Below, piece after piece: positions 1 through 64,000 of a stretch of 64,000 nucleotides of DNA. This DNA is from Candidatus Uhrbacteria bacterium (GTDB lineage: Bacteria; Patescibacteriota; Patescibacteriia; UBA9934; GWF2-40-263): the NCBI GenBank assembly GCA_016188495.1, contig JACPHU010000010.1, positions 349 to 64,348 of the forward strand, in the 5' to 3' direction. Within the stretch, counting starts at the first letter, position 1. Every line of letters starts with the position of its first letter. Below the pieces are notes generated by a model that was given only the letters and a program-made list of their open reading frames with translations, made no database searches and was not told where the DNA came from. A program made the position numbers and the translations under genes.

Positions 1-161
1 CCTTCCACAACAATCCAAAATTCTGATCTGCGTTGATGTCTTTGATAAGAATTGCGTTTGCCTGGATAAACTGTGTGACGTTTCACCTGATAACCAGGGT
101 GCGTTTCAAGAATAGTATAAAACCCCCAAGCACGAACATTTTCTGAAGGTAAGTCAGACAT
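1..161 (-). CDS. cupin-domain protein, 5' portion only (mannose-6-phosphate isomerase type II / GDP-mannose pyrophosphorylase C-terminal cupin-like); gene runs off window edge
   Basis: Reverse translation gives MSDLPSENVRAWGFYTILETHPGYQVKRHTVYPGKRNSYQRHQRRSEFWIVVEG; pattern 'WG.Y..L...Y.VKR..V.PG.R.S.Q.H..R.E.WIVV.G' typical of cupin_2 mannose-6-P isomerase-like proteins. Confidence 0.55.
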   Translation of the reverse strand, partial: MSDLPSENVRAWGFYTILETHPGYQVKRHTVYPGKRNSYQRHQRRSEFWIVVE

Positions 162-174
162 AACAATGATGTTA

Positions 175-325
175 AGAGATCTCTTTCAAAACTCGATGAG
201 ATTGCGGTGCACGGGCTGCTGAGCTACGCGAACCCTATTCAGAATAGGGAGAGCGGAGTCAGCCCGCCCGAACGACTGAACAGAATTGCTCGTCGTTCAG
301 TCGGGCGGGCGGGCGCCGAGATCTC
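175..325 (+). repeat. Family-1 structured palindromic element, divergent copy A with nested hairpin insertion; right end overlaps rnhB stop codon
   Basis: Left arm AGAGATCTCTTTCAAAACTCGATGAGATTGCGGTGCACGGGCTG shares the subterminal motif with copies at 24175, 32135, 45641, 54433; terminal GAGATCTC repeated at both ends. Confidence 0.6.
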
Positions 326-932
326 AAAAATGAAAATTTAATCGATGAATATCACAGAGACCTTGTAAACTAATCGCTTGTTTATGCTCAATCGTTCCAT
401 ATCCTTTATGTTTCTCAAATCCATATCCTGGATATTGTTGGGAAAGAGTCTTCATTAAACGATCCCTAGTGACTTTAGCAATAATAGAGGAAGCGGCAAT
501 AGACTTGACCGATTGGTCTCCACGGATAATCCCTTTTTGAGGACAAGAAAGATCCGGAATCGTCCAGGCATCCACTAACGCATAATCAATCCCTGACAGA
601 TCTTCCACAGCCCGGCGCATGGCCAAATAATTTGCTTGTCGAATACCCAAGGCATAAATCTCATCCACACTCGCACTCCCAATACTCCACGCAACGGCTC
701 GTGCAGTAATTAATGTATAAAGCTCTTCACGTTGAGATTCGCTTAAAAGCTTACTGTCTCTCAGTCCTCCAATACGAGAATTTAAAGGTAAAATAACCGC
801 TCCCGCCACTACAGGGCCAGCCAAAGCCCCGCATCCTGCTTCATCCACGCCAACAATTCTTCGATACCCGTGACCCGCAAGCATTCGTTCGTATTTAAAT
901 GTGGGAACTGTTTTGATTGACATGAAACTCAA
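324..932 (-). CDS. rnhB: ribonuclease HII
   Basis: 202-aa ORF; N-terminal '[21 protein letters not shown]' RNase HII catalytic motif and overall RNase HII layout. Confidence 0.9.
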
Positions 933-1000
933 TTTTTCCTAATATATTGACGTATTTCTTTATCAGGATCGCCCAACGATCTTTTATACCCACATTCATT

Positions 1001-2992
1001 ATGACCATTATACAGTACGCTTTAGCCGCCGGAGTCCTTGCTATTGCCTGGGGCGCTGTTCTCACCCAATGGATTCTTAAGCGTCCCGCAGGAGAAGGAA
1101 AAATGAAAGGTATTGCCCTTGCTATCCAAGAAGGAGCCAATGCTTACATGGCCCGTCAATATAAAATGATCACCCTCATTGGAATAATCATCTTCCTGAT
1201 TCTCGGTTTTACCCTTACCTGGACCCTTGCCCTTGGTTTTCTTGTAGGAGCCGTTCTCTCTGGACTTGCCGGATATATCGGTATGTCTGTTTCTGTCCGG
1301 GCCAATGTGCGTACAACAGAAGCGGCAAAGAGCGGACTGTCCCAAGCCCTTGACGTAGCGGTCCGCGGTGGAACCGTCACCGGACTGTTAGTGGTGGGAC
1401 TCGCCTTATTGGGAGTCACTGGCTTCTATGCCCTTACCATGGATATCTCCGCATTGATTGGTCTTGGATTCGGCGGATCTCTTATCTCCGTCTTTGCCCG
1501 ACTTGGTGGAGGAATCTTCACAAAAGCGGCTGACGTAGGAGCTGACCTGGTTGGAAAAACAGAAGCAGGTATCCCGGAAGATGATCCACGCAACCCAGCC
1601 GTGATTGCCGACAACGTCGGTGATAACGTCGGTGATTGTGCAGGAATGGCTGCTGACTTGTTTGAAACCTATGCCGTCACTCTTGTGGCTACCATGGTCT
1701 TAGGAAACCTTCTTGCCCCAAACTCCGATGTGCTTGTGATGTATCCTCTGGCTCTTGGATCTATCGCCATCGTTGCCTCCATCATTGGAACATTTTTCAT
1801 TAAACTCGGTAAAAGCCAAAACATCATGGGGGCCTTGTATAAAGGTCTCGCTGCTGCCGGAGTACTGGCGGCTGTAGGATTTTGGTTCATCACAAAAGGA
1901 TTTAATTTTTCCGGAACAGGAATGGAAGCAATGCCTTTGTTCTGGTCAGCCCTCCTTGGTCTTGCTGTCACAGGTTTTTTGATTGTCATCACAGAATATT
2001 ACACAGCCACGCACTATAAACCGGTTCAAAAACTCGCAGAAGCTTCACAATCAGGACACGGAACCAACATCATTGCAGGTCTGGCTCTTTCCATGAAATC
2101 AACAGCCCTGCCAGTGATCACAATCGTTGCTGGAATCTTAATTGCCTATGATCTTGCAGGACTTTACGGAATTGCCATTACCGCCGTTGCAATGCTTTCT
2201 TTGACAGGAATCATTGTGGCTATGGATGCTTATGGTCCTATCACAGACAACGCCGGCGGAATTGCAGAAATGAGCGATCTCCCTCCTGAAGTTCGCGCGG
2301 TCACAGATCCATTGGACGCCGTTGGAAACACCACCAAAGCCGTAACCAAGGCTTACGCCATCGGCTCAGCAGGACTTGCCACGCTCGTGTTATTTGGCGA
2401 CTACGTTCATACCATTGAAGCCACTGGGGCAAAAATCGTCTTTAGTCTTGTGGATCCACAAGTGATTGCAGGACTCTTTATCGGCGGACTTATTACATAT
2501 CTTTTCGCCGCTATGGCAATGGAAGCGGTAGGAAAAGCCGCGGGTGCGGTTGTGGAAGAAGTTCGACGTCAGTTCCGTGAAATTCCAGGAATCATGCAAG
2601 GAACCGCTAAACCAGAATATGGAAAAGCCGTAGATATCGTGACAGCCTCAGCCGTCAAATACATGATTGCCCCTTCATTACTAGCTGTATTTTCTCCTGT
2701 AATTGTAGGATTTGGATTAGGAGCCGAGGCTCTTGGAGGATTATTGATTGGTTCCATTATCACAGGACTGTTTGTAGCCGTTTCTATGACCACAGGCGGT
2801 GGGGCGTGGGACAATGCAAAAAAATACATTGAAGCAGGAAACTACGGTGGAAAAGGATCTGATGCCCACAAAGCCGCGGTAACTGGTGATACGGTTGGTG
2901 ATCCATACAAAGACACTGCCGGACCTGCCATCAACCCAATGATTAAAATTCTCAACATTGTAGCCCTCCTGATCGTAGCTCTGATTGTCTAA
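1001..2992 (+). CDS. hppA: membrane-bound proton-translocating pyrophosphatase (H+-PPase). Start set at the internal ATG ([11 protein letters not shown]...) rather than ORF-track 947.
   Basis: Motifs '[43 protein letters not shown]' and '[18 protein letters not shown]' are diagnostic of V-type H+-PPases; multi-TM protein about 660 aa. Confidence 0.9.
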
Positions 2993-3003
2993 GTGTAAAA
3001 AAT

Positions 3004-3038
3004 AAAACACCTTGGCTAAAAAGCTGTGGTGTTTTTTT
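3004..3038 (+). terminator. rho-independent terminator after hppA
   Basis: AAAACACC...GGTGTTTTTTT stem-loop plus T-run. Confidence 0.6.
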
Positions 3039-3092
3039 AATTTAAGAAGGTAATGAAACTCCCCGCGAGCCAAGCTGACGGGGTATCAGGCT

Positions 3093-3141
3093 GCATATTC
3101 CCTGAGCGGAGGAACGTTGCGACGAACCGTAGTCGAAGGGT
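3093..3141 (+). repeat. Family-2 short dispersed repeat, copy a
   Basis: GCATATTCCCTGAGCGGAGG...GTAGTCGAAGGGTG; same conserved ends as copies at 18047, 31945, 44791(-), 52374. Confidence 0.7.
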
Positions 3142-3282
3142 GCAAATACAGCCTTCGACGGATTCGACCATTCGACAAGCTCATGGCAGGCAGCTCACCG
3201 CAGACAGGCTCAGGCAATAAAATACGCAGCCGTTCGATCTACTCACGACAGGCAAGCTGACGGGGTATTTACCCTGAGGGAA

Positions 3283-3311
3283 TAAAAAACGACTCTCCAT
3301 CAGAGAGTCGT
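3283..3311 (-). terminator. rho-independent terminator for minus-strand gene 3341..3913
   Basis: CGACTCTC-CATCAG-AGAGTCG hairpin followed (on minus strand) by T-run. Confidence 0.55.
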
Positions 3312-3340
3312 CACGTGAACCGGAAAGAAAAAATTCTTGA

Positions 3341-3913
3341 CTATCCCTGGTCGACCTGAGCCAGTGGTCGATATCGACACTCTCCGAACTCTACGCCCGA
3401 CGACTGAGCAAAGGTGTCCAGAAGTTTCCGGTACTCGGTCTTGATCACCGTACGGGAAGACACCCTGTCAAACTCGGTCACCCCATGCAGATAGATCACG
3501 TTGTCTGGTTCCAATTCTGTACCGCCCCACCAGATCTGTATGCGATACATACCGTCGGACATTCCCCCTATCCTTTCGATGCTCTTAGCCCCCATGTTTC
3601 GAAACTGCTTTATGAGTAGAAGTGCACTGTTCGTCATGGGTATACTGAATGAACAGTCCGACGGCGGGGTAATATTGATGCGGAACGAACCATCTAAAGA
3701 CAACGAATCCTCCGCCAAGGGCACAGTTTCCAACTCAACGAGCACTCTATCCTTCAATGACGTAAGCTTCTGGAACTCCACCTGGAATTCGGTCACGACA
3801 GGAGGAACAGTTAACCCTTCCTCTGCGAGTTGGTTAAGATATCCCAACACCGCATCGAAAGAAAATCTAAAACCATCCGCCACGTGATTACGCACACCGA
3901 GCTCTTTGGACAT
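3341..3913 (-). CDS. hypothetical protein (190 aa), first gene of the candidate island, divergent from the rest
   Basis: Long ORF with no recognizable motif; divergently oriented relative to 4091..; downstream terminator present. Confidence 0.5.
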   Translation of the reverse strand: MSKELGVRNHVADGFRFSFDAVLGYLNQLAEEGLTVPPVVTEFQVEFQKLTSLKDRVLVELETVPLAEDSLSLDGSFRINITPPSDCSFSIPMTNSALLLIKQFRNMGAKSIERIGGMSDGMYRIQIWWGGTELEPDNVIYLHGVTEFDRVSSRTVIKTEYRKLLDTFAQSSGVEFGECRYRPLAQVDQG

Positions 3914-4006
3914 GACGTTCTCTTTTTATTAAGGAGTGTTCGTAAATCCGTAGTTTTACTTCCAGGACGGCAGGAAGTTGAAAATATATTACTTTCTTCA
4001 ATTTTT

Positions 4007-4022
4007 GTCAAGTATTCTTGAC
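4007..4022. promoter_or_regulatory. 16-bp perfect palindrome GTCAAG-TATT-CTTGAC in divergent intergenic region (candidate operator / -35 overlap)
   Basis: Seen directly; lies between divergent ORFs 3341..3913(-) and 4091..6073(+); contains TTGAC -35-like hexamer. Confidence 0.35.
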
Positions 4023-4090
4023 TTTTTTACCTTCAAAATTTACACTCACCCCTCGTTCTTTTACAAGTAAAACTGCTTAAGGAGCTAAAA

Positions 4091-6073
4091 ATGGCAAAAA
4101 AAGTTGGACTTAGCAATCGAGACAGACAAACCGCTCTGGTTCACGCGACATTTAATCATGGCAATTCTCTCTCAGGCAACGTAAAAAAAGTTCCTGGAAC
4201 TTTTTCAGATACCACGAGTCTTCAAACACAGTGGTTTCTAGAAAACACACAAACAACGGCCATGAAGGACGCCCTGCTCATACAACAGGTGCTCATGCGT
4301 ATGGTAAGGATGAAAAAAACCCAAAGAAATACCCTGTCAGAACCGGAACTTTTAGAAAAACTGGTAAACCGACTCATCAAAATAGCACGGCCGGAAATTA
4401 TTTCTTATCTGGAAGAAACAGAAAAACATCATCTCTATTTTAATGATTTAAACCAGATGATGTCTGTTTTTTCCTGGATTCAAAAAAAGGTGGGGGAAGA
4501 ACTTGGATATAAAGGTGGGGGAAGACAAATCCCCGGCAGCAACCATAGAGCAAAAGATGATGTCTTTTGGAAAAACGTTTATTCCATGAGCTGCCAGCTC
4601 TTTGGATTTTTCCAAGATCATTGGGGATGCTTCTGCACAGAAAAGGAAGCGGTCCCTATTCAGTCGGCCCAGATAACGATTCGCGCGTTTGAAATTATCT
4701 ACAAACTCATGAGCACTGTGCCTCCCTGCAAAGTACTTCGTCTGGTCCAAAGCGCCCATCAGGCAAGAATAGACTTACAGCAGATAGAACGTATTGCTCT
4801 GAGTCATATCCCCATGCGAATAGACGATTTCATCCAGCTTATGGCTGATAAAATCCTTACGCCAAAAACAAGCATACTCTTCCTCAAGTATCCGGAACTC
4901 ATTGACGCACTCTCTTATGAAGGAATCCGACATCTTTTCAGACGATGGAAAGAATCCGAGAGGAAAACAAATATCCTTGTCTTTGCCCAATCGATCAGAC
5001 AGGAACTGTATCCCGATACGCTTCCAGACGGAATAAAAACGGAGTGGGAGATATTGGAACATCCGCGATTATTTTCATTCCTTCATGCGTTGCACGGAAC
5101 AACACAAGGAGAAATATCCTTTTCTTTTCCTGACCACGCCTACGCACCCGGTCTCTATACACCCAGTAATGCGATGATCCTTCTTCCTAAAACGGTTCCG
5201 ATGCTTGTCGCAAGGCAGGACCAACCCCTGATCCAAGCATCACCTCGCCAAGAAGAAGGCGAGTATGATTACCCTATTCTCGATCTGGATGAAGATGAGA
5301 ATGAATCTGATGCACTGACTCAGATAACGTGTATACAGACCGCAGAAAATTTCTTCTGTGAAGAAGTTTTCTCTCTCTGGACGGAACGAGCGGAAGCCTA
5401 TTCAGCGTCACATGAGAATCCTTGCCTACTCACTTCAAAATCGGAAACCTCTCTTTGGGAAGAATCTGCTGATGTGGAAAATCCCTGGGACGTTGTTATC
5501 TATCTGATCGAAGAAGATCTGAAAGAAAAGCTTGTTGCTTCTGCGACTGAAGATCCTGATCTAGTGGATTTGATGCAAGAAATGCAAGCCGTTCATCGTT
5601 TGCTAAACTTCGCTCGCGCGGGAGATGCTGAGGGAGTCCTCGATTGTTGGGCCTCCTGGATCGATCCCATCCGCGGTCGAATAAAAAAACTCGATGGGCG
5701 ACTTAAACAGACAGAGAAAGAGGTAACGATTTCAACTCTCTTGAAAGAAGAGGTTCTGCCAATTTCTCTGGTGGAGGAGTGTGAAACAGAAGAAATGACC
5801 GTACAGGAAACACCTGCGGTCTCCCTCCAAATACAAGAACCTTCTCCTGTCCAAGAATTGACACCCAGCGTGGAAATCCCTGCTGAAAGTCAACTCGTGA
5901 CACAGACAAGGGAACTCCTTGCTAAGCTACCTGTGGGATCCATGCGCAAACAGCTTAAGAAAAAGCTGGATACGCTCATCGGGGAAGCGACGCAAGGCGA
6001 AGGCGCATCCCTAAAAGCAGCCTTCACACATCTGCAGGGAGAAATCCAAAGCCTGCTTGACGTTATTTCCTAA
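4091..6073 (+). CDS. hypothetical protein (660 aa), acidic C-terminal region, no recognized domain
   Basis: Long uninterrupted ORF directly upstream of the SNF2-MTase gene; C-terminal Glu/Asp-rich low-complexity segment. Confidence 0.55.
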   Translation: MAKKVGLSNRDRQTALVHATFNHGNSLSGNVKKVPGTFSDTTSLQTQWFLENTQTTAMKDALLIQQVLMRMVRMKKTQRNTLSEPELLEKLVNRLIKIARPEIISYLEETEKHHLYFNDLNQMMSVFSWIQKKVGEELGYKGGGRQIPGSNHRAKDDVFWKNVYSMSCQLFGFFQDHWGCFCTEKEAVPIQSAQITIRAFEIIYKLMSTVPPCKVLRLVQSAHQARIDLQQIERIALSHIPMRIDDFIQLMADKILTPKTSILFLKYPELIDALSYEGIRHLFRRWKESERKTNILVFAQSIRQELYPDTLPDGIKTEWEILEHPRLFSFLHALHGTTQGEISFSFPDHAYAPGLYTPSNAMILLPKTVPMLVARQDQPLIQASPRQEEGEYDYPILDLDEDENESDALTQITCIQTAENFFCEEVFSLWTERAEAYSASHENPCLLTSKSETSLWEESADVENPWDVVIYLIEEDLKEKLVASATEDPDLVDLMQEMQAVHRLLNFARAGDAEGVLDCWASWIDPIRGRIKKLDGRLKQTEKEVTISTLLKEEVLPISLVEECETEEMTVQETPAVSLQIQEPSPVQELTPSVEIPAESQLVTQTRELLAKLPVGSMRKQLKKKLDTLIGEATQGEGASLKAAFTHLQGEIQSLLDVIS

Positions 6074-6210
6074 TGCACGCCTCAAGACCGTCCTTTTATA
6101 AAAAGGGCGGTTTTTAATAGACAAAATCAAAACTCTCTGCTAAAAACAGGGGTCGCGTAAAGACCTCTCTCTTAACGCGAAGCCCTTTCCAAACCAACGG
6201 AGCGATACCC

Positions 6211-9200
6211 ATGTCTATCACCCAAAAAAGGATGCTGAATCTTCTGTCGGGTATGACCGATGGGGAACGCAAATTCGAGTTCTTCAAATATCTCTTTGAA
6301 CGCAATGAACTGACAGAACATGACCTGTATGAACTTCTGGTAAAGTCTATTGAGCGTAATCCGAGCTATTATTTCGAACAGATCACCAAGAACGATCTGC
6401 TCAAATATCTTTGGCACCGATTTCAAGCCTATCCTGAAACGCTCGCCAGAGCACTCGTACGAGTATGTCCAGAACTGTTCTACGGCAACCATGAATGGGT
6501 CACGCGCCTTATTATTCGCCTCCAAAGCGACAAACGCCTGGGAACAGAACTGGGCATGATTACCGTGGCCCCCAAGCAGGGAACAGGCCAAGGATCCAAC
6601 CGACTGACGGTGGCAATCAATGAGAAGCTGATACAATCCATTCCTCGTGACGTACGGGATCTTGATGTGGAATGTCGTATACGGGAACTCTTGTACTGGT
6701 ATTCACGCGACCCGAAACTAGGAGCGGAATATACCCAGGAACAGATCGACAGTGCAAACCCTTATGAAGCACAGGTGTGGAATCTGGCTCGAACGCATCT
6801 GGATCACTACCTCAAAGAATCTTTCCCACAGACCGTATCAAAGATGAATGACCGACTCTTTCCGGCCATGCATGTGCGCTGGTGGCTGGATCGCTCTGCC
6901 GCGCAAACGCGCGTTCTCAACATTGGCGACACTGGAACGTATAAAACCAGTTACTCGGTCCTGGCGATGCGTCAAGCAGAAGCAAAAAAAGTACTGATCT
7001 TTTGTGCGGCTAACGCCAGAGCGAACTGGGAACAGGAACTGAAACTCTACCTACCCCATCTTCGGGCTGTCGGTCGAGTAGAAATCGTACAAAACTCCAG
7101 TCATGTTATTGCCGATAATGCAGAATTCATTATCGTAGCTTACACGACGTTGGTCCATCGTCCCGTCATCCAAATGCTCAAAGAGCAAAAAATCGATGGA
7201 ATTATTTGGGACGAAAGTCATTACGGGAAAAACGTGGTAGGAACCACTCCTGCCAAACGTGCTTTGGGAGCATTGGAAATTATTCAATCCCATGTTCCGT
7301 CTCTTAAAAAAGTGGTTGCCAATTCTGCTACACCTTGGGAAAACAGTCCGGAAGAAATAGCTGCTCTGGCGTGCATATTGCGCCCCGAGCTTTTTCCAAA
7401 CCCTCGAGAATTTCTGCGGTCGGGCGCCTACGCCAGTCCGCGATTCCTGCGAGCCTTATTTGAGACGTGCATCCTGGATATCGGGCTACATGAAGTGCGG
7501 GAACTACCCACGATTGATCCAAAACCTTGGGAAGACCTCTTTAATCCTGTCGCGATCCGGATGACCCCGCCTCAGGCAGTCCTCTATCAGCAGCTTCTGC
7601 ACCAAATCCCTGATCAAACAGATGAGGAAGATTCTCTCAAAATCATCAATGGTGTGGATGGGAGCCAGAAAGTCCGTTATCTCTTATATGCCTGCGATAT
7701 GCCTCATGTGCTCGCGCGCGTGGCAGAATACGATTGGCCCGCAGAGATCGAAGACGCGTTTGAAGACTGGAGCTTCTCGGCCAAGCTCGTGTGGCTAAAA
7801 GACCAGATCGATCAAAACATCGGAACAGCCAAAATCGTGGTGGCGTCTGGAATGTATGTTTCTGGCATCACCAAACCGATCAAAGATGATGAAGAAATCC
7901 TCTGGATCGGACGTCAGTTACGGGAATGGTATGGAGAAAAAACAGTCTTGATTTTAGATGGGGATGTACGCATTGGCGAGGATCGCAACGATCTGATCAA
8001 ACAATGGCGAACGCAAGAGTCTGCCCGAATCCTGCTGGTCTCCATGAAGACCTGTCCGGATTCGATTAATCTGTCTGTCACTATTGAAGACGATCCCACA
8101 CTCAAAGAACTCCTCGTCATCGGGTTTGCTCTGGATTGGAAACCTTGGAAACAATTCCTCGGGCGATTCTGGCGTGAGGGATTACGCATTCCTATGCGTT
8201 ACGTCTGTCCTGTGCTGCAAGGCACGATCGACGAAGCCCGCATGGAACTGAATCGCCGAAAATGGAAGTCACTCACGCGTTTCCGTTCTCGAGTTCCTCC
8301 CACAGACGAGGAATGGACGAACTATTCAAAATCAGACAGCGCCACGCTTTCAGACCTTATGCGCAGCCCAAAAGAATGGGTGAGCATCGTCAATAACGAT
8401 GTCCGAGGCATCGGCGAGGAAGCCGCGCGCTGTTATCTGGATAAAGAAAACGGTCTCTCCACTCAGGGAGAACAGTTCGCCAGAAGCTTCCTTGCCGCTC
8501 AAGAACACATGGCCTCCGGTCACATCGCCCGCCATATGCGCTACGTGTTGCAGCAAGGCCTCATTCCTGGGGGGATCCTCACGGACTCCACGCGGATTTT
8601 GGACGCGGGATGCGGACCAGCAACACTAGCGCGAACACTCCAGATGCCCGTCACAGGTGTAGATCTCAATCCTTGGATGATCACTGTGGCGCGCGAAGCA
8701 AATCCTGAGCTCACCCTCAATTGTCAGGTTGGAACCGTGAGCCAACTTCCACCTTCTTGGACAGGACGATTTCGTTTAAGTGTCTGCTCCATGGTTCTTG
8801 ATTGGACACAATTGGGAACGATCCAAGATTCACAAAGAATCAAAGCTCTTATGGAATTGATTCGAGTCACAGATCCTCATGGACTCATTTGGTTAACGTT
8901 CAATGAAAAAGCTTTAGACGAGTCACTGTTTAAAACATGGACCCAGGCTCTGAAAAAGAGCGGTTGTGAACTCTCACCACTCACGGGTTTCGTCGTCCCT
9001 GTAGAACAGGCGGGAAAAAAGAAACCAGACTTCGCTTTCTGGTCGATCGTCTTCACTGCCGCTGGACATCATCTGACTCCGTTTGACCCGTTATCTTTCC
9101 GATTCCGGTTTGAACTTGAACAGATGAAATACAAGCAGGCAAAGACAGGTTATTCTTCTAAGTCCTCAAAGGATCTAGAACCGACCTGTTATGAACGGTT

Positions 9201-9396
9201 CGTCATCAAAGATCCTGGAGCCTATGAGACATCAGACACCGTGGGCGTCCGACAAACACTCCTTACAGAACTCACACGATGGAGCAAGGTCGAAGGAAAA
9301 CCCATCAATATCTCCCAACAGGTGACAGACTTGTTTGGAGCCGATTGGAGAATCCTTCAACAGCTTCAAAAACGAGGAATTATCTCCTTCACCTGA
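6211..9396 (+). CDS. SNF2-family helicase fused to class-I SAM-dependent methyltransferase domain (1061 aa)
   Basis: Helicase motifs: I 'NIGDTGTYKT', Ia 'LIFCAANARANWEQE' (SNF2 '...NW..E'), II 'IIWDESHYGKN' (DEAH-x-x-KN), III 'SATPWENSPEEIAALACIL', helicase-C 'LLVSMKTCPDSINLSV'. MTase motifs near aa 795-930: 'ILDAGCGPATLA', post-I 'VTGVDLNPWMITVA', 'FRLSVCSMVLDW', 'LIRVTDPHGLIWLT'. Confidence 0.75.
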   Translation: MSITQKRMLNLLSGMTDGERKFEFFKYLFERNELTEHDLYELLVKSIERNPSYYFEQITKNDLLKYLWHRFQAYPETLARALVRVCPELFYGNHEWVTRLIIRLQSDKRLGTELGMITVAPKQGTGQGSNRLTVAINEKLIQSIPRDVRDLDVECRIRELLYWYSRDPKLGAEYTQEQIDSANPYEAQVWNLARTHLDHYLKESFPQTVSKMNDRLFPAMHVRWWLDRSAAQTRVLNIGDTGTYKTSYSVLAMRQAEAKKVLIFCAANARANWEQELKLYLPHLRAVGRVEIVQNSSHVIADNAEFIIVAYTTLVHRPVIQMLKEQKIDGIIWDESHYGKNVVGTTPAKRALGALEIIQSHVPSLKKVVANSATPWENSPEEIAALACILRPELFPNPREFLRSGAYASPRFLRALFETCILDIGLHEVRELPTIDPKPWEDLFNPVAIRMTPPQAVLYQQLLHQIPDQTDEEDSLKIINGVDGSQKVRYLLYACDMPHVLARVAEYDWPAEIEDAFEDWSFSAKLVWLKDQIDQNIGTAKIVVASGMYVSGITKPIKDDEEILWIGRQLREWYGEKTVLILDGDVRIGEDRNDLIKQWRTQESARILLVSMKTCPDSINLSVTIEDDPTLKELLVIGFALDWKPWKQFLGRFWREGLRIPMRYVCPVLQGTIDEARMELNRRKWKSLTRFRSRVPPTDEEWTNYSKSDSATLSDLMRSPKEWVSIVNNDVRGIGEEAARCYLDKENGLSTQGEQFARSFLAAQEHMASGHIARHMRYVLQQGLIPGGILTDSTRILDAGCGPATLARTLQMPVTGVDLNPWMITVAREANPELTLNCQVGTVSQLPPSWTGRFRLSVCSMVLDWTQLGTIQDSQRIKALMELIRVTDPHGLIWLTFNEKALDESLFKTWTQALKKSGCELSPLTGFVVPVEQAGKKKPDFAFWSIVFTAAGHHLTPFDPLSFRFRFELEQMKYKQAKTGYSSKSSKDLEPTCYERFVIKDPGAYETSDTVGVRQTLLTELTRWSKVEGKPINISQQVTDLFGADWRILQQLQKRGIISFT

Positions 9397-9484
9397 GATG
9401 CGCACGCATCTCTTTTTTATTGACCAGATTCAGCAAAATTGTTAGGATTTTTTCTTACAACTTTTGTAAGAAAAGGAGGAGATC

Positions 9485-10084
9485 ATGTCTTTATCCAAAT
9501 CGCTCTTTCAACTAACCGTCCAGGAACTGGCCAAGATTCTGCAAGGACAGGACCTAGAACTCCCTGACGGGAGAGTGATAAAGATCCTTAAGACGGATTA
9601 CTACACTCGGACAGAAAACGAGAAGGGAAGTTACAAACCCATGCTCAACATGGAACCGGGAAGCGTCTATGTTGCGCGTATCATGAATGCTTTTTTGTTT
9701 TTGATTGTGGCTCTGGAAGGAACCGACTCTGGAGCCTGTGTGCGAGTGACGAGCATCCAAACTCAAAACGGAATCATCAAAGGACCGGGGCGCGTAGGAA
9801 CATGGATAGGCTTCAATATGCATCAACAGACAGGTCGTCTAATGGAACGTGAAGGGAAACCTTTGTTACTCAGTATGGAGGGAGTTCTGACACCGGAAAT
9901 TCTTCCTGTTCAGAAGACTGTGCTCATCCCCATAACAGACAGCGTTCTCTCAAAATACACGGATCATCTTGCGATCCACTTTATGTCAGAACGTTTGGAT
10001 GAAGCCTACGAAGAGTTTCTGGAACGGATAAAGAGGGAATGGATTACGGAAGACGAATTAAAAAAACGTCTAGGGATCAGTTAA
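9485..10084 (+). CDS. hypothetical protein (199 aa) in island
   Basis: ORF with AGGAGG RBS upstream (GAAAAGGAGGAGATCATG); no recognized motif. Confidence 0.55.
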   Translation: MSLSKSLFQLTVQELAKILQGQDLELPDGRVIKILKTDYYTRTENEKGSYKPMLNMEPGSVYVARIMNAFLFLIVALEGTDSGACVRVTSIQTQNGIIKGPGRVGTWIGFNMHQQTGRLMEREGKPLLLSMEGVLTPEILPVQKTVLIPITDSVLSKYTDHLAIHFMSERLDEAYEEFLERIKREWITEDELKKRLGIS

Positions 10085-10100
10085 TTCAAGGAGGATCTCT

Positions 10101-10472
10101 ATGACACTTGAGCAGACGCTCATGGCTAAAATCCAGGAATCATTTGAATACTGGAATCGGTCTGGAAGAAAAGGATTCTTCTCTACTTTTTTGGAAAAAC
10201 AAGAACCAGGAATTCTGGAATTGCTAGAAGAACTTCCGAGAATCCTGACAAAGCTGGATCGAAAAATACTCAAAGAGCTGAAAGCAAAACCTGCTCAGCG
10301 GCCTCTGTGCGATGCCATCCTAGCCCTCTACATGCCTCAAATGACTCTGCTCTATCAGCAAAAAAAGGCCAAAAAGACTTTCGAAGAATTTCTCGATCAT
10401 CTCAGACGAGAATGCCCCACAGCCGAAGCCCTGGAAAACTATCTGAAAAAATTATCTCCTCAACAGCTATAA
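10101..10472 (+). CDS. hypothetical protein (123 aa) in island
   Basis: ORF 16 nt after previous gene with GGAGGA RBS; no recognized motif. Confidence 0.5.
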   Translation: MTLEQTLMAKIQESFEYWNRSGRKGFFSTFLEKQEPGILELLEELPRILTKLDRKILKELKAKPAQRPLCDAILALYMPQMTLLYQQKKAKKTFEEFLDHLRRECPTAEALENYLKKLSPQQL

Positions 10473-10590
10473 ATGGCTGTTTTTAAATAAAAATTAAACA
10501 AAAATGATTGACATAACAAGGCTGGTTTGTTAGGTTCTAGGGTCAGATTGTTCCTTTCAATCCGAAAACTTCTTTTAAGAAGGAGAAAAA

Positions 10591-11652
10591 ATGTCTCTCA
10601 AAATGATTGAAATTCCTGGTATTTCGGTCATGAAACAAGGTGAACAGTATCTTCTCGTCTTCGTCGTACCGGCTCAGGTACTAGTCGAAATTGGGATCAC
10701 CCTGCGTTTTAATGAGCATCCCCTGGGAGTCAATAGGGGACTTACCGTTCATCGAGCAAAAGATATTCTTGCCCACATGAAGGCAGGAAAATCCAATAAC
10801 CTGATGCGTGATCCCATCCAAGGATGTCTCTATGTAGGAGACGGGCATGAATGGATCTTTGACGAAAAAAACCGTGTCCTCAGAGGCGAGGTAGAAACGG
10901 ATCCGGACAATCGTTTGGATGCTTGTTTCCTCGTCATCGATGACGGACAGCATCGATTTGCCGCATTGGAAATGTTATCCGGTGAGAATCGCCAACACTG
11001 GAGTTTCACGGTCATCGCCGGAATGAACATGTCTGTTGAAGAACGGACCGAGCTGTTCATGCAGGGTGAAAAAAGACAAAAGGTCTCTCCGCGTTTACTT
11101 TTGCAGATGATGGATGCCAACGACACCTTTGCAAATGAGTCGACGGCAACGGCTTACCGCATGGCAAAGGCTCTCAACGAAGTAAATGGATCACCCCTTA
11201 AAGGAAAGATCTACTTCGAACAGGGTCCTCGAGTTCCCAGCGGTATGGTCAGCGTGTCTTCCTTGCTTGGCCAACTTAAATACTGCGTGGGGAAAAATTC
11301 GCGCCTTATTCCCTATACCAGCGAGCAGCAGCGACAAGCTCTCCTGAATCTGTTCATCGCTGCATCGCGTCAGTGGCCCCAGGCTTGGGGACAAGAAGAT
11401 AAGACGTTGGGGAAACATATAGGTTACCTGACGCTTATCACTCTCCTTGCCCGCAGCGGCAATCTGCATAGTCTCTTGAAGGAAGACCTATCCCTAGACT
11501 CTTTCAAGAAAGCTATGGAATTTGCAAAAGGATTTCGATGGGAACAGGCCGGCGTCAAGGACGGATCAATCAATCATAACCGTCTGGCCGTCTTGTTGGA
11601 TGATCATATCGGACAGGCAATCGCCGCCTCGCAAGCTGATCTGAAAAAGTGA
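10591..11652 (+). CDS. DGQHR-domain protein (DndB-like, ParB-nuclease superfamily)
   Basis: Signature 'LVIDDGQHRFAALEML' (DGQHR motif) preceded by 'GEQYLLVFVVPAQVL', as in DndB/DpdB-type DGQHR proteins. Confidence 0.7.
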   Translation: MSLKMIEIPGISVMKQGEQYLLVFVVPAQVLVEIGITLRFNEHPLGVNRGLTVHRAKDILAHMKAGKSNNLMRDPIQGCLYVGDGHEWIFDEKNRVLRGEVETDPDNRLDACFLVIDDGQHRFAALEMLSGENRQHWSFTVIAGMNMSVEERTELFMQGEKRQKVSPRLLLQMMDANDTFANESTATAYRMAKALNEVNGSPLKGKIYFEQGPRVPSGMVSVSSLLGQLKYCVGKNSRLIPYTSEQQRQALLNLFIAASRQWPQAWGQEDKTLGKHIGYLTLITLLARSGNLHSLLKEDLSLDSFKKAMEFAKGFRWEQAGVKDGSINHNRLAVLLDDHIGQAIAASQADLKK

Positions 11653-11660
11653 TCGTGTAA

Positions 11661-11695
11661 CGACCGTACACAAATCTGTGTACGGTTTTTTATTT
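11661..11695 (+). terminator. rho-independent terminator ending island operon
   Basis: ACCGTACACAAATCTGTGTACGGTTTTTTATTT. Confidence 0.65.
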
Positions 11696-11722
11696 ATTCG
11701 CTTAATTTTCTACTGTATTCGT

Positions 11723-11759
11723 TGACAATCCACAGTAAAATCGCTATTCTCCCCCCGTT
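11723..11759 (+). promoter_or_regulatory. candidate sigma70-like promoter for tig (TTGACA - 17 nt - TATTCT)
   Basis: Hexamers read directly; about 45 nt upstream of tig start. Confidence 0.3.
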
Positions 11760-11800
11760 ATCTTTCACCTATTTTTGCAAAAAAATATCATCAATTTGTT

Positions 11801-13090
11801 ATGCCAAACGTTGAAAAAGAATCCTTAGAAAAAAATATCCTCAAGCTCACGTTCACTATTACCCAAGAAGAGGCCCAACCTTATTTTGAGGAGGCTGCGA
11901 AACGGATTTCCCAACAAACTTCCATTCCAGGATTTCGCCCAGGACATGCGGACTATGCGGTTGTGAAACAACGTGTGGGAGAAATGAAAATCATGGAAGA
12001 GGCTTTAGAAAGCCTGGTCCGCAAATCGTTTGTTGAGACCATTCTTGCTGAGAATATCGATACCGTCGGTTCTCCTAAAGTGGACGTGATTAAACTTGCC
12101 CCAGGCAACGATGTTGTCTTCACCGCAGAAGTTACTCTCATGCCTAAAGTTAAAAGTCTTGCCGACGTAAAAAAACTCAGCGTAAAAGCTCAAACAGCCC
12201 ATGTTGAAGACAAAGAAATCGATTTGGCTTTGAGAGATCTTCAGCGTATGAGAACCACCGAAGTCCGTGCCACAGCAGAAAAAACGACAACCCAAAAAGA
12301 TAAAGTGGTCATTGCGATGAACATGAAGCTTGATAATGTTCCTTTGGAAGGAGGACAATCACCCAACCACAGCGTTTATTTGAATGAAGAATATTACATT
12401 CCAGGATTTAAAGAAAAATTGGAAGGAATGAAAGAAGGCGAAGAAAAATCCTTTACAATCCCCTTTCCAAAAGAACATGCACAAGAATTTTTGGCAGGAA
12501 AAGAGGTCGCGTTTGATGTCACTCTCAAAGAACTTTACCACCTTCAACCCCCTGAATTGGACGACACCTTTGCCGTAACGCTGGGTACAAAAGACATGGC
12601 AACCCTGCGCGAAATCATTCAAAAAAATCTTTTGACAGAAAAAGAACAGGAAACCAAGTCAAAAGAAGAAAAAGAAATGCTCGAGCTCTTGGCAAACAAA
12701 TCTCAATTTGAGGATATTCCCAATCTTCTGATAAATGAAGAAATCAACAAGATGATTCTCGAACTCCAGCGAGGTGTGGAGGCCCAAGGACTTGAATTTG
12801 ATACATATATCAAAAATCTTGGAAAAACGTTGGCACAAATGAAACTCGATTTTACGCCCCAAGCTTTGATGCGTGTAAAAGTAGCTATTGTCATGCGTGA
12901 AATCGCTAAACAAGAAAAAATCGAAGTTGATGAAAAAGAACTCGACGAGGAATTAGACCGCATTGCCGGCCAATACGAAGAAACCAAAACCAAAGAGCAG
13001 GTCTATTCTCCACAATATCGAGACTACATGGAACAGATCCTCCGAAACCGAAAAGTAATAGAACACTTAAGAGGAATCATTATCAAATAA
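11801..13090 (+). CDS. tig: trigger factor
   Basis: N-terminal ribosome-binding region with 'GFRPGH' motif (cf. GFRKGK), length 429 aa, FKBP-like middle and C-terminal chaperone arm-like composition. Confidence 0.85.
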   Translation: MPNVEKESLEKNILKLTFTITQEEAQPYFEEAAKRISQQTSIPGFRPGHADYAVVKQRVGEMKIMEEALESLVRKSFVETILAENIDTVGSPKVDVIKLAPGNDVVFTAEVTLMPKVKSLADVKKLSVKAQTAHVEDKEIDLALRDLQRMRTTEVRATAEKTTTQKDKVVIAMNMKLDNVPLEGGQSPNHSVYLNEEYYIPGFKEKLEGMKEGEEKSFTIPFPKEHAQEFLAGKEVAFDVTLKELYHLQPPELDDTFAVTLGTKDMATLREIIQKNLLTEKEQETKSKEEKEMLELLANKSQFEDIPNLLINEEINKMILELQRGVEAQGLEFDTYIKNLGKTLAQMKLDFTPQALMRVKVAIVMREIAKQEKIEVDEKELDEELDRIAGQYEETKTKEQVYSPQYRDYMEQILRNRKVIEHLRGIIIK

Positions 13091-13096
13091 TATCAA

Positions 13097-13122
13097 TAAA
13101 ACAGGCCTTCGGCCTGTTTTAT
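13097..13122 (+). terminator. rho-independent terminator after tig
   Basis: AAAACAGGCCTTCGGCCTGTTTTATT. Confidence 0.7.
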
Positions 13123-13198
13123 TATAAATTTCTATTCTAGCCAAAATTAAAAACAAACATTAAAGTACACTCATTATCAATCTCAATGAAATGTTTTT

Positions 13199-14050
13199 AT
13201 GCTCTTTGGCGCTCATGTAAGTTCTGCGGGAGGATTATGGAACGCTCCAAAAAATGCCGCGGAAATCGGATGTGAGGTGTTGCAGCTGTTTTCCCGTCCT
13301 CCCCAGGGAGGAAAACCAAAACCTATTACAAAAAAAGTCGCTGAACAATTTAAAGAAAAAATGAAGAAATACTCTATCCAACAAGCTTATATTCATGCGC
13401 CTTATTTTATTAATCTAGCTTCAAGTAATGAACGTATCCGTCATAGTTCTGTGGTTATTCTGCGCGAAGAACTTGAACGTGGCTCTCTTTTAGGATGCAA
13501 AGCCATGATGTTCCATCCAGGATCTGCCAAAGATGTGGGTCAAGAAGAAGGGGAATCTCTTGTGATAGAAGGCCTTAATACGATCTTGGATGGTTACGAG
13601 GGCTCTTGCCAACTCTTAATCGAGATTTCAGCGGGTGCAGGTATGGTAATGGGGGATACATTTGAGGAACTTGCACGATTTATCCACCAAACCAAACAGG
13701 CCGAAAAAATCGGAATTTGCTTTGATACCCAGCATGCCTTTGCCAGCGGTTACGATATCCGTACACAAGAGGGACTGGATCGCGTATTAGCACAATTTGA
13801 TGAAAAAATAGGGTTAAAACGTCTTATTGCAAGTCACTGCAACGACTCGAAAGTAGATCTTGGAACCCACAAAGACCGTCACGAACATCTAGGAGAAGGC
13901 TTTATGGGACTAGAAACTTTTAAACAGTTTATCCACCATCCAAAAATTCAGCATTTAGATCTCATTTTGGAAACTCCTATAGACGAGCAGCGCAAAAAAG
14001 AAATGGAACTCTTGAAATCATTCCGTTTAGAAATTCAAAAATACGTATGA
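13199..14050 (+). CDS. nfo: endonuclease IV (AP endonuclease, TIM-barrel)
   Basis: N-terminus 'MLFGAHVSSAGGL...' matches Nfo 'IGAHVSAAGGL'; His/Glu metal ligands distributed as in Nfo. Confidence 0.85.
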   Translation: MLFGAHVSSAGGLWNAPKNAAEIGCEVLQLFSRPPQGGKPKPITKKVAEQFKEKMKKYSIQQAYIHAPYFINLASSNERIRHSSVVILREELERGSLLGCKAMMFHPGSAKDVGQEEGESLVIEGLNTILDGYEGSCQLLIEISAGAGMVMGDTFEELARFIHQTKQAEKIGICFDTQHAFASGYDIRTQEGLDRVLAQFDEKIGLKRLIASHCNDSKVDLGTHKDRHEHLGEGFMGLETFKQFIHHPKIQHLDLILETPIDEQRKKEMELLKSFRLEIQKYV

Positions 14051-14277
14051 TTTTAACGGTTTACGTAAAACCAAACGCCCATAAAGAACTTTTAGAGTGG
14101 GTTGATGAAGATACTTTAAAAATATCAGTCACTGTGCCCCCAGAAAAAGGGAAAGCAAATAAAGCGGTGATAGAGTGTCTTGCACAGGAATTACACATCG
14201 CTAAATCAACGATCGAACTCATCCGGGGAGGCACGACGAGGATAAAACAATTTAAAATACCGACTAAGGAAACTTAG
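14047..14277 (+). CDS. DUF167 (YggU-like) family protein
   Basis: 76 aa; 'VKPNA...KISVTVPPEKGKANKAVIECLAQELHIAKSTIELIRGGTTRIK' follows the YggU/DUF167 pattern. Confidence 0.6.
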   Translation: MILTVYVKPNAHKELLEWVDEDTLKISVTVPPEKGKANKAVIECLAQELHIAKSTIELIRGGTTRIKQFKIPTKET

Positions 14278-14524
14278 TCGGTATTTTCTTGAGCGGAGGT
14301 TCATCTATTCCACCGATCGAAAAAGGATTACATCGGACAATCCGCTGGAAAGTCAGAAAACTTCCTTTAAAGACCCCGTGACTTTTAATGCAAAGATATC
14401 CGTATTCAGAACAGGATGGATAAAAACGACAATAACCATCGGGGAAAAAACGACTCAACGGACCATGATCCAGAGAAAATATCCTTTGATAAAGACGAAT
14501 CATGATCAATAAAAACGTTCTCAT
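14264..14524 (-). CDS. yidD: membrane protein insertion efficiency factor YidD
   Basis: 'RFYPSCSEYGYLCIKSHGVFKGSFLTFQRIVRCNPFSIGGID' = YidD Cys motif. Confidence 0.85.
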   Translation of the reverse strand: MRTFLLIMIRLYQRIFSLDHGPLSRFFPDGYCRFYPSCSEYGYLCIKSHGVFKGSFLTFQRIVRCNPFSIGGIDEPPLKKIPTKFP

Positions 14525-14865
14525 ACAGAAAGAACTCGGGCTTTTTTTAAACTGTACACCACCTGTTTTGAAATTTCTTCAAAATCCTTTCCAATGGCTT
14601 CTTTTTTTAAAAAAAAGAGAACATCGTATCCTGGCTTCATGTGTGGAAGATAGGCTTGGATAACCGCGCGCACTTGTCGCTTTAGGCGATTGCGCACAAC
14701 GGCTTTCTTTGACACTTTTGTTCCAACCACCACAGCAAAACGAGAAACGGAAAGCTTATTTGGTTGAAATTTCATTCCTAGCCAGATACCAAAGACGCTC
14801 TTGCCACGGGCAAAGAGCGCTTTGATATCTTTTTCGTGTCTGAGTCGATACTCAGAAGAAAGCAT
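14521..14865 (-). CDS. rnpA: ribonuclease P protein component
   Basis: 'RLRHEKDIKALFARGK...' and basic 'VVRNRLKRQVRAV' RnpA motif; positioned between rpmH and yidD. Confidence 0.85.
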   Translation of the reverse strand: MLSSEYRLRHEKDIKALFARGKSVFGIWLGMKFQPNKLSVSRFAVVVGTKVSKKAVVRNRLKRQVRAVIQAYLPHMKPGYDVLFFLKKEAIGKDFEEISKQVVYSLKKARVLSV

Positions 14866-14868
14866 AGA

Positions 14869-15012
14869 TTAAGAAGAAACGGTAAGGCGTTTTCGGCCCT
14901 TTGCACGACGACGTTTGAGAACGTCCTGACCTGTAGAACTCTTCATACGAGCTCTGAATCCATGAACTTTGACTCGTTGTTTCTTTTTTGGTTGAAACGT
15001 ACGCTTTGACAT
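14869..15012 (-). CDS. rpmH: 50S ribosomal protein L34 (not in ORF track, 47 aa)
   Basis: Reverse translation [47 protein letters not shown], canonical L34; 3 nt upstream of rnpA. Confidence 0.9.
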
Positions 15013-15083
15013 AAAAACAAGACAATTACGATCTAAACCATTAGGACAATAAACATTTCTTAAAGCAAAAAGATGCTAACACA

Positions 15084-15143
15084 CTATCCACAATCGATCA
15101 ACTAAATCTCGTATGACCTGACCGCTTGCCCACATGTGGATAA
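15084..15143. promoter_or_regulatory. DnaA boxes upstream of dnaA (CTATCCACA at 15084-15092; perfect TGTGGATAA at 15135-15143)
   Basis: Direct match to TTATCCACA consensus (8/9 and 9/9 reverse). Confidence 0.6.
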
Positions 15144-15208
15144 TTAGTCTAAACTACAGACCACGTGTAACTTTTGAGAAGGAAACTATCTCATTCATAC
15201 TCGATGCT

Positions 15209-16615
15209 ATGAATACTAATGAACTTTGGCAAGCCGTTCTCGGAGAACTCGAACTTTCTTTAAGTAAGGCAAACTTTACCACGTGGTTCAAAAACACTTT
15301 CATTTCTGATGTAGAAGAACACGCCATTACCATTGGAGTTCCAAACATGTTCACCAAGGCTTGGTTAGAAAAAAAATATACGAAGGAAATTCTTCGCTCT
15401 CTCCAAGAACTGACAAAAAATTCTATTAAACAATTGTCTTATCGAGTGGAATCACGCCCCATCAATCCACAAGGGCTACCGCTCTTTGAAAAGGAACAAC
15501 GCCAAGAACCATCAGTGGCTCCTTCGCATCAACAATCTTCTTACTACCAACCTCAACAGGCAACCGAGGTAAAAGAGATACGTACAGGTGAATTTTCTTT
15601 AAATGGAAAGTATTGCTTTGAAACATTCATCGTAGGAAAACAAAATGAACTCGCCCACGCCGCAGCACAGGCTGTTTGTGCCCAACCAGGAGGTATCTAC
15701 AATCCTTTATTTATCTACGGTGGTGTAGGACTGGGAAAAACACATATTCTTCAAGCAATCGGGAACGAACTCATCCGAAAAAACGCGAGTACAAAAATTC
15801 TCTACGTAACATGCGAGCGATTTACCAATGATTTTATTGGAGCATTGCGTTCAAATAGAATTGTAGAATTTAAAAATAGATACAGAACGGTCGATGTCTT
15901 GCTTGTAGACGATATCCAGTTCATTACAGGAAAAGAAGGAACTCAGGAGGAATTTTTTCACACATTCAATCAGCTTTACCAAAATAATAAGCAAATCGTT
16001 ATTTCCTCCGACCGTCCTCCAAAAGCGATCCCAGCTCTTGAAGACCGTCTTGTTTCACGCTTTGAATGCGGTATGTTGGCCGACGTCGGTTCACCAGATT
16101 TTGAAACGCGCTGCGCCATCTTAGACACAAAATGTCTGGAAAAGCAGTATTCTCTAGAACGAGAAATTTTGCATCATATCGCCACCGTCGTTCAAACAAA
16201 CGTCCGCGAACTTGAAGGTGCTCTGAATAAAGTCATTGCCTTCCATCAGTTTAAAAATACGCGCCCAACACTTGAATCAGTAAAGCCTATTCTTTCAAGT
16301 TTTCAACCAACATCTACTAGAAAAAACGTGACGCCAAAACAACTGATCGTCACGGTTGCCAACTACTTCGATATCCATATGGAGGATTTGCTTGGAAAAA
16401 GCCGCCAAAAACGATTGGCCTTTCCACGCCAAATTGTGATGTACATCATGCGAGAAGAAATGAAAGCAAGTTATCCCTCTATTGGATTAGAACTTGGTGG
16501 AAGAGATCACACAACAGCCATGCATGCCTACGACAAGATCACAACCTGTCTTTTGGAAGATGAAAAACTTCAACACGACATCGAACTGATCAAACAAAAG
16601 TTATACGCACTGTAA
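15209..16615 (+). CDS. dnaA: chromosomal replication initiator DnaA (start moved to internal ATG MNTNELWQAVLGELE...)
   Basis: N-terminus 'MNTNELWQAVLGELELSLSKANFTTWF', AAA+ Walker A 'GGVGLGKTHIL', Walker B 'LLVDDIQF', C-terminal DNA-binding 'HTTAMHAYDKI'; ORF-track start 15134 overlaps a DnaA box. Confidence 0.9.
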   Translation: MNTNELWQAVLGELELSLSKANFTTWFKNTFISDVEEHAITIGVPNMFTKAWLEKKYTKEILRSLQELTKNSIKQLSYRVESRPINPQGLPLFEKEQRQEPSVAPSHQQSSYYQPQQATEVKEIRTGEFSLNGKYCFETFIVGKQNELAHAAAQAVCAQPGGIYNPLFIYGGVGLGKTHILQAIGNELIRKNASTKILYVTCERFTNDFIGALRSNRIVEFKNRYRTVDVLLVDDIQFITGKEGTQEEFFHTFNQLYQNNKQIVISSDRPPKAIPALEDRLVSRFECGMLADVGSPDFETRCAILDTKCLEKQYSLEREILHHIATVVQTNVRELEGALNKVIAFHQFKNTRPTLESVKPILSSFQPTSTRKNVTPKQLIVTVANYFDIHMEDLLGKSRQKRLAFPRQIVMYIMREEMKASYPSIGLELGGRDHTTAMHAYDKITTCLLEDEKLQHDIELIKQKLYAL

Positions 16616-16902
16616 ATCCACAGAGTCTTCCACAGATTATCCTAATAATATTTAAGAGGATAAACCTCGGTATAACGTTGTTCATAAGAGGGTGAACGAT
16701 CTGAATAAGTTTAGGAGAACATTCTGAAGTCATATCTATCCGCTTTCTATTCACGCTGTTCCCCTCTAATAGTACACAAATCCACACCCTTTTTTAAAAC
16801 TGATTTTAGCTAAAAAAAGGACTTATCCCTGCTGTCCACACCCCTTATTACTACTTCTTTATTTATTATCTATTAATTTATTAATAAAGAACTCAGGTTG
16901 AT
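16613..16902. other. candidate oriC between dnaA and dnaN (weak DnaA-box-like nonamers plus AT-rich DUE)
   Basis: AAATCCACA at 16613 and about 16775; AT-rich 'TTATTACTACTTCTTTATTTATTATCTATTAATTTATTAATAAAG' at about 16846-16890. Confidence 0.45.
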
Positions 16903-18039
16903 ATGAAGCTTTCCTGCACAAGAGATAACCTCCATCAAGGATTAAGCATTACAAGTCATCTCATGACAAAGAATGTAAATCTTCCTATCCTTCAAAATGT
17001 TCTTGTAAAAGCAGAAGGGGGATCTATTCGATTCATTGCAACAAATCTTGAAATGGCGGTTAACTGCTTTGTAAGAGGAAAAGTAGAAGAACCTGGAGAG
17101 TATACGATTCCATCCAAACTTTTTTTTGATTACGTGTCATTACTTCCAAATGAAACGATCCGTATTCAAGCTGATGATCAAACCGTTCATATTGAATGCG
17201 GAACACATAAAACAAAAATTAATGGATTAAGTTCCTCCGAGTTTCCGCTTGTTCCTCGTGTAGAAGGAGGGACCTCTTTCCAGATACCTGTTGAAAGCTT
17301 CAAAAAGGCTCTCTCGCAAGTTTTATTCGCTGTTGCGACCAACGAGTCTCGTCCCGAGCTTACAGGGGTTTCATTCCAATTTTTTACTCTTGAGGGAGAA
17401 GGACGTTTAACCCTTGCTTCCACCGACTCTTATCGATTAGCAGAAGCAACGATTCCAGTTATTTCTGAAGTAGGAGAAATTCTTTCGTTAGTGGTTCCCT
17501 CTAAAACCCTTGCGGAAGTGAATCGTATTTTATCGGTGTTCAAAGATGATGTGGAATTACCTTCCGCGGTCACACTTACTCTTTCCCATTCTCAGGTTGT
17601 TTTCACGTATGGGTCTGTAGAATTAATCTCTCGTACGATTGATGAGCAATATCCAGACTATAAGCAAATTATCCCTACTCAATTTCAAACACGAGCCTTG
17701 ATTGATAGAGACGATTTCATTAAGGCAGTAAAAACAGCCAGTCTCTTTTCTCGCGTAGGAATTTCTGACGTGACATTAGGATTTGATGCTGAACAAAAAC
17801 AGATCTCTGTCAGTGCAACCGATGCCACTCGTGGTCAAAATACAACACAATGCGGAGCTGATATTTCAGGAGTGACTAATCATGTTACGGTGAACTATCG
17901 ATATCTCTTAGATGGTCTACAAGCGATCAATCAGGATCAGGTTCTTTTTGAAATGATCGATCCATCCAACCCTTGTCTTCTGACTCCTGAGGGAAAAACC
18001 GAAAGTTACCGTTATATTGTGATGCCTATCAAACAATAA
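16903..18039 (+). CDS. dnaN: DNA polymerase III beta sliding clamp
   Basis: 378 aa, three-domain clamp; 'MKLSCTRDNLHQGLSITSHLMTKNVNLPILQNVLVKAEGGSIRFIATNLEMAV' typical DnaN N-terminus; follows dnaA. Confidence 0.9.
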   Translation: MKLSCTRDNLHQGLSITSHLMTKNVNLPILQNVLVKAEGGSIRFIATNLEMAVNCFVRGKVEEPGEYTIPSKLFFDYVSLLPNETIRIQADDQTVHIECGTHKTKINGLSSSEFPLVPRVEGGTSFQIPVESFKKALSQVLFAVATNESRPELTGVSFQFFTLEGEGRLTLASTDSYRLAEATIPVISEVGEILSLVVPSKTLAEVNRILSVFKDDVELPSAVTLTLSHSQVVFTYGSVELISRTIDEQYPDYKQIIPTQFQTRALIDRDDFIKAVKTASLFSRVGISDVTLGFDAEQKQISVSATDATRGQNTTQCGADISGVTNHVTVNYRYLLDGLQAINQDQVLFEMIDPSNPCLLTPEGKTESYRYIVMPIKQ

Positions 18040-18046
18040 GGAATTT

Positions 18047-18093
18047 AATATTCCCTGAGCATAGCGACCAGTGGAAGCGAAGTCGAAGGGGTA
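18047..18093 (+). repeat. Family-2 short dispersed repeat, copy b
   Basis: AATATTCCCTGAGCATAGCGACCAGTGGAAGCGAAGTCGAAGGGGTA. Confidence 0.7.
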
Positions 18094-18102
18094 TTATTCA
18101 AA

Positions 18103-18134
18103 CAAAAACCGAGAGATAGACTCTCGGTTTTTGT
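18103..18134 (+). terminator. rho-independent terminator after dnaN
   Basis: AAAAACCGAGAGATAGACTCTCGGTTTTTGTT. Confidence 0.7.
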
Positions 18135-18190
18135 TATCTTATGAACAAGAGTATTGTAAATAAACACTCTTTTGCCTTATTGGATTCCTT

Positions 18191-18736
18191 ATGCCCTTAC
18201 TCCTTCATCAACCAAAAGAAGTTTGTTTGAAGATAGAACATTTTTGGGATGGGTCTTTAAATATGGATGAACGCCTTTGGGCAGACGTTTCGTTGAGTCA
18301 AAATAAACAAGGGATTGTCATCACAGCTCTTTCGCCTATCCTCGCTGATCAAAATATTCCTCAATTTCCTCTCGGAACACGAGTAGATGGTCTTTGGAAT
18401 CATGATGTGGTAGAAGTTTTTTTTGTGGGTCCTGGACATCAATATCTTGAAATTGAGCTAGGAGCCGGAGGTCACTTTCTTGTGCTTGGCTTTGATTCTA
18501 TCCGTCATTGTTCAGATACCTTTGAATCTCTGGATCCACATCTGGTTTTTGATCGGACAGATGGGCAAAAGTGGAAGAGTGAAGTATTGATTCCTTACAA
18601 AATCATTCCTGAAAATATCAGAGCTCTTAATGCGTTCGCTATTTTAAATCATCAATTTTTAGCCTACGCCCCAGTTCCAGGAGATAAACCGGATTTTCAT
18701 CAACCAGACCGTTTCCCTTTTTTTACTCTCCAATAA
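18191..18736 (+). CDS. hypothetical protein (181 aa)
   Basis: ORF only; weak resemblance to carbohydrate-binding (CBM9-like) folds not verifiable. Confidence 0.45.
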   Translation: MPLLLHQPKEVCLKIEHFWDGSLNMDERLWADVSLSQNKQGIVITALSPILADQNIPQFPLGTRVDGLWNHDVVEVFFVGPGHQYLEIELGAGGHFLVLGFDSIRHCSDTFESLDPHLVFDRTDGQKWKSEVLIPYKIIPENIRALNAFAILNHQFLAYAPVPGDKPDFHQPDRFPFFTLQ

Positions 18737-18784
18737 AAAAATCCAGCCTAGAGGGGCTGGATGTTCCGTGTCGTAGAGTGTCTA

Positions 18785-19639
18785 TTACTTTTCCTGCTTC
18801 ACCAGATCGTCGTCGATGCGCCGGAAGGCCTTCTCTGCTCTTCTCTGGAATTCCCCCTTGAGTGCTTCCAGTAGCGCCTGGAAGATGCGTCTTATGGGAT
18901 CATTGAGAATGGTCCAGGTTAAGGACCAGGGCCACCAGGTCATCCACATAAGAATTCGTTTCTTGTGGTTTTCCATGGATGGAATGAGAGCATTTTTGAA
19001 CTCTGGACCGGCTAACAGAGTGCGAAACTCTGTCTTGATTTCTTTCGGAAGGGTAGATTCACAGACGTATTTGATCTTTTCCGAATATTCACGATGGAAG
19101 ATTTGATTCCATTCCATCTGTTCCTCGGAGATAGGGGGTTCAGGATTACCCCTCTCTCTTGTTCCCTGAACGGAAAAGTTTGACCTCTTGCTGTCTTTTT
19201 CATATTCCGGATGTTTACGAGCAAAACGCTCCAGCGTTCGTTCGTAGGTTTCCGGACAGAAATCGAGTAGGAAGGCTTCCTTTAATTCTTCGGGGATCGT
19301 TGTGCCATACTCACGGTTCAGTTTCAGGAATACGCTCTTCTTTTTTTCGTAACGTTTCCATTCATCTTTGGTGAAGAATCCCCATTTTCCGTACAGGGCC
19401 CAGAAACAACCACCGATGAAGTAACCGATAACGTAAAGAATGGTCACGACCGGATGTTCGACCACTGCACCGATGATATCAATCCCTGCCACAAACTGCA
19501 GGGCAATGAGCGTACCGATCACGGTGATCGTAGCGATGCCGGACCTCTCTAGTTCGATGAGAGCGAATAGTCCGAGAATAACCACAGCACTCAGAATGAG
19601 CGCCCACAGAGGAACCCCGAACACCAGTGCAAGAAACAT
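18785..19639 (-). CDS. hypothetical membrane protein (284 aa, N-terminal TM helices)
   Basis: Three hydrophobic helices at N-terminus followed by charged soluble domain. Confidence 0.55.
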   Translation of the reverse strand: MFLALVFGVPLWALILSAVVILGLFALIELERSGIATITVIGTLIALQFVAGIDIIGAVVEHPVVTILYVIGYFIGGCFWALYGKWGFFTKDEWKRYEKKKSVFLKLNREYGTTIPEELKEAFLLDFCPETYERTLERFARKHPEYEKDSKRSNFSVQGTRERGNPEPPISEEQMEWNQIFHREYSEKIKYVCESTLPKEIKTEFRTLLAGPEFKNALIPSMENHKKRILMWMTWWPWSLTWTILNDPIRRIFQALLEALKGEFQRRAEKAFRRIDDDLVKQEK

Positions 19640-19779
19640 GTCTTTTTCCCCTTTCTTTTCCTTCTTCTTGTTTTTTTACCTTCTGTCCTGCGACAACGCA
19701 GTGAAGGAGAATAGGTAAAAATTCATTTTTTGTCAAGTGATTTGTTTAAAAACACCCATGTGTGGGTGTTTCGTCTTTA

Positions 19780-20190
19780 TCAATCTCCTTCAGTTGGAGG
19801 GGTTCCGTTTCCCCATTCATCATCATCCCACGAGAAGGGGACGGCCCAACCAACCGTTTCTGTCCCATCGGTGATTTCTGTCAGGGAAGTGAAGAGGTTC
19901 GGATCCCAGATCAGGGTCTTTGATTCGAACCAGAAATTTTCTTTTTCCAGAGAAACATCGATCTGATCTTTTTCAAAAATGTCCCCGGTTTCAAAGAACT
20001 CATCGTCCAGGACCAAACAGTCGCTGAAGCCGTTGGATCCAGGAGAATATCTAGTCTCTCCATTAACGGAGATCGTAAGGTTTTCTACACAGGTATCGAC
20101 AGAGATGACGATACCTGTGGGTTGTCCTTTCTGACAGCCTGCCATGCTTAAGAGAAGTAACAGAAAGAACTTCAAAGAACGTGTCTGCAT
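19780..20190 (-). CDS. lipoprotein, hypothetical (start at MQTRSLKFFLLLLLSMAGCQ)
   Basis: Signal peptide with lipobox 'SMAGC'; AGGGAG RBS upstream of this ATG. Confidence 0.6.
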   Translation of the reverse strand: MQTRSLKFFLLLLLSMAGCQKGQPTGIVISVDTCVENLTISVNGETRYSPGSNGFSDCLVLDDEFFETGDIFEKDQIDVSLEKENFWFESKTLIWDPNLFTSLTEITDGTETVGWAVPFSWDDDEWGNGTPPTEGD

Positions 20191-20271
20191 CTTAAACTCC
20201 CTGTGCATGTTTAGGACCATGGATGCGAAAGGACATTAGGAAAAAAGACAGGAAAAGTCAATAGTTTGAAA

Positions 20272-23265
20272 CTAGAACAGTTTAATTTCATCTGTTGGTA
20301 GAAGGATTTCAGAATCTGTTTCTTTTGTCTCTTCAGACGTTGTATTTTCTTGCGTCTGGGATTTTTTTTCTTCAGGGGACGGAATGATTTTTACGATAGA
20401 ACCTGCTGTGGAAAGGCTATCTGAGCCTGTCTTTGAAACAGCGCGGGCAGAAAGTGCCCAAGTTCCAGACTCCGGCAGAACCCAATCAAAGGTCAAAAAA
20501 GGCGAGCTCGGGTTAAGTATTTGGCCTATGAGTTCCTGGGAGCCATTTCCTAATGTTTCGCTGTAAACGCTTACAGACTGAAAAGACTCAGGGTTTTCTA
20601 CTGAAACGACAAGCGTATAGATATTTTTTATACGTTCAATAGTTTGGCCATTTTTTGGATCGATTAGCTCCAATGCTTCTTGACCTCCTTCCGTGTTTAT
20701 TTGAACACTGATGGTGTCGGTTCCCACGTTCTCGATATCGTCATAAGCAATCGCTTTGAGTGTGTGGACCCCGCGTGAAATAGAACTTGGGATAGATGTT
20801 GAGAGAGTAAATGGGGAAGAGTTGTCTGATCCTAAGTATTGGCCATCAATAAAGAATTCTGTTCGAGCGACTCCTCTTGGGGCGTTTGCGGAAACCGAGA
20901 TGGTGAGCGAACGGGAGTTAATTTCCTCATTTTTTTTCGGAGAAGTGATTTCAACGGAAGGAAAGTTGGATGGAATATGCAAGTCGTCTGATTCTGTCGG
21001 CGGAGCTTCGCTGAGAATTTCTATCCCCGTTTCCTGTTGTTTCTTTTGGATCCAGGTTTGGATCCCCGTTTCCCAAGCTGTGTAGTTTGAGTCTTCTTCG
21101 GGGTGTTCGGGAGGTTCGCCTGTTGGATCTTCATGATTCACATAATGCAAAATAGAATGATATTCGGCATACACCCGTTCTTCTTTATAACTATCCGGAG
21201 TGTATTCTGTGGCAAGTTTTCCAGAAGCTTTATCGATCACGAGTTTTTTTGAACTGATTTGTCCATCCAGAACCGCTTTTCCTGTGGGTTTTATTTCTGG
21301 AGCCGTGAATGTTTCAATCGGAGTTCCTTCTAGGGCTCTGCGCATGAATCCATTCCAAATAGGTGCTGCGATGACAGATCCATCCGCTCCACGGACCATT
21401 TGCGTGTTGTCATTATTTCCTGTCCAAACCCCTACGGCTAAAGAAGGAGTATATCCAACGGTCCAGGCGTCTTTATAATCGTTTGTTGTTCCTGTTTTAG
21501 CCGCTACAGGACGTTCGCCAAGTTGCAGGTAGGAATTGGGCCCGAAGACGTAGGAGCGGGCATTATTATCTTTAAGAACGTCCGTAATCATTCGGGTAAC
21601 GTTTTTATCAAGAATCTTTTTTCCTTCGCGCGTTTTCCATTCTTCAAGAATGGTTCCGTATGAATCCTCCACACGCAGAATGCTCACGGTATCGTTTTTT
21701 ACACCTTCATTAGCAAAGGTTGCATACGCGTTCACATGCTCTAATAACTTTACTTCCCCTCCTCCCAATACCACAGAAAGCCCAAACGCGCTGTGGTCTG
21801 AAAAGGAAGAATATCCTAACGAGGTAGCAAAGTTTAAGGCATTTTCTACCCCAACAAGATAAACCGTTTTGACAGCGGGAATGTTAAGGGAGCCCTGAAG
21901 AGACTTGCGCATGCTTAAAGGTCCGCGTTCTCCGCCATCATAGTTATGAGGCGTATAGTTGCCAGTCACGGTAGGGAACGTTGTTTCCACATCCCAAAGG
22001 ATGGTATTTGGTGTGTAACCCATTTCAAACGCTTTTGTATATACGATTGGTTTGAAACTACTGCCTGGCTGGCGCAGGCGAGTCGTGACATTGACCTGTC
22101 CGTCGATGGTGTTATCGAAATAATCTTTTGATCCGACCATCGCAAGGATTTGTCCTGTTCTTGGATCCAGTGCCACAAGAGCTCCGTTTGAAAAACCATA
22201 TCGGTCAGAAAGATTTTCTACCCCCTTAAGGACTTCTTCCTCAGCTATTTTTTGTTTGTCATAATCTAGGGTCGTAATGACTTTTAATCCACCTTCTTCA
22301 ACGGCGCGGCGACCATAGATTTCTTCTAACTGTTCTTTTACATAAAGAACGAAATGGGGAGCTTCAATGTTTGTGAGAGACACTTCCACAGGAGTGTTTT
22401 CCAACAAAGCCGCGTCATGTTCCTCTTGAGTGATAAACCCAAGATCGAGCATCTCTCCTAAAATGTAATCCCGTCTGGCTTGGAGACGATCGGTATTGTT
22501 GAGATAAAATGTCGTCGCTTTTGGTAGTGCTGCAAGCGTGGCCGCTTGGGCGAGCGTCAATTCATTTACCGATTTTTTATAATAATTTTGAGTGGCGGCT
22601 TCTATTCCGTAGTAGGTTGAGCCATAAGGAATTTCGTTCAGATAAATTTGAAGCATTTCGTCTTTGGTATAGCGACGTTCAAGTTCTATAGAAAGAATGA
22701 GTTCCTTCACTTTTCGTGTGATCGTTTTTTCTCCGGAAAGAATGGCATTTTTCACGAGTTGTTGAGTCAGTGTTGATCCTCCCACGCGATTTCCCATGAG
22801 ATTTTGAAGAACCGCACGCGCCAACCCTTTAAAATCAAAACCTCCGTGTTGACAGAAGGAGTGGTCTTCGGCGGCGATGGTGGCTTGTACAACGAATAAA
22901 GGAATTCCACTTGCGTCTAGTTCAAGTTCAGAACCGTCTCCGCAAAAACTTGTTTGAAGCTGTTTGAGTGTTCTGTTTTCATCGCCAAAAATTTCATATA
23001 GGACATGCTCACCTGTACGATCATAAATTTTTGTTGTTTGGCTGACACTGCGTTCGGTGAGGAAATTTGGATTAGGGAGATCCCGAGAAATAAATGCCAT
23101 GAATCCCAAAAGGGCCAGCGAACCAGCAAAGACCGCAGTCACCACGATAAGAACAATGTTTTTAAGAGGAATACCCTTAAGACCTATTTTTTTCAGAGGA
23201 GATCCTGTTCGTTTAAGCTGTTTTTTGTGACTCCAACCGTGGCGATTGTATGGATGTGTAGACAT
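20272..23265 (-). CDS. penicillin-binding protein 1A (bifunctional glycosyltransferase/transpeptidase) with C-terminal Ig-like repeats and Ser/Thr/Glu-rich tail
   Basis: GT51 motifs 'EDHSFCQHGGFD', 'GGSTLTQQLVKN', 'RKVKELILSIELER'; transpeptidase 'SSFKP', 'SLN', 'KTGT'. Confidence 0.85.
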   Translation of the reverse strand: MSTHPYNRHGWSHKKQLKRTGSPLKKIGLKGIPLKNIVLIVVTAVFAGSLALLGFMAFISRDLPNPNFLTERSVSQTTKIYDRTGEHVLYEIFGDENRTLKQLQTSFCGDGSELELDASGIPLFVVQATIAAEDHSFCQHGGFDFKGLARAVLQNLMGNRVGGSTLTQQLVKNAILSGEKTITRKVKELILSIELERRYTKDEMLQIYLNEIPYGSTYYGIEAATQNYYKKSVNELTLAQAATLAALPKATTFYLNNTDRLQARRDYILGEMLDLGFITQEEHDAALLENTPVEVSLTNIEAPHFVLYVKEQLEEIYGRRAVEEGGLKVITTLDYDKQKIAEEEVLKGVENLSDRYGFSNGALVALDPRTGQILAMVGSKDYFDNTIDGQVNVTTRLRQPGSSFKPIVYTKAFEMGYTPNTILWDVETTFPTVTGNYTPHNYDGGERGPLSMRKSLQGSLNIPAVKTVYLVGVENALNFATSLGYSSFSDHSAFGLSVVLGGGEVKLLEHVNAYATFANEGVKNDTVSILRVEDSYGTILEEWKTREGKKILDKNVTRMITDVLKDNNARSYVFGPNSYLQLGERPVAAKTGTTNDYKDAWTVGYTPSLAVGVWTGNNDNTQMVRGADGSVIAAPIWNGFMRRALEGTPIETFTAPEIKPTGKAVLDGQISSKKLVIDKASGKLATEYTPDSYKEERVYAEYHSILHYVNHEDPTGEPPEHPEEDSNYTAWETGIQTWIQKKQQETGIEILSEAPPTESDDLHIPSNFPSVEITSPKKNEEINSRSLTISVSANAPRGVARTEFFIDGQYLGSDNSSPFTLSTSIPSSISRGVHTLKAIAYDDIENVGTDTISVQINTEGGQEALELIDPKNGQTIERIKNIYTLVVSVENPESFQSVSVYSETLGNGSQELIGQILNPSSPFLTFDWVLPESGTWALSARAVSKTGSDSLSTAGSIVKIIPSPEEKKSQTQENTTSEETKETDSEILLPTDEIKLF

Positions 23266-23402
23266 ACGTTTATCTCTAAGATTACACGAAAAGTACATGA
23301 TCGAACAGTCGAATTGATTGACAAAAAGGGTATTTTATGATATCCTTATGATACTTCCTAACAGGGAAGTTTTTTCTTTTCAGAGTTCTGTCTCTATTTT
23401 GC

Positions 23403-24062
23403 ATGCCCAACGTTGACTGTAGGAGGAAGACGTCGGGTATGTTGAATAAAACAATCACACAATTTCATCGTATCTGGGAGGAAGATGTTTGTTATAGTCG
23501 GACAGTCATAACATGGGTTTATCAATGTCTGGTGCGTTTAGAGATTTTTCTCAAACCTCTTCGCCGCCAATCGGTAAATATTTCCACCTTAGTGTTTGTT
23601 CTGGTCGCAGCGGCTTATCTGCTTTTTCCAAAACTCACGAATGCGGATATGGAATTAGAACAAGCGGTTTTAGATGATGAAACGGTCTCCATGATTGTTT
23701 CCTCAATGCAAAATGAAACCACAGATTACGGTCGTCTTCCTAAATCTGAGAATGCTCCGGCTCGTGATTATTTCACGATTCCTCTCACCGCTTATACCTC
23801 TGACCCTGCTCAAACGGATGATACTCCTTGTATTACCGCTTCGGGACTGGATGTGTGTGCACGAAATGAAGAAAACGTGGTGGCGGCTAATTTTCTTCCA
23901 ATAGGAACACGTGTGCGTATCCCGGAACTGTATGGGGATCGAGTGTTCTATGTGGAAGATCGAATGAATGCCCGTTATCATTATAAAATGGATATCTGGA
24001 TGAAAGATCTTCAGGATGCGAAAACCTTTGGAGTAAAGTACGCAACGATCGAGGTTTTTTAG
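23403..24062 (+). CDS. 3D-domain protein (MltA/RlpA-like double-psi beta-barrel), membrane-anchored
   Basis: C-terminal 'TASGLDVC...VAANFLPIGTRVRI...YVEDRMNARYHYKMDIWM' matches the 3D domain three-Asp pattern. Confidence 0.6.
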   Translation: MPNVDCRRKTSGMLNKTITQFHRIWEEDVCYSRTVITWVYQCLVRLEIFLKPLRRQSVNISTLVFVLVAAAYLLFPKLTNADMELEQAVLDDETVSMIVSSMQNETTDYGRLPKSENAPARDYFTIPLTAYTSDPAQTDDTPCITASGLDVCARNEENVVAANFLPIGTRVRIPELYGDRVFYVEDRMNARYHYKMDIWMKDLQDAKTFGVKYATIEVF

Positions 24063-24074
24063 ACATAAACAAAT

Positions 24075-24106
24075 AAAACACCCTCGCCATTTCGGTGAGG
24101 GTGTTT
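24075..24106 (+). terminator. rho-independent terminator
   Basis: AAAACACCCTCGCCATTTCGGTGAGGGTGTTT. Confidence 0.65.
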
Positions 24107-24174
24107 CGATTATTGATCTCTCTTACATATTTTGATACGCTCCATGCCAACAATGAATACAGATTCGAATGAGA

Positions 24175-24306
24175 GAAGTTTTATGCTATGAATGACGAAA
24201 CTCGATGAGATTTGCGTGAACGGGCTGGCAGCCCCATCAGACGTACCCAAACGTACGTCTGATGGGGTGCCTGGGCGCCCGTGAACGCAAAGATCGCGAG
24301 TTTCGT
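24175..24306 (+). repeat. Family-1 structured palindromic element, copy B, ending 3 nt before tRNA-Cys
   Basis: 132-bp imperfect palindrome; outer arms GCTATGAATGACGAAACTCG / CGAGTTTCGTCATTCATAGC perfect; subterminal ATGAGATTTGCGTGAACGGGC vs GCCCGTGAACGCAAAGATCGC asymmetric. Confidence 0.75.
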
Positions 24307-24309
24307 CAT

Positions 24310-24384
24310 TCATAGCTATGGCCACGTGGCGAAGTGGGAACGCAGGGGTCTGCAAAACCTCGATGAGTCGGTTCAATCCCGACC
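24310..24384 (+). tRNA. tRNA-Cys (anticodon GCA)
   Basis: Cloverleaf folded by hand: acceptor GGCCACG/CGTGGCC, anticodon stem GGGGT/ACCTC with loop CTGCAAA, T-arm GTCGG-TTCAATC-CCGAC, encoded CCA. Confidence 0.8.
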
Positions 24385-24466
24385 GTGGCCTCCAACAAAA
24401 AACGATAGAAATTTCTATTGTTTTTTGTTATTATATACAAGGAATTAAATTTGAATCTCTGCATTT

Positions 24467-24736
24467 ATGTCTTTAGAAAAAAAGGAAGGTTTTCCTGATT
24501 CATTGGTTGAGTTTAAACAAAAAATTCGAGATTTTTCAGACAGAAACGACAGTGATGAAAAAATGTCGGAAACTAAAAGAAATTTAGAATTACTCCTCTC
24601 TTCTTTAGAAATTCTTATTTCTGAAGCTGCTTCAAAGGACGATAAGGCTTGGAGATACGATGATTTGAAAAAACAATTAGAAGGTTGTAATGAAGTTTTG
24701 AGGGATATGGGTTTAAAAATCGAATTTCTAAATTAG
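24467..24736 (+). CDS. hypothetical small protein (89 aa)
   Basis: ORF only. Confidence 0.35.
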   Translation: MSLEKKEGFPDSLVEFKQKIRDFSDRNDSDEKMSETKRNLELLLSSLEILISEAASKDDKAWRYDDLKKQLEGCNEVLRDMGLKIEFLN

Positions 24737-24762
24737 ATTCTAATTTAGAAGAAAAAAACGAC

Positions 24763-25206
24763 TTAGAGAGTCGTTTTTTGAATCCGTTCCAATATTTCTG
24801 GTAGAGGTTCTTTGGTGAGGAGTTTTGGAATTTTTTCTACGAGTCGTTTCTGTACATCGTTATGGAATGCTTCCGTAAATTCGTTCAGATGTTCATGTGG
24901 GGCCGTGAGGATTAGCTCTTCGTAGCTGTGCTGCTGTAGGCGATGAAGAAGCTCTTTGGCAAGAATTTGAGAGAAGCGTCGTTCTTTTTCCATGCCAAGA
25001 TTTTCACTTTGTTCAGCAGAGTGCATGCCGCTTGGGGTCATGGTTGAAGTGCGCTCAAGGTTATCTTTTGGAGGATAATCGATCGTAATTTCTCCGGATG
25101 GCTGGATTTCTCGTTGGTGTAACGAGAAAAAGAGTGCGTGTTCGCCATCGGCAACCACTAGGAGAGTTGGCTTTTCATATGGAAGCAGGGGTTCTGGGAT
25201 GTGCAT
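24763..25206 (-). CDS. host-attachment-protein-like (eRF1/Pelota-domain-like) family protein
   Basis: N-terminus 'KPTLLVVADGEHALFFSL' resembles the Host_attach family start 'WVLVADGEKARFF'; assignment by recall only. Confidence 0.4.
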   Translation of the reverse strand: MHIPEPLLPYEKPTLLVVADGEHALFFSLHQREIQPSGEITIDYPPKDNLERTSTMTPSGMHSAEQSENLGMEKERRFSQILAKELLHRLQQHSYEELILTAPHEHLNEFTEAFHNDVQKRLVEKIPKLLTKEPLPEILERIQKTTL

Positions 25207-25211
25207 AAGGA

Positions 25212-25826
25212 TTGATCCTATTTGATGATAAAATGGAGAAGATCTTTTCTTATCTTACTCCTAATCTTATGGATGGAAAAACATTACAGCACGAAATTGT
25301 CGATTCAATGAGAGAAATCGTTTTCGGCTTGGAGGATTCACTCGTGTCTACTCTTGGAACCATTACAGGGATCGCTGTAGGAACCCAAAGTCAGTACATT
25401 GTTATTCTTTCAGGGCTCGTCTTGATTGCTTCGGAAGCCACGTCTATGGCGGCTGGAAGTTATCTTTCAACCAAGCATGCGACCGAAGCAGAAGCCATGT
25501 TTCACGAGCGTCATGGTCTTGATGCTCATCCGGAACCAACTCACCCGATGCGTGCAGCTTTGGTGATGGGGGTATTTTATGTACTCGGGGGCGTTATTCC
25601 TCTTTCATGTTACTTTTTGCTTCCTGTTGGCCAAGCGATGGTTCCTGCGGTTGTGGTGACGGCTATCTCATTGTTTTTTGTAGGAGTGTGGGCTGCCTCA
25701 TTTACCCGTACTTCAAAAATAAAAAGTGGAATCGAGATGATGGCCGTGTCATTGGCCGCAGCATTGATTGGATACGCGATCGGTTACGCGGTGAATGCTT
25801 CTTTTGGAGTAAATTTTATAAACTAA
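25212..25826 (+). CDS. VIT-family (CCC1-like) iron/manganese transporter
   Basis: 'FGLEDSLVSTLGTITGIAVG' matches the VIT1/CCC1 'FG..DGLVS...LV.GVAG' motif; 5 TM helices. Confidence 0.7.
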   Translation: MILFDDKMEKIFSYLTPNLMDGKTLQHEIVDSMREIVFGLEDSLVSTLGTITGIAVGTQSQYIVILSGLVLIASEATSMAAGSYLSTKHATEAEAMFHERHGLDAHPEPTHPMRAALVMGVFYVLGGVIPLSCYFLLPVGQAMVPAVVVTAISLFFVGVWAASFTRTSKIKSGIEMMAVSLAAALIGYAIGYAVNASFGVNFIN

Positions 25827-25835
25827 AAAAATATT

Positions 25836-26036
25836 ATGAACGTGATAGAACACGAGGTAGGGGAGCTCATCGATGAATGCGATGTGTGTGGGCTCCCTAT
25901 AGAGAATCTGGATGAGGTGATTACGCAAGATTACGGAGGCAAACTTCTGAGTTTCTGTTCGCAGTCTTGTTTTGATCTTTATTTGGAAGATCCTGCCCGT
26001 TATGCGGAGTTTGAAGATGATCAGGAGGTAGAATGA
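25836..26036 (+). CDS. YHS/TRASH-domain small metal-binding protein
   Basis: 'CDVCGLPI...YGGKLLSFCSQSCFDLYLEDPARY' fits the YHS/TRASH Cys pattern. Confidence 0.5.
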   Translation: MNVIEHEVGELIDECDVCGLPIENLDEVITQDYGGKLLSFCSQSCFDLYLEDPARYAEFEDDQEVE

Positions 26037-26094
26037 CAGATTTCATAAAAAGGCTTGAAAAAAGAGCCTTTTTTTGTTACGCTTTTTGACGCTT

Positions 26095-27297
26095 ATGAAA
26101 CCAACCGTTTATCTAGATCATGCAGCCACAACTCCTCTTGACCCTCGGGTCTATGAGGCGATGTTGCCATATTTAACCGAACATTTTGGAAATCCTTCCA
26201 GTTTCCACTCTATCGGAAAAACCGTGAAAGATGCTGTTGACCAAGCGCGGGAGCAGGTGGCCCACCTTCTTCATGTCCGAAGCGATGAGATTTTGTTTAC
26301 CTCAGGTGGAACAGAATCGGATAACTTGGCTATTCTTGGCTATGCAAGAAAGAATCAGGAGCAAGGCAAACATCTTATTACCACCCGTATCGAGCATCAT
26401 GCAGTGTTGGAAGCCATGTTGCATCTTGAAAAAAAAGAAGGGTTTGAGGTGACGTATCTAGAAACGGATCGTGATGGTCTGATCTCTCCAGAGCAGGTCG
26501 AGGCTGCTTTGCGCGAAGACACCATTTTGGTTTCCATCATGTATGCCAATAATGAGATCGGAACGATAGAACCTATCGCGGTTATTGGGAACATGATTCA
26601 AAAATGGCGAGAGGTACGCAAGCGTCCAGCACTCAAATTTCACACCGACGCCTGTCAGGCATCCGAGTATCTTGAACTGGATGTGGAATCATTGCATGTA
26701 GACATGCTGACCCTTAATGGTTCAAAAATGTATGGACCAAAAGGAATAGGACTGCTCTATGTAAAACGTGGAATCAAACTTCAACCTCTCCAATTTGGAG
26801 GAGCTCAAGAGCGAGCATTGCGTCCCGGTACAGAGAATGTCGCCGGAATCATTGGTATGGCCAAGGCATTAGAACTGGCCCAGAAAGATCGAGAAAATGA
26901 ATCAATACGTCTTATTCCTTTACGTGACCGTTTGATTGAAGGCATCCAATCTTCTTTGAAAAAGACACGTTTGAATGGTCACCCGCAACAAAGGCTTCCC
27001 AATAATGTGAATATTTCCATTATGGATATTGAGGGAGAAGCACTCATTCTCTATTTGGATGCCCATGGAATTTATGCTTCTACGGGTTCTGCCTGCACAA
27101 GCGCTTCGCTTGATCCAAGTCATGTCATTCTGGCTTTAGGGCTTCCTTATGAAGTGGCTCATGGTTCCGTACGTTTTACTTTAGGGCACTCAACCACTAA
27201 CGAAGATATCGAATACGTGATTCAAACGCTCCCTGCGCTGGTCCAAAAACTGCGCTCACTCTCTCCTGTGAGGGTTGATGAAAAATATTTTTTATGA
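26095..27297 (+). CDS. cysteine desulfurase (NifS/IscS-like, PLP-dependent)
   Basis: 'VYLDHAATTPLDPRV', 'SGGTESDNLAI', PLP-lysine region 'TLNGSKMYGPKGIGLLYV', 'GSACTSASL' active Cys loop; start moved past upstream terminator hairpin. Confidence 0.88.
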   Translation: MKPTVYLDHAATTPLDPRVYEAMLPYLTEHFGNPSSFHSIGKTVKDAVDQAREQVAHLLHVRSDEILFTSGGTESDNLAILGYARKNQEQGKHLITTRIEHHAVLEAMLHLEKKEGFEVTYLETDRDGLISPEQVEAALREDTILVSIMYANNEIGTIEPIAVIGNMIQKWREVRKRPALKFHTDACQASEYLELDVESLHVDMLTLNGSKMYGPKGIGLLYVKRGIKLQPLQFGGAQERALRPGTENVAGIIGMAKALELAQKDRENESIRLIPLRDRLIEGIQSSLKKTRLNGHPQQRLPNNVNISIMDIEGEALILYLDAHGIYASTGSACTSASLDPSHVILALGLPYEVAHGSVRFTLGHSTTNEDIEYVIQTLPALVQKLRSLSPVRVDEKYFL

Positions 27298-27965
27298 CAC
27301 ACAAGCAAGAACCCATTGCTGGCACCCAAGGCGATGTCACCACGCACGACAACGCGAAATCTTGGTTTTATACCGACGTGGTGAAGGATCATTTTTTTCA
27401 TCCTCGGAATTTTATGCATGAGGATGCTAACGAGAGTGATTATAATGCCATTGGAAAAGTAGGATCACCTGCCTGCGGAGACGAGCTGCGTGTCTGGATG
27501 AAGGTTGATCCGGGGACGCAACGCATTTTAGATTTTCGCTGGAAAACGTTTGGGTGCGGGAGTGCGATCGCTTCGACGTCTATGGCAAGCGTGATGGTGA
27601 CAGAAAATGGTGGAATGACGCTTGAAGAAGCGCGTAAGCTTAAACCTCAGGATATTATGGAGCGATTGGGTGGACTTCCGCAGAGAAAATTCCATTGTTC
27701 GGTCTTATGCGATAAAGCATTACGCGATGCCATTAATGATTACTATCGTCGGACGCAGCAATTTGATCATCTCGTTGTTGAAGCGTCGCGTATCATCGAT
27801 CCTGTTTCCAAGGTGACCGATCACGATATTGAAGAAGCGGTCTTAGAAGGAGCTCATACTCTTGAACTGGTTCAGCAAAAGACAAAAGTGGGAATCGGAA
27901 ACCCCAACTGTCTTCCTGCTGTAGAAGAGCTGATCCGTTTTTATAAAGAAAAATATTTCGGTTAA
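27294..27965 (+). CDS. Fe-S cluster assembly scaffold (NifU/IscU-like N-domain with C-terminal extension)
   Basis: 'GSPACGDELRVWMKV', 'FKTFGCGSAIASTS', 'HCSVLCDKALRDAI' = IscU three-Cys signature. Confidence 0.8.
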   Translation: MTHKQEPIAGTQGDVTTHDNAKSWFYTDVVKDHFFHPRNFMHEDANESDYNAIGKVGSPACGDELRVWMKVDPGTQRILDFRWKTFGCGSAIASTSMASVMVTENGGMTLEEARKLKPQDIMERLGGLPQRKFHCSVLCDKALRDAINDYYRRTQQFDHLVVEASRIIDPVSKVTDHDIEEAVLEGAHTLELVQQKTKVGIGNPNCLPAVEELIRFYKEKYFG

Positions 27966-27989
27966 TAATTCTTTTTTTGAAGAAAATGT

Positions 27990-28259
27990 ATGCCAAAAAT
28001 TCGCGTGCTCGTTGATCCTGACCTGTGTATTGGTGCTGCTTCTTGCGTCACGATCGCCCCTGAAACGTTTCAGCTCAATGAAGAAAATAAAGCGTGGGTG
28101 TTAGATCATGGGTCCGAACCAGACGGACACACCTACGAGCGATGGCTCGAGGTCACAGAAGAAGAAAAGGAAAATATTATCCTTGGAGCCCAGTCTTGTC
28201 CGACGCTTGCCATTTTTATTTTTGATGAAGCAGGGGTGCAGTTGTTTCCTGAACGGTAG
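27990..28259 (+). CDS. ferredoxin (single-cluster 4Fe-4S/3Fe-4S type)
   Basis: 'VDPDLCIGAASCVTIAPETF' plus distal 'CP' Cys; about 89 aa. Confidence 0.65.
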   Translation: MPKIRVLVDPDLCIGAASCVTIAPETFQLNEENKAWVLDHGSEPDGHTYERWLEVTEEEKENIILGAQSCPTLAIFIFDEAGVQLFPER

Positions 28260-28268
28260 AGGTGACTT

Positions 28269-29456
28269 ATGAAATATGTCATTATCGGCGGAGGAATTTC
28301 CGGAACAACCGCAGCGGAAGAATTGCGTAAACGGGATTCTCACGCTGAGATCACCATTGTCAGTGAAGAACATCACCCGTTGTACTCGCGTGTTCTTTTG
28401 CCTCATTACATAAAAGGAAAAATTCCTCGTGAACGCGTGTTTTTGAAGAAAGAGACTTGGTATGCGCAGCAACGCATCGAATGGTTGCCTGGGGTCATTG
28501 CCCAACATCTGGATCCGCGTAATAAATTTGTGGGGTTATCAAACGGCCGCGAATATCCTTACGACAAGCTTCTGGTTGCCACAGGCGCGGAAGTGCGTTC
28601 TCTTGAAGGTGATGCGCGGGGCGTTTCCTATTTTAGGACATTGGACGATGCAGATCATTTTTTACAGCTAGTGATGCAGCATCAAGAGATTCCTCGGGGA
28701 GCTGTGTATGGCAGCGGGTTTATTGCCTGCGAGTACATCAACCTTTTCCATCACTTCCGTATCCCGACCACGCTAGTCTACCGAGGGAATTTTTTTTGGA
28801 ACCGGGTATTAGAACCTGTGTGCGGGGAGCTGATCACGCGTCATATTGTTGAACATGGAGTAGACCTCCATCCCAACGAAGAACTCAATACCATTATTGG
28901 AGAGAAAGAATTAGAAGGATTTGCCACCAATAAGCAAGAGTATCTCGCTCATATTTTAGGAATCGGTATCGGGCTTGAACCATCGTTTTCTTGGCTTAGA
29001 CAAGCAGATGTAGAGGTGAACGCCGGTATCAGGGCTAACGAATATCTTGAGACGTCTGTGCCAGACGTTTTTACGTCAGGAGACGTGGCAGAGTTTTTTG
29101 ATCCTCTCGTGGGAAGACATTTGATGGTAGGAAATTGGATGAATGCCATGAGTCAGGCAAGAACGGTCGCAAAAACAATGACAGGAGAACGGACACGGTT
29201 TGAACTTGTTTCTTCGTATGCAACCAACGTGTTGGGACTGGAAATTATTTTTGTGGCAGACGTTGAGAAAGCTTCCGCTGACCAGATTTACCTTGTCGGA
29301 TCGCTTGACCAAGGAGGGATCACCCAAGTATTTGAACGAAACGGTCAGGTGGTGGGGGGAGTCATGATTGGCCGAAATAAAGATCGTATGCCTATCACTC
29401 AAGCGATTCAGCAGAAACATTCTTGGATTCAACTACAGAAAGAACTTATTTTTTAA
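28269..29456 (+). CDS. FAD-dependent pyridine-nucleotide-disulfide oxidoreductase (ferredoxin/rubredoxin reductase-like)
   Basis: 'MKYVIIGGGISGTTAAEEL' FAD Rossmann GxGxxG; second dinucleotide fold 'AVYGSGFIACEY'; 'TSGDVAEF' FAD motif. Confidence 0.75.
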   Translation: MKYVIIGGGISGTTAAEELRKRDSHAEITIVSEEHHPLYSRVLLPHYIKGKIPRERVFLKKETWYAQQRIEWLPGVIAQHLDPRNKFVGLSNGREYPYDKLLVATGAEVRSLEGDARGVSYFRTLDDADHFLQLVMQHQEIPRGAVYGSGFIACEYINLFHHFRIPTTLVYRGNFFWNRVLEPVCGELITRHIVEHGVDLHPNEELNTIIGEKELEGFATNKQEYLAHILGIGIGLEPSFSWLRQADVEVNAGIRANEYLETSVPDVFTSGDVAEFFDPLVGRHLMVGNWMNAMSQARTVAKTMTGERTRFELVSSYATNVLGLEIIFVADVEKASADQIYLVGSLDQGGITQVFERNGQVVGGVMIGRNKDRMPITQAIQQKHSWIQLQKELIF

Positions 29457-29582
29457 GCGAAAAGATGAGATTGTCTCATTGACAGTTTTCAAGGAATCAG
29501 ATAAAAAAAGACCTTCTTTTAAAAGCAGTTTTGCTTAAAAGGAAGGTTTTTTGTTTCTTCACCCTTCAATGAGGAGGAATCC

Positions 29583-31793
29583 ATGGCTTCATCGCTGGCA
29601 GGTCATCTGACAAGGAATGTAATTCAGCGACATTTTGAGGAACTCGCCGAGCGGACCATCAACCAAGGCATCGCTGCCGGTGATAATGAAAACACGCTTG
29701 CCAAACGTGTTCTGAAGGCGACGTTTGGTCAGGATTCTCCTCTTGTGACTGCAGCCCGAGCCATACCGGGGTTGAACTACGCCCCTAATCTCGTTATCGC
29801 TGCTGTAGCAGAGGTTTTGAATGAACAGGCGTTGAATCTGTGGCCTGGAGATAATCGTCCTGCCATCAAGGCCCTTCGGATGGTTCTCAAGAATACGGCT
29901 CCAGCTCTTCTGGGGATTGGAGACGCTACTGCCGATGTGTTAGAGCGTCGGATCGATGAGGCAGTTGGAAAAGTCGTTTCTCCTTCGACGGCGGCACCTG
30001 CCGATCGAAAAGGAATATTGGATTTAGTCATGGTCATTCCAGGCTCCCGTTTCGGCATGCGTCCATTTTTTCCTGTCAAGAAAGATGCTGAGGGAAAAAT
30101 TGTCTTTACTGAACAAGGAGCGCCTGTAGTTCTTGATCGGGAGTTCACGAACTTTGCCGTCGATTGGATTCGAGAACATCCAAAAACCAAAATCACCACA
30201 GGTGGAGGACGCGATGGTCGGGCTCCGACCACGCAAGAAATCGCTCCGACCGCCCCGTGGCAGGTCTACTCGTTTCAGGAGTGGCTGCTTCTTGTGGATG
30301 GCGCGGATGAGATCGGGTCCGGGGTTGTGGAGAGTCTGCGCAAGCAGTTCGCTCCACCCAAGGGATGGGATCAGCAGATTTCTGAAGAGACATGGGCCAC
30401 GTTTCGGGCAGCCATCCGAACCCGTCATGCTCTGCAATGCGCAGGCCGGCGCAATTGGATGGATCGTCACGATTTCGAAAAGGTGATCGAAAAGATGCTG
30501 CAGGTTCAGCCTCCGGCGTTGCGCGTCAATCAGATGATCGGAGTCGCGTTTTTTCACCGCATCGGCCAAGAGGGTGCTTCGCCCGGTTTCTTTTCCGAAG
30601 AGGCACTGGGCGAATTCGAGGAGACGTTAGACGTCTTTTTGGGTGGAGAACAGGATAGGCTTACCAAGCTCATCCGTGCGGCCTGCCATATCAAACGTGC
30701 GGCAGCCAAACAGGAGATGCATCCGGTCAAAGCACTGCTTGCGATCGCAGGTCTCACGAGCGTGATCTGGTTGCCGATTCTCATCGCCGTTAGTTTATTG
30801 CTTCTTTCCGCCATGATGTTTATCCAGGGCGTTTTTACTCCATTGGAAGGTACTGTTTCGTATCTTGGGATGGATGTCAGCGCCAAGGCGTTCGCGTTAT
30901 GGATGACGTTTGGGGCTGGATGGCTGGCTTTCGTGGTGACGATTTCGTTCCCCATTTTTCAAATGGCTACCTCATGGATCCGCAGATTTTTTCCAGGTAT
31001 GAGAGACGATTGGCTTACGTCCATTGGGAGAAAAATCGTTGCCTTCGGACTTCTGGTATGCAGCGGGATGGAATTTTATGCTGTTGCCCTTAACCTGAGT
31101 CCGTTGATGCGCATGGTCATTCTCGCTTCTGGTGGGGTAGGTATCGCTCTTTCTATGTCGCTTGTTGAAGTCGGATATCGGGCTGAGGCAGAGCGTGCCG
31201 TAAAGAATTCTTATAAGCCTCTGTTGTTCCTTTTCGGGATTGTACCGTTAGGGATCGCCTATGTTTACGGAACGTATGAGGGAAATCCGCAGACGGGTAA
31301 GGCAATCGTCGACAGCTTCTCAGACGTTTGGAACATCATACAGTCCTCCAAGATGATTCAATCCATCGTATTCCTTTTGGGAGTCATTGTATTGGGAGCT
31401 CTCGTAAGGCTTTTGGAAAGGGCTCGAGTGGTCGACGGGTTTGCGGTCAAAGAACGCATCCCCGGCTCTCGCTGGGCAATGGGAATTCTGACGATCATCG
31501 GATTGATCGCGATCTGGTTTCATGAGCCGCCTAAGAAAAATCTCCCTTCGGTATGGAACTCACAGGTTCAGTCGACAGACCTCACCTACGAGGGACCAAA
31601 CGGTAAGGTAAGAGTAAAACAGCAGGTGTATGAAGACGGACTGAAGAAGACTCAGGTCAAGGGTGATATTGAGATTGCTTCACCAACACCTATTCTTCCA
31701 GCTCCAGCTCCTAAAATATCAAACAAAGAACTTTGTGCTGAAGATCCTCCGCGTCTTCCCTTCAGTATCTGTCATGACTTAGGTTACAAATAA
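29583..31793 (+). CDS. hypothetical large membrane protein (736 aa; N-terminal soluble about 370 aa, C-terminal multi-TM), GC-rich by eye
   Basis: Long ORF; many shadow ORFs on other frames consistent with elevated GC; about 8 hydrophobic helices after aa 380. Confidence 0.55.
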   Translation: MASSLAGHLTRNVIQRHFEELAERTINQGIAAGDNENTLAKRVLKATFGQDSPLVTAARAIPGLNYAPNLVIAAVAEVLNEQALNLWPGDNRPAIKALRMVLKNTAPALLGIGDATADVLERRIDEAVGKVVSPSTAAPADRKGILDLVMVIPGSRFGMRPFFPVKKDAEGKIVFTEQGAPVVLDREFTNFAVDWIREHPKTKITTGGGRDGRAPTTQEIAPTAPWQVYSFQEWLLLVDGADEIGSGVVESLRKQFAPPKGWDQQISEETWATFRAAIRTRHALQCAGRRNWMDRHDFEKVIEKMLQVQPPALRVNQMIGVAFFHRIGQEGASPGFFSEEALGEFEETLDVFLGGEQDRLTKLIRAACHIKRAAAKQEMHPVKALLAIAGLTSVIWLPILIAVSLLLLSAMMFIQGVFTPLEGTVSYLGMDVSAKAFALWMTFGAGWLAFVVTISFPIFQMATSWIRRFFPGMRDDWLTSIGRKIVAFGLLVCSGMEFYAVALNLSPLMRMVILASGGVGIALSMSLVEVGYRAEAERAVKNSYKPLLFLFGIVPLGIAYVYGTYEGNPQTGKAIVDSFSDVWNIIQSSKMIQSIVFLLGVIVLGALVRLLERARVVDGFAVKERIPGSRWAMGILTIIGLIAIWFHEPPKKNLPSVWNSQVQSTDLTYEGPNGKVRVKQQVYEDGLKKTQVKGDIEIASPTPILPAPAPKISNKELCAEDPPRLPFSICHDLGYK

Positions 31794-31944
31794 GACACTC
31801 ACAGCAGCCGTTTACACACGAGCTGCTTTTTGTTTAAAGATTTTGAACCATCGTTAGCTATTTTTATATCATTCGGGATCAAGCGGTGTCCATCCTTTCC
31901 GTTGACGGTGACGTAGGGCAATGATACGGTTTGCGAAAATAAAA

Positions 31945-31995
31945 GAATATTCCCTGAGCCTGCCTGCCGTGAGCGTGTCAAACGGTCGAAGGGTC
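31945..31995 (+). repeat. Family-2 short dispersed repeat, copy c
   Basis: GAATATTCCCTGAGCCTGCCTGCCGTGAGCGTGTCAAACGGTCGAAGGGTC. Confidence 0.65.
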
Positions 31996-32128
31996 AAAAT
32001 TCGATGAAAGTAAAACGTTCAAAATTGGATGAGTTGCGCCGGGCTGGAGGAAAAAAATCCGTGAGTCGTAGCCAAATCTACGGCGAACGGATTTTTTCCC
32101 GAGACCCAAGCAGATCGCGGATAATTAT
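31996..32128 (+). repeat. Family-1 element, degenerate copy F (tandem to copy C)
   Basis: Left CAAAATTCGATGAAAG..., right ...AAGCAGATCGCGGATAATT, internal hairpin AAAAAAATCCGT...ACGGATTTTTTC. Confidence 0.45.
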
Positions 32129-32134
32129 TTTAAT

Positions 32135-32261
32135 GAGATCTCTTCAAAAATCGATGAGATTTCGTTGAATGGGGAAATCAGTGATAGAGCCGTATTCAAA
32201 ATACGGTGACGAACCGATGGGGCCCCATGAAACGAAAGATCGCGATTTTTGAAGAGATCTC
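32135..32261 (+). repeat. Family-1 structured palindromic element, copy C, ending 3 nt before tRNA-Ser
   Basis: Outer arms GAGATCTCTTCAAAAATCG / CGATTTTTGAAGAGATCTC perfect 19 bp; subterminal ATGAGATTTCGTTGAATGGGG vs CCCCATGAAACGAAAGATCGCG. Confidence 0.75.
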
Positions 32262-32264
32262 TAT

Positions 32265-32357
<93 letters not shown>

Positions 32358-32388
32358 CGACTACCGTTGTATTGTTTAGAACGGTAGT

Positions 32389-32416
32389 CGAATGCCCTGA
32401 GCCTGTCGAAGGGCAG
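32389..32416 (+). repeat. Family-2 repeat, truncated copy d
   Basis: GAATGCCCTGAGCCTGTCGAAGGGCAG, ends conserved, centre minimal. Confidence 0.5.
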
Positions 32417-32489
32417 AAGTGTAATGGTATACAACCGCTCATGGTCGTTGACCATTCAAATTAGAGAATCGTGCTCTTTAACTCCGTGT

Positions 32490-32753
32490 ATGCAAAACTT
32501 GTTTTTTGTCTATATTCTAGAATGTTCTGATGGAAGTTATTACGCGGGTTCAACAAATGACTTGGAGGAAAGGTTAAAACGGCACAATACAGGTGAAGCA
32601 TCAGAATGGATAAGTAAACGTCGACCGATAAAAATGATCTATCAATAAGGATATGTCTCATTACTCTCTGCACGACAACGAAAGGAACAGATAAAAGGCT
32701 GGTCTCGAAAAAAGAAAGAAAATCTTATCAATGGTGTTTGGAAAAAAATATAA
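32490..32753 (+). pseudogene. GIY-YIG nuclease family protein (UPF0213/YhbQ-like, 87 codons) interrupted by in-frame TAA at 32646-32648
   Basis: MQNLFFVYILECSDGSYYAGSTNDLEERLKRHNTGEASEWISKRRPIKMIYQ*GYVSLLSARQRKEQIKGWSRKKKENLINGVWKKI; both halves in the same frame match the GIY-YIG and C-terminal 'QIKGWSRKKKENLI' pattern. Confidence 0.65.
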
Positions 32754-32791
32754 CAACCCTTCGTGGGGTTTTTTGTTAAGGTGATATCAAG

Positions 32792-33526
32792 ATGTCTATG
32801 AATAGTGGATTTGAAAAATTTCAACCAACACTGACGCAAGATCAGGTCGAGGGGTACCTGCTCTATTGGTCTCGAAAAGGATACCGGGTTGTTTATGGAC
32901 GAGAGCCTCTTGTAAACGGGTGGACAGTGTTTTTCAAACCGATGTGCATGGTAGGCATTCGACCGGGCCAATGTCCTGGGTATTGGTCTGTTCATGTCGG
33001 CCATCTATTGCGATCAATTGGGGCGATCGGAACTCTGGAGGAATTAAAACAATACTTTGAAACGGCATGCGCCTCTCAGGAAATTTCTCTGGAAGCATTG
33101 CCTTCTCAACATCACACCACAGCCGAAGAACCACTCACGTTTTGGATTAAATTAAAATCCATGATCGGCTCCGCGCAGATCACCGCCATATGGGATCCGT
33201 TTCTCACGTCAGAATCCATTGCCAATCTTCGAGACTTAAAGGGTTTAGGGTGTAATTTTTCAAAAAATTTAAGACTTTTAACATCATCAACAGGATCACT
33301 GTCTAAAAACTTTGTTGATAAATTTAATTTTGAAATGGGTATTGCAACCGAATTAAGGTACGGTCAAAAGAAACACGTACGAGTGATTTTTTTGAATGAC
33401 GGACGATGCATATCTCCAGATTTTTCTCTAAATAAGGAACAGCTTGGAACGATCAGTGTTGTGGAGACGGCTCCAAAGCTCGCACTCTTTGAACTAGAGT
33501 GGAAAACTGCGAACCCAGCCATATAA
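32792..33526 (+). CDS. hypothetical protein (244 aa)
   Basis: ORF only. Confidence 0.45.
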   Translation: MSMNSGFEKFQPTLTQDQVEGYLLYWSRKGYRVVYGREPLVNGWTVFFKPMCMVGIRPGQCPGYWSVHVGHLLRSIGAIGTLEELKQYFETACASQEISLEALPSQHHTTAEEPLTFWIKLKSMIGSAQITAIWDPFLTSESIANLRDLKGLGCNFSKNLRLLTSSTGSLSKNFVDKFNFEMGIATELRYGQKKHVRVIFLNDGRCISPDFSLNKEQLGTISVVETAPKLALFELEWKTANPAI

Positions 33527-33736
33527 ATCGACCTGCATGCCTCAAAATCGTCGTCTGATAAAATCTTCTAAACCCTCTCAAACATCTCGCTAGTTTCGGT
33601 ACCTAACCCTTCCCGTCACCTCCACATAAAAACACCGACTCTGTTCGGTGTTTTTATGTGCCCGTGCTGATCTTTGTCTGTCGACTTTACGTGGTTTGAT
33701 CTTAATCTGTGTGTTGTCTGTATTACATGAGATCAT

Positions 33737-34657
33737 TTGATAGACTATACAGATATGACGAGAGAATTTTTTTCAGAAAAAGGAAGGAAGGAAACCGGTC
33801 GACAAAAAAAGTTTCGTTTTGTGATCGAAACGCTCTCTCGGCAACAAACGCCGGAACAAATCCCTGCGTCTGCCCAAAAGCTTCAAAAGGAATTAGAACA
33901 CTTTCCTTTTCAGTGGTTGTTAGAAGAACTTCAAAAAATAAATCGCCGTGTTCAAAGCAATAGTGATTTCCAAGACCATATTGAAGGAATAAAAGGCATT
34001 CGATGGAATGAAGAAACGCAAACGCTGGGATCATATAAGGTCATCAATAATATCATTCAATTAAATCCAAAAAGAATTGAAGAAAAAATCGCCTGGGCCG
34101 TTGAGGATGGATTACCAGAAGAACAAGCAAGAACGTTAGTACTGACTCGTATTCTCATCCATGAATTTCTTCATGTGTATTCAGTAAATCATTGTTATGG
34201 AATGGAATTGTTAACAAACAAAAAAACCGGGGAGATGAACATCGTCAGAGGTGTCCAAGAATCCAAACACCCTGTAGTGAAAGGCGAATGGGCAGGACCT
34301 GAAAAGGTCTATTTTGAAGATTTGAACGAAGGAATTGTAGACCTCATCTCAGATGCATTTTTTCGAATATACATGGAGGATACGGGCGTACCCGAAAAAG
34401 AACAGGAACGTTTTTTGGATTTTTTTGAAACGATAGACTCGAAAAAAGAACACAAATTGTTTGTATTAGATCTTATTCAAAAAATAGCAGAAGACACCGG
34501 TGTTTCGTGGGAAGTGGCCTATGAAGGGTTCATCCACCAATTGAAAAAGGAAGGAAAATTGAATCAGGAACTACAAGAATGGTTCGTGCAATTAGTGGGG
34601 GATGAATTATTTCAAAAAGCAAAATTCGGGGGATTATCTATACAAAATCATGAATAG
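33737..34657 (+). CDS. hypothetical protein (306 aa) with HExxH-like motif 'IHEFLH'
   Basis: Possible zinc-metallopeptidase motif; otherwise unassigned. Confidence 0.45.
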   Translation: MIDYTDMTREFFSEKGRKETGRQKKFRFVIETLSRQQTPEQIPASAQKLQKELEHFPFQWLLEELQKINRRVQSNSDFQDHIEGIKGIRWNEETQTLGSYKVINNIIQLNPKRIEEKIAWAVEDGLPEEQARTLVLTRILIHEFLHVYSVNHCYGMELLTNKKTGEMNIVRGVQESKHPVVKGEWAGPEKVYFEDLNEGIVDLISDAFFRIYMEDTGVPEKEQERFLDFFETIDSKKEHKLFVLDLIQKIAEDTGVSWEVAYEGFIHQLKKEGKLNQELQEWFVQLVGDELFQKAKFGGLSIQNHE

Positions 34658-34749
34658 CCATAATATTCATTGACTTTTCTTGTATTTTTTGGTATCAGTC
34701 TAGCCAGAATTCAGTTCATTAATTTTCAACAACACCCAGGAGACTTTCC

Positions 34750-35553
34750 ATGAAGACGATTCCTGTTGAAGAACTCCATCGATTTCTGTTGATCGAAGCC
34801 TGTGCACACACATCTACCTGGCTCTATGCCTTGCGATGGTCCCCGGCGCGATCTGCGTTATCGAAACTCCTCAAACAAGCGCGAATCATGGTCCCAAGAA
34901 TTGGAACCAATACCGATGTTGCCCGAGAAGCTCGTAAGCTGGCTTATACCATCGAAATGGATGGGGTCGGAGTCGGTGGCTTTACAAAGCTTCCTTCAAC
35001 TCTGTGGCCTAAGGAATTCTCGCAGAACCCATGGGATTACGCGGACAAATATCCGCATATGAAACGCGAACGAATACAGTTTTTGTGGGAGCGTTGGAAC
35101 TTGCGACGAGATTCATTTCACCGACTCACAGAGCGTATAAAGCAGATTCTGCGCGCGATCGAGTTCTTCGATAATCCCCGCGATTGCGGTGAACCGCCCT
35201 ATCAAGGCAATGTAGCCAAAGGGTATCATGCACGATATTGTTTGACCCAGCAGATTGCGATGCCAGATCTTCATGGTTTAGAGAACCAAATCAATATGCG
35301 AATCGTTCGCCCAACGACCGGTGTGGAATGGCTTCATGTGGAAAATAATGAGCAGGCAGAATTTGACGATGAAGCATTGATGCACATCCGAGAAAAAGCC
35401 TGGCAACAAGGCATTCGCGGCATCTTCTTCGTTCAGCATATACCTAATTCAAAAAGAGAAGTCATACTGCGCAAGCCTGCGTCTGACATACGACTACGAC
35501 ACTGGCTGCCGTACGACCAATGGAGACCAGAATACTACTCAGTCTCTCTCTAA
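34750..35553 (+). CDS. hypothetical protein (267 aa)
   Basis: ORF only; terminator-like hairpin CACAC..GTGTGTTTTTTG downstream. Confidence 0.45.
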   Translation: MKTIPVEELHRFLLIEACAHTSTWLYALRWSPARSALSKLLKQARIMVPRIGTNTDVAREARKLAYTIEMDGVGVGGFTKLPSTLWPKEFSQNPWDYADKYPHMKRERIQFLWERWNLRRDSFHRLTERIKQILRAIEFFDNPRDCGEPPYQGNVAKGYHARYCLTQQIAMPDLHGLENQINMRIVRPTTGVEWLHVENNEQAEFDDEALMHIREKAWQQGIRGIFFVQHIPNSKREVILRKPASDIRLRHWLPYDQWRPEYYSVSL

Positions 35554-35726
35554 GAAATCTCACACTCATTGTAAACGCAAGGGTGTGTTTTTTGTTACAA
35601 GGGGATACGGTTAATAAACTATCAAAAAAATAGATAAAGAAAACGTGCTATACTAAAAAAGATCTATGAAATGCTTTGATACATTTCTTGTGCCACTGAG
35701 CGGATTTCATTGTTTATTCAAAACCT

Positions 35727-35757
35727 CAACCATCGGTTGAGGTTTTTTTATTCACCC
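35727..35757 (+). terminator. intrinsic terminator hairpin immediately upstream of ribA start (possible attenuator)
   Basis: AAAACCTCAACCATCGGTTGAGGTTTTTTTATT located 8 nt before the ORF start. Confidence 0.5.
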
Positions 35758-35764
35758 ACCCCCT

Positions 35765-36364
35765 ATGTTCACCCAAACTACTCTTGCGACTAAGTTCGGA
35801 ACGTTCATGATCCGCGTGTATGAAGACGCTCAGGGAAAAGAAACGATTGTCCTTTCAACGCAGCAACTAGACATCACGGTACCCGTTTTTGTACGGATCC
35901 ACAGCGAGTGCATGACCGGTGACACGTTTGGAAGCTTACAGTGCGATTGCGGACAACAACTTGAAACGTTCTTTGAAAAGATGGCACAAAGTGAAAACGC
36001 GGTGCTCATTTATTTACGACAAGAAGGACGCGGGATTGGCTTGTTTGAAAAAATAAAAAGTTACCAGCTTCAAAAAAAGGGATACGACACCTTCGATGCT
36101 AATGTGTTATTAGGACACGGACCCGATGAACGGACCTACGAAAAAGCAAAAATGGCACTGGAGGACTTAGGGATCACTCGCATTCACTTGCTCACGAACA
36201 ATCCTTCAAAAATCCAGGAAATGACAAGGTTGGGAATTGAAATCGTAGAACGAGTTCCGTTGGTCATACCCGCTAATACGCACAACGAGCGCTACTTCAT
36301 TTCAAAAAGAGACAAATTCCATCATCTTTTTAGCGAAAATATAAGTGTACCTTCACGTACTTAA
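35765..36364 (+). CDS. ribA: GTP cyclohydrolase II
   Basis: 'RIHSECMTGDTFGSLQCDCGQQL' zinc-binding Cys triad and 'RQEGRGIGL...KGYDTFDAN..LG...DERTY' GCH-II motifs. Confidence 0.85.
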   Translation: MFTQTTLATKFGTFMIRVYEDAQGKETIVLSTQQLDITVPVFVRIHSECMTGDTFGSLQCDCGQQLETFFEKMAQSENAVLIYLRQEGRGIGLFEKIKSYQLQKKGYDTFDANVLLGHGPDERTYEKAKMALEDLGITRIHLLTNNPSKIQEMTRLGIEIVERVPLVIPANTHNERYFISKRDKFHHLFSENISVPSRT

Positions 36365-36614
36365 AAACCTCACAATCTTCTCTGCTCATTAAAATACCTT
36401 CAAACACACTCTACAAAATGATCAATCCCTCCTCTTCTGGAAAACACACTCTCAGCATTGAGTGACTATAAACACACAGAAGCCTATGGATTTGCGTTTG
36501 AGTAAACAGATTATCTTTTTTCAAAAAATTCGAATATCCGGTGATCTTTTTTCAAAAAAATCTGTTAAAATAGAACTATATTGTTCTACTTTTAATTTAC
36601 TTACACTCATTTGT

Positions 36615-37073
36615 ATGAAAAGATCTGCTTTTCTCTTTAGCTTTCTTTTTATCACGAACGTTGTTCTCACCGGAGTTGGCTGTATCACCTCCAATTCACA
36701 AGATGAAAATCCGAATTCATCTTCGGCGGACATGAAAACAACTCTCGATACTCCGTTTACGTTGGCTCCGAGTCAGAGCATAGAAGTGAATACTCCTGAG
36801 AATTCTGAATTAACAATGACGTTTGCCTCTGTCGAAAACGACTCACGCTGTCCCATTGGCGCACAATGCGTCTGGACAGGAGAAGCAACAGTACAATTAA
36901 CGATTTCATCCGCCGCCATGACGGAACAAAGCATTTCTCTCAAGACGAATAATCAACCTGTTGAATTTAATGGGTATCTGATCACGCTTATAGACTTAAG
37001 CCCTGTTCCCATAATGGATGCGGAAACGGATCCAAACGACTACAGAGCAACGCTCTCCGTTTCAAAAAGATAA
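36615..37073 (+). CDS. lipoprotein, hypothetical (start at MKRSAFLFSFLFITNVVLTGVGC)
   Basis: Signal peptide plus lipobox 'LTGVGC'. Confidence 0.55.
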   Translation: MKRSAFLFSFLFITNVVLTGVGCITSNSQDENPNSSSADMKTTLDTPFTLAPSQSIEVNTPENSELTMTFASVENDSRCPIGAQCVWTGEATVQLTISSAAMTEQSISLKTNNQPVEFNGYLITLIDLSPVPIMDAETDPNDYRATLSVSKR

Positions 37074-37098
37074 AAAGCTCCGTGTATAATAGCGTGAT

Positions 37099-37428
37099 AT
37101 GAAACCTGTTTTGATTATTGCTCTCTTAGCTGTCATGAGTGCTTTTGGGGATCTTTTTATCAAACTTGCCGGACAAGGACCGAAATTCATCGACCTGAAA
37201 TGGTTCATTATCGGAGCTGTCTTGTATACATCAACCATTTTCGGATGGTTTTATGTCATGAAACATATTGAACTTTCATCTGTAGGGGTGATCTATGCCA
37301 TCATGACGATTCTGTTGCTTGTCACCATCGGCGTTGTGTATTTTCATGAAAAACTCAACGGATATGAAATTGTAGGTTCTTTGATCGCTATTGTCTCTAT
37401 CATTCTCCTAAGTCGTTTCTCTTCTTAA
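37099..37428 (+). CDS. small DMT/SMR-superfamily membrane protein (EamA/ArnE-like, 4 TM)
   Basis: 109 aa, four helices, 'MSAFGDLFIKLAG' N-terminal pattern of EamA-like small transporters. Confidence 0.55.
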   Translation: MKPVLIIALLAVMSAFGDLFIKLAGQGPKFIDLKWFIIGAVLYTSTIFGWFYVMKHIELSSVGVIYAIMTILLLVTIGVVYFHEKLNGYEIVGSLIAIVSIILLSRFSS

Positions 37429-37465
37429 AAAAATACGACCTTTTTCAAGGTCGTATTTTTTTAAT
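37427..37465. terminator. bidirectional intrinsic terminator between convergent genes
   Basis: AAAAAAATACGACCTTTTTCAAGGTCGTATTTTTTTAA. Confidence 0.7.
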
Positions 37466-37877
37466 GAATCGTGACATCTCCTTTTTCTGTTGAGAACATA
37501 TCATCTTTTAATCTGCGACTCATTTCTTCCAAAAGAAGTCTTTGTTTCTGAGGATCATTTTCCTTAAGAGTTCGAAGACATAAGTCACGAAATCCTTCTT
37601 CTCCATCTGTTTCTACTTCATTATTCTCCCACATCTCTCGAAATGTTTTAGGTCCCCCCTTATCAATCCAGGTAAGAAGAGGAGGCTGTTCATCCTTATT
37701 TGAAGTGGGAAATGCATCTCCATACACCTGTTGAACACGTAAGAAAAGTTTATAAAGATCAATTTCCCTAAGAGGTTCGCCGTTATACAAACGATCTATT
37801 GCATCTTGAAGCTGATCAAGAGGCCTTTCTTCTTTTAACGGTTTAAATGCAGGCGCTGCTTCCATGGATGGCGACAT
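37461..37877 (-). CDS. hypothetical protein (138 aa)
   Basis: ORF only. Confidence 0.45.
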   Translation of the reverse strand: MSPSMEAAPAFKPLKEERPLDQLQDAIDRLYNGEPLREIDLYKLFLRVQQVYGDAFPTSNKDEQPPLLTWIDKGGPKTFREMWENNEVETDGEEGFRDLCLRTLKENDPQKQRLLLEEMSRRLKDDMFSTEKGDVTIH

Positions 37878-37979
37878 ATCTTGAAAAAGAATTTAAGGTT
37901 ATAAAACAACTTTATCAAAGACCTTGATTATTGGCGAGGGAGATATCAAGAGCCTTAAAAAACGATTACAATGTGACTG

Positions 37980-38564
37980 TTGCAAACAAAAATCAAACCT
38001 ATGTTCAATCACAAAAAGAAAACCATTTACGCAGATGATGACACGGAAACCGTACCCCTTCTGCTCAGACTACGGTTGCCCTCTCTATTCATCGGACTTT
38101 TTTTGGGTATTGGAATTTCTTTTCTTACATCGCGATTTGAAGACGTGTTGGAAAAAAATATCCATGTGGCTTTTTTTATCCCTTTTGTCGTTTATCTTGC
38201 AGACGCGATCGGCACACAGACGGAAACGATTTTTTCACGGGACCTTAAAACAGGCAAGGCCTCTTTTCATTCCTATCTGATAAAAGAAGCTTGCATCGGT
38301 TTTGTGGCCGGACTTCTGTTTGGAGGAATCTCTCTGGGAGTCGTTTTGTGGTGGTTCTCTGACTTGTCGCTTGCTTTAAGTGTAGGGATCTCCACGTTTC
38401 TGGCTATTTTTTTTGCACCCCTCATTGCTCTGTGCACAACGCAGGTTCTGAACAATCTGAAGATCGATCCTGCTGCAGGAGCCGGCCCTATTACCACCGT
38501 CATCCAGGATGCGACCAGCATTATCATCTACGGGATCGTTTCCAGTCTCTTTTTTCTTTCCTGA
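37980..38564 (+). CDS. MgtE-like divalent-cation transporter membrane domain protein (no N-terminal CBS region)
   Basis: 'FIPFVVYLADAIGTQTETIFSRDL' and 'DPAAGAGPITTVIQDATSIIIYGIVSSLFF' match the MgtE TM-domain motifs. Confidence 0.6.
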   Translation: MQTKIKPMFNHKKKTIYADDDTETVPLLLRLRLPSLFIGLFLGIGISFLTSRFEDVLEKNIHVAFFIPFVVYLADAIGTQTETIFSRDLKTGKASFHSYLIKEACIGFVAGLLFGGISLGVVLWWFSDLSLALSVGISTFLAIFFAPLIALCTTQVLNNLKIDPAAGAGPITTVIQDATSIIIYGIVSSLFFLS

Positions 38565-38638
38565 GGAATGAGTAGTACGTAAGAACTGTTTTCTGATCCA
38601 TCGTTTTTGCGATACAATTGAAGAGATCTCACAACTCT

Positions 38639-39514
38639 ATGAAAATTCGAAAAGCTATTATTCCTGTTGCAGGAATGGGAACGCGCTTTCTTCCAGCTTC
38701 TAAAGCCCAGCCTAAAGAAATGCTCGCCGTCGTTGATAAGCCCGTCATCCAATACATTGTCGAGGAAGCGGTTGCCAGTGGTATTGAAGAAATCATCTTT
38801 GTCACAGCCATTGGAAAACGCGCCATCGAAGATCACTTTGACCGAAACTTCGAGCTTGAATATCGCCTTGAACAAAAAAACAAAATAAGTGAACTCGATA
38901 TTGTTAAACAAATAGGGAAACTCGCCCACTTCGCCTTTGTACGCCAAACCAAACCTTTGGGAGATGGTCACGCCGTTTTATCCGCCCTTCCTTTTATCGA
39001 CCAGCATGAACCCGTTGCCGTCTTGTTTGGAGACGACATTATCGATGCGCAACGCCCTGCATTGGCCCAGCTGATAGACATCTACGAAACCTACGGCGAT
39101 CCTGTGATAGCCCTGCAAAAAGTTCCGAAAAAAGAAGTCTCGCGTTTTGGCGTGATCGGAGGCAAACGCCTCAACCCCAACGTCTGGGAAATCAATCAGT
39201 TCGTGGAAAAACCAGAGGTAGAAAAGGCGCCCTCGGATCTGATCGTCATCGGACGCTACATCCTTACTCCAGAAATTTTTGAACTGCTTCCGCAACAGGC
39301 TGCAGGCAAAGACGGAGAAATCCGATTGGCTGATGCCTTTATTACCCGACTTGAACAAGGAAAAGCTCTCTACGGCTGTAAGTTTGAAGGAATACGTTAC
39401 GACTGCGGAAGCAAGCTAGGATTCTTGAAAGCTCAAGTAGAGTTGGGGCTCAAACATCCAGAAATTGGTTCGGAACTAAAACGGTATTTAACACAACACA
39501 AAAAAACTCTGTAA
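38639..39514 (+). CDS. galU: UTP--glucose-1-phosphate uridylyltransferase
   Basis: 'MKIRKAIIPVAGMGTRFLPASKAQPKEMLAVVDKPVIQYIVEEAV' = GalU signature N-terminus. Confidence 0.88.
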   Translation: MKIRKAIIPVAGMGTRFLPASKAQPKEMLAVVDKPVIQYIVEEAVASGIEEIIFVTAIGKRAIEDHFDRNFELEYRLEQKNKISELDIVKQIGKLAHFAFVRQTKPLGDGHAVLSALPFIDQHEPVAVLFGDDIIDAQRPALAQLIDIYETYGDPVIALQKVPKKEVSRFGVIGGKRLNPNVWEINQFVEKPEVEKAPSDLIVIGRYILTPEIFELLPQQAAGKDGEIRLADAFITRLEQGKALYGCKFEGIRYDCGSKLGFLKAQVELGLKHPEIGSELKRYLTQHKKTL

Positions 39515-39522
39515 ACGTTTCT

Positions 39523-40896
39523 ATGAAGACGCTTTGGCGCAATCTCTCCCTTCTTTGCCTCATGCTCATGCTTGTCGGAGCTGGCTGTGGTGGCAATACG
39601 CAAGCACAAACGCTTGCCACAAAACCTGTCACTCTGACCATCTGGCGGGTGTTTGACGATGACAGCACCTTCTCAAACATCATGAGTTCTTACCAGGCTC
39701 TTCATCCGAATATCTCTTTTAATTACCGAGAACTCCGGTACAACGAATACGAGGACGAACTCCTGCGGGCGTTTGCCGAAGGAGAGGGACCGGATATTTT
39801 TTCCATCCATAACACCTGGATCGGAGAATATAAAAGTTTGATCAAACCCTTGCCCAATTCATTAAAGATTCCCTATTCAGAAACCAGAGGAACGATCAAA
39901 AAAGAAACCGTGTACACCATTCAGGAAGAACCCACTCTTTCCCAAAGAGCCCTCAAAAACGATTACGTAGATGTCGTTGTGCAAGATGTCCTGCGCTCCT
40001 ACAGAGCGAGTGCAAAAGCCGATGTGGAAGAACGCATTTTTGCCCTCCCTTTGTCTGTGGATTCCCTCGCTCTCTATTACAACAAAGACCTCTTAAACGC
40101 CGCAGGAATTCCGGAACCCCCTTCGACATGGACGGAATTTCAAGACAACGTAGGCAAGCTCACAAAAATTGGTGTCGACGATAAGATTATTCAGGCAGGC
40201 GCTAGTATCGGAACAAGCAAAAATGTGGAACGAGCGTTTGATATCCTTTCCATTTTGATGATGCAAAACGGAACACAAATGACAGACAGTCGATATCAAG
40301 CCACCTTTGGTCAGGAAACAGAAGCAGGATTCCTGGCTTCAGAAGCGACTCGTTTTTATACAGATTTTGCCAATCCGCTCAAAGCGGTCTATACCTGGAA
40401 TGCCGATCAGCCCGATTCGTTTGATGCCTTCGTTAAAGGCAACACGGCATTCTTTTTTGGATATAGTTATCATGACGCGTTTATTCGCACAGCGAATCAA
40501 AAACTCAATTACGCTATCACTGCTCTTCCTCAAATTGATGGAGGGAAAACTGTTAATTACGCCAACTATTGGGTTGAAACGGTTGCCAAGTCTTCCAACG
40601 CCGGGGATTGGGCCTGGGATTTCGTGCAGTTTGCCGCTGATAAGGACCATGTCGGATCCTATATAAAGGCGGCAAAAAAACCCGCCGCCCTGCGCTCCCT
40701 CATCAGCGCTCAATTGGAAGACGAATTGCTGTCCATCTTCGCTGGTCAAACCCTCACGGCGCGTTCCTGGTACATGGGCAATAATGCCAACGTCGCAGAA
40801 GAAGCCTTTTTGGATCTGATCGACGCTTATCTCAAAGGAAGCGATCAAGAACGAGCTCTCAAAGACGCTCAAAATAAAGTGAATCAAACTCTATGA
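39523..40896 (+). CDS. ABC-transporter extracellular solute-binding lipoprotein (family 1, sugar-type), no adjacent permease genes
   Basis: Lipoprotein signal 'LVGAGCGG'; size and composition of SBP family 1. Confidence 0.55.
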   Translation: MKTLWRNLSLLCLMLMLVGAGCGGNTQAQTLATKPVTLTIWRVFDDDSTFSNIMSSYQALHPNISFNYRELRYNEYEDELLRAFAEGEGPDIFSIHNTWIGEYKSLIKPLPNSLKIPYSETRGTIKKETVYTIQEEPTLSQRALKNDYVDVVVQDVLRSYRASAKADVEERIFALPLSVDSLALYYNKDLLNAAGIPEPPSTWTEFQDNVGKLTKIGVDDKIIQAGASIGTSKNVERAFDILSILMMQNGTQMTDSRYQATFGQETEAGFLASEATRFYTDFANPLKAVYTWNADQPDSFDAFVKGNTAFFFGYSYHDAFIRTANQKLNYAITALPQIDGGKTVNYANYWVETVAKSSNAGDWAWDFVQFAADKDHVGSYIKAAKKPAALRSLISAQLEDELLSIFAGQTLTARSWYMGNNANVAEEAFLDLIDAYLKGSDQERALKDAQNKVNQTL

Positions 40897-41618
40897 GAAA
40901 ATCTCTCTTTCTCATTGCTCTTTTCTTCCTCACAATCTTGCCTCAAACGGGATTCGCCTATAATTCCAGAATTTGCCAACAAAGCAGTGTCTGTTTGGAA
41001 AAAGAAGTGGGAGTCTTTATGCAAGGAATCTCTAAAGGTTGTGGAAACTCTGGGGATTGTACGTTGGCAGACATCATGACTGTATTCGTGAACGTGGGAA
41101 ATTACGTGGTTGGAATCATTGGAGGAATTGTTTTATTGATGTACGTTATCGGAGGCTTCTTCATGCTTATTTCAGGAGGTAACAGTGAACGTGTGAAAAA
41201 AGGAAAGCAATATATGACGATTTCAACCGTGGGATTGCTCATTGTCATGTTTTCCTACTTAGGAATTTATGCGTTACGAGGGGTTCTCCAATACGGTTCT
41301 GTCGCGCTCACGGATGCCGAAAACGAATATGTCGCCTGTTCAGGACCGACGGTGGAAGGAAAATCCTGCGACCTAAATTCAACCTGTACCAACGGAGGAT
41401 ATACGTGCGAGTCTCTGTGCCGGCAAAATCACCCCCTCTCTACAACTTCAACAACCCAGGATACGACGATCACCGAATACTACGACTGTGTGGATAGGAA
41501 ATCGACTGCGAGTTCAAGCGAAGAAGGGGGGAACGTCTACTACGTTGAAAGTAGTTGTGAAAAAAATCTCTGTCCTGGAGATGTAGACGTCCAATGCTGT
41601 CAGCTCAAACGCAGATAA
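40893..41618 (+). CDS. VirB2/TrbC-like (T4SS-pilin family) small membrane protein paralogue 1, with Cys-rich (15 Cys) C-terminal extension
   Basis: Shared core 'VLLMYVIGGFFMLISGGNSERVKKGKQYMTISTVGLLIVMFSYLGIYA' aligns with the other four paralogues. Confidence 0.6.
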   Translation: MRKSLFLIALFFLTILPQTGFAYNSRICQQSSVCLEKEVGVFMQGISKGCGNSGDCTLADIMTVFVNVGNYVVGIIGGIVLLMYVIGGFFMLISGGNSERVKKGKQYMTISTVGLLIVMFSYLGIYALRGVLQYGSVALTDAENEYVACSGPTVEGKSCDLNSTCTNGGYTCESLCRQNHPLSTTSTTQDTTITEYYDCVDRKSTASSSEEGGNVYYVESSCEKNLCPGDVDVQCCQLKRR

Positions 41619-41654
41619 TCCTTTCACTCTTTTTCTTTCTAGAAATTTTGAATC

Positions 41655-41999
41655 ATGAACTCACCTATGCATAAACGAATTCTATTGCTGTTCTACCTTT
41701 TTTTCATCATTCCTCACACGACCCTTGCCGCTGAGCTGACAAACCCGCTCTATACGACAGATATCCGAGATGTGATCGGGCGTATTATCCAAGCGGTTTT
41801 AGGTGTGACAGGAGCGGTCGCTCTTCTCATGTTCGTCTACGGAGGATTTCTCTGGCTTATTTCCGGCGGCGAAACGGAAAAAGTAAAAAAAGGAAAAGAT
41901 ACCATGAAGTGGGCGATTCTGGGATTAGCCGTCATCATCGGTGCTTACATGATTGTCAGCACCATCATCAATGCCCTAGAAAAAGGAACGGTTGCTTAA
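41655..41999 (+). CDS. VirB2/TrbC-like pilin-family protein paralogue 2
   Basis: Signal peptide plus 'ALLMFVYGGFLWLISGGETEKVKKGKDTMKWAILGLAVIIGAYMIVS'. Confidence 0.6.
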   Translation: MNSPMHKRILLLFYLFFIIPHTTLAAELTNPLYTTDIRDVIGRIIQAVLGVTGAVALLMFVYGGFLWLISGGETEKVKKGKDTMKWAILGLAVIIGAYMIVSTIINALEKGTVA

Positions 42000-42146
42000 C
42001 CCGTGTGGATATCTTAGTACTCCAAACACATAAATTTCGGTAAAATAGAATTGAATACAATATTAACTCAACTAATTAGCATTCTCTTTTACTTTTCCTT
42101 CTTTGACTGACAAAGAAGAGAGACCAGTACGAAAGAGGTAACGTTT

Positions 42147-42608
42147 ATGTCAAACATTTTATCTAAAAAGCGTGTCGGTTATTTCCTTGGAGCTCTCATC
42201 GCTTTTTCTTTCGGAGCCACTGCCCTCTTGGGTGTCCATAACGTGCACGCACAAGCGCTCACATCCGACGAGCTCTTTGGAGGAACAGCCACGGGAGATG
42301 AATTTGCCTCAACAGCCGGTTTGGGAGAAGCGGACCTTGTGGATACGATCGGTTCTATTATTCGTGTCGCTTTGGGATTTTTAGGAGTGATTGCCGTGGT
42401 GATTATCCTCTTGGGTGGATTCAAGTGGATGACTGCGGCTGGAAATGACGACAAAGTAAAGGAAGCGAAGAAACTTATTTTTTCAGGAATTGTCGGTTTG
42501 GTAATCGTTCTCTCTGCCTATGCTATCGCAAGCTTCGTGATCAATTCGCTTGTTACAGCAACCGCTGGTAGTACTGAAGAAGAAACAACCACAACAACCT
42601 CCAGCTAA
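42147..42608 (+). CDS. VirB2/TrbC-like pilin-family protein paralogue 3 (Thr-rich C-terminus)
   Basis: 'VVIILLGGFKWMTAAGNDDKVKEAKKLIFSGIVGLVIVLSAYAIASFVI'. Confidence 0.6.
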   Translation: MSNILSKKRVGYFLGALIAFSFGATALLGVHNVHAQALTSDELFGGTATGDEFASTAGLGEADLVDTIGSIIRVALGFLGVIAVVIILLGGFKWMTAAGNDDKVKEAKKLIFSGIVGLVIVLSAYAIASFVINSLVTATAGSTEEETTTTTSS

Positions 42609-42689
42609 TTTCGCCAAAATTTCTTTCGTTTCAAACCCCTGTCGGATACGACGGGGGTTCGCACAAGGGCATGAATCGCGTGCCTTTAT

Positions 42690-43136
42690 GTGAACCCACT
42701 TCAACTTATGACCTTAAAACGTTCAGCTGGTTTAGGAATAATGCTCGTAATCTTTCTTTGTTCGTTTCTGATCGTTTTTGCTCCTCACCCAACATTGGCT
42801 CAAACAGCAACATCTACCATTTCACAGGGATTGCAAAATACCGCCGGCACAACCTATGACACCAACCTGACAGCAACGGTCTTTATAGGAAATCTCATTC
42901 GAGCCCTTATCGGAGCCACAGGTATTCTCTTTCTGGTCATTACGGTGTATGCAGGAATTCTGTATATGACAGCGGCAGGAGACGATACGAAAATCAAAAA
43001 GGCAAAAAGCATGCTCACCAGCTCTGTCATTGGCATCATCATCGTCGTTGGAGCCTATGCCCTCACAAGCTATGTTGTCAGTGCTCTTTCTACGGCAGCT
43101 GTACCAACAACAACAGCACCGGAAAAAACTGATTAA
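42690..43136 (+). CDS. VirB2/TrbC-like pilin-family protein paralogue 4
   Basis: 'LVITVYAGILYMTAAGDDTKIKKAKSMLTSSVIGIIIVVGAYALTSYVV'. Confidence 0.6.
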   Translation: MNPLQLMTLKRSAGLGIMLVIFLCSFLIVFAPHPTLAQTATSTISQGLQNTAGTTYDTNLTATVFIGNLIRALIGATGILFLVITVYAGILYMTAAGDDTKIKKAKSMLTSSVIGIIIVVGAYALTSYVVSALSTAAVPTTTAPEKTD

Positions 43137-43172
43137 TCTTTTATCAATTTCAACTCAATCTATTCATCTCTT

Positions 43173-43559
43173 ATGAAAAATCTTTCTCTCAAGGTAACCG
43201 TCTGGCTCTCTGTCCTTCCGACCCTCTTGCTTCCAGCCGCTGTTTTTGCTCAACTCTCTGATGCACAAACAGATCTTGCAGAAGTCGGTGAGGCTATTGG
43301 AACCGACGCCACGAATAACGATCTTCCAACGCTTATCGGTAACATCATCTCTGCTCTTCTTTCCGTTCTCGGTATCATTTTCGTCGTTTTGGTCGTGTAC
43401 GCCGGTTTCCTCTACCTCACCGCGGCGGGTGACGATACAAAAGTCAAAAAAGCAAAAACGCTTCTTACTCAATCCATCATCGGTCTGGTGATCATCGTCG
43501 CCGCCTACGCGATCAGCGCCTTCGTGATCGATGCTCTTGTCGAAGTAACAGGAACCTAA
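43173..43559 (+). CDS. VirB2/TrbC-like pilin-family protein paralogue 5
   Basis: 'VVLVVYAGFLYLTAAGDDTKVKKAKTLLTQSIIGLVIIVAAYAISAFVI'. Confidence 0.6.
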   Translation: MKNLSLKVTVWLSVLPTLLLPAAVFAQLSDAQTDLAEVGEAIGTDATNNDLPTLIGNIISALLSVLGIIFVVLVVYAGFLYLTAAGDDTKVKKAKTLLTQSIIGLVIIVAAYAISAFVIDALVEVTGT

Positions 43560-43694
43560 GAGAATTTCAAAATTTTGGAAACACTCGATCAGAAATGGTC
43601 GGGTGTTTTCATTTCAAACAAAAAACCCTGGCTTCGACTCACTCCCGCGTGTTTGCGAGAGTGAGTGAGACCAGGGTCTGGAGTTGAGGAAAAC

Positions 43695-44264
43695 CTAGTT
43701 CCATCTCGGGGTCATTTGATAAGCTCCAATCTGGCGGTGGCCGCCGGGCTTACTTACCAATCCCATGTTGCAGGACAGCACGTCTGAGTCCAGCTTGTTC
43801 GTAGGGCGATAAATTGTCTGAAGACCAAGTCCCTTAACGAGTATCTCCTTCGATGGATGGAGATACGTAATCCCCGGTTCATCTCCCGCCCGCCAGGTTA
43901 TCCAGACATCCGTCTGTGTGGCGAGGTCTAGAGCCAAGACAATTCCATCGTACTGACCGTCTCCATCGCGGTCATAATAGACCTCTCTGAATCCGGTCGG
44001 CTTGCGTGGAGGGGCAAAGATGTCAGCAATGGGCACACCGTGATCTGTAAAAATCACAAGCAGTGAACCTTCTCCCCCACAACGCGTCCGGGCATGCGTT
44101 TGATCCAGCGCGATGATGTGAAGAGTATCAGGTTTAACACTTTCAATATTATAAATCGATACGACCGTAGGCCGACTCAGGACCATCCAATTTGCTTGGG
44201 ACTGAGCCAGAGCCGAACCACAGAAAACCACCAGACTTAGAAGTAAACACAGTCTCAGTCTCAT
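43695..44264 (-). CDS. secreted hypothetical protein (189 aa), GC-rich by eye
   Basis: Signal peptide 'MRLRLCLLLSLVVFCGSALA'. Confidence 0.55.
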   Translation of the reverse strand: MRLRLCLLLSLVVFCGSALAQSQANWMVLSRPTVVSIYNIESVKPDTLHIIALDQTHARTRCGGEGSLLVIFTDHGVPIADIFAPPRKPTGFREVYYDRDGDGQYDGIVLALDLATQTDVWITWRAGDEPGITYLHPSKEILVKGLGLQTIYRPTNKLDSDVLSCNMGLVSKPGGHRQIGAYQMTPRWN

Positions 44265-44266
44265 CT

Positions 44267-44770
44267 CTACCTCCGCTCTCGTTCCTGGACAAGAGTCTCA
44301 CCGATAAGCATGGCACAAGCTGCCTGTTCGGCGACCGTCTTTGGTGCGCGATCCTTGGGGCACTCAACGATCGGATCACCCGAGGAAGACTGATTCGCCG
44401 AACCAACGACGGTCCGAGCCGGAGCCAGAGGTGGAAGACCTCCGGATCTACCCGTCCGGACAAATCCACGACCATCGTAAGTGACGGTCGGGGCAGCATA
44501 ACCACCCGCAGACTCACCAACTTCTTCCTGAAACACACCGGTAGTGAGCCGGGTATCTCCATGATGAAGCGTGATCGATATCCCTTTTTTTACAGCCGTT
44601 TCAGCCAATAAGTAAGGACGAGCATCGGTTGCTCTCACTAGATCAGCAGCTCCGCGGGCGGGGCCCGTATAGTTGACTTGTAGGCCCGACTGCGGATCCA
44701 CCTTGGTCAAGGTGGCACAACCAATCATCGACAAGAAAAAAATGCATGCGGACATCAAACCTACTCTCAT
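44267..44770 (-). CDS. lipoprotein, hypothetical (start at MRVGLMSACIFFLSMIGC), GC-rich by eye
   Basis: Lipobox 'SMIGC'; AGGAGA RBS 8 nt upstream; family-2 repeat sits in its 5' leader. Confidence 0.55.
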   Translation of the reverse strand: MRVGLMSACIFFLSMIGCATLTKVDPQSGLQVNYTGPARGAADLVRATDARPYLLAETAVKKGISITLHHGDTRLTTGVFQEEVGESAGGYAAPTVTYDGRGFVRTGRSGGLPPLAPARTVVGSANQSSSGDPIVECPKDRAPKTVAEQAACAMLIGETLVQERERR

Positions 44771-44790
44771 TGATTTCTCCTTAAGTTTCC

Positions 44791-44839
44791 ATACCCCTTC
44801 GACTCCGGTTTGTCGAACAAACCTCCGCTCAGGGAATAT
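44791..44839 (-). repeat. Family-2 short dispersed repeat, copy e (minus orientation), in 5' leader of lipoprotein gene
   Basis: Reverse complement CATCATATTCCCTGAGCGGAGGTTTGTTCGACAAACCGGAGTCGAAGGGGTAT. Confidence 0.7.
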
Positions 44840-44977
44840 GATGATCACCACCACTGCTATCTGATTTGAAGGAACAAATAAGGCATTGAGGTAGAGGGGC
44901 TACTTCTATTTAGAAAATGAAAGTAACACATCAATGCCTTATTTATCCCTTCAAATCATACAAAAGAAGAAAAGACT

Positions 44978-45631
44978 CTACCAATTTTTAACTCTTTTGT
45001 CAACCGACACCGCTTGAAAAAGGATGGATCTGGCCATCTCTAATACTTCTCCTTGGGTTGCTTGCTTGCCGTCCACCGCGATGATGACTAGTCGGTCATC
45101 ATATTCAAAAATGAGTTGTTGGGAAATTTCACAGCGATTAGGGATCTCGTCTTCGTAATTGATACATCGCGGTTTGGTGTCTATGGTCATCAGCCAAGCA
45201 GACCGTTCTTTGGTCAGATGAATTTCTTCTCGTGGATAGATAAACGACGCGAGATATTCTTGAGCGTCCACTTGTGGAAGGTAATCAATTTCTACAAAAC
45301 GGTTATTGTTTTTTGTATAGACAAGCACGATCGTGCCTTTGGGAAAAACACCTTGGGTTTGGGTGTAGAGTCCTGTAGCAAACAGATCTGCACCGAAGGT
45401 TTGAGAGGGAGGGGAGATTGTTTGAAACACACGGGTTGTGTCCTCTAAAACAGCCATCCCTGGGACCTCAGGCAACAGTGATCGAACATCTGAAGAAATC
45501 CACCCTAAGAAACGCAGGAGGATGACCATTGAAAGAATCGTAAGCGTCAAAAACAACAAGACTTTTTTATTGGACAGGTGTTGTTTAGACGGATCTTTTT
45601 TGTTGGGTTTGGGGTGTAATCGAGCAAACAT
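44978..45631 (-). CDS. membrane-anchored hypothetical protein (start at MFARLHPKPNKK)
   Basis: N-terminal TM helix 'VLLFLTLTILSMVILLRF'; family-1 element E lies immediately upstream. Confidence 0.5.
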   Translation of the reverse strand: MFARLHPKPNKKDPSKQHLSNKKVLLFLTLTILSMVILLRFLGWISSDVRSLLPEVPGMAVLEDTTRVFQTISPPSQTFGADLFATGLYTQTQGVFPKGTIVLVYTKNNNRFVEIDYLPQVDAQEYLASFIYPREEIHLTKERSAWLMTIDTKPRCINYEDEIPNRCEISQQLIFEYDDRLVIIAVDGKQATQGEVLEMARSILFQAVSVDKRVKNW

Positions 45632-45640
45632 AACTGAACG

Positions 45641-45768
45641 AGACTTCTGCAAAACTCGCGATCTTGCCTTTCACGGGCGCCCGTTGACCCCGTTCTCCCT
45701 ACTCTGAGTAGGGTTCTCGGGGCTCAACAGCCCGTTCAAGGCAATCTCATCGAGTTTTGCAGAAGTCT
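45641..45768 (-). repeat. Family-1 structured palindromic element, copy E (minus orientation), overlapping the 3' end of ORF 45671..46969
   Basis: Outer arms AGACTTCTGCAAAACTCG / CGAGTTTTGCAGAAGTCT perfect 18 bp; inner sequence close to copy A/B subfamily. Confidence 0.75.
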
Positions 45769-46969
45769 TTAAAGTGATAGCAATCAGGATCCATGTCATC
45801 ACAGCAAGATCATTTTTGAAATAAGGAACATCGACCAGTCCGTGAATAGTCATTTCCAGTAAAGCAAAAAAGGCGATCGTAGAAATGGGGTCTTTTGGAA
45901 CTTTGATGATCGAATAGGTCAGTAAGAAAAAGGCGATCACTCCCAACAGTCCAAGTTCCACCCAGATGTTTAAGAGAATATTATGCGGGTATTGGAAAAT
46001 TTCAAAATGCGTGGCTCGATGATAAGGAATCAACGCTGTTTGGTATCCAGAAAGTCCTGCTCCTAACACCCAATGATCCTTTAAGAGTTCAACGGTTTCT
46101 GTCCATTGAGACAGACGCACTCCTCCTGAATAATCTTGAAGGGTTAATTTTTGTATCACGAGACCGAGCCATGGAGAAATGAGAATAACGAGAGTCGCCA
46201 GAAGACCCAAGAGAATGGTTTTTTTTCTAGAGCTCTGATCAAAGAGTCCTCGTGCAACGACCGTGGCAACAACGGCAACGACCGCTGCTTCTGATTGAGC
46301 CAGGATAATGGCGGTAAAAGACAAGAGACAGACAAAGATCCAAAACAGATTTTTTTTCAGAAAAGAAATTGTAATTCGCTGTGCGATCAATTCCTGAAAT
46401 CCGATGATGAAGATAGGTCCCAAGAATAATCCTACGGCATTAGGATAATCGAAGACGCTGGTCACGCGGCGTTCAATGTCCCATGGAATAGGAAGACCAG
46501 CACCGGTGATCCACTGAATAATTGCCACACTTCCAATAACCATCGCACTCACTCCCAATGCTTTAAACAGTCCTTGAGAGAGAACGTGTCGATCGTTATG
46601 TCGAATTTCAAAGGAAATAATAAAAAACAGCAAAAAAGGTTCAATAAAATAGGCCTTCCAAATACCCACCGCTGCAACGATTTGGGAGGAAACAGCGATA
46701 GATATTGTGGCGGCTAAAATAAGAAGAAGAATAGTGATAAAGATTCCACGTGGAAACATTGGTGTAAATGGGAGTCTATTTCTTTTTATAAACCAAATAA
46801 TAACAAAGGTCAGAATCAACAGTTCCAGAAGGGTTGTGGGGACTGGTCCCATATACGTTCGCAACAAGTAACTCGGGAGAAGAGCGGTTAACAGAAACAG
46901 TCCTTTGTGAAGATCTTTCCAAGTGAGTACGGCGAAAAGACTCGTGAGAATAAGAAAGACAGTGAGCAT
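45671..46969 (-). CDS. O-antigen ligase/polymerase-like (Wzy_C-type) polytopic membrane protein; last about 32 codons encoded by repeat element E
   Basis: Over 10 TM helices, large periplasmic loop; assignment by topology and neighbourhood with Wzx-like flippase. Confidence 0.45.
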   Translation of the reverse strand: MLTVFLILTSLFAVLTWKDLHKGLFLLTALLPSYLLRTYMGPVPTTLLELLILTFVIIWFIKRNRLPFTPMFPRGIFITILLLILAATISIAVSSQIVAAVGIWKAYFIEPFLLFFIISFEIRHNDRHVLSQGLFKALGVSAMVIGSVAIIQWITGAGLPIPWDIERRVTSVFDYPNAVGLFLGPIFIIGFQELIAQRITISFLKKNLFWIFVCLLSFTAIILAQSEAAVVAVVATVVARGLFDQSSRKKTILLGLLATLVILISPWLGLVIQKLTLQDYSGGVRLSQWTETVELLKDHWVLGAGLSGYQTALIPYHRATHFEIFQYPHNILLNIWVELGLLGVIAFFLLTYSIIKVPKDPISTIAFFALLEMTIHGLVDVPYFKNDLAVMTWILIAITLKTSAKLDEIALNGLLSPENPTQSRENGVNGRP

Positions 46970-46972
46970 AGA

Positions 46973-48388
46973 TTATCGACGAGGGAGGAGACTCTTAATT
47001 TCCTTTATTGTAATAGCTTTGAGAATCAAGAGTGATCCGCTATAGAGTACGGCTCCCGTGACTAAATCAATCATGACAGGGACATGCATTTGAGAAAGAA
47101 CAGCATACATGATCAGGGAGGCAATAAGGGATTTAAGAAAAACGGTTGGATTTGGCAGAGCTTTGGAAGATCGATATACAACCCCAAAGGTGATCAGAGC
47201 GATCAATCCTTCAGAAACAAGCGTTACCCAGACTCCCCCCCACATTCCATACTCAGGAATAAGCCACAGGTACCCTCCTACAGAAATGATTGCGACAAAG
47301 ATATATCCGAGCGTCATGATCCGTTGTTTGTTCAGTGCAACAACAAGGTGTCCATACAGAGTTCCAAAAAATACACCAATCAAGGCTAAAAGAAGCGCAG
47401 AGAGCACGGGACCTGCAGAAGCAAAATCATTTCCTGCAATAAAAACCGTTAGTTCTGTTGAAACAAGTTGTCCTCCCACGATCACGGGAACCACGACAAG
47501 GACAAAAAGATCAAAGATACGATTAATTCGTATTCTAAAAGCTTCTTTTTCTCCAGAACTCCACAAAGCAACCAAGGATGGAAGCACGATTCCCATGAAC
47601 ATCGTTGGGAGCACGGTCATGACATCAATAATACGATAGGCCATTCCATAGAGTCCTACCTCGCTTTGATCTCGGAAATAGGCAAGAAAGAGAATATCTC
47701 CTTTAAGATACAGAAGATTAAAGATAATAGAGACCGCGATAGGCCAAGAGTGACTTAAGATGAACATCCATTGTGACCATTCAAACAATGGGTGTATTCG
47801 AACAAACGGTTTTGCAAAACGGATCATGATGAATAGCCATAACGCATTTGAAATCACCATGGCAATGAACATTTCAACGACTCCTGGAGAAAGAAGAGCA
47901 AAGAGAATAACAAGAATCAGAAGCACTCCGCGATTGATCAGCTCTGCCAGGGCTGCCCGCCACATACATTCGTGGCGTTGGAAAACACCAACTAACATGG
48001 AAGCTCCTCCCATGAGAAAATAGGCGACTGCTCCCACGAGTACGGCGGTTTTAACGGTTGAGGACCAGGGAAAGAGTAAAACACTCAAAGGGGCTAAAGA
48101 AAACAGAAGCAAACCTGACACCAGTCGCAGTCCAAAGAAGTTTCCCACCACGCGTTCTTCATCGATTCCAGTTTTTGAAATCATAACGATCAGTGTCAGA
48201 GTGAGTCCAAAATCAACTAGCACGCCGAACATTTGCAGATACGTGATCGCTGTCGTGTGCTCTCCAAAGGCATGTGTTCCCAAAGCTCTAGTTATCACCG
48301 CAATAGAGATGAGACCCACCAACACAGAAACAACCTTTCCCAATAATTGGATGCTGAAGTTTGAAGCAATAGATTTGGCCGTAGACAT
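46973..48388 (-). CDS. polysaccharide biosynthesis flippase (Wzx/MOP superfamily)
   Basis: Start at 'MSTAKSIASNFSIQLLGKVVSVLVGLISIAVITRALG', typical Wzx N-terminus; about 12-14 TM helices. Confidence 0.6.
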   Translation of the reverse strand: MSTAKSIASNFSIQLLGKVVSVLVGLISIAVITRALGTHAFGEHTTAITYLQMFGVLVDFGLTLTLIVMISKTGIDEERVVGNFFGLRLVSGLLLFSLAPLSVLLFPWSSTVKTAVLVGAVAYFLMGGASMLVGVFQRHECMWRAALAELINRGVLLILVILFALLSPGVVEMFIAMVISNALWLFIMIRFAKPFVRIHPLFEWSQWMFILSHSWPIAVSIIFNLLYLKGDILFLAYFRDQSEVGLYGMAYRIIDVMTVLPTMFMGIVLPSLVALWSSGEKEAFRIRINRIFDLFVLVVVPVIVGGQLVSTELTVFIAGNDFASAGPVLSALLLALIGVFFGTLYGHLVVALNKQRIMTLGYIFVAIISVGGYLWLIPEYGMWGGVWVTLVSEGLIALITFGVVYRSSKALPNPTVFLKSLIASLIMYAVLSQMHVPVMIDLVTGAVLYSGSLLILKAITIKEIKSLLPRR

Positions 48389-48453
48389 AGTATGGATAGT
48401 GTAGCAGTCTTTGAACAATGTTTTAAAAAATGATATTCTTTTATAAAGATCGT

Positions 48454-50376
48454 ATGCCTTCATTTCTCTTGAGAGAATTACGAAGCTTCTCTTCAAGAGC
48501 CTCGAATCGTTCGTTGGTTTTTTTTGTTTTATTATTCCTGTTTGTCGCAGGATTTTTTTTATTTCCTACAACCGTTGAAGCGGTGGCAAAAAATGGTTTT
48601 GAAGCCTTGCAAGTAAGTCTTCCTAAATCTGGCTTCACGATGAATCCCGGCGAGACGAAGCAGGTATTGATTACCTTTAAGAATATCGGTCAGAAAACAT
48701 GGGCCAACAGTGGAACCGCTTACGTATCCGTTTACACCTACAATCCAAAATACCGTGTCAGTGATTTTAAGGCAGATAATTGGATCGACTATACACAAGC
48801 CTCTGTATTGAAAGAGTCGTCGGTACCTGTGGGTTCTATCGGTTCGATCTATCTCACGCTCCATGCTCCGCAATCTGCGGGAACATATAAGGAAACGTTC
48901 CAATTGGCTGCAGAGGACGCCGCCTGGATTCCTGGAGGAGAGTTTACGTTAACGATCAATGTTCAAAATTCAACCACTCAGGGAGGAACTGGCGAAACGA
49001 CTTCAGAGCAGGTGACGCAGGAAGAACAAAAACAGGTGACAAATGACGGTCAGGCATCCCCACAAACCGATGGACTTTCTGCCACGATTTTGTTGCGTTC
49101 TGCTAAGTCTCTTACCGCTAAAGCAGGAGAGGTTCTCACCTATAAAGTCGGAATTAAAAATACAGGCACTCGTACCTGGACAAAGCGCGAAATTGTCACT
49201 TCCGGGGTAAAAATTGCTTCTTCAGACACGCAGCATTCATCCTGGGTTTCCTCCACAAAATTAGTCGTAAACGAGCAGGGGACCATTAAACCAGGAGGAT
49301 TGGATTTTCTTTCTTTTACCTTTAAAGCCCCTTCCACAAAAGGATCTCAGACGGTTCGTTATCAATTAGCTGTAGACGATGCACTTATTCCAGATTTTTA
49401 TATTGATATTCCAGTGGATGTCACCACAGGGGCTGCAAAAATAAAGGATGAACCCGTGACCGTAAAAGAAGAGGAAGTTCAATCAGATCGTCTTATTGAA
49501 GAGCCTATTGTTCGTATCGGACTACTAACCATCGACGAAGAAACCGATTGGCAGACAGAAGTCTCTTGCAATACAACCTGGCAGATTAAAGACAGTGAAG
49601 GAGGTTTATTAGGAAAAATGCAGGCAGGGGAAATCGTTCGTGCATTTTATAAAAATCAGCGTTATTACTTTAATCGCGGCAAAGGGATAGAACAGACCTA
49701 TAAATATTTGCGATTTGTTCCAGATACCCAAGACGCCGTGTGTACGGTTGAAAATTTTGATCGCCGCAAGACGCGAGGAGCCGCCTATGCGCTCAATAAG
49801 TTTCGAGACACGCTTGAACTTCAATATATTCCTTATAAAAATGAAACATGGCTTATTAACGAGCTTCCTATTGAGGAGTATTTGTATGGGCTGGGTGAAA
49901 CATCCAACGCCTCCCATCAAGAATTTAAAAAGACGCTTATCACTGTTGCCAGAACGTACGGTCTCTATCATTGGGAACGTAACACAAAGCATAAAGGCTA
50001 TTTTCATATGAATGCCTATGCGGATGACCAAGTCTATTTCGGTTATGAATACGAACAGATCCACCCTCTTATTAAACAAGCCGTCGATGACACGAAAGGT
50101 GTGACCGTGAGCTATCAAGGACGCACAGCATTGACTCCTTACTTTTCTCGATCCGATGGCCGTACGCGTTCTTGGAGCGAAGTGTGGGGCGGGGATGTTG
50201 CCTGGCTCATTGGAGTTCCTGCACCGTGTGATAAAGAACGTGGATATACGCTTTGGGGACATGGAGTCGGACTCGGCGCGACAGAAGCTCTGTGTATGGC
50301 AAATAAAGGAAAGACTTGGGAAGAAATTTTGCATTATTTTTACACGGACGTGGATCTGACAAAGCGATGGGAATAA
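48454..50376 (+). CDS. SpoIID/LytB-domain protein with N-terminal Ig-like repeat region
   Basis: C-terminal 'TPYFSRSDGRTRSWSEVWGGDVAWLIGVPAPCD...GHGVGLGATEALCMANKGKTWEEILHYFYTDVDL' matches the SpoIID/LytB domain. Confidence 0.75.
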   Translation: MPSFLLRELRSFSSRASNRSLVFFVLLFLFVAGFFLFPTTVEAVAKNGFEALQVSLPKSGFTMNPGETKQVLITFKNIGQKTWANSGTAYVSVYTYNPKYRVSDFKADNWIDYTQASVLKESSVPVGSIGSIYLTLHAPQSAGTYKETFQLAAEDAAWIPGGEFTLTINVQNSTTQGGTGETTSEQVTQEEQKQVTNDGQASPQTDGLSATILLRSAKSLTAKAGEVLTYKVGIKNTGTRTWTKREIVTSGVKIASSDTQHSSWVSSTKLVVNEQGTIKPGGLDFLSFTFKAPSTKGSQTVRYQLAVDDALIPDFYIDIPVDVTTGAAKIKDEPVTVKEEEVQSDRLIEEPIVRIGLLTIDEETDWQTEVSCNTTWQIKDSEGGLLGKMQAGEIVRAFYKNQRYYFNRGKGIEQTYKYLRFVPDTQDAVCTVENFDRRKTRGAAYALNKFRDTLELQYIPYKNETWLINELPIEEYLYGLGETSNASHQEFKKTLITVARTYGLYHWERNTKHKGYFHMNAYADDQVYFGYEYEQIHPLIKQAVDDTKGVTVSYQGRTALTPYFSRSDGRTRSWSEVWGGDVAWLIGVPAPCDKERGYTLWGHGVGLGATEALCMANKGKTWEEILHYFYTDVDLTKRWE

Positions 50377-51446
50377 AAGAATTTTTTATCTGTTTTTTGA
50401 TGAGTACAGCCGCAGTTTTTCCTGCGGCTGTTTTCGCACAAGAGGTTTCACCACGCGACGCGTTGACATTGATTTATCAAAGTCGTCCGGATTTGCAACG
50501 TGCGTTTGATGCTCAAACAGGTTTGGCGATCGCAGGCACCAACGCAGGGTTTCTATTGGATTTGGAAGATTGGGCAACGCAATACGGATGGATGGAACAT
50601 CCTGAATTGAAGATCTATGCTCCAACACAGGGGGATGGGGTTCCTGTGCGGACGAGCGCAGAAGAGATCGAATCTTCTATCCAAGCGCAGGCATATCTGG
50701 TGATGGATCGCTCCACCGGAAAAATATTGACGGTAAAAAATGAGAATAAAGTGTGGCCTATCGCGAGCCTCACCAAGCTCATGACCGCTTCGGTTGTTTT
50801 GGATCATGATGTTCTGTTAAATAAAACAGCTTCGGTGCTCAACACGGACAATGTGGGGGGTGCGCGATTGTATGTGAATGACGGAGATGAATTTACGGTG
50901 GAAGATCTTTTTTATGCCACGCTTGTAGGTTCAGCCAACAACGCAGCGAACGCTCTTGCTCGAACCACTGGATTATCTCGCGCGGAATTTGTGCAAGAGA
51001 TGAATGCGCGTGCAAAGGTATTGAATCTTGTCCGTACACAGTATGTGGATCCTACAGGAATCGAATTAGGAAACGTTTCAACGGCTCGTGAGATGGCTCG
51101 GGTGGCGCAAATGGCTTTTTCTCAAGACTCTCTTCAGAGATTCACTACAACAGCAACAAAATATATTAGCGATCTTTCTCAAGGGACAACAAAGAAAATG
51201 ACAAATACGAATTGGATGCTTTGGAAACCAGAATATGATGATTTGTATGTGACCGGCGGAAAGACCGGATATCTGATTGAATCGGGATGGAACCTTGTGG
51301 TTTCGCTTCGTCCGATGGAGGGAGATGCAGATAAAGAACTGTTAATCGTTCTGTTTGGTGCAGACTCTCGCGGAGATTCCTTTATCAATGCTGATCGTCT
51401 TGCTACTTGGGCCTGGGAGACCCATGAATGGCAAAAAGTGCAGTAA
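50367..51446 (+). CDS. D-alanyl-D-alanine carboxypeptidase (peptidase S11)
   Basis: SxxK 'ASLTKLMTA', SxN 'SANNAAN', KTG 'GGKTGYL'. Confidence 0.8.
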   Translation: MGIKEFFICFLMSTAAVFPAAVFAQEVSPRDALTLIYQSRPDLQRAFDAQTGLAIAGTNAGFLLDLEDWATQYGWMEHPELKIYAPTQGDGVPVRTSAEEIESSIQAQAYLVMDRSTGKILTVKNENKVWPIASLTKLMTASVVLDHDVLLNKTASVLNTDNVGGARLYVNDGDEFTVEDLFYATLVGSANNAANALARTTGLSRAEFVQEMNARAKVLNLVRTQYVDPTGIELGNVSTAREMARVAQMAFSQDSLQRFTTTATKYISDLSQGTTKKMTNTNWMLWKPEYDDLYVTGGKTGYLIESGWNLVVSLRPMEGDADKELLIVLFGADSRGDSFINADRLATWAWETHEWQKVQ

Positions 51447-51462
51447 CGTTTTGATCTAGAGA

Positions 51463-51502
51463 AAAAAATAAGCGGGAGCTACGGCTCCCGCTTATTTTTT
51501 TC
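51463..51502. terminator. bidirectional intrinsic terminator
   Basis: AAAAAAATAAGCGGGAGCTACGGCTCCCGCTTATTTTTTTC between convergent genes. Confidence 0.7.
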
Positions 51503-52041
51503 TATGTCATTTTTTTCGCTCGTTTTTCTTGTACGAGTCGATTGATGAGTTGTTTTACTTCCTCAGGGTTGTCTATACTTTTAAAGTGAAACCGGCTTTT
51601 TTCTCCTGCGGTTTGTACGAAGACGTTCCCGTAAGTAAAGATCGTCTGGAGGATCCCGCGGATTTCGGCCGTTGTATCTTGGACAGAAGACAGATCTAGT
51701 TCTGAAGCGGTCCGATTGAATAATCCATTTTGCTCGATACTGATAATGCGTTCATTAGTGATAATCCAAGTATCCAGATAGTAATCCGTGAATTCCAGGA
51801 ACGCAAAGAGCCAAATTGAGAGGAAATAAATGCTTCCCAAAATGACCAGAAACGGTCCTATAACGGGATGATCCAGCCATGTTTGAATTGTGTCCCAGAA
51901 ATACCAGGATCCTAAAAGAGGAATTCCTGTCAGGATAGAAAAAGCGGTCACGATCGTAAGGATGGCAAACCATTGCCGGCGCAGAAATGAAACAACATGT
52001 TCATTGGGTCGTTGGTTTGGAAGCTGATGGAGGTTCATCAT
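51502..52041 (-). CDS. membrane-anchored bacterial PH-domain (bPH_2/DUF304) protein
   Basis: Two TM helices then 'WIITNERIISIEQNGLFNRTASELDLSSVQD...NVFVQTAG' bPH_2 pattern. Confidence 0.55.
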   Translation of the reverse strand: MMNLHQLPNQRPNEHVVSFLRRQWFAILTIVTAFSILTGIPLLGSWYFWDTIQTWLDHPVIGPFLVILGSIYFLSIWLFAFLEFTDYYLDTWIITNERIISIEQNGLFNRTASELDLSSVQDTTAEIRGILQTIFTYGNVFVQTAGEKSRFHFKSIDNPEEVKQLINRLVQEKRAKKMT

Positions 52042-52322
52042 AAGGAAGGAAATAAATCTTCATTATAATAATTTACCGTTTTGTCTAAAGAGATTGGGTA
52101 ACTCCAGTCATATTCCATCAGCAGAAAGACGGATCCCGCTACCAGGATAATCGTTCCTCCTGCAAAGATTGTCACGATCAGATACATCCCGAATCCGTAT
52201 ACGCCATATCGAATGAGATGATAGACGTTAAACAGAGCATAGAGCACATAAAAGAGCATATAGGCTCCGTAGACAATCAAAAAAACAGCGATCGGAATAT
52301 TGATGTCTGGAAAATCAAACAT
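52038..52322 (-). CDS. small membrane protein (94 aa)
   Basis: Three hydrophobic helices; overlaps downstream gene start by 4 nt (operon). Confidence 0.5.
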   Translation of the reverse strand: MFDFPDINIPIAVFLIVYGAYMLFYVLYALFNVYHLIRYGVYGFGMYLIVTIFAGGTIILVAGSVFLLMEYDWSYPISLDKTVNYYNEDLFPSL

Positions 52323-52373
52323 AGTAAGTAAATTGTATCACAAAATCTTCAGATAGTTTGGCTCATGAGATTC

Positions 52374-52421
52374 GAATATTCCCTGAGCGAAGCGACCCAT
52401 GGGAGCGGAGTCGAAGGGGTA
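52374..52421 (+). repeat. Family-2 short dispersed repeat, copy f
   Basis: GAATATTCCCTGAGCGAAGCGACCCATGGGAGCGGAGTCGAAGGGGTA. Confidence 0.7.
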
Positions 52422-52423
52422 GT

Positions 52424-53506
52424 TTAAAGCAAAGTTTGTGGTGGGGTATTTAATCCCAAATGTTTGTATCCATGTTCTGTGACAACGCGTCCGCGTGGAG
52501 TACGGGAGAGGAATCCAATTTGAATAAGAAACGGCTCGTGAACTTCTTCAATCGTTTGTATTTCTTCTTGTGTTGAAGCGGCGATTGTTGAGAGTCCCAC
52601 AGGTCCTCCGTTGAATTTTTCAATAATCGTGGAAAGAATCCGTCGATCGGTTTGATCTAATCCGACGTGGTCTACCGCTAGTTTTTCAAGTGCTTCTTTG
52701 CAGATGCGTTGGGAGATATGACCATCTGCCCGGACATCGGCAAAGTCTCGCACGCGTTTGAGAAGTCTGTTGGCAATACGTGGGGTCCGACGTGAACGAC
52801 AAGCCAGGAGATCGATCGCTTCTGGATCAATAGAAACATGGAGCAATCCCGCGCTGCGTTTCACAATTTGACTGATATGACTCTCTTCATAAAAATTTAA
52901 ATGATGAGTAACGCCAAAGCGATCGCGAAGAGGTGATGTAAGAAGAGAAAGTCGAGTTGTGGCTCCAATAATCGTGAACTTTTCTAAATTCAATCGCAAT
53001 GTTCGGGCTGTTGGACCTTTGCCGACGATGATATCCAAGACGTAGTCCTCCATGGCAGGGTAGAGCACTTCCTCGATCGTTTTGTTGATTCGGTGAATTT
53101 CATCGATAAACAGAATATCTCCCCGATTCAAACTGGAGAGAATGGCGGCTAAATCTCCTACGCGTTCTAAGGCCGGACCCGAGGTAATGCGAATTTGAGT
53201 CCCTATTTCGTTGGCGATAATGTGAGCAAGACTCGTTTTTCCAAGCCCAGGATTTCCATAAAGCAAAACATGTTCAATGGGTTCGTTTCTCTTTTGAGCG
53301 GCTTGGATGAAAATAGAGAGATTATCCTTGATTTCATCTTGTCCGATGAAATCTTTTAAAGACTGCGGACGCAATCCAACTTCAAATGGTTGTTCCTCCG
53401 GAGGAGCTTTTCCCTCCACAATTCGTCCTGGCAGGTTTTCTTCCTCACGTTCGATCATAGTGTCTGTATTATGCCTTCCATTGTTTGCTCTCGCAATAAC
53501 AAACAC
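52424..53506 (-). CDS. ruvB: Holliday junction branch-migration helicase RuvB
   Basis: '[22 protein letters not shown]' Walker A, 'ILFIDEIHR' Walker B, sensor and C-terminal winged-helix pattern. Confidence 0.9.
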
Positions 53507-53548
53507 CCCTGTTTGTAAAGGGGTGTGTCATAAATAGGTTATATTCCA

Positions 53549-53992
53549 TTAACTCAATAAAGAGAGATTTTGATGGATAATGACGGGATGCATTCCTAAG
53601 ATTTCTTCTTTATAGGAAAGTTCAGGGATGGGTTTGAGAAGAAAAATCTTTTTTCTGTGATGAAACGCAAGGCCCATTTCTAAAAGAGTGTTTGCGCCGA
53701 TATAATTCAAAATGCCGTTTTTATCGTGGTTCAAGACCAAAATAGCGTCGGCCCACAGGACTTTTTCAAAATGATTACGCATGGCTTGTTCTTTTGCGTC
53801 CCAAATCCAACCTTCTGTTTCGTTTGTCGTTTTTCGTAGAGCATAATATTCCTTTACCGGCATTGCCTTGCCTTGTTCGTCTAGAATTTCCAATGGAGGC
53901 ATCTGTACCTCATGCCCCGTTGATTCCAGTGTGTTTTTGGCTGCAAGCATTTCATCAATAAAGGCAATGCTTCCACAGAGGGTGATTTTCAT
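53549..53992 (-). CDS. nucleoside 2-deoxyribosyltransferase-like (YtoQ-type Rossmann) protein
   Basis: 'MKITLCGSIAF' start and 'ADAILVLNHD...GANTLLEMGLAFHHRKKIFLL' resemble the NDT-like family; tentative. Confidence 0.4.
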   Translation of the reverse strand: MKITLCGSIAFIDEMLAAKNTLESTGHEVQMPPLEILDEQGKAMPVKEYYALRKTTNETEGWIWDAKEQAMRNHFEKVLWADAILVLNHDKNGILNYIGANTLLEMGLAFHHRKKIFLLKPIPELSYKEEILGMHPVIIHQNLSLLS

Positions 53993-53995
53993 ATT

Positions 53996-54252
53996 TTAGG
54001 TTTTTGGTAACAAGAGATCTAATTCGACTTCCAAATCATCAAACTTTTCTTTAAGCAGTTTTTTACAATCTTTAAGAGCTTTTTTATAGATTTCTTCGCC
54101 AATCATTTCTAAGAAAAATTCAAATATTTTTTCAGCAGCAACAAGACCTATTTTTTCACTTCTTTCGTCTTGGAAGAAACCAATGACATGATTGAGACAT
54201 TTTATTTTTTGTTCTTCAGATTCAAAATCGAATTTATTTTTTTGTCGGACAT
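53996..54252 (-). pseudogene. DUF2164-like small protein, frameshifted in an A7 homopolymer (54237-54243)
   Basis: ATG frame gives MSDKKINSILNLKNKK*. The +1 frame gives ...NKFDFESEEQKIKCLNHVIGFFQDERSEKIGLVAAEKIFEFFLEMIGEEIYKKALKDCKKLLKEKFDDLEVELDLLLPKT, matching DUF2164. A8 instead of A7 would restore a single ORF. Confidence 0.5.
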
Positions 54253-54339
54253 AATTTGTATTGATTATTTCTATTCTACCTTTTGGATTCTGTTATCGTA
54301 AATAATAATAAAGATCCCTCTGTGTAAAGGGATCTTTAT

Positions 54340-54425
54340 TGGTGGGCGAGGCGGGAGTCGAACCCGCACGGAGTTTCCCCCCGGGGATTTTAAGTCCCCT
54401 GCGTATACCATTCCGCCACTCGCCC
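54340..54425 (-). tRNA. tRNA-Leu (anticodon TAA), type II with long variable arm
   Basis: Reverse complement GGGCGAGTGGCGGAATGGTATACGCAGGGGACTTAAAATCCCC...GCGGGTTCGACTCCCGCCTCGCCCACCA; anticodon loop CTTAAAA. Confidence 0.8.
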
Positions 54426-54432
54426 TTACCGA

Positions 54433-54555
54433 GAATGTCACAAAATTCGCGATCTTGTGGTGAATGGGGCCCCATCGGCTCGTCGCCGTACATTTAGGTA
54501 CGACTCTGTCGCCGATCACCCCATTCACCACAACCTCATCGAATTGTGTGACATT
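54433..54555 (-). repeat. Family-1 structured palindromic element, copy D (minus orientation), 7 nt upstream of tRNA-Leu 5' end
   Basis: Outer arms GAATGTCACAAAATTCG / CGAATTGTGTGACATTC (1 mismatch); inner core homologous to copy C (TGAATGGGG...CCGATGGGGCCCCAT). Confidence 0.75.
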
Positions 54556-54665
54556 CTCTAATGAGCCAAAGAGTAACAAACTTCTTTCTATTCGCCAAGG
54601 ATTTGGTTTTTTGATTAGTCAAAATGTAAAATGATGCTTATACTGTCTTGTAAAGAAATAGAAAC

Positions 54666-55730
54666 ATGTACGTTATGGGAAAAGAAAATGGTCAAAGAAT
54701 TTTAGAAGTAGTCATCGAAAGGGAAGGGGAAACAAAAGTTCTTTCTGATAAAGAAAAGCCTTTTGAAGATACAAAACAAGAAATTATTCCTACGTCAGAA
54801 TTGTTAGAAATTCAGCGTGAAAAGGATGCGCAGAGATTGGATGAGGTTCGTGAGGACATCCAAAAGAAATATCTCGTAACCTCTGTTGTTGCGACAAAGG
54901 AAACAACAAGTGTCCAATCTTATATTAAGTCACACCTCCCTCAACATCTTAAACGTCCTTCTATTGTCGCTAAATTTTATACGAAGGCAACAAAACTCGT
55001 CCTTAGTTTTTTAGAAAAATTTGGTCGCTTCAAGATAGAGGGCCGAGAACGGATCCCCGCTCAAGGTCCATGTCTGCTTGTGGCGAACCATACGCGTTTT
55101 TTTGATGAGGGAAAACTGGCGGCTATTTCTGGTCGATCAGTAAAAGTGATCGGAGCGGATATGCATTTTGATAATCCACTTAAGAGATTTTTCATGAGGA
55201 AGATCGGAGTTATAGAAGTTCCCGCAACGTTGTCTCGTCTTTCTCAAGAAGAAAAACGTTCTTTGATGGAACGTGTTCCTAAAGAGGCTCGTGCCTATTA
55301 TCAAAAAGTGATCGCTCGTGATGAAAAAGGAACGTTAGAACGTAAAGCTTTGCTTGCTTTTTTGGAAACCACAACAGCTGCTTTGGCACACGGAGATGTC
55401 GTAGTCTTTTTTCCCGAAGGATTATGGACCTATGAGGGACATGTTTTGCGCCAGGCGTATCCAGGAATTGAATTTATTGCAAAGAAGTTTAAACAGGTTA
55501 CAGGGCAGGATCTTCCTATCGTTCCTGTTGGAATTACCGATGATGGGATGAAGGTGGCTGAACCTATGGTGTTGGAAAAAGATCAGACGGTACATGATGT
55601 CATGAAACGAGTGGCTAGCTGCTTGCCAGAAACAGCGAGAGGATATTTATGCAGACAAGAGCGTATCGTCTTGACGGGACATAGAAAGCACAGCAAGAAT
55701 AAGGATCTATTTATTCGAATCAGCACGTGA
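54666..55730 (+). CDS. lysophospholipid (1-acyl-glycerol-3-phosphate) acyltransferase family protein with N-terminal extension
   Basis: HxxxxD acyltransferase motif 'LVANHTRFFDEG', 'FFPEGLWTYEG' motif III-like. Confidence 0.65.
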   Translation: MYVMGKENGQRILEVVIEREGETKVLSDKEKPFEDTKQEIIPTSELLEIQREKDAQRLDEVREDIQKKYLVTSVVATKETTSVQSYIKSHLPQHLKRPSIVAKFYTKATKLVLSFLEKFGRFKIEGRERIPAQGPCLLVANHTRFFDEGKLAAISGRSVKVIGADMHFDNPLKRFFMRKIGVIEVPATLSRLSQEEKRSLMERVPKEARAYYQKVIARDEKGTLERKALLAFLETTTAALAHGDVVVFFPEGLWTYEGHVLRQAYPGIEFIAKKFKQVTGQDLPIVPVGITDDGMKVAEPMVLEKDQTVHDVMKRVASCLPETARGYLCRQERIVLTGHRKHSKNKDLFIRIST

Positions 55731-55822
55731 GACTCTTGAATGGTATCAAAAAGGTGAACAAGTAATCACCAAGATGTTCATCAGCAATATTATTCTCCAC
55801 TCCATAACTCCATCACTTTTTC

Positions 55823-57553
55823 TTACTTCTTTTTCAAAGCCGCCAAGAATTCCTTGAGCGGTTTTGTATTTAGAATGTCCGTCTTAGTGCACCAGCCCTT
55901 GCGCGCTTGGCCGATCCCGTAATCCAGATGTCCAAAATGCGTTGGATCATGAGCGTCGGAGCTAATGATGAGTTTTACGCCATGGCCTATTGCCTGACGG
56001 ATGTACTGCTCATGAAGATCGAGTCTGGCTGAACCGTTAATTTCCAGAGCCACATGATAGTCGCGTGCGGCTTTGATGATCTTGTCCATATCCACTTCAT
56101 ATCCTTCACGTTTGGTGACCACACGTCCTGTTGGGTGAAAGAAGATGTTGACCAAAGGATGTTTCATCGCACGAATAATTCTTTGAGTCATTTCTTTTTT
56201 ATTCATTTTCGTATGGCTATGAACAGAGATCGAAACGACATCCAATGTTTTCAGTATTTCATCAGAAAGATCGAGTGTTCCATCTTTGAGGACATCGCAC
56301 TCAGTTGATTTGAGAATTCGAAATCCTTTCAATTTTTTGTTGAGGTTATCGATTTCTGCAGCTTGTTGCGTGAGTCGTTTTTCGTCTAACCCTCGAGCAA
56401 TTTGAAGGGAATGCGTATGGTCGGTGACAGCCATATAATTCATACCATAAGCTTTCGCGGCCTTGGCCATTTCTTCAATGGAGGCTGTTCCATCTGACCA
56501 ATCGGTTTGGGTTTGCAGATCACCTTGAAGAGATCCGTATTCGATCAAATCAGGAAGTTCTTTTTTGGCCGCTTTGTCTATTTCGTCTGATCCCACTCGC
56601 AATTCTGGAGCAATCCATTCTAGTCCTAGATGTTTATACACCTGTTTTTCTGTGCGACTCGTGATACGTACCGATCCTTTCCAAAGGCCATGTTCGGAGA
56701 GTTTCATGTTTTTACTGATGGCTCTCTCGCGCAATAAAATATTGTGCTCGCGTGAGCCAGTAAAATGGACGAGTGCTGCCCCGTATTCGTCCGGTGGCAA
56801 GATAAGTAGATCGCCTTGCAGACCATTGATGTAGCGCACCATCAGTTTATTTGAACCTTCCTCCAGAATTTCGTGAATCTGCGGGAGTTTTTTAAACGCA
56901 CTAACCAGAGTTTGAGGATTGGCAGAGGTGGCGAGTAAATCAATGTCACCGATGGTTTCTTTGCGACGTCTCAAAGATCCAGCGATATCAACGTGCGTCG
57001 TTCCTTTTACTGTTTTGAGTGTTGTGACAAGTTCTTGTGCAAAGGGGAGAACATCATGAATAAGTCGTCTTCCGCTATCTTGTTTAAGATACGCGATTCC
57101 TCGAACAATCGTATCCTGACTTTTTTTCCCCATGCCTGGGAGATCAGCAATTTTATTTGCTTTGGCTGCACGTTCCAGATCACGAAGCGTTTTAACTCCA
57201 AGTTCTTTGTACAATTTCATGGCGGTTTTAGGACCGATGTTTTGTATGCTCGAGAGGCTCAACATATCAAAAGGATATTTTTTCTTGAGCTCATCGTAGT
57301 ACGCCAGTTTGCCTGTGGTGATCAGTTCTTCCATTTTTTCCGTCATCGATTTTCCCACTCCAGGAATGTTATCCAAACAGGTCGCCCCGCACGTTTGATA
57401 CAGATCGCTCAGTTCCTGCTGGAGATTTGAAAGGCTCTCTGCCGCTACTTCATACGCCTGAGGCTTGAACGCCACGTCCTCAGCCCTCAGATAAAGCGCT
57501 ATTTCTTGGAAGATCTCAATAGTCTCTTTATTGGTGATTTTTTTGGCAGACAT
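55823..57553 (-). CDS. DNA polymerase/3'-5' exonuclease PolX (Pol beta-like plus PHP domain)
   Basis: N-terminal HhH Pol-X region 'KPQAYEVAAESL', nucleotidyltransferase 'GSLRRRKETIGDIDLL', C-terminal PHP 'MNYMAVTDHTHS...'. Confidence 0.85.
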   Translation of the reverse strand: MSAKKITNKETIEIFQEIALYLRAEDVAFKPQAYEVAAESLSNLQQELSDLYQTCGATCLDNIPGVGKSMTEKMEELITTGKLAYYDELKKKYPFDMLSLSSIQNIGPKTAMKLYKELGVKTLRDLERAAKANKIADLPGMGKKSQDTIVRGIAYLKQDSGRRLIHDVLPFAQELVTTLKTVKGTTHVDIAGSLRRRKETIGDIDLLATSANPQTLVSAFKKLPQIHEILEEGSNKLMVRYINGLQGDLLILPPDEYGAALVHFTGSREHNILLRERAISKNMKLSEHGLWKGSVRITSRTEKQVYKHLGLEWIAPELRVGSDEIDKAAKKELPDLIEYGSLQGDLQTQTDWSDGTASIEEMAKAAKAYGMNYMAVTDHTHSLQIARGLDEKRLTQQAAEIDNLNKKLKGFRILKSTECDVLKDGTLDLSDEILKTLDVVSISVHSHTKMNKKEMTQRIIRAMKHPLVNIFFHPTGRVVTKREGYEVDMDKIIKAARDYHVALEINGSARLDLHEQYIRQAIGHGVKLIISSDAHDPTHFGHLDYGIGQARKGWCTKTDILNTKPLKEFLAALKKK

Positions 57554-57650
57554 AGTGTTTGATTAGATCAATTGTGGATAGAATGGTGTATGAAATCAAT
57601 AAGAATAGTTTAGACTAAGAAGAGTCTTTTTCCGAATGTGAAATAAAAAT

Positions 57651-59300
57651 ATGTCTGAATTTCAACCTATTCATGAACATTCCCAACGAATGCCGTTACA
57701 TGATTTAAAACCGCATGAGTTGCCGCAAGAAAAAGAATCAACAGAAGAATTTAAAATTTTTACAGGTCTTTCGCGCGAGGCGTATGCTGCGCGTGCGGAG
57801 AAAAAACAAGGAGTTGAAGCGCGGGAAATGTTTGAGCGCGTTTGTTCTATTGCAGAGACAATAAGAGAAAAAGGGGGGCGTGCTCTTTTGGTCGGCGGGT
57901 CTGTGCGTGATGAAGTGTTGGGCTTGCCAAGCAAGGATTTTGATTTGGAGGTCTATGGAATACAACCAGATCAGATGGAGGAGTTGTTGAAACCGTTTGG
58001 GAAAATGGATTTAGTAGGAAAGGCATTTGGCATTATCAAAATAACTGATGGAGGGATGGATATTGATGTGTCCATCCCTAGACGCGATTCGAAAGTGTAT
58101 GAGGATGGGGAGGTGCATGTGGAACCTGATCCAACGATGTCGATCAAAGAGGCGGCAAAGCGACGCGATTTCACGTTTAACGCTCTTTCAAAAGATCCGT
58201 TAACCGGAGATATTTTTGATCCGTTCAATGGGATTGAGGATTTGCGCACCCGCACGCTTCGCGTGACCGACACGGAATTATTTAAAGACGATTCGTTGCG
58301 TGTGATGCGCGGGGCGCAGTTTATCGGACGGTTCGGGCTAAAAGCGGATCCCCAATCCATGCAGCTGTTTCAAGAAATGGTTCCTTTTTTGGATAGGCTT
58401 CCTAAGGAGCGGTTTTATCAGGAGTGGAATAAATTGCTGTTGAAATCAGAACGACCGGCGCGTGCGCTTCAGGCACTTTTTGATATGGGGGTTATTGAGA
58501 CCGTTTATCCTGAATTGTTCATTGCGAAGGGGACACCACAAGAATTTGAGTGGCATCCAGAAGGGGATGTTTGGGTACATACGCTTATGGTTGTGGATGA
58601 GGCGAGCAGAATCTGTCAACAGGAGCAGCTAGATAAAACAAAAACAGAGACCATTATGCTTGCAAGTTTGTGTCATGATTTGGGAAAACCAGGAACTACC
58701 CAATGGAAGGATGGTCGTTGGCGTTCGCAAGGACACGAGCCTGCAGGGGAGGAACCAACAAGGATTTTTTTGGAAAAGATCGGAGTGTCCAAAGAACTGC
58801 AACAAAAAGTCGTTGCTCTTGTGAAGGAACATTTGTGGCCAGGAACCATGTATCGACTGCATGCGGAAGGGAGCTTTGTTTCCGATGGAGCCTTTCGAAG
58901 ACTTGCTAAACGTCTTTTCCCCGCAACGGTTGAAGAATTAACGTACGTTGCCCAAGCGGATCATCAAGGACGCGGACCGTTTGCAGACCCTAAAGAGAAA
59001 GATCAATTTTTATTACCGCCAGATTACCCGGCAGGAAAATGGGTCAGATCGCAGGCGCGACGACTGGGAGTAGAAAAAGAACCTCCAAAACCTATTTTGC
59101 TTGGACGAGATCTGATACAGTTCGGACTCAAACCAAGTACAAAACCAGGAGAAAGGTTTGGAGAATTAATAAAATTCTCGGAGCAATTACGAGATGATCA
59201 CAATATTTCGCATGAAGAGCTTCTCGCGTTGTTGGCAGGCATCTCTTCTGTACAAGAGGCAAAGCAAAGAATGGAATCACGGATTTTGCAAAAGATGTAA
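57651..59300 (+). CDS. cca: CCA-adding tRNA nucleotidyltransferase with HD domain
   Basis: Head domain 'RALLVGGSVRDEVLGLPSKDFDLEV', 'RRDFTFNAL'; HD motif 'HTLMVVDEAS...LCHDLGKP'. Confidence 0.85.
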   Translation: MSEFQPIHEHSQRMPLHDLKPHELPQEKESTEEFKIFTGLSREAYAARAEKKQGVEAREMFERVCSIAETIREKGGRALLVGGSVRDEVLGLPSKDFDLEVYGIQPDQMEELLKPFGKMDLVGKAFGIIKITDGGMDIDVSIPRRDSKVYEDGEVHVEPDPTMSIKEAAKRRDFTFNALSKDPLTGDIFDPFNGIEDLRTRTLRVTDTELFKDDSLRVMRGAQFIGRFGLKADPQSMQLFQEMVPFLDRLPKERFYQEWNKLLLKSERPARALQALFDMGVIETVYPELFIAKGTPQEFEWHPEGDVWVHTLMVVDEASRICQQEQLDKTKTETIMLASLCHDLGKPGTTQWKDGRWRSQGHEPAGEEPTRIFLEKIGVSKELQQKVVALVKEHLWPGTMYRLHAEGSFVSDGAFRRLAKRLFPATVEELTYVAQADHQGRGPFADPKEKDQFLLPPDYPAGKWVRSQARRLGVEKEPPKPILLGRDLIQFGLKPSTKPGERFGELIKFSEQLRDDHNISHEELLALLAGISSVQEAKQRMESRILQKM

Positions 59301-59373
59301 ATCTAAATAGGAGATAAAACGAGCTATTGCAACCAAACCGTTGGAATGCTACACTTTTTTCCGCAATTCAGTT

Positions 59374-59448
59374 GCGGAAATAGCTCAGTGGTAGAGCGTC
59401 TCCTTGCCAAGGAGAAGGTCGCGGGTTCGATACCCGTTTTCCGCTCCA
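59374..59448 (+). tRNA. tRNA-Gly (anticodon GCC)
   Basis: GCGGAAA-TA-GCTCAGTGGTAGAGC-G-TCTCC-TTGCCAA-GGAGA-AGGTC-GCGGGTTCGATACCCGT-TTTCCGC-T-CCA folded by hand. Confidence 0.85.
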
Positions 59449-59450
59449 TA

Positions 59451-59484
59451 AAAAGACTCTAGTAAAAACTGGAGTCTTTTTTGT
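59451..59484 (+). terminator. rho-independent terminator after tRNA-Gly
   Basis: AAAAAGACTCTAGTAAAAACTGGAGTCTTTTTTG. Confidence 0.65.
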
Positions 59485-59488
59485 TCTT

Positions 59489-60019
59489 TTATTGAGTATA
59501 AGGAGGCATGGTTTGTACCTTGAATGACCCGTCTTCGGATTTGGTCACCGTAAATGGAAAAACGTTTTGGGATGTTTCTTCAGGAGAGGAACCGTCTGGA
59601 GTATTGATGCGGAATTCTGAGCCGTCTTCATTGGAGAACCAGACGTAGACGATATAGGCGTCATCCTTTTGTCCCGCTTCTAAACTTCTTATTTCTAAAC
59701 AATTGAGTCCATTTATTTCACAGCCATTTTTCCACAGTTGGGCATAATCCGTTTTGTTGATGGTCGGATTCCAGTCCTGTAACTGAGTGTAGTCTGATCC
59801 ATAATAATATGATGCTTCTTCGTATTGTTTGTCGTGCAAACTGGAGAGAAATATGATCACCGCCTCTTTTGCTTTGTCTATGTCCGCTTGATTTAGACTT
59901 TCTTGTACAAGAGAATTTATGTCTGTGGGTTGTTGTACATTTTTTGTAATTAAGAATGTAGCTGCTACAGCGATAGCAATACCGATGATGAGAAATAAAA
60001 AATGGGAACGATTTTTCAT
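59489..60019 (-). CDS. secreted hypothetical protein (176 aa)
   Basis: N-terminal TM/signal anchor 'FLFLIIGIAIAVAATFLI'. Confidence 0.55.
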   Translation of the reverse strand: MKNRSHFLFLIIGIAIAVAATFLITKNVQQPTDINSLVQESLNQADIDKAKEAVIIFLSSLHDKQYEEASYYYGSDYTQLQDWNPTINKTDYAQLWKNGCEINGLNCLEIRSLEAGQKDDAYIVYVWFSNEDGSEFRINTPDGSSPEETSQNVFPFTVTKSEDGSFKVQTMPPYTQ

Positions 60020-60181
60020 ATTTTATCTTGTTCAGAGAGGAGGAACTTTATCCTATTAGTATAACCTGCTTGATCTATGGGCATTAAAAGTTTTTCTCTC
60101 ATCTGATTTTTAAAACAAAACACCCCGCCAGACCAGCAATCATCCGACGGGATGTCTTGTTGGGTAGGACGGGGTAGTAGA

Positions 60182-60475
60182 TTACTTGGTCTCGACGAAC
60201 GTCACGGATCCTTCGACGAGACCAAACGAGCTGTCTTCCTGGAAGACGCTGGTTTCCGGCATCTCGCTTTCTCGCATGGGGCGCGTTAGGTGCCACATAT
60301 CATCATTCTTCCAGGTCACCACTACGAGCTTACGACCCGGCGGCAGGTTGACCGTGATATCACCACCGAATTGTTTCGCGATCTGATTCTGGGTGCAGCT
60401 ACTGAGTAGACTGGCAACGAAGAGGGCAAAAAGACCGAGAGTACCGAAGACAATCGCACGAGTGTGTCTGGACAT
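60182..60475 (-). CDS. small lipoprotein, hypothetical (97 aa), GC-rich by eye
   Basis: Signal peptide plus lipobox 'LLSSC'; strong GGAGGA RBS. Confidence 0.6.
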   Translation of the reverse strand: MSRHTRAIVFGTLGLFALFVASLLSSCTQNQIAKQFGGDITVNLPPGRKLVVVTWKNDDMWHLTRPMRESEMPETSVFQEDSSFGLVEGSVTFVETK

Positions 60476-60636
60476 GGATAGTCCTCCATGAAGTGTGATC
60501 CTGACCTTTCCCGGGGATCGGGATTGTTCAATGGATTTGTCACAATGACGCTGACAAATATTTCATAAAATTCCTTTTTTGTCAAGATTTATTTTAATAA
60601 ACAGATTAAATTAATTGATTATTTTGGTTATATTTT

Positions 60637-60665
60637 TTGACAAAATCATGATTTTCTGTTAATAT
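60637..60665 (+). promoter_or_regulatory. sigma70-like promoter (TTGACA - 17 nt - TAATAT) upstream of CPBP protease gene
   Basis: Hexamers read directly at 60637-60642 and 60660-60665 in an AT-rich intergenic region. Confidence 0.45.
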
Positions 60666-60741
60666 TTCACGTTATTTATTTTTTCTTGAAAAGGAAATAT
60701 TCATTATTTTCTTTTTACGAAGATTACCAGACCCTTGGTAA

Positions 60742-61449
60742 TTGAATGATTCTTCCAGTGCAATTCTATTAGGGGGTAACGTGAATACCATTTTTCTGGT
60801 TCTTCTTCTTTCGAATGTCGTTTGTTTCTTCATTCCTGGTTTCTGGATTCAGGTCTGGACGACCTACCGTTCTTTGCGTTTGCGTCACTTCGGAGTTTTT
60901 CTGGTTCTTCTTGTTATTGTGGCGGTTGGAGCAAACACTATTTCCAATCTTCATCCCGCATTCGCTTGGGGGTGGTCACCCACTGGTGACAACATAGGTA
61001 TCGCTCCGATGTCGAGTGCCATAAAACATGGGGGACTGGAAAAGATTGTAGGTATGCTAGGATTCGTTCTTATTTTGTTGGTCATGCCCAGTGCCGTCCT
61101 ATTCGAGGAGAAAATGTTTCGTTACAAGAAACTTGCGTGGGGAAAGGTTGTTTTTTCATCGATTGTCTTTGGCTTCATGCACTGTCTTCTAGCGGGACTT
61201 TCTCTGGGTATCGGCTTGATTCTGAGTGTGGTCGGTTTCGTTCTCGCCATCCTCTACCGAAAGGCATACTTTCATACCTTCGCCAAACTTGATGGTGAAT
61301 TTATGAGGATTGATGAAGAAGATCCTTCTCCTATCTCGGAGGATATTCGTGCAGATTTGAGTCATGAAGCAGCCCTCAAAGAATCGACTTGTTATCATTT
61401 GGCTTACAATACAAGTCTGATTCTTATCGTGATCGTCGTCAACCTGTAA
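60742..61449 (+). CDS. CPBP-family intramembrane metalloprotease (CAAX protease / Abi)
   Basis: 'EEKMFRYK' (EExxxR) and 'FGFMHCLL' (FxxxH) motifs in TM context. Confidence 0.75.
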   Translation: MNDSSSAILLGGNVNTIFLVLLLSNVVCFFIPGFWIQVWTTYRSLRLRHFGVFLVLLVIVAVGANTISNLHPAFAWGWSPTGDNIGIAPMSSAIKHGGLEKIVGMLGFVLILLVMPSAVLFEEKMFRYKKLAWGKVVFSSIVFGFMHCLLAGLSLGIGLILSVVGFVLAILYRKAYFHTFAKLDGEFMRIDEEDPSPISEDIRADLSHEAALKESTCYHLAYNTSLILIVIVVNL

Positions 61450-61468
61450 TTGAAAAGAAGGAGGTTGT

Positions 61469-61747
61469 ATGCGAATTCTGTACGTAGGAACAGGGATGGT
61501 GATTGGCGGGGTATCGCTCATGATGCCGGTCATACTCCTCTTGGGTTTTTCGAAAATGACTGCCGGTATCGTGGGTATGAGTATTTCCACTATTGGTTTC
61601 GTTATCCAAATGTACGCCATGTTCAGTATTCGGGCTTCTTTTGAACAAGAATCCAAATTGTTAGAGCAGAAGCACGAAGCCGTTATGGAGAAAGCCAAAA
61701 CGCTTCCGCCAGAGGAAGCTATCAACTTGCTATTGAGTGATAAGTAA
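61469..61747 (+). CDS. small membrane protein (92 aa)
   Basis: AGGAGG RBS; two TM helices. Confidence 0.5.
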   Translation: MRILYVGTGMVIGGVSLMMPVILLLGFSKMTAGIVGMSISTIGFVIQMYAMFSIRASFEQESKLLEQKHEAVMEKAKTLPPEEAINLLLSDK

Positions 61748-61944
61748 CATCATGAAACGACGAAGAGACGGAACGTTCCGCCTCTTTTTTATTTTGGTCT
61801 TTAGAATCCGTGCTGATATCGTTTAAACAGCTGATTGTTCTCTCAATCACTCTTTCCTCCCCATAACCTGCGGGAGGATTTTTAAATCCGATCATAGTGT
61901 TGGTGATATGATATATCCATCGTTGAATCAACCAACATATTTTT

Positions 61945-62673
61945 ATGAAACATCAACCGTTTGAACGACTTCATACCATGCTCGATCAACAGCTTCTGCC
62001 TTCGATGATTGAAAAAGGACAGCAGAAAGAAAGAATAAGTAAAAAGAAGATAGATCTTTTTTGTCGCGAATTACTTGAAGAAAATCCTTTATTAAGAGAA
62101 ACAATTACAAAACAGATGTCTTTTTTGAGAGAACATAAACTTCCGTTACCCGCTGTTCATATCACGTCAAAATCTCTTCTTCAGAAAGACGGAACTCAAC
62201 AGAGTACAGGCTTTGTTGAAAATATTAAAAAGAACGGATTTCGCAAGAGAGATACCAACGTAGGAATTTTTATAAGACGGGGTCAGAAACCTGTTCCTGC
62301 CAACCCTGAATTTTTTGAAGTAAACCCTCAGGAGTTTATTAAATCCGTGCGCTTATTTTTAGAAAGATATACTCGCCACGGACTCAGAACCAATAAGCAA
62401 GTTTTAGGAGATTTTAGAGAAAAGGGAAAGGGAATTCCTGCGATGGTTCTGATTCAGGGAAATTTAGCCTTAGAGCATGGGACCGATTACGACGACCACT
62501 TTATTTTAAAAGAAGGAACGAGTCCGGATGAAATTATCGGGAGTATAGATTTGGAAAAACACAATGAACCAACATCAAAAGAAGATCTCACCCATCTCGT
62601 CCAAGAGATACTCAACCAAGTCGATTTTTATTATCGATCTGGTCTGCAAGAGAAGAACGAACTTGCTGCTTAG
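61945..62673 (+). CDS. hypothetical protein (242 aa)
   Basis: ORF followed by terminator hairpin 62693-62728. Confidence 0.5.
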   Translation: MKHQPFERLHTMLDQQLLPSMIEKGQQKERISKKKIDLFCRELLEENPLLRETITKQMSFLREHKLPLPAVHITSKSLLQKDGTQQSTGFVENIKKNGFRKRDTNVGIFIRRGQKPVPANPEFFEVNPQEFIKSVRLFLERYTRHGLRTNKQVLGDFREKGKGIPAMVLIQGNLALEHGTDYDDHFILKEGTSPDEIIGSIDLEKHNEPTSKEDLTHLVQEILNQVDFYYRSGLQEKNELAA

Positions 62674-62742
62674 AGTGGAAAATTTTAAATAAAAGACCCC
62701 ACCAGGCAGATGATCCGGGTGGGGTTTTCGTTTGGTTGTAGC

Positions 62743-63285
62743 TTACCAGAACAAGTTGGTTGCGATGATACGACCATCTGTTGATTGCCCTCGTACGAGT
62801 CCCATTCGAGTTGTCGCAACTTCCTCGCTCGTGAACAGCCTTATGGCTGGGTGCACGTATAACGACCGGAAGATTGTTTTAGGTACAATCATCTCAAACA
62901 GGTGAAAATATCGGTATGAAAAAGGATTTTCATCTGGCTGTGCAGACGCGCGAGGACTGTCCGTCTCGCCAGCCTGATGTAGAGATTTTACGTAACGAAT
63001 TTGAATATCCGCTGCTTCTTCTACAGTCAAAATAGGAGGCATACCGGGAAGTTCAATGGTCGTGAGTTCTTCTTGGATTTCTCGAACAGGATCTGTCTCA
63101 CAAAACTGAGGATCCCGATTGCTAAAGAGATCCATTACCTCTGTGAAGTGTCGCATCTGAACGAGGAATCGAGCATCGTTCCCTTTTTCCATTTTGGCCT
63201 GGAATCGATCCTCTAAAATATGGACGCCCATGTCAGTGAGCTCTGCTGCTCCACCGATGGCACCATAGATCCGTTCGCCTCGCAT
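62743..63285 (-). CDS. hypothetical protein (180 aa)
   Basis: ORF only. Confidence 0.45.
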   Translation of the reverse strand: MRGERIYGAIGGAAELTDMGVHILEDRFQAKMEKGNDARFLVQMRHFTEVMDLFSNRDPQFCETDPVREIQEELTTIELPGMPPILTVEEAADIQIRYVKSLHQAGETDSPRASAQPDENPFSYRYFHLFEMIVPKTIFRSLYVHPAIRLFTSEEVATTRMGLVRGQSTDGRIIATNLFW

Positions 63286-63638
63286 CAGATGTCTGCGGTT
63301 GAGCAGACCAAGAAAATGAGTTCTCCTGTTTCAGACACAATGACTCTTGGAACTAGATTAGCCACGGAAATTCGTATTTCCATTTTATTTCTCTTAAAGA
63401 AAAACGCATCCATGATCAGTAGTATGTCAGCTGCGTGACTGTTGCCGATATGCATGGATGCGCGAGTTGTTGTCGTCTGAATTTGATTTACTTATTCTTC
63501 CAGAACTGCGCCCCGAAGACCATGGGCGCATAAAGTCCGATGAGTGGCCATGCAGATTGTGTAATCTGTACGGCGAAACCGATTGCGACACACATTGCCA
63601 CCATGGATACACAGCCGGCGATATTGCGAGAGATCATT

Positions 63639-63845
63639 TTAGCTCCTTACTGTTTCATTGACGTGGACATGATCATCCTGGGGAACAAGCGTGAATGTTG
63701 TTCCACAATCTTGACAGCGTAGTTTCACGATCTTTTTACGTCTGTTCCCCATCTGCATCTGAACGGGGTGTTTGAAGCTTTCCTCCCCGGTTTCCTCATT
63801 GACGAGACCGTTTCGACGACAGTTACAGACAACGTCAACGAACAC
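63639..63845 (-). CDS. small zinc-ribbon-like protein (68 aa)
   Basis: 'CNC...CQDCG' Cys pairs. Confidence 0.3.
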   Translation of the reverse strand: MFVDVVCNCRRNGLVNEETGEESFKHPVQMQMGNRRKKIVKLRCQDCGTTFTLVPQDDHVHVNETVRS

Positions 63846-64000
63846 GATCCCGTCACCCTTGGCCGTGAACCCAAAAATTCATTTCATCGCTAAGTAAATA
63901 CAAAAAGGACATCTGGTATCCTGTGAGGTGTATAACTCTTCACAAGAAAACCGTATGTCCTTTTTGTATTCTGAGAATATCACTGAACTTTTTATTTGGG

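What the first reader, a model, noticed from the sequence alone, without database searches (positions are those of the whole stretch)
6211..9396. Single polypeptide combining SNF2 ATPase with a Methyltransf_11/25-type (small-molecule/RNA-style) SAM methyltransferase rather than a DNA N6/N4/C5 MTase
The helicase core has textbook SNF2 motifs (Ia '...ANARANWEQE', II 'DESHYGKN', III 'SATPWENSPEEIAAL'). The C-terminal MTase motifs (LDAGCGPATLA; VTGVDLNPWMI; FRLSVCSMVLDW; VTDPHGLIWLT) are those of UbiE/Methyltransf_11-like enzymes and lack the (D/N/S)PP(Y/F) motif of amino-MTases. Known helicase-MTase fusions (type ISP R-M such as LlaGI, type IIG) use gamma-class DNA amino-MTases. An SNF2 translocase delivering a class-I MTase is unusual; the methyl acceptor (DNA base, RNA, protein or a modified-base intermediate) is unknown.
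Basis: partly seen in the sequence, partly recalled or inferred. Interest (0 to 1): 0.8.

Follow-up and report, generated by a model that had tools for sequence, protein, structure and literature searches.

The report
DNA motor–methylase with glycosylase partner
A gene in an ultra-small (CPR) bacterium fuses a DNA-tracking motor to an RNA-type methyl-adding enzyme. It almost always sits next to a relative of the repair enzyme that cuts methylated purines out of DNA, and this undescribed gene set is shared with tiny archaea and probably writes and then removes or reads an unusual methyl mark on DNA.

Summary
Window 6211..9396 (+) is one uninterrupted 1061-aa ORF with an intact SNF2 ATPase and a C-terminal class I SAM methyltransferase (Methyltransf_11/25). 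It is not a misassembly: 27 full-length homologues (36-100% identity), all from Patescibacteria, are conserved from end to end. The MTase lacks the amino-MTase motif IV. Its closest characterised relatives by fold and profile are rRNA base methylases (nucleomethylin/Rrp8, m1A; Bud23, m7G), and no DNA MTase appears among the matches.

The next gene (9485..10084) encodes a divergent methylpurine-DNA glycosylase (AAG/MPG) homologue. It follows the fusion in 17 of 17 close loci, and again in distant fusions from CPR bacteria and DPANN archaea. An exhaustive search finds about 130 clusters of SNF2–MTase fusions. They usually come with fast-evolving arrays of small DNA-binding modules.

My best reading (confidence about 0.4) is that an ATP-driven methylase writes a methylpurine on DNA and the AAG-like partner excises or reads it, in a conflict or toxin–antidote-type system. 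No such system is described in the defence-system library or the papers I searched. The catalytic Glu of AAG is not conserved in the partner, and the methyl acceptor is untested.

The parts
4091..6073 (+). Accessory 660-aa protein (family c4), encoded directly upstream of the fusion. Its function is unknown.
   Evidence: Homologues occupy the same slot in 7 syntenic Uhrbacteria-clade loci. It has no Pfam, PADLOC or NCBIfam hit and no internal repeats. In other clades this operon slot holds unrelated, fast-diverging and often duplicated proteins, many of them arrays of HTH/NUMOD1/HNH_repeat modules.
6211..6852 (+). N-terminal domain of the fusion (aa 1-214), of unknown fold.
   Evidence: It is conserved in the CPR subfamily, with invariant F71, P75, L78, A79 and others. 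It is found only in the CPR-type subfamilies of the superfamily. It has no PDB or Pfam match.
6853..8310 (+). SNF2 ATPase motor: N-lobe aa 215-440, insertion aa 441-520, C-lobe aa 521-700.
   Evidence: Pfam SNF2-rel_dom. The family profile matches Sulfolobus SSO1653 (1z63) over positions 250-680 with E 1e-9, and also Mot1, INO80, Fft3 and ISWI. Motif residues are invariant: GDTGTYKT (D240, T241, K245), DE[SC]HY (D334, E335), SATPWEN (A373, T374, P375) and Q648/R652/R655.
8311..8565 (+). Helical linker (aa 701-785) that packs onto the MTase domain.
   Evidence: It is conserved (E701, E736, A757 invariant). The AF2 model of aa 700-1061 is one compact body (pLDDT 86.7, pTM 0.86) with helices preceding the Rossmann fold.
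8566..9060 (+). Class I SAM-dependent methyltransferase domain (aa 786-950), Rrp8/nucleomethylin-like.
9061..9393 (+). C-terminal domain of the fusion (aa 951-1061), specific to the close CPR family.
   Evidence: Conserved W1046, R1047 and G1056. AF2 predicts a beta-alpha-beta-alpha-beta unit after a disordered loop. It is detected only in the close family among the representatives.
9395..9448 (+). Terminator-like hairpin (9395-9412) followed by a promoter-like site (9420-9448), between the fusion and the partner gene.
   Evidence: Consensus scans only. The total number of such sites in the region is close to the shuffled expectation.
9485..9889 (+). MPG/AAG-like (methylpurine-DNA glycosylase fold) domain of the 199-aa partner protein (aa 1-135).
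9926..10081 (+). C-terminal helical module of about 50 aa in the partner (aa 148-199), HNH_repeat-like.
   Evidence: An HMM of this module also hits the ~125-aa small proteins, the HNH_repeat proteins (c13) and the HTH/INT_rpt array proteins in related loci.
10101..10472 (+). Small 123-aa protein that shares the partner's C-terminal module.
   Evidence: blastp of W_123 against W_199 gives E 4e-6 over the C-terminal ~95 aa. Equivalents of about 125 aa flank the fusion in most loci. The gap to the partner gene is only 16 bp.
10591..11652 (+). DGQHR-domain (DndB/DpdB-like) protein, an optional neighbour in the same terminator-bounded unit.
   Evidence: TIGR03187 gives 61.2 bits against a cutoff of 58.85. 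It is present only in W, L006 and L010. A strong terminator-like hairpin lies at 11662-11687.

Best explanation
The ORF is the core enzyme of a multi-gene, DNA-acting 'write-and-excise (or write-and-read)' module. The proposal has four parts. (1) The SNF2 domain binds and translocates on double-stranded DNA using ATP. (2) The fused Rrp8/Bud23-like class I methyltransferase uses SAM to methylate a base. The acceptor is most likely a purine ring nitrogen (N1- or N3-adenine, or N7-guanine), not the exocyclic N6/N4 or C5 positions used by classical DNA methylases. (3) The co-encoded AAG/MPG-like protein flips that methylpurine out of the helix and excises it, leaving abasic sites; in versions without a catalytic acid it would only bind the base. 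(4) The accessory protein or proteins choose where this happens. In many relatives these are arrays of HTH/HNH_repeat DNA-binding modules; in this window the slot holds the 660-aa protein and the 123-aa protein. The biological role is most likely a genetic-conflict function: damaging invading DNA, or a toxin–antidote pair in which the glycosylase repairs the cell's own DNA. What is shown: the domain identities, the intact ATPase and SAM motifs, the conserved fusion, and the conserved linkage to the AAG-like gene across two domains of life. What is inferred: DNA as the methyl acceptor, the atom methylated, glycosylase catalysis, and the conflict role.
Against: There is no direct evidence that DNA is the methyl acceptor, and the closest characterised MTases act on rRNA. 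The AAG catalytic Glu125 position is not conserved in the partners: Asp38 in the window protein, G/W in archaeal ones, and 4 of 21 have no acid at either the 123- or the 125-equivalent. The partner may therefore be a reader and not an enzyme. About half of the distant fusions have no detectable AAG-like neighbour. The operon encodes no nuclease or AP lyase. It matches no model in PADLOC. In the close clade it is syntenic between housekeeping genes and does not sit in an obvious defence island. A terminator-like hairpin separates the fusion from the partner in the window. How self DNA would be spared is unknown.
Confidence: 0.4

Rival explanations
1. This is a restriction–modification-like epigenetic immune system with base-excision restriction. 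The SNF2–MTase, guided by the DNA-binding accessory protein, marks the cell's own DNA. The AAG-like protein is the restriction component and excises unmethylated purines at the same sites in foreign DNA, as R.PabI does.
For: The three-part layout (variable DNA-binding protein, motor plus methylase, base-excision-fold protein) mirrors the S/M/R logic. Restriction glycosylases blocked by methylation exist (PabI family; PMC4357717, PMC10273834). The accessory DNA-binding arrays are variable and duplicated, as specificity subunits are.
Against: AAG/MPG enzymes are known to prefer alkylated or deaminated purines and excise normal purines only very slowly (family knowledge). The catalytic Glu is not conserved, which argues against a powerful glycosylase for undamaged bases. 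The MTase lacks the N6/N4 motif, and ring-N methyl marks are poor stable self-marks: 3-meA and 1-meA block replication (PMC8307549). The partner has the AAG fold, not the HALFPIPE fold.
Confidence: 0.15
2. The methyltransferase acts on RNA or protein, for example on nascent RNA or on an RNA-polymerase or nucleoid protein, while the SNF2 motor rides on DNA or RNAP (RapA-like). The AAG-like protein is a repurposed nucleic-acid-binding module.
Against: Two of the three recognisable activities (SNF2, AAG fold) and the HTH/HNH_repeat arrays are DNA-directed. The partner scores above the Pfam gathering threshold for the DNA glycosylase family, and AAG itself is the best fold match. The rpoD adjacency is explained by the dnaG–rpoD operon in L001 and may be ancestral synteny.
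Confidence: 0.15
3. This is a housekeeping alkylation-repair or chromosome-maintenance complex of reduced-genome organisms. The AAG-like glycosylase is the working enzyme, the SNF2 motor gives it access to DNA or helps it scan, and the MTase-like domain is a SAM sensor or a regulatory module.
Against: Distribution is patchy: 17 of 185,579 species-level genomes for the close family. The accessory proteins evolve fast and are duplicated, which is typical of conflict systems. SAM-binding residues are strictly conserved together with a conserved substrate-side surface. The glycosylase's catalytic acid is the less conserved element.
Confidence: 0.1

Closest known systems
DNMT5 (fungal/protist SNF2-fused cytosine-5 maintenance methyltransferase)
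   Same: One polypeptide combines a DNA methyltransferase with an SNF2 ATPase, and ATP hydrolysis is coupled to methylation independently of nucleosomes (bioRxiv 10.1101/2020.01.05.895227). This is the best precedent for how an SNF2–MTase fusion can work.
   Different: DNMT5 has a C5-cytosine MTase placed N-terminal to the motor, is eukaryotic, and has no glycosylase partner. Here the MTase is an Rrp8/Methyltransf_11-type domain placed C-terminal to the motor, in CPR bacteria and DPANN archaea, in an operon with an AAG-like protein.
Nucleomethylin / Rrp8 (rRNA m1A methyltransferase, Pfam Methyltransf_8) and Bud23 (rRNA m7G)
   Different: Those enzymes are stand-alone eukaryotic ribosome-biogenesis factors acting on rRNA. 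The window protein does not reach Pfam Methyltransf_8, and only distant family members touch it weakly. Sequence identity is about 17%.
Alkyladenine/methylpurine DNA glycosylase (AAG/MPG, Pfam PF02245)
   Same: The partner protein shares the fold and signature segments (IxExxxY, PGxxY, CVLxR, GPGxxxxALGI). Some members pass Pfam's gathering score.
   Different: The partner is shorter: the H136 loop and the 189-212 loop are deleted. The catalytic Glu125 column is not conserved. In the CPR subfamily it carries an extra HNH_repeat-like C-terminal module. It is genetically tied to an SNF2–MTase, whereas AAG/MPG is a stand-alone repair gene.
PabI-family base-excision restriction–modification systems
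   Same: A methyltransferase is paired with a DNA glycosylase as a genetic unit in prokaryotic conflict (PMC4357717, PMC10273834).
   Different: R.PabI has the HALFPIPE fold and excises unmethylated adenine, and its MTase is a classical N6-adenine enzyme. It has no motor and no AAG fold.
Helicase/SNF2-associated methylation-based defence systems (Type ISP/IIG R-M, DISARM DrmD+DrmMI/II, BREX, MADS)
   Same: An ATP-dependent motor is combined with a SAM-dependent methylase in a multi-gene locus.
   Different: Those systems use gamma-class N6 or C5 DNA MTases and nuclease or PLD effectors. Here PADLOC gives only a 25-bit hit to the SAM core of mad2, and NCBIfam DrmD scores 16.9 bits against a cutoff of 950. 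No nuclease domain was found.

Membership tests
SNF2 family ATPase (Pfam PF00176) | Profile match above the curated cutoff. | tested here: met
   SNF2-rel_dom scores 27.7 bits against a cutoff of 24.9, at aa 252-403. The family profile matches the SSO1653 SNF2 core (1z63) over positions 250-680 with E 1e-9.
SNF2 family ATPase (Pfam PF00176) | Catalytic helicase motifs I (Walker A Lys-Thr), II (DExH), III and VI (Q..R..R.GQ arginine fingers). | tested here: met
   GDTGTYKT (K245, T246), DESH (D334, E335), SATPWEN, and Q648/R652/R655 are invariant in 26 sequences. DE and Q/R/R are also invariant across the broad superfamily. Motif I deviates from GxGKT (it reads GTYKT) but keeps K-T.
Class I SAM methyltransferase, Methyltransf_11/25 | Profile match above the cutoff, glycine-rich motif I, an acidic residue at the end of beta-2, and a Rossmann-like fold. 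| tested here: met
Rrp8 / nucleomethylin family (Pfam PF05148 Methyltransf_8) | Profile match above the cutoff, and rRNA m1A activity. | tested here: inconclusive
DNA amino-methyltransferases (N6-A / N4-C; alpha, beta and gamma classes) | Catalytic motif IV (D/N/S)PP(Y/F/W), and a match to N6_Mtase, N6_N4_Mtase, MethyltransfD12 or Eco57I profiles. | tested here: not met
   No such motif occurs in any of the 27 close members. No such Pfam family appears at E up to 0.1. None appears among the PDB profile or fold matches.
DNA cytosine-5 methyltransferases | A match to the PF00145 profile (PCQ and ENV motifs). | tested here: not met
   There is no Pfam hit and no such structure among the fold matches.
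AAG/MPG methylpurine-DNA glycosylase (PF02245), for the partner at 9485..10084 | Profile match and the AAG fold. | tested here: met
AAG/MPG methylpurine-DNA glycosylase (PF02245), for the partner at 9485..10084 | A catalytic general base (Glu125 in human AAG) and the stacking Tyr127. | tested here: inconclusive
   The Tyr127 equivalent is kept as Y or F. The Glu125 column is variable: Asp38 in the window protein; E, D, Q, K, R, V, S, G or W elsewhere. Four of 21 partners have no acid at either the 123- or the 125-equivalent.
Type ISP / Type IIG restriction–modification enzymes | A nuclease domain (Mrr or PD-(D/E)XK), a gamma-class N6 MTase and a target-recognition domain in one polypeptide. 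| tested here: not met
   No nuclease, N6 MTase or TRD profile appears in Pfam, NCBIfam or PADLOC.
DISARM | DrmA and DrmB, plus DrmD (SNF2), plus DrmMI or DrmMII. | tested here: not met
   PADLOC gives no Drm hits for the six island proteins. NCBIfam DrmD_b scores 16.9 bits against a cutoff of 950.
Dnd / Dpd DNA-modification systems (because of the DGQHR neighbour) | DndACDE or DpdA/DpdC modification genes together with DndB/DpdB. | tested here: not met
   Only the DGQHR domain is present (TIGR03187, 61.2 bits). The DpdB equivalog scores 24.6 bits against a cutoff of 300. No other dnd or dpd genes occur in the island. The DGQHR gene is present in only 3 of the loci.
PabI-type base-excision R-M | A HALFPIPE-fold glycosylase and a cognate N6-adenine MTase. 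| tested here: not met
   The partner has the AAG fold, and the MTase lacks the amino-MTase motif.

The most novel reading that the evidence does not exclude
CPR bacteria and DPANN archaea share a previously unrecognised kind of DNA-targeting system. An ATP-driven SNF2 motor carries an Rrp8-like methylase that deliberately installs 'lesion-type' methylpurines (m1A, m3A or m7G) on DNA, at places chosen by programmable arrays of small DNA-binding modules. A dedicated AAG-like enzyme then converts these marks into abasic sites. This would be enzymatic alkylation followed by base excision, used as a weapon against invading DNA or as a reversible non-canonical epigenetic mark. It would be the first enzyme known to write such bases into DNA on purpose.
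Probability: 0.3. Interest if true: 0.92.

Novelty: categorically new. Interest (0 to 1): 0.8.

Why it matters
All known dedicated DNA methylases make m6A, m4C or 5mC. Ring-nitrogen methylpurines in DNA are known only as chemical damage. A conserved operon pairs a motor-driven, rRNA-type base methylase with a homologue of the enzyme that removes methylpurines. That pairing suggests cells may make such 'damage' on purpose, which would add a new chemistry to DNA modification and to immunity or epigenetics.

The system is confined to the poorly understood ultra-small CPR and DPANN lineages. It is shared between the two domains, so it also bears on gene exchange and on conflict biology in these symbionts. 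The associated arrays of small DNA-binding modules could be a new modular DNA-recognition principle. Even if the acceptor proves to be RNA or protein, an SNF2-coupled non-DNA methylase with an AAG-fold partner would be unprecedented. The hypothesis can be tested directly with recombinant proteins and LC-MS.

Tried and rejected
1. Misassembly or frame break: rejected, because there are 27 full-length homologues with a conserved linker.
3. Known defence system: PADLOC gave only a 25-bit hit to the SAM core of mad2, which is a predicted N6-MTase in MADS. The NCBIfam hits to DrmD, BioC and pilus_reg_Snf2 are far below their cutoffs.
4. Phage or virus origin: INPHARED phages match only the helicase half. 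IMG/VR gave nothing for the CPR family and one SNF2-only hit for the archaeal class.
5. A single conserved upstream 'third subunit': rejected. The c4, c5, c46 and c42 families are not related by hhalign or phmmer. The window's 660-aa protein has no repeats and no HTH or HNH_repeat signal.
The archaeal-class alignment was used in its place.
8. Literature: five searches combining SNF2, methyltransferase, glycosylase, MPG/AAG, CPR, DPANN and 7-methylguanine found no description of this operon. The Dnd reappraisal paper and the base-excision restriction review do not mention it.
9. Membership in Dnd or Dpd through the DGQHR neighbour: rejected.
Full report
**1. The observation.** Window 6211..9396 (+) is a single ORF of 1061 codons with an ATG start and no internal stop. 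Pfam finds SNF2-rel_dom (aa 252-403; 27.7 bits, cutoff 24.9), Methyltransf_11 (aa 797-894; 36.7 bits, cutoff 21.2) and Methyltransf_25.

**2. The fusion is real and conserved.** A search of 5.8 billion proteins returned 27 clusters. All are 1013-1077 aa except one partial, and they cover the full query at 36-100% identity. Where sources give names, they say Candidatus Uhrbacteria.

The alignment of 26 members is conserved from end to end, including the segment between the two enzymatic domains. The following residues are invariant:
- D240, T241, K245 (motif I, GDTGTYKT)
- D334, E335 (DExH)
- A373, T374, P375 (motif III)
- Q648, R652, R655 (motif VI)
- D798, C801, G802 (SAM motif I)
- D818, N820, M823 (post-I)

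A scan of one genome per species found 17 loci, all in Patescibacteria-type MAGs: Uhrbacteria, Parcubacteria group and Andersenbacteria. Some TPA records carry doubtful 'Gammaproteobacteria' labels.

**3. What kind of methyltransferase it is.** The family profile searched against PDB sequences matches only SNF2 remodeller cores (SSO1653, Mot1, INO80, Fft3, ISWI) and small class I MTases. It matches no DNA MTase.

Foldseek separates the class I MTases poorly by E-value. Even so, nucleomethylin has the highest TM-score (TMt 0.69), with Bud23 next at 0.63-0.66. A profile of the MT domain from 21 diverse superfamily members hits nucleomethylin by sequence at E 6e-13, over the longest aligned stretch, and Bud23 at 3e-6. 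Two distant members touch Pfam Methyltransf_8, the Rrp8 family. Yeast Rrp8, the nucleomethylin homologue, makes m1A645 in 25S rRNA (PMC6085284).

The amino-MTase motif IV is absent from all 27 close members. It is not a DNA amino- or C5-methylase.

**4. The neighbours hold the key clue.** The window is a bacterial chromosome near oriC (dnaA at 15134.., dnaN at 16903..; GC-skew minimum at about 18-20 kb). The ORF lies in a co-directional block between H+-PPase and trigger factor. The block consists of:
- a 660-aa unknown protein (4091..6073)
- the fusion
- a 199-aa protein (9485..10084)
- a 123-aa protein (10101..10472)
- a DGQHR-domain protein (10591..11652)

 Clustering the neighbours of all loci shows that the ~200-aa protein follows the fusion in every close-family locus that has downstream sequence, 17 of 17. 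The flanking housekeeping genes differ between clades.

This partner is a divergent methylpurine-DNA glycosylase homologue:
- Pfam PF02245 hits 10 of 15 orthologues, best E 4.7e-11, and two exceed the gathering score.
- hhalign to human AAG gives 89.7% probability.

The partner family is as narrowly distributed as the fusion, with 19 clusters.

**5. The pairing is ancient and crosses domains.** An exhaustive HMM search of 1.84 billion representatives found 157 proteins at E 1e-30 or better. Of the top 147, about 129 share the SNF2-lobe to MT order, in size classes of about 800, 1100, 1300 and 1500-2250 aa. Pfam confirms SNF2-rel_dom + Helicase_C + Methyltransf_11. Named members are CPR (Roizmanbacteria) and DPANN archaea (Aenigmarchaeota).

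Several very distant fusions are again followed directly by a PF02245 / AAG-like gene:
- L022: a 1566-aa fusion
- L024
- L026: a minimal archaeal form, 855 aa, on a 1.1-Mb contig
- L028
- L029 and L030

In L033 and L034 the AAG-like gene lies upstream of the fusion, and in L039 it is convergent. Linkage that persists while gene order varies, across bacteria and archaea, is strong evidence of functional coupling. About half of the distant fusions have no detectable AAG-like neighbour.

**6. The third component.** The gene upstream of the fusion often overlaps its start, which suggests translational coupling (L021, L023, L026, L028, L031, L036). These proteins fall into several mutually unrelated or rapidly diverging families and are frequently duplicated within a locus.

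Where Pfam recognises anything, they are arrays of small DNA-binding modules: HTH_23/28/17, Sigma70_r4, NUMOD1 and HNH_repeat. One archaeal fusion has HNH_repeat fused in. The C-terminal ~50 aa of the CPR partner is a related helical module. It recurs in the ~125-aa small proteins and in these arrays. The window's own 660-aa protein shows none of these signals, so I leave its function open.

**7. Mechanism.**
- Shown: a DNA-motor domain with intact ATPase motifs; a SAM-binding, Rrp8-like MTase; and an obligate AAG-fold partner.
- Inferred: the motor delivers the methylase along DNA. The methylase writes a methylpurine, probably on a ring nitrogen, as its nearest relatives do in rRNA and as the partner's family would recognise. 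The AAG-like protein then excises or reads it, and the accessory DNA-binding proteins set the targets.

3-meA and 1-meA block replication (PMC8307549). Such a pair could therefore be a two-step weapon against invading DNA, or a toxin–antidote arrangement.

The main caveats are these:
- The acceptor is untested, and the closest MTases act on RNA.
- AAG's catalytic Glu125 is not conserved. It is Asp38 in the window protein and G/W in archaeal partners, which keep the Glu123 equivalent. Four of 21 partners have no acid at either position. A non-catalytic reader role is therefore possible.
- The operon encodes no nuclease.
- It matches no PADLOC model.
- In the close clade it is syntenic among housekeeping genes.

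I put about 0.4 on write-and-excise/read on DNA, 0.15 on a PabI-like R-M logic, 0.15 on an RNA or protein substrate, and 0.1 on a repair or maintenance complex.

**8. Comparison with what is known.**
- The best functional analogue for the fusion is DNMT5, in which SNF2 ATP hydrolysis is coupled to DNA methylation (bioRxiv 10.1101/2020.01.05.895227). DNMT5 is a eukaryotic C5 methylase.
- PabI systems pair an MTase with a glycosylase (PMC4357717, PMC10273834), but they use a HALFPIPE glycosylase and an N6 MTase.
- DISARM, BREX, MADS and Type ISP combine motors with canonical DNA MTases and nucleases. None of their defining components is met here.
- Five literature searches found no description of this operon.

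**9. Verdict.** The context makes the finding more interesting than reported: a conserved SNF2–Rrp8-like-MTase / AAG-like gene pair, with a variable large accessory protein (a DNA-binding array in many relatives) in the adjacent slot, is shared by CPR bacteria and DPANN archaea and has no described counterpart. Interest 0.8. I rate the novelty as categorically new in composition, with the function still to be demonstrated.

Noticed in passing
window 15134..18039 and about 18000-20000: dnaA and dnaN lie here, and the cumulative GC-skew minimum falls at about 18-20 kb. The window therefore spans the probable replication origin, and the operon lies about 6-10 kb from it.
   Followed up: partly
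window 10591..11652: A DGQHR-domain (DndB/DpdB-like) protein lies inside the same terminator-bounded unit (terminator-like hairpin at 11662-11687), with no dnd or dpd genes nearby. It is present only in W, L006 and L010, so it is an optional add-on of unknown role.
   Followed up: partly
window 13199..14050; L017:14493-15344 (-): An Nfo-type AP endonuclease (PF01261) lies two genes downstream of the operon in the window and in syntenic L010. It also lies close by in the distant, differently arranged locus L017. This could be a functional link to abasic-site processing, or residual synteny.
   Followed up: partly
L010:8624-9892; L001:5950-7233: A sigma-70 (rpoD-like) gene lies directly upstream of the fusion in L010 and near it in L001, where it belongs to a dnaG–rpoD pair. 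This is probably ancestral synteny, but a link to transcription is not excluded.
   Followed up: partly
L015:3234-4373: SAM synthetase (MetK) lies directly upstream of the fusion in one locus.
   Followed up: no
L020:6048-7787 and 8105-9154: In this MAG the fusion is split into two ORFs. The cause is a frameshift, a pseudogene or an assembly error.
   Followed up: no
P0200 (Aenigmarchaeota, 1381 aa): This SNF2–MTase has the HNH_repeat (PF18780) module fused into the same polypeptide. That ties the module, which is otherwise found on neighbouring proteins, to the system.
   Followed up: no
L038:7530-8216: A 1736-aa fusion is followed by a SET-domain + GrpB protein where other loci have the AAG-like gene.
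   Followed up: no
L040:2996-4027; L041:4684-5715: In the ~1000-1200-aa fusion class without an AAG-like neighbour, a conserved 343-aa protein with no Pfam match follows the fusion, ahead of an 840-aa HTH array. It could be an alternative partner.
   Followed up: no
window 9395..9448: A terminator-like hairpin with a T-run lies immediately after the fusion's stop codon, followed by a promoter-like site before the partner gene. The two genes may be transcribed partly independently.
   Followed up: no
L008, L010, L013, L016, L018, L020 (record titles): These TPA MAG records are labelled 'uncultured Gammaproteobacteria', and L012 and L015 are labelled 'Saccharibacteria'. All of them carry this CPR-type gene set, so the labels look unreliable.
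   Followed up: no
window 3341..3913 (-): A 190-aa ORF is transcribed divergently from the operon. It has no homologue in any related locus and no family hit. A promoter-like pair lies at about 3983-4046.
   Followed up: no

What the first reader, a model, noticed from the sequence alone, without database searches (positions are those of the whole stretch)
40893..43559. Tandem array of five diversified VirB2/TrbC-like (T4SS-pilin-family) paralogues; the first carries a 15-Cys C-terminal module
Five consecutive same-strand genes (114-241 aa) share signal peptide, a variable exposed segment and a conserved TM hairpin: '(V/I)Y(G/A)GF(L/K)(W/Y)(L/M)(I/T)(S/A)(G/A)G(E/N/D)(T/D/S)(E/D/T)K(V/I)KK(G/A)K' followed by a Gly/Ala-rich helix '...IIGAY...'. 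No VirB4/VirD4/relaxase genes lie in the window. Variable N-terminal parts with a conserved membrane core suggest diversifying selection on a surface filament or adhesin. Paralogue 1 (40893..41618) adds a Cys-rich tail (CSGPTVEGKSCDLNSTCTNGGYTCESLCRQN...CCQLKRR) that resembles a disulfide-knotted adhesive or toxin-like module.
Basis: partly seen in the sequence, partly recalled or inferred. Interest (0 to 1): 0.68.

Follow-up and report, generated by a model that had tools for sequence, protein, structure and literature searches.

The report
Conserved T4SS-type pilin operon, Uhrbacteria
Five neighbouring genes in this ultra-small groundwater bacterium (Candidatus Uhrbacteria) encode distinct conjugation-type (VirB2-like) pilins, a kind of gene array already described in this bacterial group; what is new here is that the set is fixed across the lineage and that its first member carries a lineage-specific disulfide-rich surface domain.

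Summary
Five same-strand genes at 40893-43559 all match Pfam T4SS_pilin (PF18895). Each has a signal peptide, two hydrophobic helices and a basic loop. One correction: paralogue 1 has 14 Cys (4 N-terminal, 10 in the tail), not 15 in the tail. The window is a Candidatus Uhrbacteria (Patescibacteria) chromosome. Tandem arrays of divergent VirB2-like pilins in Patescibacteria are already published (Cell 2023; Microb Genom 2025), so the kind is known. Each paralogue has a 1:1 positional orthologue in 30 related species, and dN/dS is 0.08-0.24. New details: (i) an operon GalU / orphan sugar-binding lipoprotein / P1-P5 conserved across Uhrbacteria, with the lipoprotein stop overlapping the P1 start; (ii) no VirB4, VirD4 or VirB6 within 10 kb in any species; (iii) P1's confidently modelled 10-Cys beta-rich tail has no fold, Pfam or sequence relative outside this pilin family and is modular (absent, 4-Cys or 10-Cys); (iv) a conserved promoter-like element plus strong ribosome-binding site before P3, the most conserved pilin. 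Most likely these are non-redundant subunits of a T4SS-dependent pilus or conduit, with P1 as a specialised adhesive subunit. Assembly and dependence on VirB4 are untested.

The parts
38639..39514 (+). galU (UTP-glucose-1-phosphate uridylyltransferase), first conserved gene of the unit
   Evidence: TIGR01099 342.5 bits against a 326.8 cut-off. Found directly upstream of the SBP gene in every related locus with enough sequence (29 of 30 species loci), 71-93% identity. dN/dS 0.03. The start follows the gene call in L001.
39523..40896 (+). Orphan MalE-like sugar-type solute-binding lipoprotein, translationally coupled to P1
   Evidence: Pfam SBP_bac_1 100.7 bits. Best PDB relatives are sugar-binding proteins, E 2e-17. 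Far below every NCBIfam equivalog cut-off. The N-terminus MKTLWRNLSLLCLMLMLVGAGC reads as a lipobox. No permease or ATPase genes nearby. Its stop overlaps the P1 start by 4 nt (ATGA/GTGA) in 21 of 32 loci and lies within 10 nt in 31 of 32. dN/dS 0.04.
40893..41618 (+). P1: VirB2-like pilin with a conserved 4-Cys N-terminal ectodomain and a 10-Cys beta-rich C-terminal domain (residues ~145-241)
   Evidence: PF18895 26.5 bits. 83 homologues, nearly all Uhrbacteria, with invariant Cys. AF2 models: full-length pLDDT 81.9, tail alone pLDDT 92.1 and pTM 0.79. The tail profile finds only 29 cluster representatives among 1.84e9 proteins, always C-terminal in proteins of 265 aa or less.
41655..41999 (+). 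P2: the most canonical TrbC/VirB2-like pilin
   Evidence: PF18895 51.1 bits and PF04956 34.7 bits, both above cut-off. Named 'TrbC/VirB2 family protein' by NCBI.
42003..42046 (+). Conserved cis-element in the P2-P3 spacer: near-palindromic box GTGTGGATATCTT (42003-42015) and a -10-like TAAAAT (42041-42046) 25 nt downstream
   Evidence: Conserved blocks in an alignment of 11 species. The 10-mer TGTGGATATC occurs once per locus in 19 of 33 Uhrbacteria loci, always in this spacer. The 13-mer is unique in the window at 0 mismatches. Its function as promoter or operator is inferred.
42131..42139 (+). Strong Shine-Dalgarno (GAAAGAGGT; consensus AAAGGAGGTGA) 7-8 nt before the P3 ATG
   Evidence: Invariant G/A core across 11 species. 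The other four pilin genes have no comparable SD.
42147..42608 (+). P3: most conserved pilin of the set, Ser/Thr-rich C-terminus; candidate major subunit
   Evidence: PF18895 36.3 bits; NF045849 42.0 bits against a 40 cut-off. 58-91% identity across species. TM core pN/pS 0.015.
42708..43136 (+). P4: pilin with a Thr-rich C-terminus (longest ORF starts at GTG 42690; gene callers used ATG 42741)
   Evidence: PF18895 33.8 bits. The start MTLKRS matches orthologues in L003 and L004. This end of the array is duplicated in some species, giving 6-7 pilins.
43173..43559 (+). P5: last pilin of the array
   Evidence: PF18895 42.1 bits; NF045849 43.8 bits against a 40 cut-off. 75% identical to its L003 orthologue.

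Best explanation
These are five non-redundant VirB2/TrbC-family (PF18895) pilins of a Patescibacteria-type type IV secretion system. They sit in an old, fixed operon with galU and an orphan sugar-binding lipoprotein. Proposed mechanism, inferred unless marked shown: each protein is exported by Sec and cleaved after an A-x-A site. It then sits in the cytoplasmic membrane as a helical hairpin, with the K-rich loop inside and both termini outside (topology shown only as sequence features and an AF2 model). A VirB3-VirB4-TrsD machine encoded elsewhere in the genome extracts the subunits and polymerises them into a pilus or wall-spanning conduit used in contact with a host cell, as proposed for Ca. 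Southlakia. P3, possibly with P4 and P5, is probably the bulk subunit. It is driven by its own conserved promoter-like element and a strong ribosome-binding site, and it is the most conserved member. P1 is probably a low-copy specialised subunit at the tip, the base or as an adhesin. Both of its extracytoplasmic ends are disulfide-rich, and its C-terminal domain is a swappable module. The co-translated lipoprotein and GalU may supply a sugar-recognition or glycosylation function.
For: Family: Pfam and NCBIfam scores above curated cut-offs. Hairpin architecture. The best-probability PDB match of the helical part is an archaeal conjugation pilus, but it is weak. Link to machinery for this family: in a complete Patescibacteria genome a P2-like pilin (52% identity) lies about 7 kb from PrgI, TraC-like and VirB4 and about 7 kb from a VirD4-like protein. 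Literature: VirB2-like arrays of 2-11 genes in 383 assemblies, with pilins near virB4 in 1135 of 1948 assemblies (PMC12102498); the pilin array is essential in Ca. Southlakia (PMC10633639; PMC12857230). Some Uhrbacteria that carry this operon do have VirB4 (L017 and L023 genomes), and in another Uhrbacteria genome VirB3-VirB4-TrsD are CDS 2-4 while the pilin is CDS 584. Non-redundancy: 1:1 positional orthology in 30 species and purifying selection. P3 as bulk subunit: conserved spacer element and SD and the highest conservation. P1 as specialised subunit: invariant Cys on both extracytoplasmic ends, a confident globular tail model, modular presence or absence of the tail, and concerted loss of two Cys in P0073, consistent with a disulfide pair.
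Against: No T4SS machinery lies in the window or within 10 kb of the operon in any of the 30 species. The published survey scored VirB4 in only 18 of 36 Uhrbacteria assemblies read, and in 2 of the 5 operon-bearing genomes I could look up. I could not establish a VirB4 in this genome. No VirB2-type pilus has yet been seen in any Patescibacteria; reviews call it a possibility. There is no significant sequence or fold match to solved VirB2/TraA pilins. The roles assigned to P1 and P3 are inference only. dS (0.5-1.2) is near saturation, so dN/dS values are approximate.
Confidence: 0.55

Rival explanations
1. The pilin-like proteins are membrane or cell-wall channel components of a monoderm T4SS and do not form an extended extracellular pilus. 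They would line or gate the translocation channel, as is assumed for small hairpin proteins of Gram-positive and mycoplasma conjugation systems.
For: P3 and P5 pass the NCBIfam equivalog for a Mycoplasma ICE pilin-like protein. Patescibacteria VirB4 nests within the monoderm MPF-FATA class, whose systems generally lack pili. Weak phmmer hits link pCF10 PrgF to P3 orthologues (E 2e-4 to 1e-2). No pilus has been observed so far.
Against: A 95-residue disulfide-rich ectodomain on P1 and Ser/Thr-rich exposed tails on P3 and P4 fit a surface-exposed structure better. Five conserved distinct subunits is a lot for a channel lining. The PrgF link fails in profile comparison (hhalign probability 1.5%).
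Confidence: 0.2
2. The operon builds a surface or membrane structure that does not need the T4SS ATPase. A VirB2-like hairpin assembly would work with the co-translated sugar-binding lipoprotein, for example in capture or uptake of host-derived glycans or in envelope organisation.
For: The operon is always detached from T4SS genes. It was found in all 30 species loci, while VirB4 was scored in only about half of Uhrbacteria assemblies. Coupling of the SBP stop to the P1 start is conserved. The SBP has no cognate permease nearby.
Against: The VirB4 'No' calls may reflect incomplete MAGs or the 50% HMM-coverage rule, since CPR VirB4 hits cover only about 57-59% of the profile. No precedent is known to me for VirB2-family proteins assembling without VirB4. 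Two operon-bearing genomes do have VirB4. Gene adjacency alone does not show a physical SBP-pilin link.
Confidence: 0.13
3. One reading: an array under diversifying selection that provides antigenic or host-range variation of a surface filament, as proposed for VirB2 paralogues of Bartonella and Anaplasma.
For: Paralogues differ most in their exposed N-terminal segments. The published survey offers this as a possibility for Patescibacteria arrays. The P4/P5 end is occasionally duplicated (6-7 pilins in L025-L027), and the P1 tail is modular.
Against: 1:1 positional orthologues across 30 species. dN/dS 0.08-0.24, and the exposed N-terminal segments are as constrained as the rest (pN/pS 0.03-0.20). 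Only signal peptides and C-terminal tails are relaxed, and none exceeds 1.
Confidence: 0.07
4. They are not pilins at all but small membrane proteins of another kind, such as holins or bacteriocin immunity proteins.
For: Small size and two hydrophobic helices are shared with such proteins. There is no significant match to solved pilin structures.
Against: Curated pilin HMMs are passed. No holin or immunity family was hit, even at E up to 1. Cleavable signal peptides and a chromosomal housekeeping context conserved across the lineage do not fit phage lysis or bacteriocin loci.
Confidence: 0.02

Closest known systems
VirB2-like pilin arrays of Patescibacteria (survey of 3,035 genomes, PMC12102498; essential six-pilin cluster in the Ca. 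Southlakia epibionticum T4SS locus, PMC10633639 and PMC12857230)
   Same: Same phylum and same Pfam family (PF18895/PF04956). Tandem same-strand genes with strong divergence: the literature gives mean 25% and maximum 54% identity, and here global identity is 23-42%. No relaxase nearby.
   Different: Here the array is not in or near the T4SS cluster. It sits in a lineage-wide operon with galU and an orphan SBP. Members are shown to be 1:1 orthologues under purifying selection. The lead member carries Cys-rich ectodomains that those papers do not mention. In the closest relative the survey scored only two of the five genes.
Classical conjugative pilins: Agrobacterium VirB2, RP4 TrbC, F TraA (my own knowledge of these families plus Pfam PF04956)
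   Same: Signal peptide, two hydrophobic helices, a short basic loop, both termini extracytoplasmic. P2 passes the TrbC/VirB2 HMM.
   Different: The host is monoderm, with no outer membrane. No VirB5-type tip protein is known in these systems. There are five subunit types instead of one. There is no evidence for cyclisation or N-acetylation. No significant sequence or fold match to solved pilins was found.
Mbov_0395-family pilin-like conjugal transfer protein of Mycoplasma ICEs (NCBIfam NF045849)
   Same: P3 (42.0 bits) and P5 (43.8 bits) exceed the 40-bit equivalog cut-off. Both hosts are monoderm with MPF-FATA-type systems.
   Different: P1, P2 and P4 fall below the cut-off. The Mycoplasma protein is a single ICE gene, whereas this is a chromosomal five-gene set. 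The function of the Mycoplasma protein was not checked here.
VirB2 paralogue arrays of Bartonella and Anaplasma (as cited in PMC12102498)
   Same: Tandem amplification of divergent T4SS pilin genes.
   Different: Those are interpreted as antigenic or host-range variation. Here the copies are ancient, individually conserved and under purifying selection.
Type IVb minor pilins with an added C-terminal domain, such as CofB and TcpB (an analogy from my own knowledge, not tested)
   Same: A pilin module fused to an extra beta-rich domain, encoded with the major pilin. This is the working model for P1 as a tip or initiator subunit.
   Different: An unrelated pilin superfamily. These proteins have SPase I-type signal peptides and no prepilin-peptidase motif. 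The resemblance is functional analogy only.

Membership tests
VirB2/TrbC-type T4SS pilin (Pfam PF18895 T4SS_pilin, PF04956 TrbC) | Match to the family HMM at or above the curated cut-off | tested here: met
   PF18895 scores: P2 51.1, P5 42.1, P3 36.3, P4 33.8 (cut-off 26.6); P1 26.5, which is 0.1 bit short, but many P1 orthologues carry a precomputed PF18895 hit. PF04956: P2 34.7 against 27.9.
VirB2/TrbC-type T4SS pilin (Pfam PF18895 T4SS_pilin, PF04956 TrbC) | Cleavable signal peptide followed by two hydrophobic helices joined by a short basic loop | tested here: met
   Hydropathy segments and the K-rich loop are seen in all five. The AF2 model of P1 has helices 58-93 and 98-134. Cleavage sites were read from the sequence, not predicted by a dedicated tool.
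VirB2/TrbC-type T4SS pilin (Pfam PF18895 T4SS_pilin, PF04956 TrbC) | Encoded with T4SS machinery (VirB4, VirB3, VirB6, VirD4) | tested here: not met
   None in the 64-kb window or within 10 kb of the operon in 30 species. The link exists for a family member in another Patescibacteria genome.
VirB2/TrbC-type T4SS pilin (Pfam PF18895 T4SS_pilin, PF04956 TrbC) | VirB4 present elsewhere in the same genome | not testable with these tools
   Only this contig is available. The VirB4 homology search saturated with closer relatives. The published table gives Yes for 2 and No for 3 operon-bearing relatives.
VirB2/TrbC-type T4SS pilin (Pfam PF18895 T4SS_pilin, PF04956 TrbC) | Similarity in sequence or fold to solved conjugative pilins | tested here: inconclusive
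   A profile of the five against PDB sequences gave nothing. Foldseek of the P1 model gave as best-probability hit the A. pernix conjugation pilus 8dfu, at E 1.8, probability 0.66, TM 0.57 on the target.
VirB2/TrbC-type T4SS pilin (Pfam PF18895 T4SS_pilin, PF04956 TrbC) | Polymerises into a pilus | not testable with these tools
   Requires microscopy or proteomics. Not yet shown for any Patescibacteria.
Patescibacteria VirB2-like pilin array (PMC12102498) | Two or more pilin genes, tandem or separated by one gene, strongly divergent, in a Patescibacteria genome | tested here: met
   Five tandem genes with 23-42% global identity. The organism is Candidatus Uhrbacteria, GTDB class ABY1.
Patescibacteria VirB2-like pilin array (PMC12102498) | Located inside the T4SS gene cluster, as in Ca. 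Southlakia | tested here: not met
   The survey itself reports pilins away from virB4 in about 40% of assemblies.
Mbov_0395 pilin-like conjugal transfer protein (NF045849, equivalog) | Score at or above 40 bits | tested here: inconclusive
   P5 43.8 and P3 42.0 pass. P2 32.4, P4 30.4 and P1 14.6 do not.
PrgF of pCF10-type Gram-positive T4SS | Detectable homology to PrgF | tested here: inconclusive
   phmmer E 2e-4 to 1e-2 against P3 orthologues of other species only. hhalign probability 1.5%.
Antigenically varying pilin arrays (Bartonella/Anaplasma type) | Rapid diversification or positive selection of copies | tested here: not met
   1:1 orthology. dN/dS 0.08-0.24, with exposed segments at 0.03-0.20.
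Type IV (T4P/T2SS) pilins | Class III signal peptide with a G|(F/M)xxxE prepilin-peptidase site | tested here: not met
   None of the five N-termini has this motif. All end in A-x-A-type sites after a hydrophobic core (sequences).

The most novel reading that the evidence does not exclude
The GalU / sugar-binding lipoprotein / five-pilin operon builds a heteromeric VirB2-like surface organelle that is specific to Uhrbacteria. It has a dedicated disulfide-knotted tip or adhesin domain (the P1 tail, a fold with no detectable relative). It works together with the co-translated lipoprotein and may not need a VirB4 ATPase at all. That would make it a new kind of cell-surface apparatus derived from conjugative pilins.
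Probability: 0.12. Interest if true: 0.8.

Novelty: new variant of a known kind. Interest (0 to 1): 0.38.

Why it matters
Patescibacteria make up a large share of bacterial diversity, and most appear to live attached to other cells. Their T4SS and its pilin array are essential in the one species tested, yet nobody knows what the array builds or why several pilins are needed. This locus adds three testable points. First, in one whole lineage the pilins are a fixed, individually conserved set, which argues for a heteromeric structure with division of labour and against antigenic variation. Second, one subunit carries a modular disulfide-rich ectodomain that is a natural candidate for the host-contact part. 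Third, the set is co-expressed with a sugar-binding lipoprotein and GalU and has an internal conserved regulatory element. None of this changes the basic classification, which is already in the literature and in NCBI's annotation.

Tried and rejected
2. Whole-P1 model against PDB: no significant hit.
3. Profile of the five paralogues against PDB sequences: nothing.
4. PrgF homology: weak phmmer hits were not confirmed by hhalign.
5. Finding VirB4 in this genome: the homology search with a CPR VirB4 returned over 8,000 hits, and the top 120 were all at least 78% identical, so no Uhrbacteria or HYV70 entry was visible.
6. A VirB4 on a contig of the same length (33,271 bp) as the L007 contig proved to be a different contig.
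7. The consensus promoter/terminator scan gave fewer sites than shuffles and missed the conserved spacer element.
8. The GC-rich genes downstream of the array as a unique insertion: rejected, because homologues follow P5 in L004 and L007.
9. The two large unannotated ORFs (660 and 736 aa) as hidden T4SS parts: no family hit and no match to pCF10 or CPR T4SS proteins.
10. The 2026 'Pam pilus' preprint describes an unrelated Ig-fold donor-strand pilus.
11. Holin, immunity-protein or type IV pilin assignments: no support.

Full report
OBSERVATION. Region 40893-43559 holds five consecutive + strand ORFs of 241, 114, 153, 148 and 128 aa. For the fourth, the start conserved with orthologues is ATG 42708, which gives 142 aa. 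A pilin HMM built from the five hits exactly these five frames in the window. They are real but old paralogues: pairwise BLASTP E-values run from 1e-8 to 3e-30, with 30-52% identity over 68-118 aligned residues. Each has an N-terminal hydrophobic segment that ends in an A-x-A-type site, then two long hydrophobic segments joined by a Lys-rich loop. Paralogue 1 (P1) has 14 Cys: four in the N-terminal exposed part and ten in the C-terminal tail. The quoted loop motif fits P2 and P5 exactly and the others only approximately.

ORGANISM AND CONTEXT. P1 is identical to NCBI protein HYV70_02725 of a Candidatus Uhrbacteria bacterium on a 64,349-bp contig. Uhrbacteria belong to GTDB class ABY1 of Patescibacteria. 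The window is ordinary chromosome. It carries H+-PPase, trigger factor, rnpA, dnaA, dnaN, PBP1, the IscS/NifU block, galU, Wzy/flippase, SpoIID, RuvB, PolX, the CCA enzyme and four tRNAs. None of the long ORFs scanned, including every ORF over 500 aa, has a T4SS ATPase, coupling-protein, VirB6, VirB8 or relaxase domain. phmmer with all pCF10 T4SS proteins and with CPR-type VirB4, TraC-like and T4CP seeds finds nothing in any reading frame.

FAMILY. All five match Pfam PF18895 (T4SS_pilin). P2-P5 score 33.8-51.1 bits against a cut-off of 26.6, and P1 scores 26.5. P2 also passes PF04956 (TrbC/VirB2). P3 and P5 pass the NCBIfam equivalog NF045849, a pilin-like conjugal transfer protein of Mycoplasma ICEs. 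NCBI already annotates P2 as 'TrbC/VirB2 family protein' and several relatives as 'pilin'. No holin, immunity or type IV pilin signal was found. There is no significant sequence or fold match to solved conjugative pilins. Membership therefore rests on the curated HMMs and on the architecture.

WHAT IS ALREADY KNOWN. Tandem arrays of divergent VirB2-like pilins are a published feature of Patescibacteria. A survey reports 441 arrays of 2-11 genes in 383 assemblies, with mean identity 25% and maximum 54%, and pilin genes near virB4 in 1135 of 1948 assemblies (PMC12102498). In Ca. Southlakia epibionticum the pilin series inside the T4SS cluster is essential (PMC10633639). A 2025 review calls a pilus 'an intriguing possibility' that has not yet been observed (PMC12857230). 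The kind of feature is therefore known.

COMPARATIVE ANATOMY (new here). I fetched 30 loci from distinct GTDB species and three metagenomic loci. Every locus with enough sequence has the same unit on one strand: galU, an SBP_bac_1 lipoprotein, then P1, P2, P3, P4 and P5. Each pilin best matches the window paralogue of the same position. Against L003, identity is 56-75% on the diagonal and 23-43% off it. The duplications therefore predate the radiation of these species, and each copy has been kept. Against the closest relative, L004, dN/dS is 0.08-0.24 for the pilins, 0.03 for galU and 0.04 for the SBP. The N-terminal exposed segments are as constrained as the rest (pN/pS 0.03-0.20), and only signal peptides and C-terminal tails are relaxed. 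dS is 0.5-1.2, so these ratios are approximate. This contradicts region-level diversifying selection. Change in the array is limited to occasional duplication at the P4/P5 end (6-7 pilins in L025-L027) and to add-ons at C-termini. The block stays intact while flanking genes are rearranged.

THE SBP LINK. The upstream gene is a divergent MalE-like sugar-binding protein with a lipobox and no permease or ATPase partner nearby. Its stop codon overlaps the P1 start (ATGA/GTGA) in 21 of 32 loci and lies within 10 nt in 31 of 32. That is conserved translational coupling. A physical or functional partnership with P1 is an inference from it.

THE CYS-RICH PILIN. P1 has 83 homologues, nearly all from Uhrbacteria-type genomes. 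The N-terminal module (I-C-x4-7-C ... EVGxFMxGIS..CGNxGxCxLxDIM) and its four Cys are conserved in all of them. The tail has exactly ten invariant Cys in 22 of 23 long forms. The one exception has lost Cys7 and Cys10 together, as expected for a disulfide pair. By the positive-inside rule both Cys-rich parts lie outside the cell. AlphaFold2 models the tail confidently as a beta-rich globular domain (pLDDT 92.1, pTM 0.79). It has no Pfam family, no Foldseek match in PDB or BFVD, and only 29 relatives among 1.84 billion cluster representatives. All of those relatives carry it at the C-terminus of a protein of 265 aa or less. The tail is modular across species: absent, a 4-Cys mini-module, the 10-Cys domain, or an unrelated Cys-rich tail. 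In L032 it is P4 that carries a ~300-residue Cys-rich extension. Tail pN/pS is 0.28, which is relaxed but still purifying.

AN INTERNAL CONTROL ELEMENT. The longest spacer in the array (147 nt, between P2 and P3) contains blocks conserved across species whose synonymous sites are saturated. These are the box GTGTGGATATCTT at 42003-42015, a -10-like TAAAAT 25 nt downstream, TTAACTC, and a strong SD 7-8 nt before the P3 ATG. The 10-mer TGTGGATATC occurs once per locus in 19 of 33 Uhrbacteria loci, always in this spacer, and the 13-mer is unique in the window. P3 is also the most conserved pilin (58-91% identity; TM core pN/pS 0.015). I infer an internal promoter or operator that raises expression of P3, and perhaps of P4 and P5. 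This makes P3 the candidate bulk subunit.

WHERE IS THE MACHINE? In a complete Patescibacteria genome (L036) a P2-like pilin lies between PrgI/TraC-like/VirB4 and a VirD4-like gene, so the family is tied to T4SS machinery. In Uhrbacteria the operon is always remote from such genes. The published tables score VirB4 in 18 of 36 Uhrbacteria assemblies that I read, against 80% phylum-wide, and in 2 of the 5 operon-bearing genomes I could look up. In one Uhrbacteria genome VirB3-VirB4-TrsD are CDS 2-4 and the pilin is CDS 584. In the closest relative, only two adjacent pilin genes and no VirB4 were scored. MAG incompleteness and the 50% coverage rule may explain the 'No' calls, because CPR VirB4 hits cover only about 57-59% of the profile. 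I could not resolve this for the present genome.

MECHANISM AND RIVALS. The best-supported reading (confidence 0.55) is five non-redundant pilins that a remote VirB4 machine assembles into a heteromeric pilus or conduit for host contact. P3 (with P4 and P5) would be the bulk, and P1 a specialised disulfide-stabilised adhesive, tip or base subunit. The SBP and GalU may add sugar recognition or glycosylation of the Ser/Thr-rich tails. Shown here: family, architecture, orthology, constraint, coupling, and the confident tail model. Inferred: assembly, subunit roles and any SBP/GalU involvement. The rivals are a non-pilus channel component (0.20), an ATPase-independent SBP-coupled structure (0.13), an antigenic-variation array (0.07) and non-pilin membrane proteins (0.02).

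VERDICT. It is a member of an already described kind, with lineage-specific variations worth a specialist's note. It is not a surprise.

Noticed in passing
window 39523-40896 and the junction at 40893-40896; L003-L033: An orphan MalE-like sugar-binding lipoprotein gene always precedes the pilin array. Its stop overlaps the first pilin's start (ATGA/GTGA) in 21 of 32 loci. No ABC permease or ATPase genes lie nearby.
   Followed up: partly
window 42003-42046 and 42131-42139 (P2-P3 spacer); same spacer in 19 of 33 Uhrbacteria loci: A conserved near-palindromic box GTGTGGATATCTT, a -10-like TAAAAT 25 nt downstream, and an invariant strong Shine-Dalgarno before P3. The 10-mer is found nowhere else in the loci held. 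The consensus promoter scan missed it.
   Followed up: partly
window 43600-44850 (ORFs 43695-44264 and 44267-44854, minus strand): A GC-rich patch (50-56% GC against 42-47% around it) covers two secreted or lipoprotein-like ORFs with no family. Homologues follow the array in L004 and L007 too, so it is a clade-level feature and not a unique insertion.
   Followed up: partly
window 29583-31793; equivalents in L003 (14105-16186) and the JGI 502-kb contig: A conserved 693-736-aa protein with a ~380-aa soluble N-terminal part and about six TM segments. It has no Pfam or NCBIfam family and lies a few genes from the array in relatives but 9 kb away here.
   Followed up: partly
L032 6074-7435: In this species the P4 orthologue is a 453-aa ORF. 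It is a normal pilin core followed by a ~300-residue extension with 14 Cys, which shows that Cys-rich C-terminal add-ons are not confined to P1.
   Followed up: no
window 4091-11652: A possible DNA-modification or defence islet: an unannotated 660-aa ORF, a 1061-aa SNF2-helicase plus methyltransferase fusion (6211-9396), and a DndB-like protein (10591-11652, below Pfam cut-off).
   Followed up: no
window 62743-63285 and 24763-25206: A SMODS-associated NUDIX domain protein (26.1 bits against a 25 cut-off), and a baeRF/Host_attach family protein next to the VIT1 and Fe-S cluster genes. The latter is also present in L003.
   Followed up: no
L035 (Miltoncostaea oceani megaplasmid NZ_CP064357.1, 743920-744444) and NCBIfam NF045849: PF18895-type pilins are not confined to Patescibacteria. 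An Actinomycetota megaplasmid has an annotated 'pilin' 37.5% identical to P2 over 64 residues (tblastn E 3e-4), about 15 kb from a DUF87 ATPase. Two of the window's pilins also pass a Mycoplasma ICE equivalog. This bears on the published remark that monoderm MPF-FATA systems lack pilins.
   Followed up: partly
L036 792-2705: Patescibacteria VirB4 is remarkably conserved. More than 8,000 database clusters match, and the best 120 are all 78% or more identical to the query. This contrasts with 23-42% identity among the pilins of a single array.
   Followed up: no
PMC12102498 Table S1 and Table S3: The published survey scores VirB4 in only 18 of 36 Uhrbacteria assemblies read, against 80% phylum-wide. 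It scores only 2 of the 5 pilin genes in the closest relative of this genome, so arrays in this lineage are undercounted there.
   Followed up: partly
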